NCBI GenBank assembly: GCA_032718475.1
Contig: JAUCBJ010006848.1
Span: forward strand, 1 to 64,000
Direction of reading: 5' to 3'
Length of the DNA: 64,000 bases
Source of the DNA: Nemertoderma westbladi
Taxonomy: Eukaryota > Animalia > Xenacoelomorpha
The notes under the pieces were generated by a model. That model worked only from the letters and a program-made list of their open reading frames with translations, did not search any database and had not been told where the DNA came from. A program made the position numbers and the translations under genes. The stretch's first letter is position 1; every line of letters starts with the position of its first letter. Positions 1 through 64,000 of the stretch are shown piece by piece.

Positions 1-1053
1 TAACCATATGAAACCAGAAAAGTGGGTTTATTGTGTGCAGTGCGACCTGATTATGGTTATCTTATATAATCACAAGGCGATGAAAAATAAGTATGTAATA
101 TTATTAAAAATATGTTATTATCTTAAAAACATCCACTTATGAATTAAAATTAAATTAATATAATATTCCATAGTAAATTTGAAATCGTGTAGCATAAAAT
201 GTAGAATTAAGTAATACTTTATGGCTACTGCAATGTTATAATTATTGTTAGTATAGCAATATTGGATTAATCTTATATTATATAAGTAATTATATTATAA
301 TCTACTACCGGTGTCAGGAATTCTTAGCCCGCGAGTATTCTTAACCCGTGGGTATTCTTAGCCTGCATAACAATAACGTTTGTTGTTTTGGTTCCCCCAA
401 TACGCCTCTGAAACCTGCTCATTTACTAACCAACTTGACTAATCCAAGCTATACATTCGCTAAGCTCATGGGTCATGTTTGAGTTCCGCTGTTCGAATTG
501 TTGGCCGACTGGTTTTATTGAGTTTATCTGATAAAATGGTTCGATTTCAACCACATAATACTTTTATTATAACCTATAATACAGTAGGTAGAACAACGAC
601 TAGGCAGGAGTAGCTACCATTGTATTCCAATTATCATTTTAGATGACATGTTATGATTATATGATATAGTTGCCGCCACTACTTTCCTAGTTACAGACAG
701 TCTGCAGTTCCAGTGTGCTTTATGAAAGCCAATCATAATTATTTAATACCTTTTCTACATGCTGAGTACTTGAGTAGAGAAATGGAAACAACTTTCATAT
801 TCGCTGAATGCTGCTTCCGTTGGAGAGACGAATAGGGCAAACGTTTTAATTGGTTTTTAATTCAAGTATTTAAATTTACAATTAATTATTTTTTATCATT
901 AATATAAAACTTTAATCTGAAAAGAAGTTGGGAGGGGGGGGGGGGGGGGGGGTATTGCCCCCAATGCCATCATTGTTTAAATAATATATTAAATAAATAT
1001 AATAATATTAATAATTTTATAAAATATTTAAGTAGCGGTAAAGATTCAGCTTC
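1..1053. repeat. Copy of a multi-kb dispersed host repeat unit
   Basis: Near-identical to ~6910-7110 joined to 9043-9895, and to ~43845-44880; contains the empty site GTAGAATTAAGTAATAC (201-217) for the piggyBac-like insertion at 7114. Confidence 0.9.
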
Positions 1054-1055
1054 TT

Positions 1056-1205
1056 ACTACTACTACTAGGTCGAGCGAACTCGGACAGTGGAAATGAGAT
1101 CCTTCCAGGCTTCCCGATTCTCCATAGTTGTCGCAATTTCGTTTCTCCTAAGTTCAGTATCCCTTTCAAGTTGATCTATATATGTTATGGCTGGTCGTCC
1201 ACGAC
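1056..1205 (-). mobile_element. RTE-clade non-LTR retrotransposon 3' end fragment (second copy 3341-3490)
   Basis: Minus strand reads RGRPAITYIDQLERDTELRRNEIATTMENREAWKDLISTVRVRST* followed by a (TAG)n tail; the GRP...R..W pattern is typical of RTE ORF2 C-termini. The paralogue at ~9890 lacks the fragment. Confidence 0.8.
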
Positions 1206-2726
1206 TGAGACAAACTTTAATTAACTAGAAAGTCAAGGTTATACTATACCGAATGAATATAATACAAAGCCGGTTGGTTGAAAGCATATTATATTAATAT
1301 GGAGACACAAGAGTAATGTTATTGACAACGCAATACAAAGTAATTATATGTCTGGAGGGAGGAATGACCCCAAGTCTTTGAATAATAGCCGACCCACCGA
1401 CCGGCATTCAATTAATAATAAAATGCTTCTACAGCTACGGTACTGAACTACCAATAAGAACATTCAATATATTAGTTGGAGACAATGGCTGAATGAATAG
1501 CCGCGTAAAGTTAAACTGCAACAGAGGTGTATGTAAATCGAAACAAATAATTATATTATTTAATCTTTTAATATTATTTAGTCTAAAAAAGTTTAAAAAG
1601 TATTTAGTCTCGCTTTCCATGTCATGGGTTGATAGGGAGTTGTGGCGGGGCAATTTTGTCGACAAGCCGGCACAGCATTCTTAAAAATGCAGCTGCAATG
1701 CAGCATGCCGATCCTAGTAGTAGATGCCCACTCTTGTCGCATTTGTCTGCCTGTCACTGAGTGTCATATCGATCCTAAGTCATTGAGGTTAGGGAGTTGT
1801 GGCGGAGCAATTTTGTTGATAAATTGGCATAGTATACTTAATGCAAGCTGCATGTTTACAAACAATCTGCAGTTAAACTAGAAAATTAAAGAAAATTATA
1901 ACAATTATTTTACAAAGAAAAGTAGAAATTATATTGATTATAAATGGAAACGGTTTGTGATAAAAAATAAATATTAGAACAAACAGAAAGCTCAGGTTAT
2001 ATGTTCTAGAATAACGAAAAAAAATGAAGAGAGCTGCTGAGCTGAAGATTTAAGAAGACGGTTGAACCGAGCCCGAATTTCACGTCAGGCAAACGAGTCT
2101 TACCGCTGCGCCGGTACTTCACTTTCCGTTCACTAGTACCCAAGGTATTGTTCGTGGTAATTTCCTGCACATTTAAGGCCCGGGTTCTTACCTTGAATCA
2201 ATCCTCGCGCCCACGCGCTCAGGCCCTTCGCGATTTCAGGTACGGCCCGCCCCCCCTACTCCACTCTGCTCGCTTCCTCTCCAGTTCGATTTTCGCGTTT
2301 TTAGAATATTCGGTGACGGTTCTATTTAAACACTATTCTGTGATCATTGGAAATGTTTCTTAATTATATTTCAATATTTAACATTTTTTTATCAAATTTA
2401 CTAAATTAAACTTTCTAATTTAAGAGGTAAACAAACATTTGCTATTTTCACTTAATTAACAGCTTTAATTTCTTTGCATTGCAGAAATCCTTCTTCTATA
2501 TGACTTAATAAATTAAAATATTATTTAATCTTTTAATATATTTAGTCTAAAAAAGTCTAAAAAGTATTTAGTCTCGCTTTCCATGTCATGGGTTGATAGG
2601 GAGTTGTGGCGGGGCAATTTTGTCGACAAGCCGGCAAGCCGGCTATTGCAAGGATTTTATTTCTGATATAAGGGGTTTTACAGGTTGTTATACTGTATAA
2701 CAACCTGTAAAACCCCTTATACAGTA

Positions 2727-3030
2727 AATAAGGTATTCTAAAACTGAAGCTAAGGACCTACACTTGATAAAAGGCTATGGGAAGAGCAGGTATTTTTTTA
2801 ACTTTTTCTAGAAAATAAGTTTAGTTTTTGAATTTTTGATTTCTTGACTGAGAGAATCCAAATGACTGGGCCTTGAAAAGAGAGGGATTTGTGTGCAGAA
2901 TCGAGACGGATCGGTGGAATATAACAATTGCAGGACGATGCAGCGCGGGTGTTATATGTGTGAATACTTGAGGTTTTATGGAACAAATGGGTGAGTGGGT
3001 GGGAAGGTTTGTGGAAGACGTCATGCATAT
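2727..3030 (-). mobile_element. CR1/L2-type LINE 3' fragment
   Basis: ORF 2798..3028 has the HTYNTR...IPPIRL...SLSFQGPVIW pattern of CR1/L2 ORF2 C-termini. Confidence 0.7.
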
Positions 3031-4925
3031 AGACTAGACTATAACCATTATTGAGTCCGCCAAACTATCTGTCAACTACAGTAGTAGCAAGTAGTATCGC
3101 TCACGCACCAGGCGCGGATCCACAATAGGGGCGCGTGGCGCAGCGCACCAAAGATTTTTTGGGAAAGAAAATAAAAAGAGTAAAAATTATAAAAAATAAA
3201 TATTTTTAGATTTACTATTGATACAGTAGTTACGATAAAACATACAAGGGCGAAGGGCCGTTTAAATAATATATTAAATAAATATAATAATATTAATAAT
3301 TTTATAAAATATTTAAGTAGTGGTAAAGATTCAGCTTCTTACTACTACTACTAGGTCGAGCGAACTCGGACAGTGGAAATGAGATCCTTCCAGGCTTCCC
3401 GATTCTCCATAGTTGTCGCAATTTCGTTTCTCCTAAGTTCAGTATCCCTTTCAAGTTGATCTATATATGTTATGGCTGGTCGTCCACGACTGAGACAAAC
3501 TTTAATTAACTAGAAAGTCAAGGTTATACTATACCGAATGAATATAATACAAAGCCGGTTGGTTGAAAGCATATTATATTAATATGGAGACACAAGAGTA
3601 ATGTTATTGACAACGCAATACAAAGTAATTATATGTCTGGAGGGAGGAATGACCCCAAGTCTTTGAATAATAGCCGACCCACCGACCGGCATTCAATTAA
3701 TAATAAAATGCTTCTACAGCTACGGTACTGAACTACCAATAAGAACATTCAATATATTAGTTGGAGACAATGGCTGAATGAATAGCCGCGTAAAGTTAAA
3801 CTGCAACAGAGGTGTATGTAAATCGAAACAAATAATTATATTATTTAATCTTTTAATATTATTTAGTCTAAAAAAGTTTAAAAAGTATTTAGTCTCGCTT
3901 TCCATGTCATGGGTTGATAGGGAGTTGTGGCGGGGCAATTTTGTCGACAAGCCGGCACAGCATTCTTAAAAATGCAGCTGCAATGCAGCATGCCGATCCT
4001 AGTAGTAGATGCCCACTCTTGTCGCATTTGTCTGCCTGTCACTGAGTGTCATATCGATCCTAAGTCATTGAGGTTAGGGAGTTGTGGCGGAGCAATTTTG
4101 TTGATAAATTGGCATAGTATACTTAATGCAAGCTGCATGTTTACAAACAATCTGCAGTTAAACTAGAAAATTAAAGAAAATTATAACAATTATTTTACAA
4201 AGAAAAGTAGAAATTATATTGATTATAAATGGAAACGGTTTGTGATAAAAAATAAATATTAGAACAAACAGAAAGCTCAGGTTATATGTTCTAGAATAAC
4301 GAAAAAAAATGAAGAGAGCTGCTGAGCTGAAGATTTAAGAAGACGGTTGAACCGAGCCCGAATTTCACGTCAGGCAAACGAGTCTTACCGCTGCGCCGGT
4401 ACTTCACTTTCCGTTCACTAGTACCCAAGGTATTGTTCGTGGTAATTTCCTGCACATTTAAGGCCCGGGTTCTTACCTTGAATCAATCCTCGCGCCCACG
4501 CGCTCAGGCCCTTCGCGATTTCAGGTACGGCCCGCCCCCCCTACTCCACTCTGCTCGCTTCCTCTCCAGTTCGATTTTCGCGTTTTTAGAATATTCGGTG
4601 ACGGTTCTATTTAAACACTATTCTGTGATCATTGGAAATGTTTCTTAATTATATTTCAATATTTAACATTTTTTTATCAAATTTACTAAATTAAACTTTC
4701 TAATTTAAGAGGTAAACAAACATTTGCTATTTTCACTTAATTAACAGCTTTAATTTCTTTGCATTGCAGAAATCCTTCTTCTATATGACTTAATAAATTA
4801 AAATATTATTTAATCTTTTAATATATTTAGTCTAAAAAAGTCTAAAAAGTATTTAGTCTCGCTTTCCATGTCATGGGTTGATAGGGAGTTGTGGCGGGGC
4901 AATTTTGTCGACAAGCCGGCAAGCC

Positions 4926-5037
4926 GGCTATTGCAAGGATTTTATTTCTGATATAAGGGGTTTTACAGGTTGTTATACTGTATAACAACCTGTAAAACCC
5001 CTTATACAGTATCAGAAATAAAATCCTTGCAATAGCC
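4926..5037. repeat. ~110-bp near-perfect palindrome (MITE-like hairpin); truncated copy at 2641-2726
   Basis: GGCTATTGCAAGGATTTTATTTCTGATATAAGGGGTTTTACAGGTTGTTATA is mirrored by TATAACAACCTGTAAAACCCCTTAT(acag)TATCAGAAATAAAATCCTTGCAATAGCC. Confidence 0.9.
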
Positions 5038-5701
5038 AGTAAATCAGAAACAATAACCTGGCAAAACCCCCGTAATTTCTTAATACTGTATATACTATGG
5101 TTTGTATTGCGGCCAGAGGACACAAACATTAATGAGGGACACAAATATTAATCAGAATAATTCGAAAAAATTGGTTTCAGAAAATTTCACCTAAAATTTA
5201 ATGACTTGTAGTACATTAACCGCAAATCTTGTTTCATTCAATGACCGCTAGAGGGCGAGTGGAAATTTGAAATTTTTCGAAAAAACAAATGTATATCCAT
5301 ATTCAGCCCAGACTGTATAAAATCAAGATATTTTAATTTCAGTAGAAATTTATTGTAGACAAATAAAAAAGTGTTCAGGGGGGGGGGGGGGGGGGGGTGG
5401 GGGGTACTCCGGCCTTAAAATTGAACAAGACAGAACAACAAAACAACAGAATGACAGACACACCGATTGAGTTAGTGGTATGCTAAGCTCGCCTACTATC
5501 GTGGCTCTTGACTCTATCGTGACTATTGTTATTGACATCGCAATACAAAGTAATTATATGTCTGGAGGGAGGAATGACCCCAAGTCTTTGAATAAAAGCC
5601 CACCTACAGGCCGGCATTCAATTAATAATAAAATGCTTCTACGGCTACGGTACTGAGCTACAGTACCAATAAGAACATTCAATATATTAGTTGGAGACAA
5701 T

Positions 5702-6077
5702 GGCAGTGTTTTGTACCTGGGGGGGTCTGTGTTTTGTACCTGGGGGGGGGTCTGTGTTTTGTACCTGGGGGGGGGGGGTCTGTGTTTTGTACCTGGGGGG
5801 GTCTGTGTTTTGTACCTGGGGGGGTCTGTGTTTTGTACCTGGGGGGTCTGTGTTTTGTACCTGGGGGGTCTGTGTTTTGTACCTGGGGGGGTCTGTGTTT
5901 TGTACCTGGGGGGGTCTGTGTTTTGTACCTGGGGGGTCTGTGTTTTGTACCTGGGGGGTCTGTGTTTTGTACCTGGGGGGGTCTGTGTTTTGTACCTGGG
6001 GGGGTCTGTGTTTTGTACCTAGGGGGGTCTGTGTTTTGTACCCGGGGGTCTGGGGTCTTGGGTCTGTGTTTTGTACA
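5702..6077. repeat. Minisatellite (GGGTCTGTGTTTTGTACCTG(G)n), about 15 units
   Basis: Tandem 23-28 bp units that differ mainly in G-run length; resembles a subterminal repeat array of a DNA transposon end. Confidence 0.9.
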
Positions 6078-7344
6078 CAACCATTATTAATTGTTAATAA
6101 CGGAAATATTGTTGTAAAATCGTTAAAGTGCATTGATAGTAGGTATTCATACTTGGTATTCATATTACGAGTTATTCATACTTGCACGGAATACCTCGTA
6201 AGTTTTTAGTTAATAATTAATTGTAAAGCCGCAGGTAAATTCGCAGCTGTGTCAATGAGTTAGAGGACGGCCTACTAAATATTATACTAAATATTATTAT
6301 ATTATTATTGTAATGGGACTAGTCCTACAATTAAATTGTGCAAGTAAGAAATAACAATAACTATTGTCAGTAAAAAAAACTTATCATTCATTCATTGTGT
6401 CAACATAATCAAATTGAATTGATAAAATTATGAAGCAAATTATATATTTATTTATTATTTAAGCCGCACCAGAGAGGCACAACAACTGTACTATACAGAT
6501 TTATAGGAAAAAGTTGGGGGGGGGGGGGGGGGGGGGGGGTCCGTGTTATCAGAAAATGAAACTATATTACGGGTCATGGTGTAATTAGTTGCATATATAT
6601 TTTATCAATATTGTTAAACATTACAATATTAAATTGATTAATTACGTGCATCCCGCTCGATAAGTTGACAATCTGATCACTGACTAGCTCTTACCTTATT
6701 GTTTGAGATGGCCGTAATCTGTAGGGAGGGATGACTTGTGACGGTGGTGCGATTTGGGACAAACTTTTCAATATAATATATACCGGTATATATGGGTCAA
6801 TGCCAACCATATTGACCAATGTCCCGTACGTGATTTTTGAAATTTGTTGAATTTTGAAATTAACTTTGAGAATTTGCCATAGTGATGGTTAGACAGAGCG
6901 ATAATTTCTGCATATGAAACCAGAAAGTCTGTTTATTGTCTGCAGTGCGACCTGATTAGTGTCTTATAATCACATGACGATGAAAAATAAATATCTAATA
7001 TTATTAAAAATATGTTATTATCTTAAAAACATCCACCTATGAATTAAAATTAAATTAATATAATATTTCATAGTAAATTTGAAATCATGTAGCATCATAA
7101 AATGTAGAATTAACCCTATCCATACCGGGGGGGGGGGGGGGGGGGGGCTTTTGGAGACGCACTTTATTTGATTGCTTAGTTCAAAGCCAAACCACATTTA
7201 TTGCAAGTGAAATTCCGTTACTTTTCCTAAAATTTATTATTCTTTATCTTAAAACAAAAATTAATTTTCATATTATTATTTATGACCATGAAAATGACTC
7301 GTAAACTGACCTGTCTCTGAAACTGTCATATTATTGCTGAACTA

Positions 7345-8758
7345 CAGTCCCAATCCCAATAAACATTAACTTGGTCGTTTTGGCGGCCAAAATGACCAAA
7401 ATCACCAAAAAAATGTAGTGTATTCCTATGGGCTACTTGGTCGTTTTGGCGAAGCGATTTAACTCGAATCAGCTCAATCCAGACAGTCTGTCTCCTTGGC
7501 CATCCATTTGGTGGATCTGACTAAATGTCGGCTCGCTTTCATTTTTATTATTGACAGATTGTTAACTTACCCGGCGCTGAGCCTTGCAGTACTGGAGTCC
7601 GCCCACTGAGGCATTGATAGAGTACACAGTCTTATAAAAGGAGTTGAATGGGGCTTCGTTAAAGGAGGAGTATGTATAATAATCTGAACGTCCCGAAATT
7701 AATTTATGGCGTCTCGAAATTAACTTATGGACGTCCCGAAAATAATCTATCAACCAATCAGAATCGTAATGAAATAACTAATCATAAAATAACTAAACTA
7801 AACCTACTTTACCACCTACCTTAAAGTGACCTGTGGGACCAGCCCATTATTAGTGAGGTCGGCATTTCTCTTTATCCTGCCCTGCCGCTCTCTTTGTATT
7901 ACAATTGCATACAGCTAACCAATGGCAATGGTCTCCCCCCAGTGCGGGAAAGACAAGCTGGCTACCATTGAAATGAATAGGGGAAGGATAAAATGGTGTG
8001 TTCGTGTTCCCATCCTAATGTCTGTCGTCTTGGCTCAGCTAAGCTTAAACAGAGCCACAGCCTTACAATAGAGCTTTACCTAAATATACTTCCAGTGAGC
8101 CAAGCAGTAGTAGTGGCGGGTTAGCTCCAAAATGCCCATGTAGGATTTCATCGAAAAAGGACCATCAATAATAGTTAACCCCATCTGCTTCAATTTGAAG
8201 AAAATAATTAGATAATAATACTCATAATTAAAACTATTACATAATTATTATAACTCTAGTGAACAAAACAATATATCATTCGGGGGATGGAATATATAGG
8301 TCATCTAATTAATTGTTTAAAGATTAGCAAACAATACAGTGTAATTGAATTGATGAAATCCATAAATAAAACGTGGATACAAAATGTAAAATCGGGATGC
8401 AAAATATAAATTTCTGAGCTAAGAAAGGGAAATTGGATACTGTACAACTTGTCTGGATACAAGCGGTCCGTTTACCTTACAAAATGAATAATAAACGTGC
8501 GAAATATAAAACAGTACGGAACTGTCCGGGGGGGGGGGGGGGGGGGGGGGGGGGGAATGTCCGGAAATCGAAGCCTTTTCTATCTGCCAACATCCTGGGC
8601 TTTACTTACACTCAGCCTCTATTCACTGGCTGTGATTGACAAGCCAACTTGCCTCAGCAGTTCCTTTCATGAATGCCGCAATTTATATTTGGCCATTTTG
8701 GTCGTTTTGGCCGCCAAAATGACCAAGTTAATGTTTATTGGGATTGGGAGTGGGACTG
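7345..8758. mobile_element. Tc1/mariner/pogo-like MITE nested in the piggyBac-like element
   Basis: Flanked by TA on both sides; ~55-bp TIR starting CAGTCCCAATCCCAATAAACATTAACTTGGTC, mirrored at 8693-8758. Confidence 0.75.
8180..8570 (+). mobile_element. Right-end fragment of the same GG..CC TIR transposon family as 26701-43118
   Basis: Homologous to ~42655-43118 (shared CTGGATACAAGCGGTCCGTTTACCTTACAAAATGAA and GGAACTGTCCGGGG terminal repeats). Confidence 0.7.
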
Positions 8759-10169
8759 TATTGTAGGAGGGAAATTTAAAATTCAATCAATTTAATATCA
8801 ATTTAAAATCAATTTAAACATAATTATAGTATATAAATATTATATTTCAGCATTAGTGTGTGGCATATTTGGATAGAGGAATAAATTTTATATTTAAAAC
8901 TTTTTACTTTAAAGTAATATCATCACACCACACAAAGTTATATGCTTCCAAACTTTACGTCCCCAAAAGTCCCCCCCCCCACCCCCCCCCCCCCCCCCCC
9001 CCCGGTAGTTTGAGCGTCTAAAGTATCCCGGTATGGATAGGGTTAAGTAATACTTTATACTGTAGCTACTGCAATGTTATAATTTGTTAGTATAGTAATA
9101 TTGGATTAATTAATCTTATACTGTATTATATACGTAATTATAATATAATCTAATACTGGTGTCAGGAATTCTTAGACCGCAAGTATTCTTAACCCGTGGG
9201 TATTCTTAGCCTGCAAAACAATAACGTTTATTGTTTTAATACGCCTCTGAAATCTGCTCATTTACTAACCAACTTGACTAATCCAACCTATACATTCCCT
9301 AAGCTCATGGGTCATGTTTGAGTTCCGCTGTTCGAATTGTTGGCCGTCTGGTTTTATTGAGTTTATTTGATAAAATGGTTCTATTTCAACCACATAATAC
9401 TTTTATTATAACCTATAATACAGTAGGTAGAACAACGACTAGGCAGGAGTAGCTACCATTGTATTCCAATTATCATTTTAGATTACCTGTTATGATTATA
9501 TGATATAATTGCCCCCACTACTTTCCTAGTTACAGACAGTCTGCAGTTCCACTCTGCTTTATGAAAGCCAATCATAATTTATTTAATACCTTTTCTACAT
9601 GCTGAGTACTTGAGTAGAGAAATGGAAACAACTTTCATATTCGCTGAATGCTGCTTCCGTTGGAGAGACGAATAGGGCAAACGTTTTAATTGGTTTTTAA
9701 TTCAAATATTTAAGTTTTAAATTAATTATTTTTTATCATTAATATAAAACTTTAATCTGAAAATAAGTTGGAAGGGGGGGGGGGGGGGGTGTATTGCCCC
9801 CAATGCCATCATTGTTTAAATAATATATTAAATAAATATAATAATATTAATAATTTTATAAAATATTAAAGTAGCGGTAAAGATTCAGCTTCTTAGATGC
9901 TTCTTACTCGTTTTCTTGTAAACTTTGCGTTTGTTAGGCAGTAAAATATAAGAGTAATCAGTTCGTAATTTACATCAATTATTTAGCGACTACTGAATGA
10001 CAAGTTTGCTCAGTTACGAAGTATCATTATACAATATTGCGCCACTCAGAGCCTTCTCATACACATATGTAGTAAAAATCATCAATAGAAATAAATAAAT
10101 AGAAATAGAAATATTATAGAAATATACAATGATCTATATTACTCTGTGTAAAATTACAACTACAAATAC

Positions 10170-10810
10170 TAGGGCCTACTAAAATCGGTCTGCTGCATTG
10201 AAACTGCACATAGAGATGCTATGCTGAATTGACACAAATATTTTGCCACCACCATGAGATCCACAATAGACATCTCCCACCACAATGCAGCGTGCTTTAA
10301 GAATTCTATGCGGCTTATCAACAAAGTTGCTAAGCCACAACACCCCAGCCCCCATGACTTTCGCGAGATTATCCTCATCTTCAAGGCCATTTTACTTTAT
10401 GAGGCGTCTCAAGAAAGTCTGGGCTGTCCACCATGTTTACTGTCTCTATGAGGCCGCCAAAGCACAAGATTGCGAACAGGATGGTCCTCACGGCGAAAGC
10501 AATGTCCTGCAATGCGGAGGCGGCTTCGTTCTAGTGCCAAGCTTGGGGGAACCAATGAGACACCTGCAATGTTCTATCTATAGTATCTGGTTGGAGATGT
10601 GTGCATCGTACTCTATACAGTGAACCCGAGGTAGCATTCTTGTATTGTAATGTATTGTAATTTAATTTCTTGTGAATGTGCCATACAGAGATTTGGCGTC
10701 CTCAGCAGTTAGATCCCAGCATGGACTCCCATAGAGGGGGTACTGGAACTACTGCTGCTCTAAATGATCGGACCTTAGGTTTCCGACGTATTCTGTCAAT
10801 GATTGTATAA
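10170..10810 (-). mobile_element. Degraded RTE-clade LINE 3' part
   Basis: Paralogue of 45815-46340, whose minus-strand translation includes RLRFAGHCVR...LVLW (RTE C-terminal motif); multiple frameshifts. Confidence 0.75.
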
Positions 10811-11614
10811 ATTCATAATCGGTAAAAGTAGAGATCGCCCTGAACTTTGTGCGACTTTCTTTTTACCTGACCAGACTGAATGTTGTTAATCTATAGTCTG
10901 CCATAACTTTATCATACCATTTACAACGTAGTCATTGCTCCTGAATATGTTTTAAAATATTTGCGGTTCATGAGATGTGTCAACAGTGGAAGTTCTAGGT
11001 TGGTTATGTTACGAGCCAGCTAACAAAAGATGTCTGCTAAGTTTGAACGGATTACAAACTAAAGGAATACAATGTTGAGACAGTTAGCAAATATTAATTA
11101 AGAATAACACAAATAATAGGATTTCATTAATAGGAGTACAAACATTCACACGGCTTTACTTTGTGTTAAAACTGTCTGACTTCTAACGAAAACCCATTCG
11201 AATTTCTAAATAAAGAATCAGAAAACTTACAAAATTTAATAGTATATATCGAACAACAACTAACTGTAGTAGATATTTAAATACACATTATTAATATTAA
11301 TAAAGATTAACCAATAGTCATTCTACAGGTTATACAGCTTACACGTTCGTGGGGCCTTCGCGCAGCACGAGGCCCAGTTATGAGATACAAATTAAAATTG
11401 TGCGACTGTATCACAAAATCAGGTTATGAGAGATTAACCCACACCACCAATTAATCAAAGAAAGGGGGAAAGTACGTGTTCACCCCTTTTAATCTGCACC
11501 CCCCCCCCCCCCTCCCTTCCCACCCACCAATACATAACCGCGACATCTACCACCCACGGAAGGGTAGCACGAACTTATTTCCAAACGCACGTTCAATATG
11601 CAAAGCCAGGTGGT

Positions 11615-12073
11615 TTATAGGAATATAATCAATGCAGTACTCGTCTTCATTATAAGCCTCTTTGTGTTCGACCTGTTTTGTATTAAAATATATTTATTAA
11701 ACGCAGGCTGACGCTCTTTATAATAATAATACCTAGGGATGCCAGCTTCCAGACTTTCAATCTTTACTGCCGCGCAAACCCCGCAGAGGAAGTTTTGGTT
11801 TGAGAGATCAAGCCCATCGGCAATTGGTGTTTCAATTTCGGTCCAGGAACTCTGACAATGGGAGCATTCAATCTTAGCTGTGGTCCATTCCCGTGGTTTC
11901 GGCTTCCTTTTCTTCGTCCCAATGACAGATTCTTCTGAAGACGTTCGATTCGCTTTCAGTTTATTGTTGGCGTTTGTGTTTTGAAGTTGTATTCGAGTGG
12001 ACAGTCGCGCCGGTTTCGAGGTAACCATACCGACCTGTGATAAGCGTTGGTTTTGTTGAGTGCCGGTATTCAT
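11615..12073 (-). pseudogene. Truncated LINE ORF1-like N-terminus with a partial PHD-like zinc finger
   Basis: IECSHCQSSW...FLCGVC resembles the second half of the PHD finger in CR1/L2 ORF1; the frame then runs into unrelated repeat. Confidence 0.45.
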
Positions 12074-12305
12074 CTTCTCTCACCTCTTCAATGTCAGATG
12101 TTGCAAATACTGATAACACGAATAACGGTATATATTTCAATACTTGTCAATAGTAATATATATAATTTAGATAACTATTTTATATCTGTACTGTTGAGCA
12201 AACTCTACATAAATTCCAACCTGTGTATCGCCGGTAGTGCTGTTGCTGTGCAAGTGCTGAAGTGCTAGTTGCCACCGGTCAGCCGGTACCGGTAGTAGGG
12301 TGGTA

Positions 12306-14161
12306 CCATGGCCTACTACACACAGGCCATGACAAGGACTTTGCTGTGAAATTAGCGTAGGCTGACTGCTGAATTATCAAATATTATATTTTCCACGAAT
12401 GCAGGGTCCATATTTAAAAGAAGATGACTAGATTTTCGTAAGTAATTTAATTGAAACAGTATTTAATAATTAATTAATTAATTATCGCTAGAGTTCCTGC
12501 AGCTTTTATTTGTTTGTGGCTGCCTCTGGCTATGTTTGTGGCAGGAATGTTTGAACGCTTATAAGTCAGTCAATCAAGGATGAAATGGAACCAAACTTGG
12601 TACACATGTAGTCTATAAAAAATTTTGAAATTCTACACACAGACAGACTTCTACAGTTCCCCTGTCTGCCGCTAGGGGGCGAATTAACAGAAACGTAAAA
12701 ATAGCTGTAATTATAGAACCAACGATCAGATTCATCTGAAATTTAGTAGTAGTTACCTAAGAGCATTGCTTAATTAGAAATTCTACAGAGACTTTTACAG
12801 TTCCTGTCTGCCGCTAGTGGGGAATTGTTAGAGCTCCAGTTCAACGTGCTTAGCACGGTTTAATAAACAATAAATTAATTATTTTATTCAATACAGTAAT
12901 TATAACAGTAAAATGCAATATATTCTATTTTTTAGTAAAATCAAGAGACAGGAGGGGGGTGGGACTGGACGCAAATCCCATCTTGGCGAATTAATATCCC
13001 GCCTCAATATTAATTTCTCAATTTTGGGAAAGGAGCAGGTTACAGTGGCACGTTATTTTAACCAAAACAATAAAGTAAACACAATAGAACAGGTTACAGT
13101 TTTATTTTTGAGAGTAATCAGCTGTTGTTATTTGCGTCCAATTTCCCCTGGAGAGGGATTAATTTTTATTGCGTCCAGTCCCCCCCCCCCCCCCCCCTAT
13201 CTTGAAATCAAATACCAAAAATATATTTATTATATGAACAATCTATTTGGAAATTGTAAGTTCGGCCTATCTCTTTACCATAAGCTCAGTATCTTTATCT
13301 GGTGTGTTTTTATTATTTTACCAATTATTTAATACGTTTGATAGAATTGAACAACACCGCCCAACACAACCAACTCTCTATCCGCCTCGAGCTGTCGAGC
13401 ATCGAGAATACGAGAAACTCGATCGAAATACCTGCTTATCCCAGTAGTATCCGTCCGTAGTCACCGGACCGCTGCGGTTTACTCCCGTAGAACAGTAGAA
13501 TTCCCGCAGCTTTCGACCCAATTCGACAACGAATTCGCTTCACACTTTCACGTCGCAGAGAACGTAATCCAGTGCGATACAAGTATGCCCGACGTTCAAC
13601 CATTTCCCCCAGGCGATACCAGGATCCGGGCCGCCGCTAAACCCAGATCGCAATCCTCGTCGATTCGTCCAGTCGTCGACGTAAGTCAGTAAGTGGGACT
13701 CTTCCCACCGCACTCCAAGGTGGGTGACCGGAGTGAGGCATGAGGAACTTGGCAGTGGCCCGCATTACGATCTGACCGACCGCCGTATTCCCAGTGTCTG
13801 AGTGTAGTAAGAATCGAAATAGAATCGTAGTGACAAACAAGCAATTCCGTAGCACTGCGTAGTATTCCCCCGTTAATCACCTCTTGAAGCAACTCGGCTG
13901 CTCGGGTCCAGATACATCGGACTGTCGGGAGCGTTTCAGACAGTAATGGAGCGGCATTTGCGAATATTTCCAATGGTTTTATAATAAATAAGGGGATTAA
14001 ATGCTAAAACAAATGGATTATTCCTAACCCCACCCCAATACAGCAGTATACCTAACAGTATATAGCTTGTACCACAGTACCATAATCTGATAATCAGCAC
14101 AGTCAGCCTACGCTAATTTCACAGCAAAGTCTTGTCATGGCCTGTGTGTAGTAGGCCATGG
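12306..14161. mobile_element. Inverted-repeat-bounded segment (~62-bp arms 12306-12368 and 14100-14161)
   Basis: CCATGGCCTACTACACACAGGCCATGACAAG...GTAGGCTGACTG is mirrored; encloses a MITE and a GC-rich island. No TSD identified. Confidence 0.6.
12954..13197. mobile_element. Small MITE with GGGACTGGACGCAA TIR
   Basis: GGGACTGGACGCAAA (12961) is mirrored by ATTGCGTCCAGTCCC (~13167); the interior is related to ~61535-61695. Confidence 0.55.
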
Positions 14162-15128
14162 GTGGTACCTACGGTGCGCACTACAACGGCAGTACAGCAA
14201 TACGGTGTACCGTGCCAATGCAGCAATGACTGAATGATTACCGGTAGCGGTAACTATCTAAACTATTATATTATTATTACTGCGGTGCCGGTACTGCATA
14301 CTGGGCTAATTAGGCCTAAACTTTAATCACCGCAAGGGTTGCCGGGGTTAATTAGATTACATGATATGGCATGTCTGCAGTGTATGGTACCGGCTGACCA
14401 GTATTGCAGTATTGACTGCAGGATTCTCGATTCAGGGATTGAGTACAGCCTGACAGTACCGGTACACATGGTACATGCAGACAACCCCAATGTATTGCAA
14501 AATTTGTCAAGAAACCCAGCTGATTTATCCTACAGTAATAATAATTTAACGCATTTTAAATTTGGATAAATAAATTTATTATAACTGCAATAACAGTTAC
14601 ACTGATGCTGCACGAAGACCCCACGCAAATTCTACTTGGAAAATTTTCAAACTTTTGCCAAACAACATGTGTACCAAGTTTGGATAGATTTCATCAAGGA
14701 TTGGCCGAGTTATTAACGTTTAAAATAAAATACTGAAAAAAAACGCGACAGAACGACAGAACGACAGGTTGATTAATGGTACCCCTACGCTAAGGCTCAC
14801 TCACTTCGTGGCTCGCCCCACAGGGATAAATGTTGCGTTCTGGTTGAATTCAACCACTCCTTCCTGGAATCCTTTATAAATGGGCTATTTATTATGGATC
14901 GTCTGCATTCACATTAATCTAAGTTAGAAATAGTTTCTGTTACTCTATTTTTTAGTTTAGATTCTCAAACTGGCAAGTTGGTATTGAACTGCGTTTTTTT
15001 TAACAATAGCTGACATTAAAAACTATGTTTAGTGTTTTTATAAATTATTATTAGTGTTTTGGGTGAATGAGTGGTTTCTTATTATTATAACGTTTTGTTG
15101 GGAACAGTTTTACATAGTCGGCACTGAC

Positions 15129-15197
15129 GTCCAGGTGGGATCGAACTGGTGACCTCCGGATGGAAGACTGATGCTCTAACCATTCAGCTACCGGTAG
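15129..15197 (-). repeat. tRNA-derived SINE head or tRNA pseudogene
   Basis: Minus strand CCGGTAGCTGAATGGTTAGAGCATCAGTCTTCCATCCGGAGGTCACCAGTTCGATCCCACCTGG has Pol III A and B boxes; stems are imperfect. Confidence 0.65.
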
Positions 15198-16147
15198 CGG
15201 CTCAGGTAAAAGACATGGATATACTACCTGACATCTTGTATGTCCGCAATTTACGTCCGCATTAAATCCCATCTGCCATTACCACCATCTGCTACCACTG
15301 TTGTGCTCAGCGCCCTACAGTACTTGGCCGTCTTTAACTAATCGCTACAATGAAAGGCTAGTTTATATTAACCATGAAGTAATGAACCATACCCGGAGTT
15401 AGTTCTTATCCCTATTAAACACAGGGGGGGGGGGGGGGGGGGGGTAATGTGGTGGTTTTTTTGTTGGAACTCTGTTTCAAACGCAGTTGAGAATCTGAAA
15501 TTTTATGACTTTTCCTAAACATCCATTGCCTTCGTATAGTGAAAACGGTTTTAAAACATATTAGAAGTTTTCGAGTTATAGCACTATTTTTTAACCCTAC
15601 TTTTGGCACATTTTCGAGACGTTTTTTTCAAAATTACATTTGATGAAATATGATATCTAACATCTATATTTTTTATTTAGACCGGTTTTTTATGTTCGCA
15701 ATTAGATTGAATTCAGATAAAAAATTCATATAATTTTTTCAGCGGATACTGTACCAAATTGTGGAGCAGCACCAAATTTTTAAAAATGTGTTGAACTTGT
15801 TTTTTGCGCAATAGGGTTTTTGGGATTCTGTTTTCGAAGAAATATATGCGAGTTGCACCAGGCATAACCAATTTGTATTTTTCGATGCTCTGTGCAAAAT
15901 TTGGTGCCAGCACGAAATTGTGAAATTTCATTCAATAGTTCATTTGACGGTGACAAATAATTATTTCTTGCGTTGGGTGCAAAATTTGGTGCTAGCACAA
16001 AATTTTGAAACGCATCAAATATATCAATTGATTATGTAGCCTTGTGCGGCGAGCGACGAAATAAAGCGTGCTTAGCATACAGGTACCATTAACTCACCAA
16101 TAACCCACTAGCATCACTAACTCAATCGGTGTGTCTGTGGGGCGAGC

Positions 16148-16234
16148 CACGAAGTTGGCGGAGCCTTAGCGAATTGACACTGTTAGGGGGTGGGTCAATT
16201 TATGCAAATAGTTGTCGTCGTCGTCGTCGTCGTT

Positions 16235-16276
<42 letters not shown>

Positions 16277-16639
16277 GTCGTCGTTACGATTTTGACATGC
16301 TAATAACTTTGTCGGATTTAAAGCTGCCAAGTTGAAAATTTGTAGGTATCAATATGAGCAAAAGTTGAGATTTTTGAGAGACTTTCAGACACCATCAGTG
16401 CAATGGTCTCCCGCTAGAGGGCCACATGTCTAAACATTAAATGCCCTCCCATTTCTTTGCTTTTAATCCGTTTAAGCTGAAACTTGGCAGATATGTATTA
16501 GACCATTAGATGTGACTTTCAAAGGAGGCGAATCCATCTGCAGTTCTCCAGTCTGCCGCTAGAGGGCCAACGTGACTATTTGCATAAATTGACCTACCCC
16601 CTAACAGTGTCAATTCGCTAAGGCTCTGCCAACTTCGTG
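16148..16639. mobile_element. Non-autonomous element with ~64-bp inverted repeats and an internal (GTC)n microsatellite
   Basis: Arms 16148-16212 and 16575-16639; (GTC)n at ~16214-16283; related sequence at ~5460-5495, ~14790-14820 and ~20180-20235. The architecture recalls Helentron-derived/DINE-like elements (inference). Confidence 0.6.
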
Positions 16640-17960
16640 CTGCGCGAAGTCCCCACTTCGTGTTGTTCTGTTGCGTTCAATTTTAAACGTTAATAACTCA
16701 GCAAAATATCGATGAAATCTATCCAAACTTGGTACGCATGTAGTCTAGCAAAAGTTTATAAATTTTCCAAGTTGAATTTCCGTGTGGCCTTCGAGAAGCT
16801 AAGATAATACCAGTTAATTAATTAAATTAAAATTAATTAAGTTGGTTGGGGTAAAAACAGCATTTCAAGCCTGTCTTTTAATGGAAATTAATTATTTTAG
16901 TGTAAGATATAAATAATTAAACATAAAAGTTATACAGCTGTTATTCACATACCCCATGCCATTAAAGTTTTTAATTAGTTCAAGTGATTTGCTTTAAAAA
17001 ATGTGTTTTTAATTAATCTAAACGTAATTAAGTATCAAAATGCCCTCGCCACTCTATACCTCCCTCATTCCTTGGCATACTAGCTGGCTATTGCCAACTA
17101 CTTGGCTATGGGTAATTACATCTATATAGGACATAAAGCAGGGCACTACTAGTGTAACTAATAAGCCAGCTTGCTTTATCCTGCCTTTCATTTATCCTCT
17201 GTGCTCCTTTGGGTTGGGGTGGTGTAAATTAAGAGGGCGGTTGAAGCGAGGGGGAACCTCTCTTCTTTGATTTATTCTTATTAGCGGTTTGGTTAAATTT
17301 CTTAATTATTTATTTAAATTTCTTAAGTACCGATTTTGGGATAGAATTGCTCAATTTAAATTTGTATCTAATAACTGAGCCTCGCCCTGCACGAAGGCCC
17401 CACGAACGTTTCTTGCGTTATACGGGTTGGTGAGGGTTCTAAATTCAATGGTAAAATTATCAATGCAGAAGAGTTCTCAAACTTGTATATTTCGGCGTTG
17501 GGTGAAAAGATTTGTGCCAGCACCAAATTTTTGAAAATAAGCAAATTGATCAATATATATGTATCATCTTGTTTCTTGCGTTATTCGGGATTGTGAGGGT
17601 CCTGAATCCGATGGCATCAATAAAAACCGCACCGGACATCTCTAACTTTTTTCATCTCAACGCTTTTTTTTGGTGGCGAGGGGGGGGGGGGGGGTTGGTG
17701 ATGGTTCATGGTTATTAATATACACTAACTATTTATCAGCAACCCTTAGCGGTAACCATAGTAACTAAATGGGACCATGAAGATCGTATAATATTTTAAT
17801 CCAAATATGTACCATCACCAATATTAATAATTGTTAACTCATTAATATTATTTATTTTAGTTTATAAATTTTTATTATTTCAGAACCCTAAATTATTTTA
17901 TTGGTTTGAAGTTTAAAGTTGAATTTTTATATAAATAATTAATATTTAATAGAATCAACC

Positions 17961-18656
17961 ATGTTAATGATTTGCATATCAGCCTTACTTTTGATCCATC
18001 TGATATCTTTAAGCCACGGAATAGATGACACCTACGATCCTACCAAACTCAAACTCACCATAGAAGATCCTATTGGTACGAACTGTGTGGAGGAGGGAGA
18101 TAACTTAACGTTAAGTTATCAACTCACAAACGATATAGTCATCAACGATATAAGATGGATCTATGGAGGGATTGACGATTATTATCTAATTGAGTTGGAA
18201 TACGAGGATGGAACATTAAACGTGGAGCAATACTACCACGGTTATACTAATAATAGTGTAATAGTTTCAGTTTCGGGACGGCCTGTAGTAATTAGAGTTA
18301 CTTATACTAACGTCCATGTTACAAGTGAGAGAGTGGAAGCGCGGCATATAAAACAGGAGGTTGGGAAACACGATATTTATATAGGGTTAGTGAAGCAGGG
18401 CGATGATGAGTGGACATACCTGCATCCATCAATAGAAATACGCGAGTGCGCGGTTAATACGGAATCGGACCAACAACAACCAACTGAAGAAGGGAAAGAT
18501 ATAGTTGAACCTAACGGCTCAACCTCCATCGCACCCAATGTAACAACCACTGGGGTTAGAGAAGATGTAGTTAAACCTAACGGCCCAACCTCCATCGCAC
18601 TCAATGTAACCCCTAGTATATTACTTACTCTCATCCTATTGGTTAATGTATTATGA
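17961..18656 (+). CDS. Predicted secreted, GPI-anchored single Ig-like domain surface protein (231 aa)
   Basis: Hydrophobic signal peptide (MLMICISALLLIHLISLSHG), Ig-like EEGDNLTLSY...IRWIY pattern, S/T/P stalk, C-terminal hydrophobic tail without a cytoplasmic segment, ACCATG context, upstream AG acceptors, AATAAA at ~18723. Confidence 0.75.
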   Translation: MLMICISALLLIHLISLSHGIDDTYDPTKLKLTIEDPIGTNCVEEGDNLTLSYQLTNDIVINDIRWIYGGIDDYYLIELEYEDGTLNVEQYYHGYTNNSVIVSVSGRPVVIRVTYTNVHVTSERVEARHIKQEVGKHDIYIGLVKQGDDEWTYLHPSIEIRECAVNTESDQQQPTEEGKDIVEPNGSTSIAPNVTTTGVREDVVKPNGPTSIALNVTPSILLTLILLVNVL

Positions 18657-21600
18657 ATGAATTAGCTGAGAATGAAATCTGATTGGCTTATTATTATTGG
18701 CGTTATTTGCATATTTTTTTGTAATAAAATTAACAACTAAAAATTACTATTTATCTGGAATCTCCAAAATAATAAGTAAAGATTCGCGGCATAAGATGAA
18801 TAATGTAAAGAATCCATTTGAATCTAACTGATAATAATTATTACATTGTCTTGTAACAATATTTATAGAATATGTCCAAATGTTTTTAGTGAATTAACTT
18901 TTTACGCTTGTGGCAGATAGAGGGCGACAAAATTTTAACATTTATTTTTAATTCAATTTTTTACCCCAGGTTAGTCCCATAAAGTCATAAAAAATACAAA
19001 ACTACCCACAAGCAGAAATTTCTATCCATTTAAGTTACGGCGTTGTCGATTATGAAAGAGCTAATCCTATTGGCTAGTTACCTGAATATTATATGATCAG
19101 ATATTTTGTCAAATAAATATTCTCATTCTTTAACAAATTAATTTTTTAATTTTTTAACAAACATTCCTATATGATAAGATAATCTTGTTGAATATTTCAT
19201 ATTTAACATCGGAGATTGTTGGGTTTTGAAGACAGTATAATGGTGGGAACTGAATAAATCGTGTAGTTACTGTAATTAATCTAGTAATTACATGAAAAAA
19301 TGTATTTTGTCTATATCTCATGATGTGAAATATGGTTACACATAGAAAGCTGAAGGGTCTAACATAACTACTGTAGAAGTGCAAACAATATGTAAATATA
19401 ATATAATTAATCATGGAGTTAATTAACAGAGTAAGGTTAACATTATAATTCACATAAAAATCTGCACCAGAGGGTATTGAAAATGAAAAATCGCCTTTGA
19501 GCGCTGCGGTGACACAAAACGTATTTATGTACCGCGCTGGTGCATCAAGGGGACTTACATAAATAGAAATAGTTCATAAACTCTAGATAGTGGCCATTTT
19601 CAGACAATTATGTATTTTTACGTAATTTTGTTAGAATATGTCAACTTATCAGCGATCTGAACATTTAAATTAATCACTTTCAATAATTTAATTGTATTGT
19701 TTAATGTTACAGAAAAGATTATTGATCATTTTATTGAACTACAACCAACACTTACACTACTTACACATGGCATGCAATGGCTATCATCCATGCTAGAGAA
19801 ATGTAGAATACTCAAGACGTATTCTAGAACTCAATTGTTTCTAAGAGATGAGTGTTTTCTTTACAGTTGATATTTAGGATTGCTTTATTAATTTGACATA
19901 ATTGTAACAAAAACATGTTTGTAGTTATTTCAGTTTAATTTCGTAATTATAATTATATAAGATTGTCTTCACATTATATTAAGTTTTTATTAATTATTAA
20001 TATTTATTATGTAATAATATGTAATAATATGTAATAATGTTACAATAATTAACCTCTCTTTCCTGGTAACTATTACTATGCTACGATTACTAAAACAAAG
20101 AGTTATAGTGAAAGATAATCCGCCATCCATGCTGTGTTTCCTAGCAACTATACACAATACAGACCGTAGTGCTTCTCCTTGGTCTGTGGGGCGAGCCACG
20201 AAAATAAGCGAGCTTAGCATACCACTAACTCAATCAATTTCTCTGAAACCAATTTTTTTCGAATTATTAATGTTTGTGTCCCTGACAATGAGAAGTGTTC
20301 TGTCACAAGTATCTCTATTATAGTCTTAAAATTGTATTTTTTATTAACCATAATTTTTATTATCTATAAAGAATAGGCCTACATACATATTGTATACTGA
20401 TACAGTACAACCCAACCGACAATAAAAGTGTAAATTTTTGGAGATTTTTCTTAATAATTTAATATTTTTTCAAGATTCAACCACTGTAGTCTATTTAAAA
20501 TTTGATTTATTTAGTTGCAAATATCTTCATAGCAGCAACTGAATCTACAATTGCCGTTTCCAACCAGGCCTTCACAAACTTCTACAACTATTTTGTCGCA
20601 ATCCGTGTTACCTAGCATCATGGCCACATACTCAGGTACACACAACGGTTGTGAAATCGGGAATCCATCATCAGTTATCCAATTTATAGTCTAGAATAAA
20701 AATTGTAGAGAATAATTTATTATTTAGAACTATTTATTCAATTAAATAATTACACAAGGTTCTAGAACATATTGTTTATTTAGGTTTAGCTACGCAACCT
20801 AGTTTAGCAACCTACTCCACTCTGCTCGCTTCCTCTCCACTCCGATTTTCGCGTTTTTAGAATATTCGGTGACGGTTCTATTTAAACACAATTCTGTGAT
20901 CAATGCGGATATTTCTCTATTATATTTTAATATTTGACATTTATTATCAAATTTACTAAATTAAACTTTCTAATTTAAGAGGTAAACAAACATTTGCTAT
21001 TTTCACTTAATTAACAGCTTTAATTTCTTTGCATTGCAGTAATTATTTTTTGCAGTTTATAACACCAGACATGTCTGAAACGCAGGTTAAAGTAAGCAAT
21101 AATAACTAACGCACACTAGCATACCATCTTTTGAGCTTGTGCTCATAATTATAATAATTATATTATTTAATCTTTTAATATTATTTAGTCTAAAAAAGTT
21201 TAAAAAGTATTTAGTCTCGCTTTCCATGTCATGGGTTGATAGGGAGTTGTGGCGGGGCAATTTTGTCGACTAGCCGGCACAGCATTCTTAAAAATGCAGC
21301 AGTAATGCAGAAGACTGCAGAAGATTTAAGAAGACTGTTGAACCGAGCCCGAATTTCACGTCAGGCAAACGAGACTTACCTTAGCTTGATTCTAGTGTCA
21401 AGCTTGGGGGAACCAATGAGACAGCTCCAATGTTATATACACTGAAAAAAGTAAGTGCCGGTCGATTTTTTTTTTTAATTAACAACTAAAAATTACTATT
21501 CATCTGGAATCTCCAAACAAGTAAAGTCGCACCATAAAGATGGATAATGTCGAATTTAATCAACTGATAATAATTATTACGTTGTCTTGTAACAAAATAT

Positions 21601-21874
21601 ATATAGATTATGTCCTTCAAGTGTTTTCAGTGAAATTAACATTTACGCTAGTGGCAGATAGAGGGTGACAAAATTTTAACATTTTATTAATGGGGTATTA
21701 CACCATTTTTGGACAACATTTCGATTTATCACTCAAAACGTTTCAAAATCGTTTGGTTTTGGCTATAATTTGGAATATAACTGCTGTACCTAAGTTGCTA
21801 TTCTACTAGTCGCTGTTCGTGTCACCGTCAACAGTAGACACAAATGTTGTCGAACCATCGTATACTGCTGGGCC

Positions 21875-22050
21875 CATGTGAGGAATACCAGACTTTCTGC
21901 CGTTATATTTCACTTTGCAGTTACCCCCATGTGAAGAATACCAGACTTTCTGCCGTTATATTTCACTTTGCAGTTACCCCCATGTGAAGAATACCAGACT
22001 TTCTGCCGTTATATTTCACTTTGCAGTTACCACCATGTGAAGAATACTAG
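21875..22050. repeat. 53-bp tandem repeat, about 3.3 units
   Basis: CCATGTGAAGAATACCAGACTTTCTGCCGTTATATTTCACTTTGCAGTTACCC repeated; inverted partial copy at ~22237-22256. Confidence 0.9.
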
Positions 22051-24004
22051 GTTTTCACCAAAACCACAGGTTACAGAAGGGCTGAATCTAACCAAAACAA
22101 TAAACGAATTACAGTAGTATATGTACAGGTTATAAGACAGAAATAAGCGCTATAAAACACTTAATAAAGATAAATTAAAAAAATAAAAAATCTTCATATA
22201 TAAAATTCCAATAAAAAGTCGACCGAAAAGTGAAATCCTGGTATTGTTCACATGGGCGTACTGCTGATCTGATTGCTGCAATAATTTTTGCATCTGTTCG
22301 GTTGCACCCAACCGAACCATACCCTCTCGGATACCATACCCGCCGGCCGCGGTTCCTCTTAAGTAAACCTGAGTAAATGAATTTAAATAATAAGTTAATT
22401 AATAAGTTAAGCCTTCTTATAGTAAGTCTAGCTACGTAGTAATTATATACGGGATTATAATAAATAAATTACCTTTCTTGTAATCTTAAGGCCCGGGTTC
22501 TCACCTTGAATCAATCCTCGCGCCCACGCGCTCAGGCCCTTCGCGATTTCAGGTACGGCCCGCCCCTCCTACTCCACTCTGCTCGCTTCCTCTCCACTCC
22601 GATTTTCACGTTTTTAGAATATTCGGTGACGGTTCTATTTAAACACTATTCTGTGATCAATGGAGATGTTTCTTTATTATATTTTAATATTTGACATTTT
22701 ATTTATCAAATTTACTAAATTAAGCTTTCTAATTTAAGAGGTACACAAACATTTGCTATTTTCATTTAATTAACAGCTTTAATTTCTTTGCATTGCAGAA
22801 ATTATTTTTTGCAGTTTATAACACCAGACATGTCTGAAACGCAGGTTAAATAAGCAATAATAACTAACGCACGTAGGCCTTTGTCTTGATTGAGATATGA
22901 CAACAGACACGTCATTGTAATTTGAAACCCTGGCCTCTCATTGGCTAGTAACTGGCGAAGCTATAATAATTAAATTGATGAATGTGAATGAAAATGAAAT
23001 TAAGATTGGTTCGCTTATGAAGTTATCGGTATTATTAATTGTTAATATTTATAATTGTTAATAACGGAAATATTGTTGTAAATTCGTTAAAGTGGTGCAT
23101 TGATAGTAGGTATTCATACTTGGTATTCATATTACGAGTTATTCATACTAGCACAGAATACCTCGTAAGTTTTAAGTTAATAATTAATTGTAAAGCCGCA
23201 GGTAAAACCGCAGCTGTGCCAATGAGTTAGAGGATGGCCTACTAAATATTAAACTAAATATTATTATATTATTATTGTAATGGGACAAGTCCTACAATTA
23301 AATTGTGTAAGTAAGAAATAACAATAACTATTGTTAGTAAAAAAACTTATCATTCATTCATTGTGTCAACATAATCAAATTGAATTGATAAAATTATGAA
23401 GCAAATTATATATTTATTTATTCTTTAAGCCGCACCAGAGAGGCACAACAATTGTACTATAAAGATTTATAGGAAAATGTTCGGGGAGGAATATATTACG
23501 GGTCAAGGTGTAATTAGTTGCATAAATAAATTGAATATATATTTTATCAATATTGCTAAACATTACAATATTAAATTGATTAATTACGTGCATCCCGCTC
23601 GATAAGTTTAGTTCGCGATCGTCTCCTGAAGGTTTCCTTCTCTTCCGACTTAGAGGCCCGAAACCTGCTTGTGAACCACAACCTGAACCGCTCCAACAAG
23701 AACGTCTCGGATATCTCGAGGAAATTAAGGATCCGACCAAGCCTCCCGGTAGGGGAACGGAAGTTGATGAGCGACCGATCAAAGTTAGTTCACTCACTGA
23801 ACAATGCGGCAAACAACGAGGAGGTAAGTTTCAGTTTGCGATCGGACGGTTCAATTTGGAAGTTTGAACACCACGAAGATGGAAAGTGGAAACGCAACCG
23901 CCAATGGAACCATCAACAAGTTAGCGATGACCATACGAGAAATCACGCGTCGGAATCATCGCGGCCCTCAGTCGGAGTTCTCTCCCAGGCCCAGGGAAAC
24001 AAGT

Positions 24005-25508
24005 AAAGGGAGGGTCTAGCCCAGCACTGGGACCGTTCATTAAGTGTTGTCATTTTAATGCTCGCTCATTAAAAAATAAACTGATAGAGTTACAATATTT
24101 ACTATCTGATCAACAATACGATATAGTTTGCATAACTGAGACGTGGCTTAATAACGATGTACCAAATTCTTTACTAGTGAATGGAAGTAACTACTCGGTA
24201 ATTGCCAGGGCTGACCGTAAACTCCGCGAGGGTGGAGGCGCCGCGATTTTAGCTCGTAACAATCTTAAATGTGTCGAAGTACCTCTCCCTGCTAACTCAA
24301 ACAATACTGAATACTCGTTGGTGGTCATTGATATATTAGGCCATCTCGCTCTCTCCCATCGGTTAGCCTGTGTGTATAGGCCACCTCCCCGTCCGGATGT
24401 TTCAGATCACAGTCAGATCCTCTGGAATGAACTATCAGTTCTTTGTGATGTTGTTTTTCCGTTTACCATTGTAGGTGATTTTAATTTTCCCCAATTCGAT
24501 TGGAAAGAATTTTCTTACCCCGACAATTACCTGTATAATAAATTCGGTGATTTTGTGTTACAAAATAGTTTATACCAGATCCAGTTAGTCCCCACTTGTG
24601 GAGATAATGTTCTGGATCTAGTGTTTACTACTGACCGGAAATTTATCAGCGACGTTCACACTGACGCGCCGTTTTCCACTAGTAACCACGATTGTGTTGT
24701 GTTTGATATCATTGTATGTAGAAATGACAGTGCACCTGCACCTATTACGGGATACTATGACTACTCAAACGGAGACTATACTTCTTTTAATAATTATATT
24801 AGAAATGCTGATCTTATTTCACAGCTTGCTTCTTGTACTACAGTGAATGAATATTACAATACTTTTAGTGCTGTAATTAAATCAGGTGTTGAACAATTTG
24901 TTCCTTTTAAATCGTTTAATGTCGATAAAAGAAAAAGTTATCCTTTATATGTTAAGCGCCTGCAGCGCGCAAAAAAAAAGCTGTGGAAAAGGCGTAATAC
25001 CGAGCATGGGAAACAGGCGTATCAGCGGGTGGCACTACTAGCTTCGAAAGCGGCTCTTCGTGCCATCTGCGCATACGAAACTAAAATTCTCAACTCGGCC
25101 GACCCCAATAAAATATTTAAATATATGAACTCCAAAAGGAAGGATCGTAATGTAATTGGACCTTTGAAACACAACGGCGAAACTGTAGTAGATGACAGTA
25201 CTAAGGCGAAAATTTTCGCCGACGTGCTAGCGGAAAATTTTTCGAATGACAACCACAGTGTCCCAATATTCAACCGTAGGGTTCCTACTGGTACATCTTT
25301 GTCTACTGTAGATTTATCCCCAGTTCGTGTGTTAACAATGTTAACTAAAATGCCAGCCAAAAAGAGTGCGACGCCAGACAACTTGCCTAGCATTTTATTT
25401 GCCAGATTAGCTATTAATATCGCCGCACCACTATCTGTTTTAGTTATCTCTCGAAACATACACACTTCCATCTGCATGGCTCACAGCTACTATTATACCA
25501 ATGTTTAA
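24005..25508 (+). pseudogene. LINE ORF2 part 1: APE-type endonuclease and linker
   Basis: HFNARSLKNK, DIVCITETWL, GGGA, VYRPP, GDFN, LDLVFT and SNH motifs; frameshift near 25440 to the RT frame. Confidence 0.9.
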
Positions 25509-26700
25509 AAAGGGTGATCCTTGTAACCCATACAATTACCGTCCAATATCGTTAACGTGCATATCTTGTAAAGTGATGGAAATGTGTATAAAAAGTGACA
25601 TTATTCTGTATCTACGCAATAATAATATTATTTCGAAGTCCCAACACGGGTTTCTTCATCGTAAATCCACGTGTACCCAGCTATTAGATTGTGTGACTGA
25701 CTGGTTTCGTATTTTAGATAAACGTAGGAATATCGATATTATTTATGTTGACTTTGCCAAAGCTTTCGATTCTGTAGTTAAATCAAAATTATTGTGTAAG
25801 TTAGCTGCTTATGGGATTTCTGGAAATCTACTAGATTGGTTGAATGCTTTCCTCTCAAACAGATCTCAACAAATTATTGTCGGAAATGAGTTTTCACCAT
25901 TAGTTGCTGTGAAATCAGGCACACCCCAAGGAAGTGTTCTGGGACCAGTGCTATTTCTTGTTTTCATTAACGATCTGCCAGACCTGTTAAATCCCATAAC
26001 AGTGAAACTTTTTGCTGATGATGTGAAATTGTATTCTAGTACAACAGAGAGTGAATCCCTCGCCCAAGCACTCAGCAAGCTGGAGGCATGGGCGAGCGAA
26101 TGGCAGCTCTCTATTGCAACCCATAAATGTATTGTTATTTATGTTGGCTCATCCAATGCGAAGCGCGAATACACTCTCAATTCGTCTGTGCTCACCTCTG
26201 ATACACACTGTAAGGACCTGGGCCTAACAATTTCATCCGATCTAAAATTCGATCTTTATTGTAGAGACCAAACAGCAAAAGCTTACAAAGTTATCAATAT
26301 GTTATTCCGGAGCATCGTAACTAGTAACCGTCAAGCTTTAATAATAGCTTATAAAGCCATAGCTCGGCCACTTGTAGAATATTGCACGCCTGTCTGGTCT
26401 CCACATACAAAACGCAGCATAGACATGATTGAGGGTGTTCAACGCTACTTTACTCGTCGTCTGTTTATGCGCTGTAAGATACCCTACTCTAGCTACATGG
26501 ACCGCCTCGAACTGCTTTCCCTACAACCTTTAGAAGTGCGTCGAATGATATTCGACCTAAAAATGGTTTACAAAATTACACACGGTCTTGTTGATCTTGA
26601 CTTTGATAATTATTTCTCTCAAGCTCCCCGAGCTGGTCTTCGTGGCAACAGTAGGAAACTTTACGTACCTAGGTGTCGTTTAGATATCAGCAAACATTCT
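25440..26700 (+). pseudogene. LINE ORF2 part 2: reverse transcriptase
   Basis: NYRPISLT, QHGF, YVDFAKAFDSV, GTPQGSVLGP, FADD, KDLG, EGVQRYFTR; broken at 26700 by the DNA transposon. Confidence 0.92.
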
Positions 26701-27343
26701 GGATCTAGGACACTTCCCCCCCGGACACTTCCCCCCCGGACACTTCCCCCCCGCCCAAGTAGGACACTTCCCCCCCGGACACTTCCCCCCCGGACACTTG
26801 CCCCCCGGACACTTCCCCCCCAGTTAAAGTGTTACAATTAATCTGGGTGCATCAAAGCAATAAACAAAAGTTAAAGATGGTTACAGGACAAGTTGTATCT
26901 AGACAAGTTTTTTCAAAATTATAAAAGAAACATTTTTATAGTCAAATTTTGTTTGTTTTTCTTTTAATTCCTTTAAATCTTTTAATTTCTTTTAATTGGG
27001 GGCTGCCGCCCCCAAACCCCCGCTTCTTTTGTTGGGGGCTACCGCCCCCAAACCCCCGCTTCTTTTCTTGGGGGCTGCCGCCCCCAAACCCCCGCTTCTT
27101 TTCTTGGGGGTTATCGCCCCCAGACCCCGGCATTTCCCTGAGTGCCCGTGGTGAAAGACCACTTTGAAATAATTAATTCATGTTTGTATCATCAGATAAT
27201 AAATTGTGATGAATTATTTCACTATAAGATAGCATTTGTAGTTTAACTTTAACGTAAAAACTTTCGAAAATCCGACGCATTTTGATTAAGTTACTGTAAT
27301 GTAATATGCCTATTCATATTTGTACACATAAAACCCTTAGGTA

Positions 27344-27423
27344 CTCTCGTGGCGTAGTGGTCAGATTGTTAAGGCGTTGGTTACATTACAGATAGGTTAC
27401 GAGTTCGAATCCCGGTCGGGAAA
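27344..27423 (+). ncRNA. tRNA-like Pol III promoter element inside the LTR (copy at 40251-40330)
   Basis: A-box TGGCGTAGTGG, B-box GAGTTCGAATCCC, partial acceptor pairing TCTCG/CGGGA, TTTT run immediately downstream. Confidence 0.6.
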
Positions 27424-27494
27424 TTTGTATTTTGGGGCCATTTATTTTCGTTTGGTGCTAATTGGTGGACCAATGAGAAGCGTACAACGTAGCG

Positions 27495-27720
27495 AATCAT
27501 GAGCCAGGCCAATCATAGGGCATAAATTATCTTATTGCTCAAATGTGAGGCAATGGAAAATTCTGTTAGGATTCCATGTCCCAGATTAGTGTAAGGGCCG
27601 GATTGCGTTGAACGATGAGCTGGGCCAATCATAGGGCACAAAACACTTTATTGCTCAAATGTGAAGCTGTGGAAAATTCTGTTTGGTTTCCATGTGCGAT
27701 ATTTAGTATAAAAGGCCGGT
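27495..27720 (+). promoter_or_regulatory. Putative LTR Pol II promoter: duplicated ~115-bp enhancer-like units with CCAAT boxes, then TATA
   Basis: Two direct repeats each containing GCCAATCATAGGGCA; GTATAAAAGG at ~27707. Confidence 0.55.
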
Positions 27721-30430
27721 TTGCCTTCGGTTATCACTTCTTAACCCCCTCTATTCGCTATATCTTTAGTAAATTGTTGTTAGTTTATTTGGTTTCTTGT
27801 TGAAACTTTATTTGATAAATCCTTTGTAAAACTGTAAATATACTGCAAATTCCTGAACATGTTTTCTTTTGGTCCAACTTTGGGACAGCCAAACATCGGG
27901 AAGATGACAGCCTAGACCGTTAGGCCGTAAGCAACGCAGGGAAAAGATGTCCACAACACGCTAGCGCCCACATTGGATTGACCGCGCACCCCCTTGCCCT
28001 TCGAAATACTCCACTTGCCATGCAGCGCCCGCTTTGTGAGAAAGGTAAGACTTTGTTCGACGCCCTTGCCCGCCGTAAGACCTATAGATCAGGGTAAGCG
28101 TGACGCCGTCCTGGACGCCGCAAATTTAGGATCAAATAATTATATTCAGACAGAAACACCCCCCCCTTGTCAGTCCTACGAACCCCTGGGTTAACCTGTA
28201 CTTCCTACAGGTGCGAACTATTGCCATTCGTCAGTACGCGAGTACATAGGTACGGACAGCATATGTTCCATAATTTAGTGATTCGTAGTATTGACTGTTT
28301 GGTACCGGTTCGCTTTGTAGAACGTACATTAGTACCCCCCCCCCCCCCCTGTCTGGAGTTAGCTATTTGATCAGGCAAGGAGTATTTCTGCTACCGGCAC
28401 ACTGCTTGGCCTAGGGAGGTTTATTAATATCCTACCGCGCCTTGCCACGTACTGATAGGTATTGCTGCTAACTACCGCGGCAACAAAGTTCTAGAATTAA
28501 ATTAGTATACCAGATCAGCTAACGTACGGTAGCGATTAACCCCTATTTCTTATCTTACAACCAGAATCTGGTATTAGTGCCGATCACGGGTGTAGTTACT
28601 AACACCGTGGCTGCCCATTGGGTTGTGGATAGGAAGGAGAGAGCTTTGACGTCATTTGTGAGTATAAAGTTCTACAAAACGCGACTAGTTTATTTTAGTA
28701 GCTAGCGCACGGTATCATTTCGGTCAGAAAATCACTAAAACCTAGTAAAAGGAAATACATGAAATTGTTTTATTTGTAACACACCCACACACACACGCCC
28801 TAAAACATATTGCCCTTAGAGTTCTACTAGCTATAGCGCACTATACATTACTTTAGGTGGAAATTATCTGTATTTGTAAAATTAGGATCTGATTTAGTTG
28901 CGGCAATAAGGAGTATTTCACTTTCGTTATTAACTGTTGTTTTCTGTCCAGCAGTATTGTTACATTTAGGCCTGACCCTTTAGACTGATTTTGTACAGGG
29001 GGATCAGTTATCATTACATTTAGGCACAACCTTTTAGGCTGATTTAGACAGGGGTAATCAGCATTGTTACACTAGGTCTGTTAACCACCTAGTTCGTATA
29101 TAAACCATATAAATCACACCGCGGCAAGTTACTGTATTTAGGACTGTCAGTGATAGTTAGGCTTCGCTGCGCGGGGATTGTTTTCCCGTGAGTTTGGTCT
29201 GTTACTGTAACTGTACATCTGCCTCACCGGTTAGAGGACAGGTATCCTTTTGTCTAGTACGTAGGCATTAGACCCGCTCACGTACATAGAATAGATACTA
29301 GGCTCTGTTCCTCGCCAGTAGTCGTTTTTGTATTGTATCTGTTTGTTTAGATATCCTGGACTGGGATTTGTTGTCAGATACTGTACGAGCCCGTATACAT
29401 TACTAGAGTCTCATAGTAAGATACATCGTTACTAGGATCTGGTAAGCGGTATACTACTGGACCCTTACAGTAGGAAGTATTTATTAAATATCTTAACTGA
29501 AAGTGCGTGCACATTTGAAGTGAGATATAGATAAATATTGTTAGCTATTGAAAGTAGGAGATATTTAAAATTTAAGGTTAGTAAATTTAGTAATTTAGAG
29601 CGTCCCCTGCTTCAGTAGGCTTTTAGGGTAGCTAGTACTTTCGTATTTAATATTTGACTAGCTAACAGTTAGTTTGTAGCAATTTGTTTTACGCCGTGTG
29701 TGTGCGGTGTTACTTTCGGTACTTGAAAAGGTACATAGGGTTTAAAGACCAATTTGTATCGGTACCTAGGAAGATTTTTCGTAAGCGTAGAAGTAAAACT
29801 CTCACCTTCGACCCTTTCAGGACTCAAGGACTCATTTCTGGACCGCTTCGAGGATTAGACCGCTTTTCGCAAAGTTTGGGAGACAATAAATTCGTCCGCG
29901 CCGCCGAAAAACGGAAAGACCCACGTCCGGTTTGTATTTGGGAATTTGTACGACTGGAAGATCAAAGGAACGTAAGTTTTACGACTCGCGTTGTTCAAAC
30001 TTAAGAAAGCACAGTAGTACTCAAAATTTGTGGGTTTCACTGTCTATTAGTAGTGTTGTTGGTACTTATTTTCCCATTAGACATTGCTGTTTTGCCTATT
30101 ATTTGTACTTGTTGATCTATATTTTGGTAACGTATACCGTTATCTCATTTATTCGTACAAATTTAGCCGGTAGGCTAGATTACTACTTATTTTATTATAT
30201 ACCTTGTTAGTTTATTTGTACCGGTTAGGGTATATATATGATATATATATATATCAAGGTAAGTTTGACATTTGTACATTTCGACATTTTGACATTTCGA
30301 CATTCTGACTTGTTGATTTATTTGTACCGGTTAGGGTATATATATACTATATATACCAAGGTAAGTTTGACACTTCAACATTCAGACACTTTGACATTTT
30401 ATTACCCGTACTTGACGTATATAATAAGAC

Positions 30431-33400
30431 ATGAGTGACACACCCCATTCGACGAGATACCCACCTACCGACTATGACTCGTGCGACCCGGACAGATCGA
30501 CAGTAGACGAACCGAGAAGGAGAACCCGAGATTCCACCGATGTCACACCGCTTGCGTCGCCGGTACCCCGAACGGAAATTCCGGAAGCCGCAACGCGTGG
30601 CGACGGCAGAATCGAAGATTTCCTTACCGTCCCGCAGACTAGATCGCGGGAACCGGACATGGTAAGTTCGACTGGAAGCCAGGAGAACGTTATTAGGAGT
30701 ATAGGAGGACACATGGCCCAGATTACTCGAAACTTCGGAGAAGGTTTTCGCCTTTTACGCGAGTTAACCGCCCCGATGTCGAGATACGAGTTCTACGCCT
30801 TACAGGTAAGGATAGAAAGTAGGGTACATGCCTCCATAGATAAACTTAAAGGTTTACACGAACTTGCAGAGTTGCGTGGCGACAACTTTACTCAGGTAAA
30901 GATAATCGATAAGTTGGTAAGTGCGAGGGAAAGCCTCATTCAGTTTAAGTCGGTTGTAGGATCAACTCAGCAAGAACAACTCGACCAACTGTTAGGTGAA
31001 TCAGTTTCGGAAGCGTTGTTACAACCCGAAGAGGAAGAAGAACTATACTGCCTGGACGGGAGGTTAGGGACGCTCACCAATTTTCTTCGTAGATGCGGAG
31101 TACCGATCGAAGAACCGGAAGTTGTACCGAGAGAGACGACGGAAGTTCTATCTACGGAAGGCTCGCGAGCCTACCAAATTCCACCACTGGATAGATCATT
31201 CGTTAGTGTACGGAGCGACGTTGGCGACGTTAGTAGAACAGCGTCTGTAATTATTCGACAACAACAGGAGGTCGCACGCCGACAACAAGTTGCCGAGGAA
31301 GAAGCGCAACTACAGATGGCACAGATCGCCATCGAAGGAGAAAAACAGCGCAGAGAGGATGTAGCGAAACTTGCGAAACTTCAAGCACAGGCTGAGTTCG
31401 AAGCATCAGAGATGCGGAGACTGGAGGAGGACTTAGCGCGAGAAGCGGCCGCGGCGGCAGCAGTTGACGAGCTAGCACGACAGGCAGCGGCGGCAGCCGA
31501 CGAGTTAGCACGAGTTGCGGCGGTAAACGCAGCTGAGTTAGCACGGAAGAAAGCAGCATCCGACGCTCGTGCCAAGTTGGAGGCGCGACAAATAAACGCT
31601 CGTTTAGCGATACATGAAGCTGAGTTAGCGGCACAACAACAGGAAGCAGATCGACGCGAAAGAGAGATGCAGCTCCAGTTCGAACTGAATCGTAGATCGC
31701 GCGAGGCAGCGAACGCGCAAGCGAACCTCGAACTCGACGCGAGAGATAGATCTATAAGGTCTCGAACTGGACACGACTTGTCTGCCCTGGATCGCATGGA
31801 GACTCGATATCGCGGAATCCAGAAGCGAATCAAGGAAGGAAGTGTGGGAGCGATAGATCGAGGAGAGGAGTTCGTCGAGGATTACTGTAAACGTTTTCCC
31901 CAAGTTATTCCTATGCTCAAACCCACGACTCAGATAAAACCGGTCTTTGTTACGAAACCTAAGGAAATAATGCCTGTGCGCCCGACGCAAGGTAGCAGGT
32001 TTGTTGTGATGGAAATACCGCAACCTAGGGCGACTTCATCGCCAATTTTAGCAGGTAACATAACTAGTCCACGTACAGTAAGTCGTAGTTTACTTGTGGA
32101 GAGAGACGAACCTGCGTTTATGACAGTGAAACAGGTGAGTAAACCATTGCAAGTTAAACCGGTGACGTGCTGCGCGAACCCAGTCATTTATAAACCTACA
32201 GTAGAACTTAACTCAGATGTTTTTACTAGACCTCTCACCCAATGTTTATCGAGACCTACGACTTCGTGGAAGGCTTGCGAGCCTGCCGAACAACGAAGGA
32301 CGATGGATGTGGGTAATACCCACAGGATCGAACCGAGTTCAACGAGACCTACGACTTCGTGGAAGGCTTGCGAGCCTACCGAACAACGGAGAGCCGTAGA
32401 TCCCAGACCACAACGAACTCGACCAAGAATAATACGCCGGACGCGAACCCACCAACCACCTTATCCGGACGACAGCGATTCATCCAGTGACTCGGAGTCG
32501 ACGGAACGGGAAATATTCCGTACTGGAGCGGCAGCGGCAGCGCATTACAAACGGGAGGAACGATCGACGAACCCCTATATCGATAATCCTCCACGAGAAA
32601 CACCCCAACAGAAACCCACGTTGCAACCAGCGGAAGCGATCAGCACCAACAGACTCGCCGAAATAATGCGACCTGTAACGGACCAACTAGCTCAACTCGA
32701 AGAGCGACTCGAAGCGCAACCGTCGGATCGATCACGAACCAGCGTGCAGTTAGAACAACCTGAACAACATCGACCACCAAGGAGAGAACAGGAGACTAGA
32801 CAGACTCCGACCCCTCGAGAAGATCCCATTAATAATTCCTACCGACGAACAACGCACGGAAGGGAGCGACTGGACGACGCCACCGAACAGGGACGCGGAC
32901 AGTTGGACTTAGTTAGCGAGATTGCGAAATTCGCGGCTAGACACGGATTACCGGCACAGCAACCGCCGAAGTTCTCTGGCAACGCGAAACACTGGCGCAC
33001 ACTGGTAGACTACGTAGAGTCCCAGATCGCTAAGTGTGCTTTCACCTCGATGGAGAAGTTTAATTACTTGCTCCAAGTTCTGTCTGGTGAGCTGAAACGA
33101 TTAGCGGAAACCTTTATTGGAGTTCCCGATGCCTTTGAGTTGGCGTACGACCGTTTATATTCGATTTACGGAGGTAACGTCGCCATGGCTAAATCCATTA
33201 ATGAAGACCTCTGCAGAGGAGGCAACATTTCGAAACCGATCCACCTTTTACGACTCGCGGACGAAATCAAGAACGCTATAGGGACTTTACGATCTATTGG
33301 ACAACTCGAGCATGCTAACGCACCGACGGTTCTCATTCGAATAATCGGTCGACTTCACCATCGACTACGACGAGAATGGCGACGCATCGAGTACCAGCGT

Positions 33401-33907
33401 GAAGAGGCCGGAGGGTTATTAAAACTCACCGATGTCTATCAACTGATTTCACGGGAGGCCGTGATCGAGACTCGATCGAACTATACCGATCACCATATCG
33501 CGGTGGAAGGGATAGCTGTTTCTGCGCCGACTCGGACAAAACCGTTTCCGATGAACGCGAAAGCCGTTACTTACGCCACCCCTACTGAGACTTCTAAAGT
33601 TCTGAAGCCTATCGGCACCACGCAGCCACGACAACAGTTGCCGGCGGACTTTGTGGGATGCTCATACTGCGAGCGGAACGGCAGAAACTATAGCGGACAT
33701 AAACTACGTGGATGTCGCGCTTTTAAAGAGTTAGGGATCGAGGAGAGGAGACTCCAAATCCGATCTCTAGATTCCTGTTGGAGATGTATGAAGCCAGGAC
33801 ACGTCCGGAAGGATTGCCCGAGCGACGATATATGTTCTCTGTGTAGACGTAACCATGACGCGTTGCTTCACACAACCAGTCATACTCCGACCACACGCTT
33901 TCGATGA
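30431..33907 (+). CDS. gag: BEL/Pao Gag (1158 aa)
   Basis: Long coiled-coil region, PPKFSGNAKHW capsid-region motif, three C-terminal Cys/His knuckles (CSYC..H..C, CWRC..GH..C, CSLC..H..LLH). Confidence 0.9.
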   Translation: MSDTPHSTRYPPTDYDSCDPDRSTVDEPRRRTRDSTDVTPLASPVPRTEIPEAATRGDGRIEDFLTVPQTRSREPDMVSSTGSQENVIRSIGGHMAQITRNFGEGFRLLRELTAPMSRYEFYALQVRIESRVHASIDKLKGLHELAELRGDNFTQVKIIDKLVSARESLIQFKSVVGSTQQEQLDQLLGESVSEALLQPEEEEELYCLDGRLGTLTNFLRRCGVPIEEPEVVPRETTEVLSTEGSRAYQIPPLDRSFVSVRSDVGDVSRTASVIIRQQQEVARRQQVAEEEAQLQMAQIAIEGEKQRREDVAKLAKLQAQAEFEASEMRRLEEDLAREAAAAAAVDELARQAAAAADELARVAAVNAAELARKKAASDARAKLEARQINARLAIHEAELAAQQQEADRREREMQLQFELNRRSREAANAQANLELDARDRSIRSRTGHDLSALDRMETRYRGIQKRIKEGSVGAIDRGEEFVEDYCKRFPQVIPMLKPTTQIKPVFVTKPKEIMPVRPTQGSRFVVMEIPQPRATSSPILAGNITSPRTVSRSLLVERDEPAFMTVKQVSKPLQVKPVTCCANPVIYKPTVELNSDVFTRPLTQCLSRPTTSWKACEPAEQRRTMDVGNTHRIEPSSTRPTTSWKACEPTEQRRAVDPRPQRTRPRIIRRTRTHQPPYPDDSDSSSDSESTEREIFRTGAAAAAHYKREERSTNPYIDNPPRETPQQKPTLQPAEAISTNRLAEIMRPVTDQLAQLEERLEAQPSDRSRTSVQLEQPEQHRPPRREQETRQTPTPREDPINNSYRRTTHGRERLDDATEQGRGQLDLVSEIAKFAARHGLPAQQPPKFSGNAKHWRTLVDYVESQIAKCAFTSMEKFNYLLQVLSGELKRLAETFIGVPDAFELAYDRLYSIYGGNVAMAKSINEDLCRGGNISKPIHLLRLADEIKNAIGTLRSIGQLEHANAPTVLIRIIGRLHHRLRREWRRIEYQREEAGGLLKLTDVYQLISREAVIETRSNYTDHHIAVEGIAVSAPTRTKPFPMNAKAVTYATPTETSKVLKPIGTTQPRQQLPADFVGCSYCERNGRNYSGHKLRGCRAFKELGIEERRLQIRSLDSCWRCMKPGHVRKDCPSDDICSLCRRNHDALLHTTSHTPTTRFR

Positions 33908-36900
33908 GAGCATCCAGATAAAGCGGCTAGATGCGACGCGCTTTACAAGGAGCGTGCGCCGCGCGAGATCCGTACCTTTTATACCGACTGTATGGATCAG
34001 TCAGGATCATCGGACGAGGACGAGGAGGAAGACGACACTTTCTACGTGCATGCAGGTGAGGAACAGCCATCGATAACGCTCCTCACACAGAACCAACTGA
34101 AAGGATTTAGTGTGATTCCTATAAAGATTACCGGAACCCAAGGGAGCAAGCGTATATACGCCATCTTAGACTCTGCGTCATCGCATAGCTATGTCGATGA
34201 GCAAGTAGCCGATGTAGTTACGGACATGAGTCAAGGTAAGACTGCTCAGTATACTGTAAGCAGCATGCATGGTAAGAGAGCGATCCCTGTGACGAGAGTA
34301 AAACTAACTTTAGACACTCTTCTTTCCAAAGCGGAACACAGCAAGGAGGAGCGCTCATTACTTCCGGTAAGAAATTTGACCTTTGCAGCTATGAAGGACT
34401 TTAGTAACTTGCTCGGCCCTGTGCCAGAGCAATCACCGGAAGATCGTAAGTATTTCCGACACCTTGGAATACCGGAATGTCCTGTTAATTATCGTTCCAT
34501 TGCGATGTTAATTGGGACAGACCAGTTTAACTTACATCAGGTATGGGAGACACGCCCATCTGTTATTACAGCGGGCAACCCCTACGCATGTAGAACTCCC
34601 ATAGGTTGGTATACTAGAGCACCAATACGTTCACTAGAGGTAAGTGACCAGGAGGACGACGTTTTGAGTACGTGTAGTTTATTGACTAACACGATAGATA
34701 ATTCTCCTTCACACTCCCGTGGTCCAATTGTACGGACGGCACTACGACAGACTCGCGTCACTAACGCAGGCGCCACCGATACTGACGTAACCGATCTGGA
34801 CACGACCATATGGACCTCTGACTTACAACTACTTGCAGTAGACCAGGTTGTATTGACTACTGAAGACCAAAGGGTTGTTGCCGTGGATGACTCGATGAAC
34901 GAGGATTTTGGAAGGCTTGCGAGCCTACCGAAAAATCCGAAGGTCATTGACCCCACCCACCAGGCTTCGACACCGGTCGTTGATCTTGGAAGGCTTGCGA
35001 GCCTACCGACAGATCAAAAGGTTGTCAAACCGCCGCACGACAATTCGACGCCGACTAGTGACACCGGAAGGCTTGCGAGCCTACCAGACACATTGACACT
35101 AGCCACCGCAGCGGACGAAGACGTGGACGAGGACCATGGCGCAGTGCAAGCAGCGGTTGACCGACTGCTGCCTGAACGGACCATACAATGGTTGGAACAG
35201 GACTCAGCAGAACCCGGTAGTTACGAGACCGCTATGTCAGAACAGGAAAAACGGTCATTAAATATTATGAGAGATACCATTCACCAGACCGCGAATGGCC
35301 ACTATGAGGTTGGTATGTTGTGGCGCAATGGACAACCTAAGCTCGTTAACAATTACCCGCTTGCTTTGAGGCGACTCAAATCAATAAGGCAGCGATTGTT
35401 GCGAGACGAGACGGCCCATATGCAATACAATGCACAACTTCAGACGTATCTCCAAAAGGGATACGCCATTAGGATGTTAAATCCCGAGGTAACCTCAGAC
35501 CAGACATATTACCTGCCACATCATTTTGTTCGACACCCGGACAAACCTGGCAAGGTGCGTGTAGTCAATGACTGCGCTGCGCTTTACCAAGGGATGTCTA
35601 TGAATAGCGAACTGATGGACGGGCCGAATATGAATAATTACCTCATGGGAGTCCTAATGCGTTTTAGACAACGCAAAGTGGCTTTCACCTGTGACGTAGA
35701 GGCCATGTTTCACCAGGTTAAGGCTTTGGAGCGGGACAGGGACAGTTTAAGGTTTCTTTGGTATCCGGACGGAAACTTACAACTTCCGCCAGAAACTTAC
35801 CAAATGCAGGTAAGAGTATTCGGAGCCAGGGACAGCCCCAACTGCACCATGTACGCCTTAAAGCAGACAGCATTGGACAGACGAGACCAATTTGACCCAG
35901 AAGTAGTTCGGACCGTGGAACGAGACTTCTACGTGGATGACAGCCTCAAGAGTTGTGACACCTTGGAGGGCGCTACAACCGTAGCACACCAACTCCAGGA
36001 TTGTCTCGCTGAGGGCGGATTTCACCTGACGAAGTTCGCTTCCAACGAACCCGAACTGGTGAACTCATTTGACCCGATGGATCGCAGTGGAGGTGACTTG
36101 GACTTAGACCTAGAACCTCTGCAGACGACCAAAGTATTAGGACTTAGTTGGGACCCTAACACCGACAATTTTAGGGTACGTGTAAGGTCCAACGACCAGA
36201 CTAGACCTCTCACTAAGAGGACTTGCTTATCGACCATGAGTCGATTGTATGACCCATTGTGTTTCATTAGTCCAGTGATCCTACATGCTAGGATCATACT
36301 CCGCAGCATTTGTCAAGCCAGACTGGAATGGGACGATCCCATCCCAGAAAAGTTAGCTGAGCGATGGAGGGACTGGGAAGCCCAACTGACGTTCCTACAA
36401 GACTATACCATACCGAGGGTATACTTTCCTTTGCAAACCACCTTTCCTGCCGATTTAGAGCTTCACAGCTTTAGTGACGCTAGCAAGAATGGATTGGGGG
36501 TTACTTTATACCTTAGACGACAAGTGACATTGGACAGCTACGATGTATCTCTCGTTACTTCAAGGGCTAGAACGATGCCATTGAAGTATATGACTGTACC
36601 TCGTGGGGAGCTGCAAGCCGGGACGATATCCACCGATATTGTCAGTCTAGTTCAACGTGAGCTGGAGGCTAACTTAAAGGTCACATATTGGACGGATGCG
36701 ACGTTGGTACTTTGGTACATAAACAACGAAGCATTTGAGTTCAAGACTTTCGTAGCCAACAGACGGGCTGAAATATTAGACCGGTCGCTCAAACAAGATT
36801 GGCATCACTGTCCAGGGAAGCTGAACCCAGCTGACATCGCGTCACGGGGGATGCAACCGCTTGACTTTTGTAAACCGGACAATAAATCCCTTTGGTTTAG

Positions 36901-37441
36901 AGGACCCGATTTCCTACAGCGACCATCAGACGAATGGCCACCGTTATTCGACGCGACAACCAACACCATACCAGAGGGTGCCGAGATAAAACTCGACAAG
37001 GTTGTCAAGTCTAAAGCGAAAGCCAACGCCAAGGTCAAGAGGAAAAAAGGACGGACGAAATCTGATGACCTGGACGCCAGACCTGACATTACGCCAGACG
37101 TCTCACCAGACATTCGACCAGACGCTTGTACGAATCCTTCGCCGGATGTTCCGCGGGAGATTTCACCAGACGTTTCGCCGGATTGTTCACCAGATTACTC
37201 GCCAGACTATTCACCAGAAGAGACACCAGATTGTTCTCCGGATTGTTCGCCAGATTGTTTGATGGAACTCTCGACAGAATGTCTACCGGACGTCTCACCA
37301 GACTTTCCACCAGACATCTCGACAGACTGTCCACCAGACTTTAGACCAGACTTTGAACCCGACTTTCTGACGGAAGTTACGCTAGACAGACTTTGGGACC
37401 GACGACAAGACATTTCGCGAAACGCGGAAGGGTACAGGTAA
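33908..37441 (+). CDS. pol: BEL/Pao Pol: aspartic protease, RT, RNase H (same frame as gag, open from the gag stop)
   Basis: AILDSAS (protease), YYLPHH, DVEAMFHQV, FGARDSP, FYVDD (RT), HSFSDAS, PRGEL, WTDA, NPADIASRG (RNase H region). Confidence 0.92.
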   Translation, partial: EHPDKAARCDALYKERAPREIRTFYTDCMDQSGSSDEDEEEDDTFYVHAGEEQPSITLLTQNQLKGFSVIPIKITGTQGSKRIYAILDSASSHSYVDEQVADVVTDMSQGKTAQYTVSSMHGKRAIPVTRVKLTLDTLLSKAEHSKEERSLLPVRNLTFAAMKDFSNLLGPVPEQSPEDRKYFRHLGIPECPVNYRSIAMLIGTDQFNLHQVWETRPSVITAGNPYACRTPIGWYTRAPIRSLEVSDQEDDVLSTCSLLTNTIDNSPSHSRGPIVRTALRQTRVTNAGATDTDVTDLDTTIWTSDLQLLAVDQVVLTTEDQRVVAVDDSMNEDFGRLASLPKNPKVIDPTHQASTPVVDLGRLASLPTDQKVVKPPHDNSTPTSDTGRLASLPDTLTLATAADEDVDEDHGAVQAAVDRLLPERTIQWLEQDSAEPGSYETAMSEQEKRSLNIMRDTIHQTANGHYEVGMLWRNGQPKLVNNYPLALRRLKSIRQRLLRDETAHMQYNAQLQTYLQKGYAIRMLNPEVTSDQTYYLPHHFVRHPDKPGKVRVVNDCAALYQGMSMNSELMDGPNMNNYLMGVLMRFRQRKVAFTCDVEAMFHQVKALERDRDSLRFLWYPDGNLQLPPETYQMQVRVFGARDSPNCTMYALKQTALDRRDQFDPEVVRTVERDFYVDDSLKSCDTLEGATTVAHQLQDCLAEGGFHLTKFASNEPELVNSFDPMDRSGGDLDLDLEPLQTTKVLGLSWDPNTDNFRVRVRSNDQTRPLTKRTCLSTMSRLYDPLCFISPVILHARIILRSICQARLEWDDPIPEKLAERWRDWEAQLTFLQDYTIPRVYFPLQTTFPADLELHSFSDASKNGLGVTLYLRRQVTLDSYDVSLVTSRARTMPLKYMTVPRGELQAGTISTDIVSLVQRELEANLKVTYWTDATLVLWYINNEAFEFKTFVANRRAEILDRSLKQDWHHCPGKLNPADIASRGMQPLDFCKPDNKSLWFRGPDFLQRPSDEWPPLFDATTNTIPEGAEIKLDKVVKSKAKANAKVKRKKGRTKSDDLDARPDITPDVSPDIRPDACTNPSPDVPREISPDVSPDCSPDYSPDYSPEETPDCSPDCSPDCLMELSTECLPDVSPDFPPDISTDCPPDFRPDFEPDFLTEVTLDRLWDRRQDISRNAEGYR

Positions 37442-38316
37442 AACGTTGGGGATTGATCTTCACTTGCATGGCCAGCAGAGCTGTCCATATAGAGCGAGTG
37501 ACAGACTTGACCACCAATGCCTTTATCCTAGCCTTACGGCGATTTATCGCTAGACGTGGATTGGTCAAATCCATATACTGCGACCAAGGGACAAACTTTG
37601 TGGGTGCACGGAACGAAATAACCAGAGCTTTGAGAAAGTTGGACCAAAACCAGATTTCCGAGGAACTACGTCCTCACCGTATTGTTTGGTATTTCAATAC
37701 TCCAGACAGTCCATGGAGAGGCGGCATTTGGGAAAGGCTGATTGGCTCAATAAAGACAGCTATGGCTAAAGTAGTACCGACGCAACACATCTTGACAGAC
37801 GACCAACTGACGACGTTACTAATAGAAATCGAAGCAATCTTAAATACTAGACCGATCGCTTTGATCCCAGACAATAACGACGTACAGTTTGCCTTGACAC
37901 CAGCGCACCTGCTTATGCAGGCACCGACGACATTGTTGCCCATTTCGGTACCCGTTGATAGTGACGGATACGGCAACAAGGCTTGGAAAATCACTCAATT
38001 GCTTGCAAATAAATTCTGGGAAATATGGCAGAAATATTATTTGCCCTCTATTTCAACCAGAACCTCTTGGTATCTAAATACCCGATGTTTAAGACGTGGT
38101 GACCATGTTTTATTGGCTGAAGCTAATCTGAAAAGACGGTTTTGGCTGACTGGAGTCATTTTGACCACGCACCCTACATCTGGTGTAGTGAGGACAGTTA
38201 CTGTAAGGACTATCGACGGACGTACCGTAGATAGGCCTGTACAACGTCTCGTACTCCTTGAGGAGACTAGAAACGAGACGGGAGACTACAAATCTCCACC
38301 CAATATTAGTAAATAG
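37393..38316 (+). CDS. BEL/Pao integrase core and C-terminus, frameshifted relative to pol
   Basis: KRWGLIFTCMASRAVHIE, RRFIARRG, CDQGTNF, PWRGGIWERLI, LNTRP, LTPAHLL, RPVQRL. Confidence 0.9.
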   Translation: MGPTTRHFAKRGRVQVKRWGLIFTCMASRAVHIERVTDLTTNAFILALRRFIARRGLVKSIYCDQGTNFVGARNEITRALRKLDQNQISEELRPHRIVWYFNTPDSPWRGGIWERLIGSIKTAMAKVVPTQHILTDDQLTTLLIEIEAILNTRPIALIPDNNDVQFALTPAHLLMQAPTTLLPISVPVDSDGYGNKAWKITQLLANKFWEIWQKYYLPSISTRTSWYLNTRCLRRGDHVLLAEANLKRRFWLTGVILTTHPTSGVVRTVTVRTIDGRTVDRPVQRLVLLEETRNETGDYKSPPNISK

Positions 38317-39103
38317 ATGTGGGACCTTAATTGGCCGCCACATAGACCTACTGTATTTTAGTTATTTGTATTTGTATTACTGTACGTGCATTTGTAATCC
38401 TCTTCACTGTAGATAGAGACAGCGGTGGAATTCCATTGTCTTTATACGTGAACATGGAGGGTAGTACCCTTATGTATCACATAGGAGCGGGATTGTGTGT
38501 ACAGTAGGAATGGAATTCCACTTGGAACCCACAAGTGAGACATTTTTCAATATTTATTAGACAAATCCATTTATTTGGATTTAAATTTAAGAAAAACAAT
38601 TCTCCAGTGAAAGCAAATTCTAGAATACAGCTAGATAAAAATTAAAATTGGGGAGGACAAGAGCGGATGGAAGGCTTGCGAGCCTACCGATAAATTTTTT
38701 TTGGAAAAAGAAAATCGGCCTTGTTCTACGTAGTCGTGTCTACTATTATTTAGACCGAATTAATTCTCGACTGCATTATTTTCTTTTGGGAAGTAGTTGG
38801 GAAATTAAAAGGTGAGTATTTTAGACTCACGGCTAGTTTACCCGGAATTCGTTTTTTATCGGCACATTTTTTGGATTAGGAGCCAGTGCGAAATCACGTG
38901 AACCCGAAGTCATTAGGCAAATGGGTAGGGGTTTAGAGCAAAGTTGAGCCAAAAGCCGACAAAATAAGTCTCCTCACATCTAACCTCTGTTTGTGCTTCC
39001 TCTAGTAGAAACACTATTATCAGGGATCCACGCAGGAATAGGAGCACCAGGCGCCGTTCAACTGATATGGGGCCAAAACTTTAACCTGTTTGGAGTGGAG
39101 AGT

Positions 39104-39370
39104 ATGGCTAGGAGTACAGCCAAGCTCGCTAAGTCCAAGGCGGATCCAAACATCACGCGACAGCGATTGGACGCTCATAACAAAAGAGCGGATGAGTTAC
39201 GCGCGGAGTTCAAAGCGTTGTACCCCTACGATGTGTTATGCGACGCCAGCGACGTTTGCGAGAACCCCGAGCCGATATTAGCGCGTTGCCCAAACCACCA
39301 AAGTCTGCGTTACCAAGAAGGCGGTCGTTTCATTTCCTGGTATTCTAGAACTGCAGGCAACTCGACGTAG
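39104..39370 (+). CDS. Possible small accessory ORF (88 aa from the ATG) in the 3' region of the BEL element
   Basis: GC-richer open frame (38993-39370) in an AT-rich 1.8-kb region after integrase; ATG in AGTATGG context; no recognised motif. Confidence 0.35.
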   Translation: MARSTAKLAKSKADPNITRQRLDAHNKRADELRAEFKALYPYDVLCDASDVCENPEPILARCPNHQSLRYQEGGRFISWYSRTAGNST

Positions 39371-40113
39371 GAACCACCGACAGCTCGACACCGAAGTCCG
39401 AGTCCAGTTCGATCCCACCACCCAGTCGTAATAGAGGACGTGGACGAGCCGTTCGACCAAGGATTAGGAAAGATTCGATTTCGATTTATATTTGAGCGAT
39501 TATATTTGGACTTATTTGAGTATTTATATTGGAGTTGGGTTTGGAGGAGCGAGATATGGAAAGGAAGGCTTGCGAGCCTACTGTTAGCAATTAGTGCTCA
39601 GGAGAAGATATCCAGACCAGCAGGACGAACTATTTAGATCGTCAGGAGGACACGTTAAGACTTATTTGGAAGTTATTAGCGTATTGTGTTTATTTTATAT
39701 TTGAACTGATTTAATTTGGTGGAAGTTATTAGCGCATTATGTTCATTTTATATTTGGACTGATTTAATTTGGTGAATTTATTATGTATGTTTACAATATA
39801 TAAAGATTTATCGAAAAAGAGTTACAATTATTTGTTCGATTTGTTTTGATTTATTTGTTCTGATTTGTTTAATTTGCTTACCTTGATAACCGAAAGCCTT
39901 TTTTGTATTTTAGGCACTAAAGTTAATTAGTAAATTTGTATTTGTATGTACGATCGATTGTATTTACGCCGTATCTGCAATATTAAGTATGCAATAATTA
40001 GATAGTGATTATATTTTATATTTTAGGTCCTACCAGTAGATTTAGAAGTAGTTTGTAAATATTTTATATTTCGATTGGTGAAAACAGTCTTACTTACTGT
40101 TTTCATGGAGCGG

Positions 40114-42389
40114 TGATGAATTATTTCACTATAAGATAGCATTTGTAGTTTAACTTTAGCGTAAAAACTTTCGAAAATCCGACGCATTTTGATTAAGTTA
40201 CAGTAATGTAATATGCCTATTCATATTTGTACACATAAAACCCTTAGGTACTCTCGTGGCGTAGTGGTCAGATGGTTAAGGCGTTGGTTACATTACAGAT
40301 AGGTTACAAGTTCGAATCCCGGTCGGGAAATTTGTATTTTGGGGCCATTTATTTTCGTTTGGTGCTAATTGGTGGACCAATGAGAAGCGTACAACGTAGC
40401 GAATGATGAGCCAGGCCAATCATAGGGCATAAATTATCTTATTGCTCAAATGTGAGGCAATGGAAAATTCTGTTAGGATTCCATGTCCCAGATTAGTGTA
40501 AGGGCCGGATTGCGTTGAACGATGAGCTGGGCCAATCATAGGGCACAAAACACTTTATTGCTCAAATGTGAAGCTGTGGAAAATTCTGTTTGGTTTCCAT
40601 GTGCGATATTTAGTATAAAAGGCCGGTTTGCCTTCGGTTATCACTTCTTAACCCCCTCTATTCGCTATATCTTTAGTAAATTGTTGTTAGTTTATTTGGT
40701 TTCTTGTTGAAACTTTATTTGATAAATCCTTTGTAAAACTGTAAATATACTGCAAATTCCTGAACATGTTTTCTTTTGGTCCAACTTTGGGACAGCCAAA
40801 CATCGGGAAGATGACAGCCTAGACCGTTAGGCCGTAAGCAACGCAGGGAAAAGATGTCCACAACACGCTAGCGCCCACATTGGATTGACCGCGCACCCCC
40901 TTGCCCTTCGAAATACTCCACTTGCCATGCAGCGCCCGCTTTGTGAGAAAGGTAAGACTTTGTTCGACGCCCTTGCCCGCCGTAAGACCTATAGATCAGG
41001 GTAAGCGTGACGCCGTCCTGGACGCCGCAAATTTAGGATCAAATAATTATATTCAGACAGAAACACCCCCCCCCCCCCTTGTCAGTCCTACGAACCCCTG
41101 GGTTAACCTGTACTTCCTACAGGTGCGAACTATTGCCATTCGTCAGTACGCGAGTACATAGGTACGGACAGCATATGTTCCATAATTTAGTGATTCGTAG
41201 TATTGACTCATGGTACCGGTTCGCTTTGTAGAACGTACATTAGTACCCCCCCCCCCCCCCCCCCCTGTCTGGAGTTAGCTATTTGATCAGGCAAGGAGTA
41301 TTTCTGCTACCGGCACACTGCTTGGCCTAGGGAGGTTTATTAATATCCTACCGCGCCTTGCCACGTACTGATAGGTATTGCTGCTAACTACCGCGGCAAC
41401 AAAGTTCTAGAATTAAATTAGTATACCAGATCAGCTAACGTACGGTAGCGATTAACCCCTATTTCTTATCTTACAACCAGAATCTGGTATTAGTGCCGAT
41501 CACGGGTGTAGTTACTAACACCGTGGTTGCCCATTGGGTTGTGGATAGGAAGGAGAGAGCTTTGACGTCATTTGTGAGTATAAAGTTCTACAAAACGCGA
41601 CTAGTTTATTTTAGTAGCTAGCGCACGGTATCATTTCGGTCAGAAAATCACTAAAACCTAGTAAAAGGAAATACATGAAATTGTTTTATTTGTAACACAC
41701 CCACACACACACGCCCTAAAACATATTGCCCTTAGAGTTCTACTAGCTATAGCGCACTATACATTACTTTAGGTGGAAATTATCTGTATTTGTAAAATTA
41801 GGATCTGATTTAGTTGCGGCAATAAGGAGTATTTCACTTTCGTTATTAACTGTTGTTTTCTGTCCAGCAGTATTGTTACATTTAGGCCTGACCCTTTAGA
41901 CTGATTTCGTACAGGGGGATCAGTTATCGTTACATTTAGGCACGACCTTTTAGGCTGATTTAGACAGGGGTAATCAGCATTGTTACACTAGGTCTGTTAA
42001 CCACCTAGTTCGTATATAAACCATATAAATCACACCGCGGCAAGTTACTATATTTAGGACTGTCAGTGATAGTTAGGATTCGCTGCGCGGGGATTGTTTT
42101 CCCGTGAGTTTGGTCTGTTACTGTAACTGTACATCTGCCTCACCGGTTAGAGGACAGGTATCCTTTTGTCTAGTACGTAGGCATTAGACCCGCTCACGTA
42201 CATAGAATATATACTAGGCTCTGTTCCTCGCCAGTAGTCGTTTGTGTATTGTATCTGTTTGTTTAGATATCCTGGACTGGGATTTGTTGTCAGATACTGT
42301 ACGAGCCCGTATACATTACTAGAGTCTCATAGTAAGATACATCGTTACTAGGATCTGGTTGGTAAGCGGTATACTACTGGACCCTTACA
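40114..42389 (+). repeat. 3' LTR (2276 bp)
   Basis: Direct repeat of 27207-29469 followed by the TSD AATTG. Confidence 0.95.
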
Positions 42390-43118
42390 AATTGACTAAG
42401 CCTAAAGTAGGAGCTGTATTGAATGTTAACCAATTTAATATATAAATTACTACAATATTATATAATTCAACAAAATCCTATTAAAAATATTGCAAGTAAC
42501 CAGGAAATTTAATATGTAGTGTGTATAATAATTATCTATATACTATGTATAGTAGTAATATGTATATCAATATGTAATGCTGAACACAGAATACAGGTCG
42601 ACGCATGTCGATTTTACCCTGGAGAGGTATAATTTTGATTGCAACAATAATATTCATCCCCATCTGCTACAATTTGAAGAAGACTATTACATAATAATAC
42701 CTATAATTAAAACAATTAATTATTATAATTCTATAGTTAATAAAAACAGTATATCATTCCGGGGATGGAATTTATAGGTCATCTAATATAATTAATTGTT
42801 TAAAGATTAGCAAACAATACGATGTAATTGCATTGATAAAACCCATAAATAAAACTTGGATATAAAATTTAAAATCGGGATGCAAAATATCACTTTCTGA
42901 GCTACGATTGGAAAATTGGATACAACTTATCTGGATACAAGCGGTCCGTTTACCTTACAAAATGAAAAATACGAATGTGCGAAGTTAAGAACAGTCGGGG
43001 GGGAAGTGTCCGCGGGGGGGAAGTGTCTGGGGGGGAAGTGTCCGGGGGGGAAGTGTCCTACTTGAGCGGGGGGGAACTGTCCGGGGGGGAAGTGTCCGGG
43101 GGGAAGTGTCCGAACACC

Positions 43119-43288
43119 AACATTCTTTCTCATCTCGTGCAGTCAGATTATGGAATAATCTCCCTTCTTCAGTAGTTGATTCTTGTAACCTGAACATATT
43201 TTCACGCAAGTTGCTGGCGATCGACTTTTTGGAACACTGTAATTTTACACGACCCCCTGACAATCCATTATTTTTAGCACAACAGTGA
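43119..43288 (+). pseudogene. LINE ORF2 C-terminus, continuation after the insertion
   Basis: HSFSSRAVRLWNNLPSSVV continues ...RLDISKHS at 26700; typical CR1 C-terminal motif. Confidence 0.9.
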
Positions 43289-44859
43289 CAAATATCTTTT
43301 TTGTCATTTTTTTTATTGTTTTAGTTTTTCGTCTCGTTTTTCTTTTTATAAGTCTCAATTTTATTAGAAATTTAAAATATTATAGCAATTTGTAAAGTGT
43401 ACTGTATGTGCATTACAGTATATTTTATGTTCACTTTATAGTACCCAAACTCCCGTAAGTGCCTTGAGCCTGGGCAGTTTCCCTCCCTCGACCTTTTGTG
43501 TATTCTTTGTTCTGTATGTATGTTTCTATGTTATGTGTATTTCACATATTTTAATATCGAGTTTTTAAATAAAAAAAATAAATAAATAAATAAGTTGACA
43601 ATCTGATCACCGACTAGCTCTTGCCTTATTGTTTGAGATGGCCGTAATCTGTAGGGAGGGATGACTTGTGACGGTGGTGGTGCGATTTGAGACAAACTTT
43701 TCAATATAATATATACCGGTATATATGGGTCAATGCCAACCATATTGACCAATGTCCCGTACGTGATTTTTGAAATTTGTTGAATTTTTAAATTAACTTT
43801 GAGAATTTGCCATAGTGATGGTTAGACAGAGCGATAATTTCTGCATATGAAACCAGAAAGTCTGTTTATTGTCTGCAGTGCGACCTGATTATGGTTATCT
43901 TATATAATCACAGGACGATGAAAGATAAATATCTAATATTATTAAAAATATGTTATTATCTTAAAAACATCCACTTATGAATTAAAATTAAATTAATATA
44001 ATATTCCATAGTAAATTTGAAATCATGTAGCATAAAATGCTACTACTACTGTAATACTTTATAGTTACTGCAATGTTATAATTATTGTTAGTATAGCAAT
44101 ATTGAATTAATCTTATATTATATAAGTAATTATAATATAATCTAATACCGGTGTCAGGAATTCTTAGCCCGCGAGTATTCTTAACCCGTGGGTATTCTTA
44201 GCCTGCAAAACAATAACGTTTGTTGTTTTGGTTTCCCCAATACGCCTCTGAAATCTGATCATTTACTAACCAACTTGACTAATCCAAGCTATACATTCGC
44301 TAAGCTCATGGGTCATGTTTGAGTTCCGCTTTTCGAATTGCTGGCCGACTGGATTTATTGGGTTTATTTGATAAAATGGTTCGATTTCAACCACATAATA
44401 CTTTTATTATAACCTATAATACAGTAGATAGAACAACGACTAGGCAGGAGTAGCTACCATTGTATTCCAATTATCATTTTAGATTACATGTTATGATTAT
44501 ATGATATAATTGCCGCCACTACTTTCCTAGTTACAGACAGTCTGCAGTTCCAGTGTGCTTTATGAAAGCCAATCATAATTATTTAATACCTTTTCTACAT
44601 GCTGAGTACTTGAGTAGAGAAATGGAAACAACTTTCATATTCGCTGAATGCTGCTTCCGTTGGAGAGACGAATAGGGCAAATTCATTCAAATAGTTAAAT
44701 TTTAAATTAATTATTTTTTATCATTAATATAAAACTTTAATCTGAAAATAAGTTGGAAGGGGGGCGGGGTGGGGGGGGGGGGGGGGGGGGGTGTATTGCC
44801 CCCAATGCCATCATTGTTTTAAATAATAATAATATTAATAATTTTATAAAATATTAAAG

Positions 44860-45105
44860 TAGCGGTAAAGATTCAGCTTCTTAGATGCTTCTTACTCGTT
44901 TAGCGGTAAAGATTCAGCTTCTTAGATGCTTCTTACTCGTTTAGCGGTAAAGATTCAGCTTCTTAGATGCTTCTTACTCGTTTAGCGGTAAAGATTCTGC
45001 TTCTTAGATGCTTCTTACTCGTTTAGCGGTAAAGATTCAGCTTCTTAGATGCTTCTTACTCGTTTAGCGGTAAAGATTCAGCTTCTTAGATGCTTCTTAC
45101 TCGTT
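44860..45105. repeat. 41-bp tandem repeat x6
   Basis: TAGCGGTAAAGATTCAGCTTCTTAGATGCTTCTTACTCGTT at 44860, 44901, 44942, 44983, 45024 and 45065; single copy in the paralogue at ~9872. Confidence 0.95.
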
Positions 45106-45317
45106 TTATTGTAAACTTTGCGTTTGTTAGGCAGTAAAATATAAGAGTAATCAGTTCGTAATTTATATCAATTATTTAGCGGACTACTGAATGACAAGTT
45201 TGCACAATTACAAAGTATCATTATACAATATTGCGCCACTCAGAGCCTTCTCCTACACAGATGTTGTAAAAATCATCAATAGAAATAAATAAAATAGAAA
45301 TAGAAATATAGAAATAT

Positions 45318-45753
45318 TGTTATGGACATAAGTTATATATATTAACGGACATAAACGTTATACAGATAAATGCCATACTACAGTAACATAATGACTTCAG
45401 ACTTGTCTTAATGTACCGGTACAGTACTAAAATCAATAGCATGTAGTACGTACTTACTGCTTATTAATGCAGTACTTAGGACTACAGGATTATTTGTCAT
45501 AATGTACATACTGACTACTTAGGATTGTCTGTCTTAATGTACCCAGGACGCTGTGAACCAGTGGCCTAACTTTACAAGTTTTTTACCAGCTTATTATACG
45601 ATGTTAATGTAACGAAGGAATTTAATGTAAATGTTATCGGAAGTTAGCAAACTCGGTCATGTTTTTCCTACGGTGTATGTTATTGTGTAATGGCTGCGTT
45701 ATACGCCTGAAATACCAGCTGGCTATAGTAATAGGGCTGCGTTGCTCAGGACA
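45318..45753. mobile_element. Solo LTR (436 bp)
   Basis: TGT...ACA termini, 5-bp TSD AATAT (45313-45317, 45754-45758); absent from the paralogue at ~10120. Confidence 0.85.
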
Positions 45754-45814
45754 AATATACAATGATCTATATTACTCTGTGTACAATCACTAACTACAAC
45801 TACAGTACTAGGGC

Positions 45815-46340
45815 CTACTATAATCGATCTGCTGTATTGAAACTGCACATAAAGATGCTATGCTGGATTAACAAAAATATTTTGCCACCACCATGAGATC
45901 CACAATAGACATCTCCCACCCCAATGTAGCGTGCTTTAAGAATGCTATGCCGGCTTATCAACAAAGTTGCTCCGCCACAACACCCTAGCCCCCATGACTT
46001 TCGCGAGATTATCCTCATCTTCAAGGCCATTTTTCTTTATGAGGCGTCTCAAGAAAATCATGGGCTGTCCACCATGTTTAATGTCTCTATGAGGCCGCCA
46101 AAGCACAAGATTTCGCACAGGCTGGTCCTTACAGCGAACACAATGTCCTGCAAAGCGGAGGCGGCTTCGTTCTAGTGTCAAGCTTGGAGGGACCAATGAG
46201 ACACCTGCAATGTTCTATCTATAGTATCTGGTTGGATATGTGTGCGCATCGTACTCTATACAGTGAACCCGAGGTAGCATTCTCGTATTGTATTGTATAG
46301 AAATTTAATTTCTTGTGAATGTGCCATCCAGAGATTTAAG
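45815..46340 (-). mobile_element. Degraded RTE-clade LINE 3' part
   Basis: ORF 45945..46196 includes RLRFAGHCVRCKDQPVRNLVLWRP. Confidence 0.8.
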
Positions 46341-46727
46341 TTTAAATATGAAGCGAGTATGAAAGATGTCGTTCGCGGCGAATACATATTAAAATCGAGT
46401 TATACTGGCGTGTTTACGTGTTTGCGTGTTTACGTCTTAATTTAGAAAGCTCAATTTAATTTAATTATTAAAAAAATGTAAAATATTAAAATATAATAAA
46501 GAAATATCTTCCTTGTTTATAAAAAATCTTCATGATTTTTTATAAGGATTGACAGAATACGTCGGAAACCTAAGTTCCGATTACTTAGAGCAGCAGTAGT
46601 TCCAATACTCCTCTATGGGAGTCCATGCTGTGCTCTAACTGCTGAGGACACCAAATCTCTGGATCGAGTTATATTGGTGTTGTAAGGGTCTAACTAAGCT
46701 ACGATTCTAAGTAAAACAAATTCATTT

Positions 46728-46771
46728 AATCATAAGGCCATTTCATGTATTAACACACGTCTTCAGTGATA
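46728..46771 (-). ncRNA. Minimal type I hammerhead ribozyme motif, inverted copy
   Basis: Minus strand TATCA CTGAAGA CGTGTGTTAATACAT GAAA TGGCCT TA TGATT. Confidence 0.55.
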
Positions 46772-47005
46772 TAAATATATATTAAAATGTTTACATAACC
46801 TCCATGTCAGCCTAATCTCTCTTTTTACCACTGCTCATAATTTTATTTATTTTAATTATTTAATAGCATCCTCGTAACCAGGCATATACTGTAAGATAGC
46901 CTCGTATTAATTAGTATCTTTTACAGTATATTATTCAATTAAATATTAACCGCGTACGTACTTATTTTAAGATGTAAATTATGTAAACATTTAAATATAT
47001 ATTTA

Positions 47006-47049
47006 TATCACTGAAGACGTGTGTTAATACACGAAATTGCCATATGATA
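47006..47049 (+). ncRNA. Minimal type I hammerhead ribozyme motif (Penelope-like)
   Basis: TATCA (stem I) CTGAAGA C GTGT-GTTAAT-ACAC (stem II) GAAA TTGCCA TA TGATA (stem I'). Confidence 0.7.
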
Positions 47050-48259
47050 AAAGGAATTTGTTTTACTTAGAATCGTGGCTTAGACCCTTACAACACCAAT
47101 ATAACTCGATCCAGAGATTTTGTGTCCTAAGCAGTTAGAGCCCAGCATGGACTCCCATAGAGGAGTATTGGAACTACTGCTGCTCTAAATAATCGGAACT
47201 TAGGTTTCCGACGTATTCTATCAATCCTTATGAAAAATCACAATCGTTTAGTTAAAGATAGAGATCGCCTGCACTTTGTGCGACGTTCTTTGTACCTGAC
47301 CAGACTGAATGTAGTTAATCTATAGTCTGCCATAACTTTAAGATACCATTTACAACGTAGACATTACTCCGGAATATGTTTTAAAATATTTGCGGTTTAT
47401 GAGATGTGTCAACAGTGGAAGTGCTAGGTTGGTTATGTTACGAGCCAGCTAACAAAAGATGTCTGCTAAGTTTGAACGGATTAAAAACTAAAGGAATACA
47501 ATGTTGAGACAGTTAACAAATATTAATTAAGAATAACACAAATAATAGGATTTCATTAATAGGAGTACAAACATTCACACGTCTTTACTTTGTGAGTAGT
47601 AGGGTCTTGGTCCTCTCTGCGACAGTTAGACCTAACTGACACCCATTGGGTGTCATATGACACCCAATTATCACCCTATGGGTGTCATTGGGTGTCATTG
47701 GCGCCAGACTGTCTGGGTGACACCTCCCAATTAGGCTAATTAGACCCTAATTGACAGGTGTCATCAATTAATTAGTACAATTAAACCCTAACAGGTGTCA
47801 TATGACTCCTAATTAGGGTTTAATTGATTATCCTAATTAATCAGACTGATTAGCGCCCCGACACACAATGGGTCATCAGTGATGTCTAACTGTCGCAGAG
47901 AGGAGCAAGAGGGTGTCATAAGTGACACCGCAGCTCTTTTATTCATTAATACTTATTTATTTATATTTAATTTTAATTAATTATTTGCATTTTATTTTAT
48001 TCGTATTTATTCATTTGTACTTTATTTTAAATTAATTAATTGTATTACTTTTACTTTATACATTGATTTCTATTTTTAGATTAATTAGTTTTTATATTAC
48101 CATTGAGATCACTATGACATAATGTCTATTTTTAGCTCTATGGTTTATAGTTCCCTTATCGTTAACTTTATAATCTTTCCTCTCGCGGCCCCTTTGTCTT
48201 CGTTATTCAATGGCGCCACTCTGTCTACCATTGAATAACATTGGGCAATCATTATCTCG

Positions 48260-48370
48260 CCTGATGTGACGTCATCAAAGCTGCTCTCTGATTGGTTTAA
48301 TTATACAGTCTTTTCTCTCTCCTGTTCCCTGATTGGCTAACCCATTCTAGCCCCCTCTATAATAGCCCCC
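48260..48370 (+). promoter_or_regulatory. Putative Pol II promoter of the arm gene (mirror copy ~62795-62900 on the minus strand)
   Basis: CRE TGACGTCA (~48267), two CTGATTGG (reverse CCAAT) boxes and TATAAT (~48358), about 120 bp upstream of ATG 48484. Confidence 0.55.
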
Positions 48371-48483
48371 GTTCACCACATTCCCAATCATTGTCTCTTT
48401 GTTTTCCTGAAAAGTTTTAATTATTTTCGTAAAAGTATTTATTTATTTTTATTTCCTAAACGAGTTACCGGTACACAATCACG

Positions 48484-50112
48484 ATGGCACATTCAGAAAT
48501 CAGCTATTCAAGCAACGATCTGGTTTGCAACGAAAATCAGTTTATGCTACAAGACAACTCGTTTGGTCTATATTTCGATTCGGCGAACAAACTCTTCCCG
48601 TTAACGATAAATACAACCTTAAACCAACCCATCCCGATTCCGGCAAACTACGCGCACTTTATTTTCCGCGCCTGCTACGAACTTCACGATGGACAATATC
48701 AAACCCTCGACGATAATAAACTTCATTCCTCCAACCACGGTTTCAAACTTTTAAAAAGGGACAACAAAATCACGTTCAATCTAACTACTTCGCCCGAGAC
48801 GTTTACGATTCCAACTAGTGTCGTCGATTTTATTCGAGAAAACATCAACCAAGATGTGGTAAAATCGTCTACTGGGTTTAACCACTCTCGTAACCTCCTT
48901 CTTCTCCGATGATCGCTTATTTGATTTTCATAGTATCGCAAACTCGATTCTTCTTCTCATCTGGAACTCGTCGACTCCGACCGAGGAAGAGGAGACTCGT
49001 TTCTTTAAACTTTTCGACAAGGATGTTCTCGCTTTCGGCGAGAAATTGAATGAGCTCACATGCTTTTTCGCCAATAAAGTCTCCTATTACTTTGGATTCA
49101 ATTATAGAGTTGGCACCTATGGAAGTATTAACCCAGTGAAACCACTCGAGTTAATAAAGCTGGAAGACACTGTAAACAGTTCATGGATTACATTTTCCGT
49201 CGCCTGCGCCAATTTATTTCAACAATATGTAAACATCTGTCGCCCTTTTATTAATCCTACTACTCACCTTGTCCTAAAACCGGGCAATTGGGTTGCTTTT
49301 GACTATTGCACTTTTGGGTTTGCTACAAATATTCGGAACGAGCGCAATTTAGCGATCACCAATGGCTACGAGGTTGACGATGGAAAGGCTATTGTTTCTT
49401 CTAGGGGCCTGATTCTTCTTACACCAACCGAGGTCGGCGAATTGAAATGGTTCGATTCAACCATCGAGGATAGTGAATGTGTCTGCTACGATGAACTTAA
49501 CGTATACAAAGACAACATTTCCGAGCGAATATCGATACAAAGTTGTATCAGTGATTCAGAAATTGATTTACAGATAACCGAGAGAAAATTTAACGAATCC
49601 TTTACTATAGCTAACACGATTCAAGCGCGCGAGGCTCTAATCAGATTCAAGGCTATGGCTATACAATTTGCTTTCAAACCAAAGCAGATTACGATCCCCA
49701 ATCACCAACGCTATCTCATAAATAGCAGTATCGCAGCCTTTATCTATAAGTTCAAATCCGAAAAATATGTTGGTATCTGGCCCATTTTAATGAAAGACGA
49801 AGAGAATACCACTTTTCAGTTCACCAACGGTCTCAATATTAGGGGCAGCGATTTTCTCGCGATAAATATAACCAACCCACCCAACTCTCACTACTATCTC
49901 AGTCCTTACATTCATATCGAGAACAAACCAGCAGAAATTATATTCACCAATACGAAAAATACCAACACTATCACCCTATCCAACGACTTTACCATCGCGC
50001 GCCTTTTCGAATTACTAAAACGTTCTCTCAGAGAAGGCATATTTCTCCCGCAGCAAACACACCTTAATCTATTTCACCCCCCAAGAAAAGGTTATCTCAA
50101 CAAACTATCAAA
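48484..50112 (+). pseudogene. Frameshifted, 3'-truncated copy of the 569-aa arm gene
   Basis: Matches 58823-60532 apart from a 1-bp insertion near 48860, a few substitutions and loss of the last ~27 codons at 50112. Confidence 0.88.
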
Positions 50113-52270
50113 CTTTTCGCTTCTGCTGTTGCCATTGCCTCTGCCATCTTCCTTTCAAGACCCTGTCCAAGTCTAAGACTCATTCTAACACCTTCCAAAA
50201 TACTATCTGACAGTGCCCGTTTTGTGTCAGACATTTTTGTTTGTACAGTTGAATGCCTACTGCTATATTACAGTTAAAGCAAGTCTAGTAATTCAGTATC
50301 ACTGCAAGCCTAGCGATTAATTACCGATACCGTTACTCGGTGTAACGTGGTATATATACAATATATTAGAATACCGGTATGCTTATAGTATATATATAAG
50401 TATTGCAGACTAGGTTTGTCTCAGAATACCGGTATATAATTTCAGTGCAAATATATACAATTATATAATAAGCCTATTATAGATACCGGTATATCAATTA
50501 TTTAGGATAATTGAATTTCTGAATGTTAGGGGTTACTTGGTCACTTTACTTACTTTATTACCGTTATTTGAGCAGCAGACCAACTGATATTAAGACCTAA
50601 GTGTTGTATAATAGGCCTACTATTTTATTAATAGATTTAGTGGATTTATATGTACCCGTAGGAGGGGTTTTTGTTACAATTTTGAAATAGATGTTACTAT
50701 TTCTGAGAAGTAATCACTTACACAAAAGCTGTGCGCTCTCAGTGAAGTGCCACTTGTTGGACACTAAAACAAATAATTCTACTTTCCTAAGTTACTTATC
50801 TACGAATTACTTACAATACGGGTGAGATTAAATCTCTAATTAAACACAACAACAAAAATATTACGTACGAAATTTTTAGGGCAATTTAACAGGGAAACTA
50901 CGAACCAGTCTAACAAAGGGTTAGAACTTCTGGTTATTACAACGGATAGGATACTACGGTATTTGAAAATAATAAGCAGAAGTAAATATACTGCGTTGTC
51001 CAGATAGGAAAATACCACCGCCTGACGACCTAAAGCCGTATCGCTATAGGTACTACGTTATATATCACGGAGTGTTCCTACCTAGAGGTTAATAGTACGA
51101 ACGTGCCTATCAACCACTTTACAACACAAATATAATGCCTACACTAATTACTTTCGGAAAGCACTAAACCCTAAATTAGGTACAAGTACTTGTAAAACAA
51201 ATAACCTGCAGTTAAATATACTTGAACAGTTAAAAGAACCACAGCATCTGCTGGAGTGACCGGGGCACAAAGTCACCAGTCTTTACCTACGCCAAGCAGC
51301 CCGTGTAGTACCGGGGTTAATTTAACTATAACGGTATGTATAACAAACACAATTACTGTAGGAACAAACTTGGGGACATGAATGTTGCGAGTAATCGCAT
51401 AAACTCTGAATAATAAATATTACGCTACCCGTACAAAATACTCAAATAAAATACAAACTAAATGTTGGCAGACTACTATCAAGCCTAAACAAACTACAGT
51501 ATGTGCAAATTCCAAAATTGTTAGTTAGTATGCGTGCTAATACGGTAGTACGACTTATTCTTTAAGAGGGGGTTGACCTTACAACTACGAGTTGCCCCAA
51601 CTTACTAACTGGCACTTTATCAGACTTACTCTACACACGCAGCAATTCCTTCAGACCCAACAACAGCCAGACAACAATCCAGCCTACAAAATATCTGAAT
51701 AATATTACGGTACCTGAACAGACTATACAAACAATACAGGATAAACGCTGATGGACTACTATCAAGCCTAAATAAACTACAGTATATGCAGATTCCAAAA
51801 TTGTTAGTTAGTATGCGTGCTAATACGGTAGTACGACTTATTCTTTAAGAGGGGGTTGACCTTACAACTACGAGTTGCCCCAACTTACTAACTGGCACTT
51901 TATCAGACTTACTCTACACACGCTGTAATCTTTAAGCCTAACAACAGTCAGACAACAGTCCAGCCTACAATGATCTGAACAATCTGAGCAGACTTACACG
52001 TCTTCAGCTCAATATTAACTTACTAGGAAATAAAACTGACAGAAATAGACCTAAGTAAAATCCCAATAAAAACCAGGCGTCCCCGATTTAATATCGAGAC
52101 CTACCGGTATACAATAATCAAAATCGAATAATACTAATGTACTTATACTGGAAGTACCGGTTAGGACAGTTGGGCCTACAGACCTACAGAAGTACCGGTT
52201 CTGGCAGTTGGACCTACTGACCTACAGAAGTACCGGTTCAGGTTTACCGGTTGACCGGTACTTTGCAACC
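50113..52270 (-). mobile_element. Probable truncated LTR-retrotransposon 5' region (leader plus start of a gag-like ORF)
   Basis: Minus-strand ATG at 50234 reads MSDTKRALSDSILEGVRMSLRLGQGLERKMAEAMATAEAK and is cut at the arm junction; long leader with a ~230-bp direct repeat (~51471-51700, ~51754-51980). LTR boundaries not identified. Confidence 0.4.
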
Positions 52271-52760
52271 TTATTGCTTACTGCAATAAGATCAATAACT
52301 GTTATTGTACGCGCTTTTGTAGACATTTAGCAGTTTAACCTGCCAAAATTTATATGTCATTAGTTGGTAAATTGACTTTATAAGATGACAAGATTTAATA
52401 CAAAATAAACACAACATTAGCCGAAGCCAGCCTAGTGCGCGTCCATTCACCCGCTGGATATACCCGGGGGGCTGCTGACTGCTGTTTATAGACCCTCTTT
52501 CCATGAATAATAACTGCCATCGCTATTGTGTCTTGGTTATCGCCACTATCTGACCGCTGGTACACTAACACTACCATACTAGTCACTACCGACGGTCTGC
52601 TTTATGTTTCACTGACTGATTGCTACAATACAGCAATAGGCCTAACTGTACAAACACAGTATTGTTGCCTAGTAACCGATTAATACCTACTGTTTTACTT
52701 TATTTTTAGCACGTATACAGTATTTTTTATTTTTTATAAATAATCAACATATTTTTCTAG

Positions 52761-53777
52761 ATTCAAGATTCAAGATCAACCAATAAAGTCAGCTGCCCCA
52801 TCTGCGACAAAGAGATGCGGAGCGATCATCTAAAATCTCATATTAAAACTCATTTCGTGCAATATAGATGCGACTGCTGCCCGACTTGGTCCTCGGCAAA
52901 GAAGACACTGGTTGGCCATCTTATTTCGTGTCCTCAGGGGGGAACAGGATTTAGTTACGTAAACGAGCCAGCCGATTGCCGCTGCGGGGATTCGCTCACC
53001 CTGTCATCCTTTACTGAGCATGAATGCTATACTCGACTTTTTTCGTGGAAACGCAAAACTCCGACTACCTCCCACTCATCCCCCATCAGCTCTACTCCAG
53101 AACAAGTCGGCAGCGGCGGCTCCAATAATGAACCTTCAACTTCGCGAGATTCTATTTCCCCAAACAATCCCTTTCAACCTCCCTCCAACGGAAGCGCACA
53201 CGGACGACTGTTTACCTATAACAACGACCTCGCAGAAACAAGACTCGATGCTGAATTAACATTAAACGAAAATTTTCCACACATTCAAGAACACGTTAGT
53301 AGCCATCTACAAAGTGCTTTGGGAACTTTTTTAAGAGTCTGGCTTACAATCAATATCGTAATGGAGCGTGAAACCAGCGAGGGATTTCAAATTGAATCGT
53401 TCTGTTTTAAATCTAGCGGTAACAATAATCAAATTCTGAATAATAGTGACTTTAATAACTGGTTTTCTAGCGCCGTCAATCGTATCGATCAACTGTTAAG
53501 CGTGTTTCTCTGTCTCGGCTCGGGTTGGCGCATAATAGCCATCGAGCGAATAACTATTGAGATTGCGCGATCCCAACGCAACCCCTATTTAAAGGGTCAA
53601 GGCTTCAATAATTCTAAATTATTATTAAATAAAAAATGTAGCGTAAGCGTAGACTGCCCGCTGGGGGAATGCTTTAAATACGCAGTATTAGCCGCCGCGA
53701 ATTATAAGAAAATTGATAGAAAACAAAATAATATCAAAATAATTTCAACATATACACGGGATACGAGTAGGGATTGA
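52761..53777 (+). pseudogene. N-terminal fragment of a Polinton-type protein-primed DNA polymerase B (zinc fingers, terminal-protein region, start of an OTU-like domain)
   Basis: CPICDKEMRSDHLKSHIKTH C2H2 finger; F..LGSGWRIIAIERITIEI...PYLKG...LLNKKCSVSV....ECFKYAVLAA matches the GSGW...KK...CF.W(A/S)VLA pattern of Polinton/adintovirus pPolB N-termini; truncated near 53745. Confidence 0.75.
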
Positions 53778-53835
53778 GCCCGTGACCTTCTGTTTTTCCT
53801 ATTTTGTGTTTAGTTTAGTTACTCTATGTTAAAGT

Positions 53836-55291
53836 GAATTTTCACCTTATATTTATATGTTAAATTATAAATTTATGTTACAATTATTATTTATATTAAA
53901 AAACAGAAATATTCGAGTTATATTGCATTATAAATTTTACATTGAAGTGGAATACTTTAGATGTTGGGGGACTCTGGTTTGCGAGGGATATTTGAATGGT
54001 GAGTATAACTATCCTTGAGAGCTAGTGCAACGCTATCTCACTATGGATGGGCTTTACCACTGTACTCGCATCTGCTCTCTCATTGGCTGCTCGATGCCTC
54101 CGATTAAGGGTCTAAGGTCTTCAAGCTGGTCATTTGCTTAGTTCTCTAATTGGAGGGATGTGAGTTTGGACCCTAGAAGAGCATTTTCCTTTTTCCTAGC
54201 TCTTGGTTAACTCTAGCATACACTCTAGCTTTGACTCCCCCGGCTATAGTTATAGTATGCAACCTTGGGAGTTAATGTGAGAATATATTTCAGTGTATTT
54301 CATAGTAATAAAATCGTTTCCATGTGTCCTGCCGGTCCCTGGTTTAACTTATTTTGTGTTGGATTTATAATGGACGCGAGTAGGGATTGAACCCGTGACC
54401 ATCTGTTTATCCTATTTTGTGTTTAGTTTAGTCTAGTTATTCTATGTTTACTTTTTATAATTCCCATAAAACGGGATACGAGTAGGGATTGAGCCTGTGA
54501 GCATATGTTTTTCCTATTTTACCTCTTCTTCTCCATCTTTCTCACTCAAATTTTCCTCATTTTCTAGGGGTAACTGTTTTTGTATCCCTTTCAAAATATT
54601 CACAACTTTATGAAATTTATTTTCCATTGGCTGTTTTATATTTAATATATCACGCTCATCTCTCTTTTTCTTTTCATCTTCACTAAAAATATCTTCGGAT
54701 TTTTTAAATTTTTTGGTAACGGAGCCATTAGTTTTCCTTTCTATATGTTTCCATATGACGAGATAAATTGTCTTGTCTCATTTCTTTATTACAAACCAAA
54801 CAACTTTCATGGCTATGCATTATATAGCAATGTCATTTGATAATATTGAATTTTCACATTATATTTATGTTAAATTATAAATTTATGCTACAATTATTAT
54901 TTATATTAAAAAACAGAAATATTCGAGTTATATTGCATTATATATTTTACATTGAAGTGGAATACTTTAGATGTTGGGGGACTCTGGTTTGCGAGGGATA
55001 TTTGAATGGTGAGTATAACTATCCTTGAGAGCTAGTGCAACGTTTTCTCACTATGGATGGGCATTACCACTGTACTCGCATCTGCTCTCTCATTGACTGC
55101 TCGATGCCTCCGATTAAGGGTCTAAGACCTTCAAGCTGATTATTTGCTTAGTTCTCTAATTGGAGGGATATGAGTTTGCACGCTAGAAGAGCTTTATTCT
55201 TTTTCCTAGCTCTTGGTTAACTCTAGCATACACTCTAGCTTTGACTCCCCCGGCTATAGTGATAGTATGCAACCTTGGGAGTTAATGTGAG
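53836..55291. repeat. ~445-bp direct repeat (53836-54280 and 54847-55291)
   Basis: Two similar blocks, accompanied by three copies of GAGTAGGGATTGA(G/A)CC(C/T)GTGA at ~53765, ~54378 and ~54480. Confidence 0.85.
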
Positions 55292-55491
55292 TAAAGACCA
55301 AGAGATTAGACTTCAGGCTCCCTCTATTGGTTCATTCTTCTTAACTTTATAAAATAACTCAACCCGTATTTAAAGTTTCAAAAATTATGACTTAGTCGAC
55401 TAATTTTCCAAAGTATATTATAAAAACATATAATTTCTCGAATAGATAGACCTAATAGTAATAAATAATGTGGGGGTAAATACATTTATAA

Positions 55492-55993
55492 TTAAGGTAA
55501 CTGTAGCTCGAGACTGGGGCAATCAAGTGTTCTAACTAAAGTTCTATAGCAACTCCGATAGGCAATGATCGATAATGGTGGGGTCCCTGAGAGTAGATAG
55601 AGTGTATTATTCTCCAAATAGTTCCCAGGAAGTAAGAGGCCACGTTGCACCTTGCGGTGGTAGGCGTCGAGTTTGTCGATATCCTTTCGGCGTAGGGATC
55701 CAATAGTCAGAGTTAATCTGTAGATTATGACAGGGACGGTGAGTGTGTTCCACATCTTAAAGATGGTCTCTAGGTTGAGCCACCTTGCTGTCCATCCTTT
55801 GGTATGGAAAACTTGCGACATCATGGCTATTGTCTGGATAACATTGTGGAGGTTGCTAGCGGGGTTAGAATTTCCCAGTTTGTGTCCGAGGAATTTCAGA
55901 TGGTTCGACATAGGCAAATACTGTAAGGAGTAACTGTAAGGGACAACTGCGCTCCCAATCTCGCTCGCCGGCCGGTCCTCACGCAAATTTAGC
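55492..55993 (-). CDS. Open frame encoding a diverged RTE-like RT thumb/C-terminal region
   Basis: LKFLG...TIFKMWNTLTVPVIIY...DKLDAYHRKVQRGLL...LENNTLYLLSGTPPLS follows the FKYLG...VLLYG...LD....LR...N..LY pattern; preceded by the acceptor TTTTCTCATAG. Confidence 0.5.
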
Positions 55994-56184
55994 CTATGAG
56001 AAAATAAATAATTTATTTTATAATTAAATAATAATTTATTATTTAAGTAATTGCTTTATAGCCATCTTGGTAATTCTTATAACGTTAAAATTATTGTAAT
56101 TACTCAAATTAATTTCTATTCAAACTGCATATTGCTTTAACCTATTTTATTATATCATATTATATAAAGGAATGTTAGTATTAA

Positions 56185-56610
56185 TTAAAACTTATACCAT
56201 GGTTCCTCCCTAAAATCCTCTGTTTCCTCCCAGTTTTCCTGGGGAAAAGGGTGAAGGAAACGCTGTTCCTCAGCCGCTGCTATCTCTTTCAGAACATATT
56301 CCTGGTACAAATACTGGTCGTACCAGTTGGAGGAGGTCCGAAGCCCTTCCACACGCGCTTCCTCCAATGCTCGAATCTCGAGCTCTCGATTAACCAAATC
56401 CTCCTCCCACGCCATCTCCTCTTCCTGATCCCTCATATAACGGCCATAGGGAGTGGCCGCTTCCAACCTGCTCTCCATGGTCTGTGTACCGACGCTTCTG
56501 GTCATGGTTGTGTTGATAGCGTTGGAAGCAGTGGTGATGGATGTAGCTGTGGTGGTGATGGAGACCGATGCCACGGGGGCAGCTAGCTGGGTGTTGGAGG
56601 TGGAATCCAT
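56185..56610 (-). CDS. Hypothetical S/T-rich then acidic protein (MDSTSNTQL...), possibly exon 1 of a gene continuing at 55993
   Basis: GC-richer open frame in AT-rich context, ACCATGG Kozak context, minus-strand TATATAAA at ~56733-56740. Confidence 0.5.
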   Translation of the reverse strand: MDSTSNTQLAAPVASVSITTTATSITTASNAINTTMTRSVGTQTMESRLEAATPYGRYMRDQEEEMAWEEDLVNRELEIRALEEARVEGLRTSSNWYDQYLYQEYVLKEIAAAEEQRFLHPFPQENWEETEDFREEPWYKF

Positions 56611-58822
56611 GGTATTGATTAATTGGTAAATTAACAAGTTTAAAATTGTAAACGCAAAAGTTTAAAATGTAGAATAAATCACATAAAATTTTTCGAGCTC
56701 AAAACTGATGACGAATGAAGGCCCCGTCTCGGTTTATATAGCATCAGCGCAGAGGGAGCAACGCAACAGTTTCAACGAGCAGCGGCTTTAATTAAAGGGC
56801 TCCCAGTGATAAGTCGTTAGGAGCCAGTAGTAATTATATATCGGTAATAACTATGGGATATAGCATATGAATGTTAGCCTTATTTGGGCCCTCAAGCTTA
56901 TTAGCAATAGAGATATCTCGCTTGCCGGCCGGCCCTCATGCAGATTTAGCGGCGCCAAGGCTAACGGGGCACCTCAAAGACAGTCTGGCTATAGTAGAGT
57001 AGAATGGATATACGAGTCCATAGCTAAAATACATCTGCCATGGAGCCTTCGCGTAGCACTATGCTCACCAATTATATTTATAATTCTCTATCCGCGAAAT
57101 TTTCAGGAATTTTAAATTTTGGCCGTCGCTTCACGGAAAAAATAAAAAGTAAACACAAAATAGGATATACAGATTGTCATAGATTTGATTCCCTATCTCG
57201 ACCAGAGTCATTATGACCCTCCCCCGATATTTATACAATATTTTATAGGCCGGTAGTATTGGGGTTATTATGTGACTCATGAAAATAAATCTTAAATACA
57301 ATACAAATGCTCCATCTGGGTAAAAGTGGATGCAATGTATTTACAAATCGAGTGTGGATCAGGATAGTTTTCGTTAAGGTTTCACCTTGGTGAAGTGGAA
57401 GCATTGTATTCACATTTCGAGTACCATTTTTATTGAAACTATGGGGCATTTTATATTAGCCGATTTTTCAAAATTTGTAAAGTTTTGAGGGTTTTTATAA
57501 AAAATATAGGGATTTAGGGATTATCATTCAAATTGACTACGAAGAAGGCATAGGGATCATTAATGGTGTGCTGAGACTCAGAAATTTTCAGGAAATTTAA
57601 ATTTTTGCCCTCGCTTCGCGGCATTATGACCCTCCCCCCCGATATTTATACAACATTTTATAGCCCGGTAGTATTATGATTAAAGCTACTAAACTAAAAC
57701 ATAACAAAGTGCAATTATCCTATCTGTTCCAACTCGGTGTCACTAGTTTAGATAATATACTATAATAATAGTGATAGCAGATGCTTTTAATTTCGCGATG
57801 AAATAATGTCAGCAAACGAAATATAGTGAATACATCATAGATAGAATTTTAAATTTTGCAGTTGCATGGAGTGATAACCCTTAGGTGAAAGCTAAATTTG
57901 CTCTACTTTAATCAAATGGGGCATTAAAGCTACGAGTATATTTTCCTCTACATCCTCCCTCGATCTTACACAAATCTGGGCAAAAGGCAGTTGAAGGGCT
58001 ATCATTCCCAACATATGCGGTCCTCCCTTTAATGTTTCATTGTTCTATTCATAGTCGCCTTTAAGAATTTCTCGGGAAAATAAGGATGAGGGGCTATCAC
58101 TTTCAACCCCATGCGGCCCTCCCTTTCATGATTTCATTGAACTATCCATAGTACGAACAATCAAACCAAAGCCTTTGAATATCCTCGCGGCTTATCAGCG
58201 GCGCCATGGCTAACGGCTTAATATTAACAGTGAAGCATCTAAAAGACAGAGTGTCTATGATAGGACAGAACAGCGTACTTACAGCCTAGAGGTGGTCGCC
58301 CTGAAAACTTTGCTCGCCATCAATACATACAAAGCATCGCTTGATGGATAGAGTAATAGGGTGGATATTTTCATTTTGGTGAATATAATTTATAGCATTA
58401 ATCACGAAAATCGCTAAATAATATATTTTAATTAAAATCAGCTCTGATAAACAACTTGCATATCGAGTTTGTAAAGAATTCATAGGGATTGGCTGTTTAT
58501 TTAGGGGTTAACATTCAAATTGATTACGAAGAAGCAGTAGGGGTCATTAATGGTATGCTGAGACTCACTTACTTCATGGCTCGCTCTCATAGAATAGATT
58601 AACTAGTAGAGAAAAATGAAAAATAAGTGGTTAAACATCTTATATTTTTTAAACAATATGGGGAAACAAGAATAAATAATTTACCGACAACATCAATATT
58701 AAATAATATAACAACAACAGATAAATAATTTACCAACAACATTAATAATAAATAATATAAGAACATCAACAATAACAAAAGATATAGTGAGAACAGTTTT
58801 TATTAAATAGAGACTGTTTATA

Positions 58823-60532
58823 TTAATAGGGTTGCTGGCCTCCGAGAATAACTGGTTTAACCCTTTTAGGGTCCGATACTATTAATGGTTGCGTTAATTT
58901 TCTCTTTGATAGTTTGTTGAGATAACCTTTTCTTGGGGGGTGAAATAGATTAAGGTGTGTTTGCTGCGGGAGAAATATGCCTTCTCTGAGAGAACGTTTT
59001 AGTAATTCGAAAAGGCGCGCGATGGTAAAGTCGTTGGATAGGGTGATAGTGTTGGTATTTTTCGTATTGGTGAATATAATTTCTGCTGGTTTGTTCTCGA
59101 TATGAATGTAAGGACTGAGATAGTAGTGAGAGTTGGGTGGGTTGGTTATATTTATCGCGAGAAAATCGCTGCCCCTAATATTGAGACCGTTGGTGAACTG
59201 AAAAGTGGTATTCTCTTCGTCTTTCATTAAAATGGGCCAGATACCAACATATTTTTCGGATTTGAACTTATAGATAAAGGCTGCGATACTGCTATTTATG
59301 AGATAGCGTTGGTGATTGGGGATCGTAATCTGCTTTGGTTTGAAAGCAAATTGTATAGCCATAGCCTTGAATCTGATTAGAGCCTCGCGCGCTTGAATCG
59401 TGTTAGCTATAGTAAAGGATTCGTTAAATTTTCTCTCGGTTATCTGTAAATCAATTTCTGAATCACTGATACAACTTTGTATCGATATTCGCTCGGAAAT
59501 GTTGTCTTTGTATACGTTAAGTTCATCGTAGCAGACACATTCACTATCCTCGATGGTTGAATCGAACCATTTCAATTCGCCGACCTCGGTTGGTGTAAGA
59601 AGAATCATGCCCCTAGAAGAAACAATAGCCTTTCCATCGTCAACCTCGTAGCCATTGGTGATCGCTAAATTGCGCTCGTTCCGAATATTTGTAGCAAACC
59701 CAAAAGTGCAATAGTCAAAAGCAACCCAATTGCCCGGTTTTAGGACAAGGTGAGTAGTAGGATTAATAAAAGGGCGACAGATGTTTACATATTGTTGAAA
59801 TAAATTGGCGCAGGCGACGGAAAATGTAATCCATGAACTGTTTACAGTGTCTTCCAGCTTTATTAACTCGAGTGGTTTCACTGGGTTAATACTTCCATAG
59901 GTGCCAACTCTATAATTGAATCCAAAGTAATAGGAGACTTTATTGGCGAAAAAGCATGTGAGCTCATTCAATTTCTCGCCGAAAGCGAGAACATCCTTGT
60001 CGAAAAGTTTAAAGAAACGAGTCTCCTCTTCCTCGGTCGGAGTCGACGAGTTCCAGATGAGAAGAAGAATCGAGTTTGCGATACTATGAAAATCAAATAA
60101 GCGATCATCGGAGAAGAAGGAGGTTACGAGAGTGGTTAAACCCAGTAGACGATTTGCCACATCTTGGTTGATGTTTTCTCGAATAAAATCGACGACACTA
60201 GTTGGAATCGTAAACGTCTCGGGCGAAGTAGTTAGATTAAACGTGATTTTGTTGTCCCTTTTTAAAAGTTTGAAACCGTGGTTGGAGGAATGAAGTTTAT
60301 TATCGTCGAGGGTTTGATATTGTCCATCGTGAAGTTCGTAGCAGGCGCGGAAAATAAAGTGCGCGTAGTTTGCCGGAATCGGGATGGGTTGGTTTAAGGT
60401 TGTATTTATCGTTAACGGGAAGAGTTTGTTCGCCGAATCGAAATATAGACCAAACGAGTTGTCTTGTAGCATAAACTGATTTTCGTTGCAAACTAGATCG
60501 TTGCTTGAATAGCTGATTTCTGAATGTGCCAT
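58823..60532 (-). CDS. Intact 569-aa protein of unknown function in the Polinton arm
   Basis: Long uninterrupted ORF with basic NLS-like C-terminus (KRK...PKRVK) and minus-strand AATAAA just after the stop (~58798-58803); duplicated in the left arm. Confidence 0.8.
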   Translation of the reverse strand: MAHSEISYSSNDLVCNENQFMLQDNSFGLYFDSANKLFPLTINTTLNQPIPIPANYAHFIFRACYELHDGQYQTLDDNKLHSSNHGFKLLKRDNKITFNLTTSPETFTIPTSVVDFIRENINQDVANRLLGLTTLVTSFFSDDRLFDFHSIANSILLLIWNSSTPTEEEETRFFKLFDKDVLAFGEKLNELTCFFANKVSYYFGFNYRVGTYGSINPVKPLELIKLEDTVNSSWITFSVACANLFQQYVNICRPFINPTTHLVLKPGNWVAFDYCTFGFATNIRNERNLAITNGYEVDDGKAIVSSRGMILLTPTEVGELKWFDSTIEDSECVCYDELNVYKDNISERISIQSCISDSEIDLQITERKFNESFTIANTIQAREALIRFKAMAIQFAFKPKQITIPNHQRYLINSSIAAFIYKFKSEKYVGIWPILMKDEENTTFQFTNGLNIRGSDFLAINITNPPNSHYYLSPYIHIENKPAEIIFTNTKNTNTITLSNDFTIARLFELLKRSLREGIFLPQQTHLNLFHPPRKGYLNKLSKRKLTQPLIVSDPKRVKPVILGGQQPY

Positions 60533-60618
60533 CGTGATTGTGTACCGGTAACTCGTTTAGGAAATAAAAATAAATAAATACTTTTACGAAAATAATTAAA
60601 ACTTTTCAGGAAAACAAA

Positions 60619-62762
60619 CCCTGCAAACAATGTATTGTTAAAAAGCTGTTATTAAAATGTTATTTAATGACATAGATAACATTATTTCAAATTGTTACAT
60701 TAATGATAAAAAAACTGTAAATTGGCCAAGAAATATGACGTTATATACTAACGTTATTATTTCGTTTTTAATAACATTAAAATAACAAAGCCAGGATGGT
60801 TATATATATCATTACTTTTATGTTATTCCTTATCATTATTATTGTATTTTTATTGACATTAAAATAACAACGGCATAATGTTTATTTAGATCGTTACTTT
60901 TATGTTATTTCTTAACATAAAAATATTGTTTGCTAAAAATGTAACATTATACGTGCATTTAAGCCCTTCTCTCATGTTTTATGGTTGGTTCGCTTGCTCA
61001 AACTAATAATCCATTGCCGTTCTTTATATCGTTCTTTATAATTGCCAAACCCTTTATTGAATAATTAATTAATAATTTCCCTACGCATGTTGATATGGTA
61101 TGGCAGGCTACAATCTCTAACACAGTTTGATTGAATACAATTTTGTTGTAGGCAATTGTATGTAAATTAATAACAATTAAAACGTATAACATGAATTTAA
61201 TTTTTTGTATAATGACCAGTCAGGAACAAATAATGAAATAAACAGCAAAATCAAAGTAAAATATCCCAGAATAAGTAAACAACAAATATATGGCTGTATG
61301 GCCCATTACGTAAATGGTCTTGATATTTCGGTTAAAGTTAATCACAGACTTAAAAAGAATATGTTTATGACTTAATAATAAGTGACAACAACGTAATGAA
61401 TTGCATCAATTAAAATACTTTGAGTTAATATTATTCACTAGATTTATAGATCTGATTTGTAGTCTATATAAAATAATGTACATATAGTGGGTTTAATAAA
61501 TAAAACCTCACAACAATGTTAAATTATTAAAAGGGGCAGGTTACAGTTGGCTACAGAGGCACATTATTATATCCTAGACGGGTAAACAAAAAAAAAACAG
61601 GTTACAGATTTATTTCTGGGAGAGTAATCAGTACTTATTTGAATCGATATCTCCCTGGAGAGGGATGATTTTGATTGCATCGCAAATCCTCCCTATCTGA
61701 ACAAATCATATTTAAAAAATTAAATGTTAATTATAATTATAGCTGAGTGAGCTTCATTTATTACATATTAAACTGTAAAAATAAATCAATAGGCCTAGGC
61801 CCTACAAAAGTACAATCTAAAAACTGAAACAATAAATAGTTTGTAATAACAGTTAATGTGAAGTTTTCAAATCGAAATCGAATCGAAAGTTTTGTAGTAA
61901 TGCTGTCCCTGTGCCCTGCCCCTTCAACTGAAAACTGGGACCTCCCAATAATAAGAATTCCAATCTTTAGTCCTCGGCTGTTGAAATCCACCATCAGTAC
62001 AGACAAATAAGTCAATCCTCCACCTGTCAGTGCTGGTTTAAGGGGACTTCCTGCTCCTGGTCCTGGCAGACTTGAATTCTGTAATTGGTAGGTCTAATGC
62101 AGTAATGTATGAATCCAGAGGGTAAAGGCGAACTCGCATTCAGGTAGATATGTTTTATTTATGAGTTTAGGTTAAATAAATCACAAAACCAAAAATATAA
62201 GCTACTGTACAGAGCAGTAGGCCTGCAGTAACTATACTACAGTAATAGAGATAGGCCTTGCAGTACAGCAGTATAACAATACATATACAGAATAAACATT
62301 GAATACAGGCAGGCCAGAATGAGTATTGTACAACATACCTGATACCATACTGTATACCATTTACATGTGGAAAATTCCTCCATTACCGCGAATTTTAAAA
62401 TTAGCCAATCATCAATCTCAGATTAGATAATAGAAGTGACAGCGTCTATCGCATAATGTTTATTTTATGTGACAAAATAACATTGTTCTGATATGTAACA
62501 AACCATGTTCTTAAAATGTTAGAACTAAACACTTATAAAACATTTTTGACTAATGTTTATGTTCTCACATTAAAATTACGTTTTTTTAACATCAACAGTT
62601 ATCATTTATTTAATGTCTGACAAAGACATTATAGAGTAATGTTAAAATAACATATATTGAACATCTAAATATTCTATCAAACAAGGGAATAACATTTATC
62701 AACATTTATAACAAATTAATGATGTTTTTCTGACATTCCTTGAAAGTAAATTGTTTGCAGGG
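60619..62762. mobile_element. Non-autonomous EnSpm/CACTA-like DNA transposon inserted in the right arm
   Basis: 13-bp TIR CCCTGCAAACAAT / ATTGTTTGCAGGG, 2-bp TSD AA (empty site at ~48391-48410), many TAACATT/AATGTT subterminal repeats. Confidence 0.8.
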
Positions 62763-63489
62763 AAGAGACAATGATTGGGAATGTGGTGAACGGGGGCTAT
62801 TATAGAGGGGGCTAGAATGGGTTAGCCAATCAGGGAACAGGAGAGAGAAAAGACTGTATAATTAAACCAATCAGAGAGCAGCTTTGATGACGTCACATCA
62901 GGCGAGATAATGATTGCCCAATGTTATTCAATGGTAGACAGAGTGGCGCCATTGAATAACGACGACAAAGGGGCCGCGAGAGGAAAGATTATAAAGTTAA
63001 CGATAAGGGAACTATAAACCATAGAGCTAAAAATAGACATTATGTCATAGTGATCTCAATGGTAATATAAAAACTAATTAATCTAAAAATAGAAATCAAT
63101 GTATAAAATAAAAGTAATACAATTAATTAATTTAAAATAAAGTACAAATGAATAAATACGAATAAAATAAAATGCAAATAATTAATTAAAATTAAATATA
63201 AATAAATAAGTATTAATGAATAAAAGAGCTGCGGTGTCACTTATGACACCCTCTTGCTCCTCTCTGCGCCAGTTAGACATCACTGATGACCCATTGTGTG
63301 TCGGGGCGCTAATCAGTCTGATTAATTAGGATAATCAATTAAACCCTAATTAGGAGTCATATGACACCTGTTAGGGTTTAATTGTACTAATTAATTGATG
63401 ACACCTGTCAATTAGGGTCTAATTGGCCTAATTGGGAGGTGTCACCCAGACAGTCTGGCGCCAATGACACCCAATGACACCCATAGGGT

Positions 63490-64000
63490 AAGAGTTATCA
63501 AAAAAGAAAGACAGGCATCTGGCTTTCATCTCTGTTGACTTCTTCAAGGCCTGATTCAGTCTCTCGCTCAAGTATGTTCAGCATACTTTCATTATATGGG
63601 ATTCCTGATGAAATTATTGCAGCTATCAGATCAGTATACGATGGTTTGGTAACATTTGTGTCTACTGTTGACGGTGACAAATAACTATTTGAAGTGTTAT
63701 GGGGCGTCCTCCAGGGAGACACACTTGCACCATTCTTGTTCATAATTTTGGTTGACTATGTTCTACGCATGTCCTTAGATCATCATAATGATGATGGGGT
63801 GATGATAACTCCACCTACTGGCTCCAGTAGTCGAGGAAATCCTGCCAAGTACCTAACTGATCTAGACTTTGCTGATGACTTAGGAGTACTCTCAGAATCA
63901 CTGGAGGGAGCCCAACGGCTCTTCAGCTCATTAGAACATGCTCCTTCTAGTGTTGGTCTTTTTATTAACTCCAGAAAGACCAACATTTTGACAGTTAACT
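63490..64000 (+). mobile_element. 5'-truncated RTE-clade LINE (degraded RT) interrupting the right Polinton arm
   Basis: YGIPDEII...GVLQGDTLAPFLFII..DYVLR...LTDLDFADDL...VGLFIN..KT, with an internal stop. Confidence 0.88.

Follow-up and report, generated by a model that had tools for sequence, protein, structure and literature searches.

The window, meaning the whole 64-kb stretch of DNA that was analysed, contains a young, oversized BEL/Pao LTR retrotransposon of 15.2 kb, which is the host of the hairpin described below. Its parts are as follows.

27202..27206, +: left target-site duplication, 5 bp; the identical five letters lie outside both LTR ends
27207..29469, +: 5′ LTR, 2263 bp, without a hairpin copy
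30431..33907, +: gag ORF, about 1158 aa, ending in TGA; DUF1759, C-terminal Cys/His knuckles and a long N-terminal extension
33908..37441, +: pol ORF, in the gag frame after the stop; protease, long linker, RT, RNase H
37070..37367, +: 12-nt tandem, encoding Pro/Asp-rich repeats; relatives carry the N-terminal part of integrase here
37357..38316, +: integrase core with DUF5641 tail, in a frame different from pol
40114..42389, +: 3′ LTR, 2276 bp, without a hairpin copy
42390..42394, +: right target-site duplication, 5 bp, matching the left copy

The paired LTRs (TG...CA), which differ by 15 substitutions and 15 gap columns in 2277, together with the target-site duplication, are those of a BEL/Pao element, and DUF1759, Peptidase_A17 and DUF5641 scored above cut-off in a profile search. 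Alignment with relative P0007 (46% identity over 579 aa) revealed the BEL/Pao order Gag-PR-RT-RH-IN; residues 1508-1760 of P0007 have no counterpart in the element, whose integrase is incomplete, with its core out of the pol frame. Gene order, Pao-type Pfam domains and paired LTRs are common to the element and the Belpaoviridae, whereas members of that family measure 4.2-10 kb with LTRs of 0.2-1.2 kb, against LTRs of 2.3 kb here (PMC8742986). Unlike them, the element has a stop between gag and pol, lacks the integrase N-terminal part and appears to be without a tRNA-type primer site immediately downstream of the LTR (PMC8742986): no TGG start was found in the 30 nt after the 5′ LTR, and the purine run before the 3′ LTR is short. 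Contigs from the same organism indicate that the family has many copies.

The hairpin is a 20-nt near-palindrome present in eight copies over 8.4 kb of the element, all on the + strand and six inside ORFs. The search used the pattern given in an earlier note on this DNA, and all eight positions named there matched it with 0 mismatches.

31156..31175, +: copy 1 (site 1); gag, phase 2; loop CGCG, core a perfect palindrome of 14 nt
32268..32287, +: copy 2 (site 2); gag, phase 1; G at position 18
32361..32380, +: copy 3 (site 2); gag, phase 1; shares a 93-nt duplication with copy 2, of which about 55 nt agree
34910..34929, +: copy 4 (site 3); pol, phase 0
34988..35007, +: copy 5 (site 3); pol, phase 0
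35066..35085, +: copy 6 (site 3); pol, phase 0
38669..38688, +: copy 7 (site 4); non-coding 3′ region, past the last ORF
39563..39582, +: copy 8 (site 5); non-coding 3′ region, past the last ORF; T at position 20
34904..35090, +: 78-nt tandem, 2.4 copies, 75% matches; expanded protease-RT linker holding copies 4-6

The seven matches on the minus strand, with 2-3 mismatches each, come from these same places read in reverse. Shuffled sequence gave a mean of 0.01 pattern matches, and Markov shuffling of the internal region (100 shuffles) never gave any 12-mer more than two occurrences, compared with seven in the real sequence. The earlier note had not seen the motif in the LTRs or in the rest of the window; consistent with this, beyond the eight copies every sequence in the 64 kb, LTRs included, differs from the commonest copy by more than 6 mismatches, and the 49 kb outside the element hold none. 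The first copy is 726 nt into gag, leaving the 5′ leader free of copies as well. Rfam returned only two sub-threshold matches in 27000-42500, both before the LTR and at a distance from the hairpins, and ARAGORN reported nothing at the motif.

The claim that only the pair at 32268 and 32361 evidently belongs to a larger duplication did not hold, since the three pol copies also lie in a tandem. Because copies 2-3 and copies 4-6 are in duplications (93 nt and 78 nt, five of the eight copies), the eight copies represent five independent sites, not seven. Orientation is identical at all five, for which the chance is 1 in 16. The peptides encoded by the hairpin were as reported, namely EGSRAY (once), WKACEP (twice) and GRLASLP (three times), and all three codon phases are used (2, 1, 1 in gag; 0, 0, 0 in pol).

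To what extent the motif is held constant relative to its surroundings is clearest in the 78-nt tandem. Units 1 and 2 differ at 0 of 20 hairpin positions and at 23 of the remaining 58 (Fisher p=0.0004), and the hairpins of copies 4, 5 and 6 are identical to each other. Considering third-codon positions alone, the corresponding figures are 0/6 and 9/20 (p=0.06). Thus, the hairpin is constrained or homogenised at the nucleotide level. Across the five sites any two copies are identical at 18 or more of 20 positions, while the 40-nt flanks mostly share just 5-17 letters per side and identity ends a few letters beyond the motif on both sides. Because the motif is read in three phases, recurs in non-coding sequence and remains unchanged where its neighbourhood has drifted, the constraint acts on nucleic acid, as the earlier note had argued; protein-level constraint was rejected on the differing codon phases. 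That note had also proposed that a functional reading would fail if all the copies lay in larger duplications with equally similar flanks; five of eight do lie in larger duplications, yet the hairpin is better preserved in them than its flanks.

Uniformity of this kind could also arise with no selected function, if reverse transcriptase slips or switches template at the hairpin, copies it into tolerant linkers and short conversion tracts keep the copies alike. The local duplications fit such neutral copying, as do the position of all six coding copies in regions without counterpart in relatives and the youth of a family with many copies available for conversion. Population variants occur at 1/60 hairpin positions and 13/211 others, a difference that is not significant over the full stretch (one-sided p=0.14) and reaches p=0.043 only on a span trimmed afterwards; the sole variant within a hairpin, at its last base (35007), still allows G-U. 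However, identity ends abruptly around the motif at independent sites, which would demand very precise tracts, every copy has the same orientation, and no target duplications were seen around the copies. Template switching at a quasi-palindrome tends to perfect the palindrome, yet both asymmetries of the motif persist and every variant retains the stem. We regard neutral copying as quite unlikely.

The differences between copies indicate which features are retained. Pairs 2 and 4-8 are invariant in all eight copies; pair 9/12 is U-G in seven and C-G in one, pair 1/20 is G-U in one, and the change at position 18 opposes an unpaired A. The variants all leave the stem, and with it both hairpin and duplex, intact, and compensatory changes are absent. 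The pair flanking the hairpin is U-G in five copies and C-A or A-G in three. The wobbles appear as G-U in the sense strand; in the antisense strand the same positions would be A-C.

This bias bears on the suggestion that the motif acts as double-stranded DNA: in the integrated copy or the cDNA, the inverted repeat would be recognised by a dimeric host factor or by one of the element's own proteins and would serve as an enhancer, an insulator or a mark against silencing. A DNA-binding protein would keep the exact sequence of its site and impose no covariation, as seen here. The motif is an inverted repeat of 20 bp with two asymmetries, and as DNA either strand folds with similar energy (-4.7 and -4.4). 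In contrast, a near-symmetric site should occur in both orientations, and here all five sites point the same way, variants favour sense-strand G-U, and neither the LTR, where promoter motifs lie, nor the other 49 kb holds a copy. A DNA site is quite unlikely. Visual comparison spoke against a p53-type site, whose two half-sites would overlap, and a +1 frameshift site like the Ty3 heptamer (PMC11381356) was set aside: six of its seven letters match, but the phases differ between sites.

At the level of RNA, the predicted fold agrees with the hairpin drawn in the earlier note. The motif is self-complementary throughout, loop included, with a 14-nt palindrome as its core. An isolated hairpin has a predicted energy of -7.6 kcal/mol on either strand, so that folding energy does not separate the strands, and for five copies the local folding z-scores, from -0.2 to -3.1, are modest. 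If bases may pair across no more than 60 nt, the core pair is predicted to form in all eight copies with a probability of 0.87-1.0; over a 200-nt span this falls to 0.0 in copies 2, 3, 5 and 6, each of which is predicted to pair with its neighbouring copy instead. Cofolding predicts -30.7 kcal/mol for the duplex of two copies compared with -15.2 for two hairpins, a preference that is not independent of the hairpin shape because any self-complementary loop gives one.

A stand-alone hairpin could function without copy-to-copy pairing if each copy docked Gag zinc knuckles or a host RNA-binding protein through its YGCG loop and A-A internal loop, in the manner of assembly mediated by packaging signals. 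The same constraint data fit this proposal (an invariant hairpin among drifting flanks), as does formation of the core in all eight copies under the 60-nt limit. Both loop alleles match the YNMG tetraloop pattern, and 7/8 copies retain the A-A mismatch in spite of the greater stability that a pair would give. RNA viruses are known to carry multiple dispersed packaging signals, but in the cited portions of that work they vary around a shared motif, whereas the hairpin stem here is invariant (PMC6281560). Moreover, a protein reading the loop would tolerate compensatory stem changes, and none was seen. Docking of this type seems possible but rather doubtful.

The best reading of the anatomy and constraint is the multi-site cis-acting signal suggested previously, with its function inferred; dimerisation/packaging fits the anatomy best. 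We tentatively propose, with a probability of roughly 0.4, that the hairpin is a multiplied, dispersed RNA dimerisation/packaging signal. According to this model, each copy would fold into a small hairpin in the genomic RNA, its loop would kiss the loop of another copy, and Gag nucleocapsid might refold the kissing pair into the predicted 18-bp duplex; the kissing step, the refolding and a link between pairing and packaging are drawn by analogy with HIV-1, MoMuLV, Ty1 and Ty3. Two genomes could thereby be joined at five places, spread over an RNA whose length, judged from the size of the element, would be about 14 kb. Alternatively, copies within one RNA may pair and compact it. Cross-pairing is proposed as the reason that copies are uniform and do not covary. 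New copies would likely have arisen by reverse-transcriptase slippage into tolerant regions, with subsequent retention by selection; the copies are placed in linkers and the UTR. It is unlikely, though conceivable, that a very successful, integrase-incomplete BEL/Pao family spread one palindromic dimer site over the full length of its RNA such that two genomes zip in register at five points, the oversized RNA outcompeting a helper element for particles or hitch-hiking with it. If so, a retrotransposon would have amplified its own dimerisation code, written through its ORFs in every frame.

Related signals are known elsewhere. In HIV-1 a kissing loop at the DIS converts to an extended duplex with NC (PMC7357161), and palindromes hold the RNA dimers of Ty1 and Ty3 (PMC6844567, PMC11381356). 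The hairpins of HIV-1 DIS/SL1 and of MoMuLV PAL1/PAL2 with its GACG loops resemble the motif in being short, with a self-complementary GC-rich loop, an internal loop and a possible extended intermolecular duplex, features that are predicted here (PMC7357161, PMC1865058). As described in the cited parts of these sources, the retroviral 5′ leader holds between one and four dimer hairpins, each with its own motif, whereas here one motif occurs eight times, six in ORFs and none in the leader, and its function is predicted (PMC7357161, PMC1865058). Ty1 PAL1/PAL2 and Ty3 DS/PAL6 are likewise LTR-retrotransposon palindromes, hold the dimer with the help of Gag/NC and, for PAL6, sit in a hairpin apex similar to the present motif; in the passages cited these palindromes measure 6-7 nt and occur once each, at the 5′ end, unlike a 14-nt core in a dispersed 20-nt motif of BEL/Pao (PMC6844567, PMC11381356). 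Packaging signals of RNA viruses and HBV also form many stem-loops across coding and non-coding RNA of the genome strand, but those in the cited sections vary around a short recognition motif, while the hairpins here are near-identical over 20 nt and fully self-complementary (PMC6281560).

Known dimer sites lie near the 5′ end, where this element's LTR and leader hold no copy. The motif offers no covariation to prove base-pairing.

Palindromic dimer sites and dispersed packaging signals are thus known kinds, and calling the array a novel system was an overstatement; what is new is the combination of a palindromic dimer-type motif with dispersal, and the BEL/Pao host family. The Belpaoviridae profile describes replication as poorly understood and names no dimer or packaging signal (PMC8742986), and our literature search found neither such a signal nor such a hairpin array described for BEL/Pao. 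With eight copies of one 20-nt motif, the question of how these elements choose and pair their RNA can be put to a well-defined, inexpensive target. The motif is also a test case for telling RNA-RNA pairing, which would leave stems invariant, from protein docking, under which stems would covary. A dimer-site function would make it an exception to the rule that such sites are few and 5′-located, and would hint at how so large a retrotransposon RNA stays together.

Searches for relatives covered proteins and DNA. The closest protein relative was 46% identical for RT/RH among 272 matches, and the hairpin peptides occur in 0/269 relatives. Gag relatives are 22-35% identical in the C-terminal part only, the best stretches of 150 of them, among the matches listed, starting at residue 658 at least; the linker region has no relative among shorter proteins. 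A motif scan gave 2 single matches in viral contigs and 43 in metagenome contigs, all 45 treated as chance since none matches the element's proteins or the window DNA, and a scan with the 16-nt core gave 32 stretches. Scans for related loci returned nothing from viral contigs or, with a single query, from genome contigs. A repeat in another element, at locus L052, was rejected as an analogue because it is clustered and lies upstream of that element's ORFs.

Conservation in related copies, a check named in the earlier note, was seen only indirectly, in the same organism, and not in distant BEL elements: neither the motif nor, in a hairpin census, any dispersed hairpin family was found in 15 distant BEL loci (0/15 each). 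Read run X5 yielded no contig over the pol cluster, which is not proof of absence. Contigs from the same organism with diverged flanks still cover the motif, those with an alternative 5′ flank rejoining 2-4 nt upstream of copy 8, and these diverged copies appear to retain the hairpin.

A 20-nt pattern, reported earlier from inspection of the sequence, was found as an exact match at all eight positions proposed for it on the + strand (31156, 32268, 32361, 34910, 34988, 35066, 38669 and 39563; copies 1-8) within a 15.2-kb BEL/Pao LTR retrotransposon (~27207-42389, + strand), whereas shuffles predict 0.01 matches. Seven matches on the minus strand are the same near-palindromes read in reverse. 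The claim that the motif is absent elsewhere was borne out: everywhere else in the window, the sequence differs from the commonest copy by more than six mismatches. Its 12-mers were seen seven times in the internal region, compared with a maximum of two for any 12-mer in 100 Markov shuffles. Five copies are identical, and the other three each differ at one position (9, T/C; 18, A/G; or 20, C/T). As also proposed, all codon phases are used (2, 1 and 1 in gag; 0, 0 and 0 in pol), and the remaining two copies lie in non-coding sequence.

The earlier note had recognized a larger duplication only for the 32268/32361 pair. This pair indeed lies within a 93-nt duplication, ~55 nt of which is common to both copies, but copies 4-6 likewise share a 78-nt tandem (2.4 units, 75% matches). 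The eight copies therefore represent five independent sites (copy 1, copies 2-3, copies 4-6, copy 7 and copy 8), whose 40-nt flanks agree about as often as expected by chance, with mostly 5-17 letters shared per side. Neutral slippage and conversion would account for the duplications; the sharp motif edges and the kept asymmetries fit such a history less well, and we consider it improbable. All six coding copies fall in regions without a counterpart in relatives. The protease-RT linker spans ~200 aa in the element versus 38 in P0007, a compared RT/RH relative; the gag copies lie at residues 244, 614 and 645, and the best stretches of the 150 listed Gag relatives all start at residue 658 or later, past the hairpins.

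The motif is real and constrained at the nucleotide level, as had been suspected. Between the first two 78-nt units, 0/20 positions differ within the hairpin and 23/58 outside it (p=0.0004); at third codon positions alone the figures are 0/6 and 9/20 (p=0.06). A three-way comparison was left out because the homology of unit 3 extends no further than its hairpin. Public contigs (14,202 and 6,698 in two runs) represent a family with many variants, and their summed depth does not equal copy number. Of 14 variable sites listed at 34860-35130, one affects the 60 hairpin positions and 13 the 211 others (one-sided p=0.14; p=0.043 was obtained only on a span trimmed after the data were seen). The sole hairpin variant listed there is the last base, which changes the codon and keeps a G-U pair. 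Upstream of copy 8, contigs of two runs have 108-110 nt swapped for 28-30 other letters and rejoin the element 2-4 nt ahead of the motif. In one run (X3), two loose ends (one contig each) lie on the motif, with flanks ~80% like those of the gag pair by eye. Judged from the placement of contigs on the motif, its letters in them being unread, these observations suggest that diverged copies keep it. Among the listed variants (40 of 942 substitutions, 12 of 80 indels), 34 of the 40 substitutions are in ORFs and 15 are synonymous; the synonymous share in gag (14/27) hints at selection on this gene.

Across the eight copies, pairs 2 and 4-8 of the predicted stem are invariant. Seven copies have U-G at pair 9/12 and one has C-G; one copy has G-U at pair 1/20; position 3/18 is A-A or A-G; and the flanking pair, U-G in five copies, is C-A in two others and A-G in the remaining one. 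No compensatory stem changes were found among the copies. When the sense strand is read, the wobbles are G-U, which weakly hints that this strand acts as RNA. The isolated hairpin has a predicted fold of -7.6 kcal/mol, equal on both strands, and folding z-scores for five copies range from -0.2 to -3.1. Invariance would also suit a site acting as DNA, a reading at odds with the single orientation of the copies, and we place it below slippage and conversion among the improbable explanations.

We favour, tentatively and with a probability of roughly 0.4, a multiplied dimerisation/packaging signal, in which motif copies would pair with one another in the element RNA. Invariant stems would be expected here because a sequence pairing with its own copies must stay the same everywhere. 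The 14-nt core is a palindrome, loop included; a cofold of two copies is predicted at -30.7 kcal/mol versus -15.2 kcal/mol for two separate hairpins, and each variant seen still permits the duplex. When a pairing span of 200 nt was allowed, copy 2 was predicted to pair with copy 3 and copy 5 with copy 6. By analogy, Ty1 and Ty3 RNA dimers are held by palindromes with the aid of Gag/NC (PMC6844567, PMC11381356), and the HIV-1 DIS proceeds from a kissing loop to an extended duplex (PMC7357161; also PMC1865058). Each hairpin might instead dock a protein on its own, since with a span of at most 60 nt every hairpin is predicted to form (0.87-1.0) and local folds fit this role. However, known dispersed packaging signals vary in sequence around their motif (PMC6281560), in contrast to the invariant stem here, making docking possible but doubtful. 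Very little weight is left for other explanations.

Contigs from bacterial and archaeal genome bins yielded fifteen BEL loci with RT identities of 32-42%, and several of these loci have LTRs as well as intact ORFs; the contigs are probably of eukaryote origin, through host contamination of the bins. None of the 15 contains the motif within three mismatches. A census of perfect hairpins with the same loop at least three times, over loci of which 6/15 lack an LTR-like pair and several are partial, flagged just two cases in its listed output: this element, and one locus (L052) with a clustered repeat ahead of its ORFs. The hairpin peptides occur in 0 of 269 fetched relatives. As far as this set of distant BEL loci extends, the motif appears family-specific. 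Full-text searches of the literature (mostly open papers, main texts) listed no BEL/Pao element described as having a motif of this kind, and a term search for 'hairpin' and 'palindrom' in the main BEL/Pao survey (PMC3118150) found neither. The signal types are known, and the role of the variant seen here is putative.

Three features of the host element, all on the + strand, bear on its age and coding capacity:
27207-29469 and 40114-42389, LTRs, 15 substitutions in 2277 columns, 5-bp target duplication
33905-33907, gag stop TGA, pol continuing in the same frame
37070-37441 region, 12-nt tandem, Pro/Asp-rich, replacing the integrase N-terminal part of relatives

The few LTR substitutions and the target duplication indicate a young insertion. 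Element and LTRs (15.2 and 2.3 kb) exceed the ICTV profile (4.2-10 and 0.2-1.2 kb; PMC8742986). Pfam domains comprise DUF1759, Peptidase_A17 and DUF5641, and the named RT/RH relatives, which reach 46% identity, come mainly from marine invertebrates and fish, pointing to an animal host. The gag TGA, which is not among the 40 of 942 substitutions listed from contigs, marks either a lesion or a site of programmed readthrough. The integrase lacks its N-terminal part, and its core is encoded in another frame. Contig depth over the tandem resembles that of its neighbours, so other copies probably share the tandem, and the family may rely on integrase from a helper.

Both LTRs carry a stretch (~27341-27425 and 40248-40332) that, by eye, we take to be tRNA-like, with A- and B-box-like motifs; ARAGORN called no tRNA there. 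LTR positions 27494-27703 hold a 116-nt duplication with a CCAAT-like box per unit, and a TATA-like motif follows directly at 27707. Behind the 5' LTR, a primer site of the TGG type is lacking, and the 10 nt that begin there (29470-29479) are an exact complement of LTR-internal 28199-28208 (also 41111-41120), which sits in a small predicted hairpin. Tf1/Tj1-like self-priming (PMC4600332) is a candidate, but the match lies ~490 nt past the TATA-like motif and not at a likely RNA start. In Tj1, too, gag and pol are separated by a stop (same source).

Elsewhere in the window, long stop-free frames at 48863-50176 (437 aa), 52761-53777 (338 aa) and 58823-60556 (577 aa) have no Pfam match. Just upstream of the element, at 23931-26841, two frames hold LINE-type ORFs for an endonuclease and a reverse transcriptase. 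A 15-nt C-rich unit forms inverted arrays on both sides of the element (26708-26821 and 42996-43112; 96% complementary over 91 nt), which are possibly terminal repeats of another element that received the BEL/Pao insertion.
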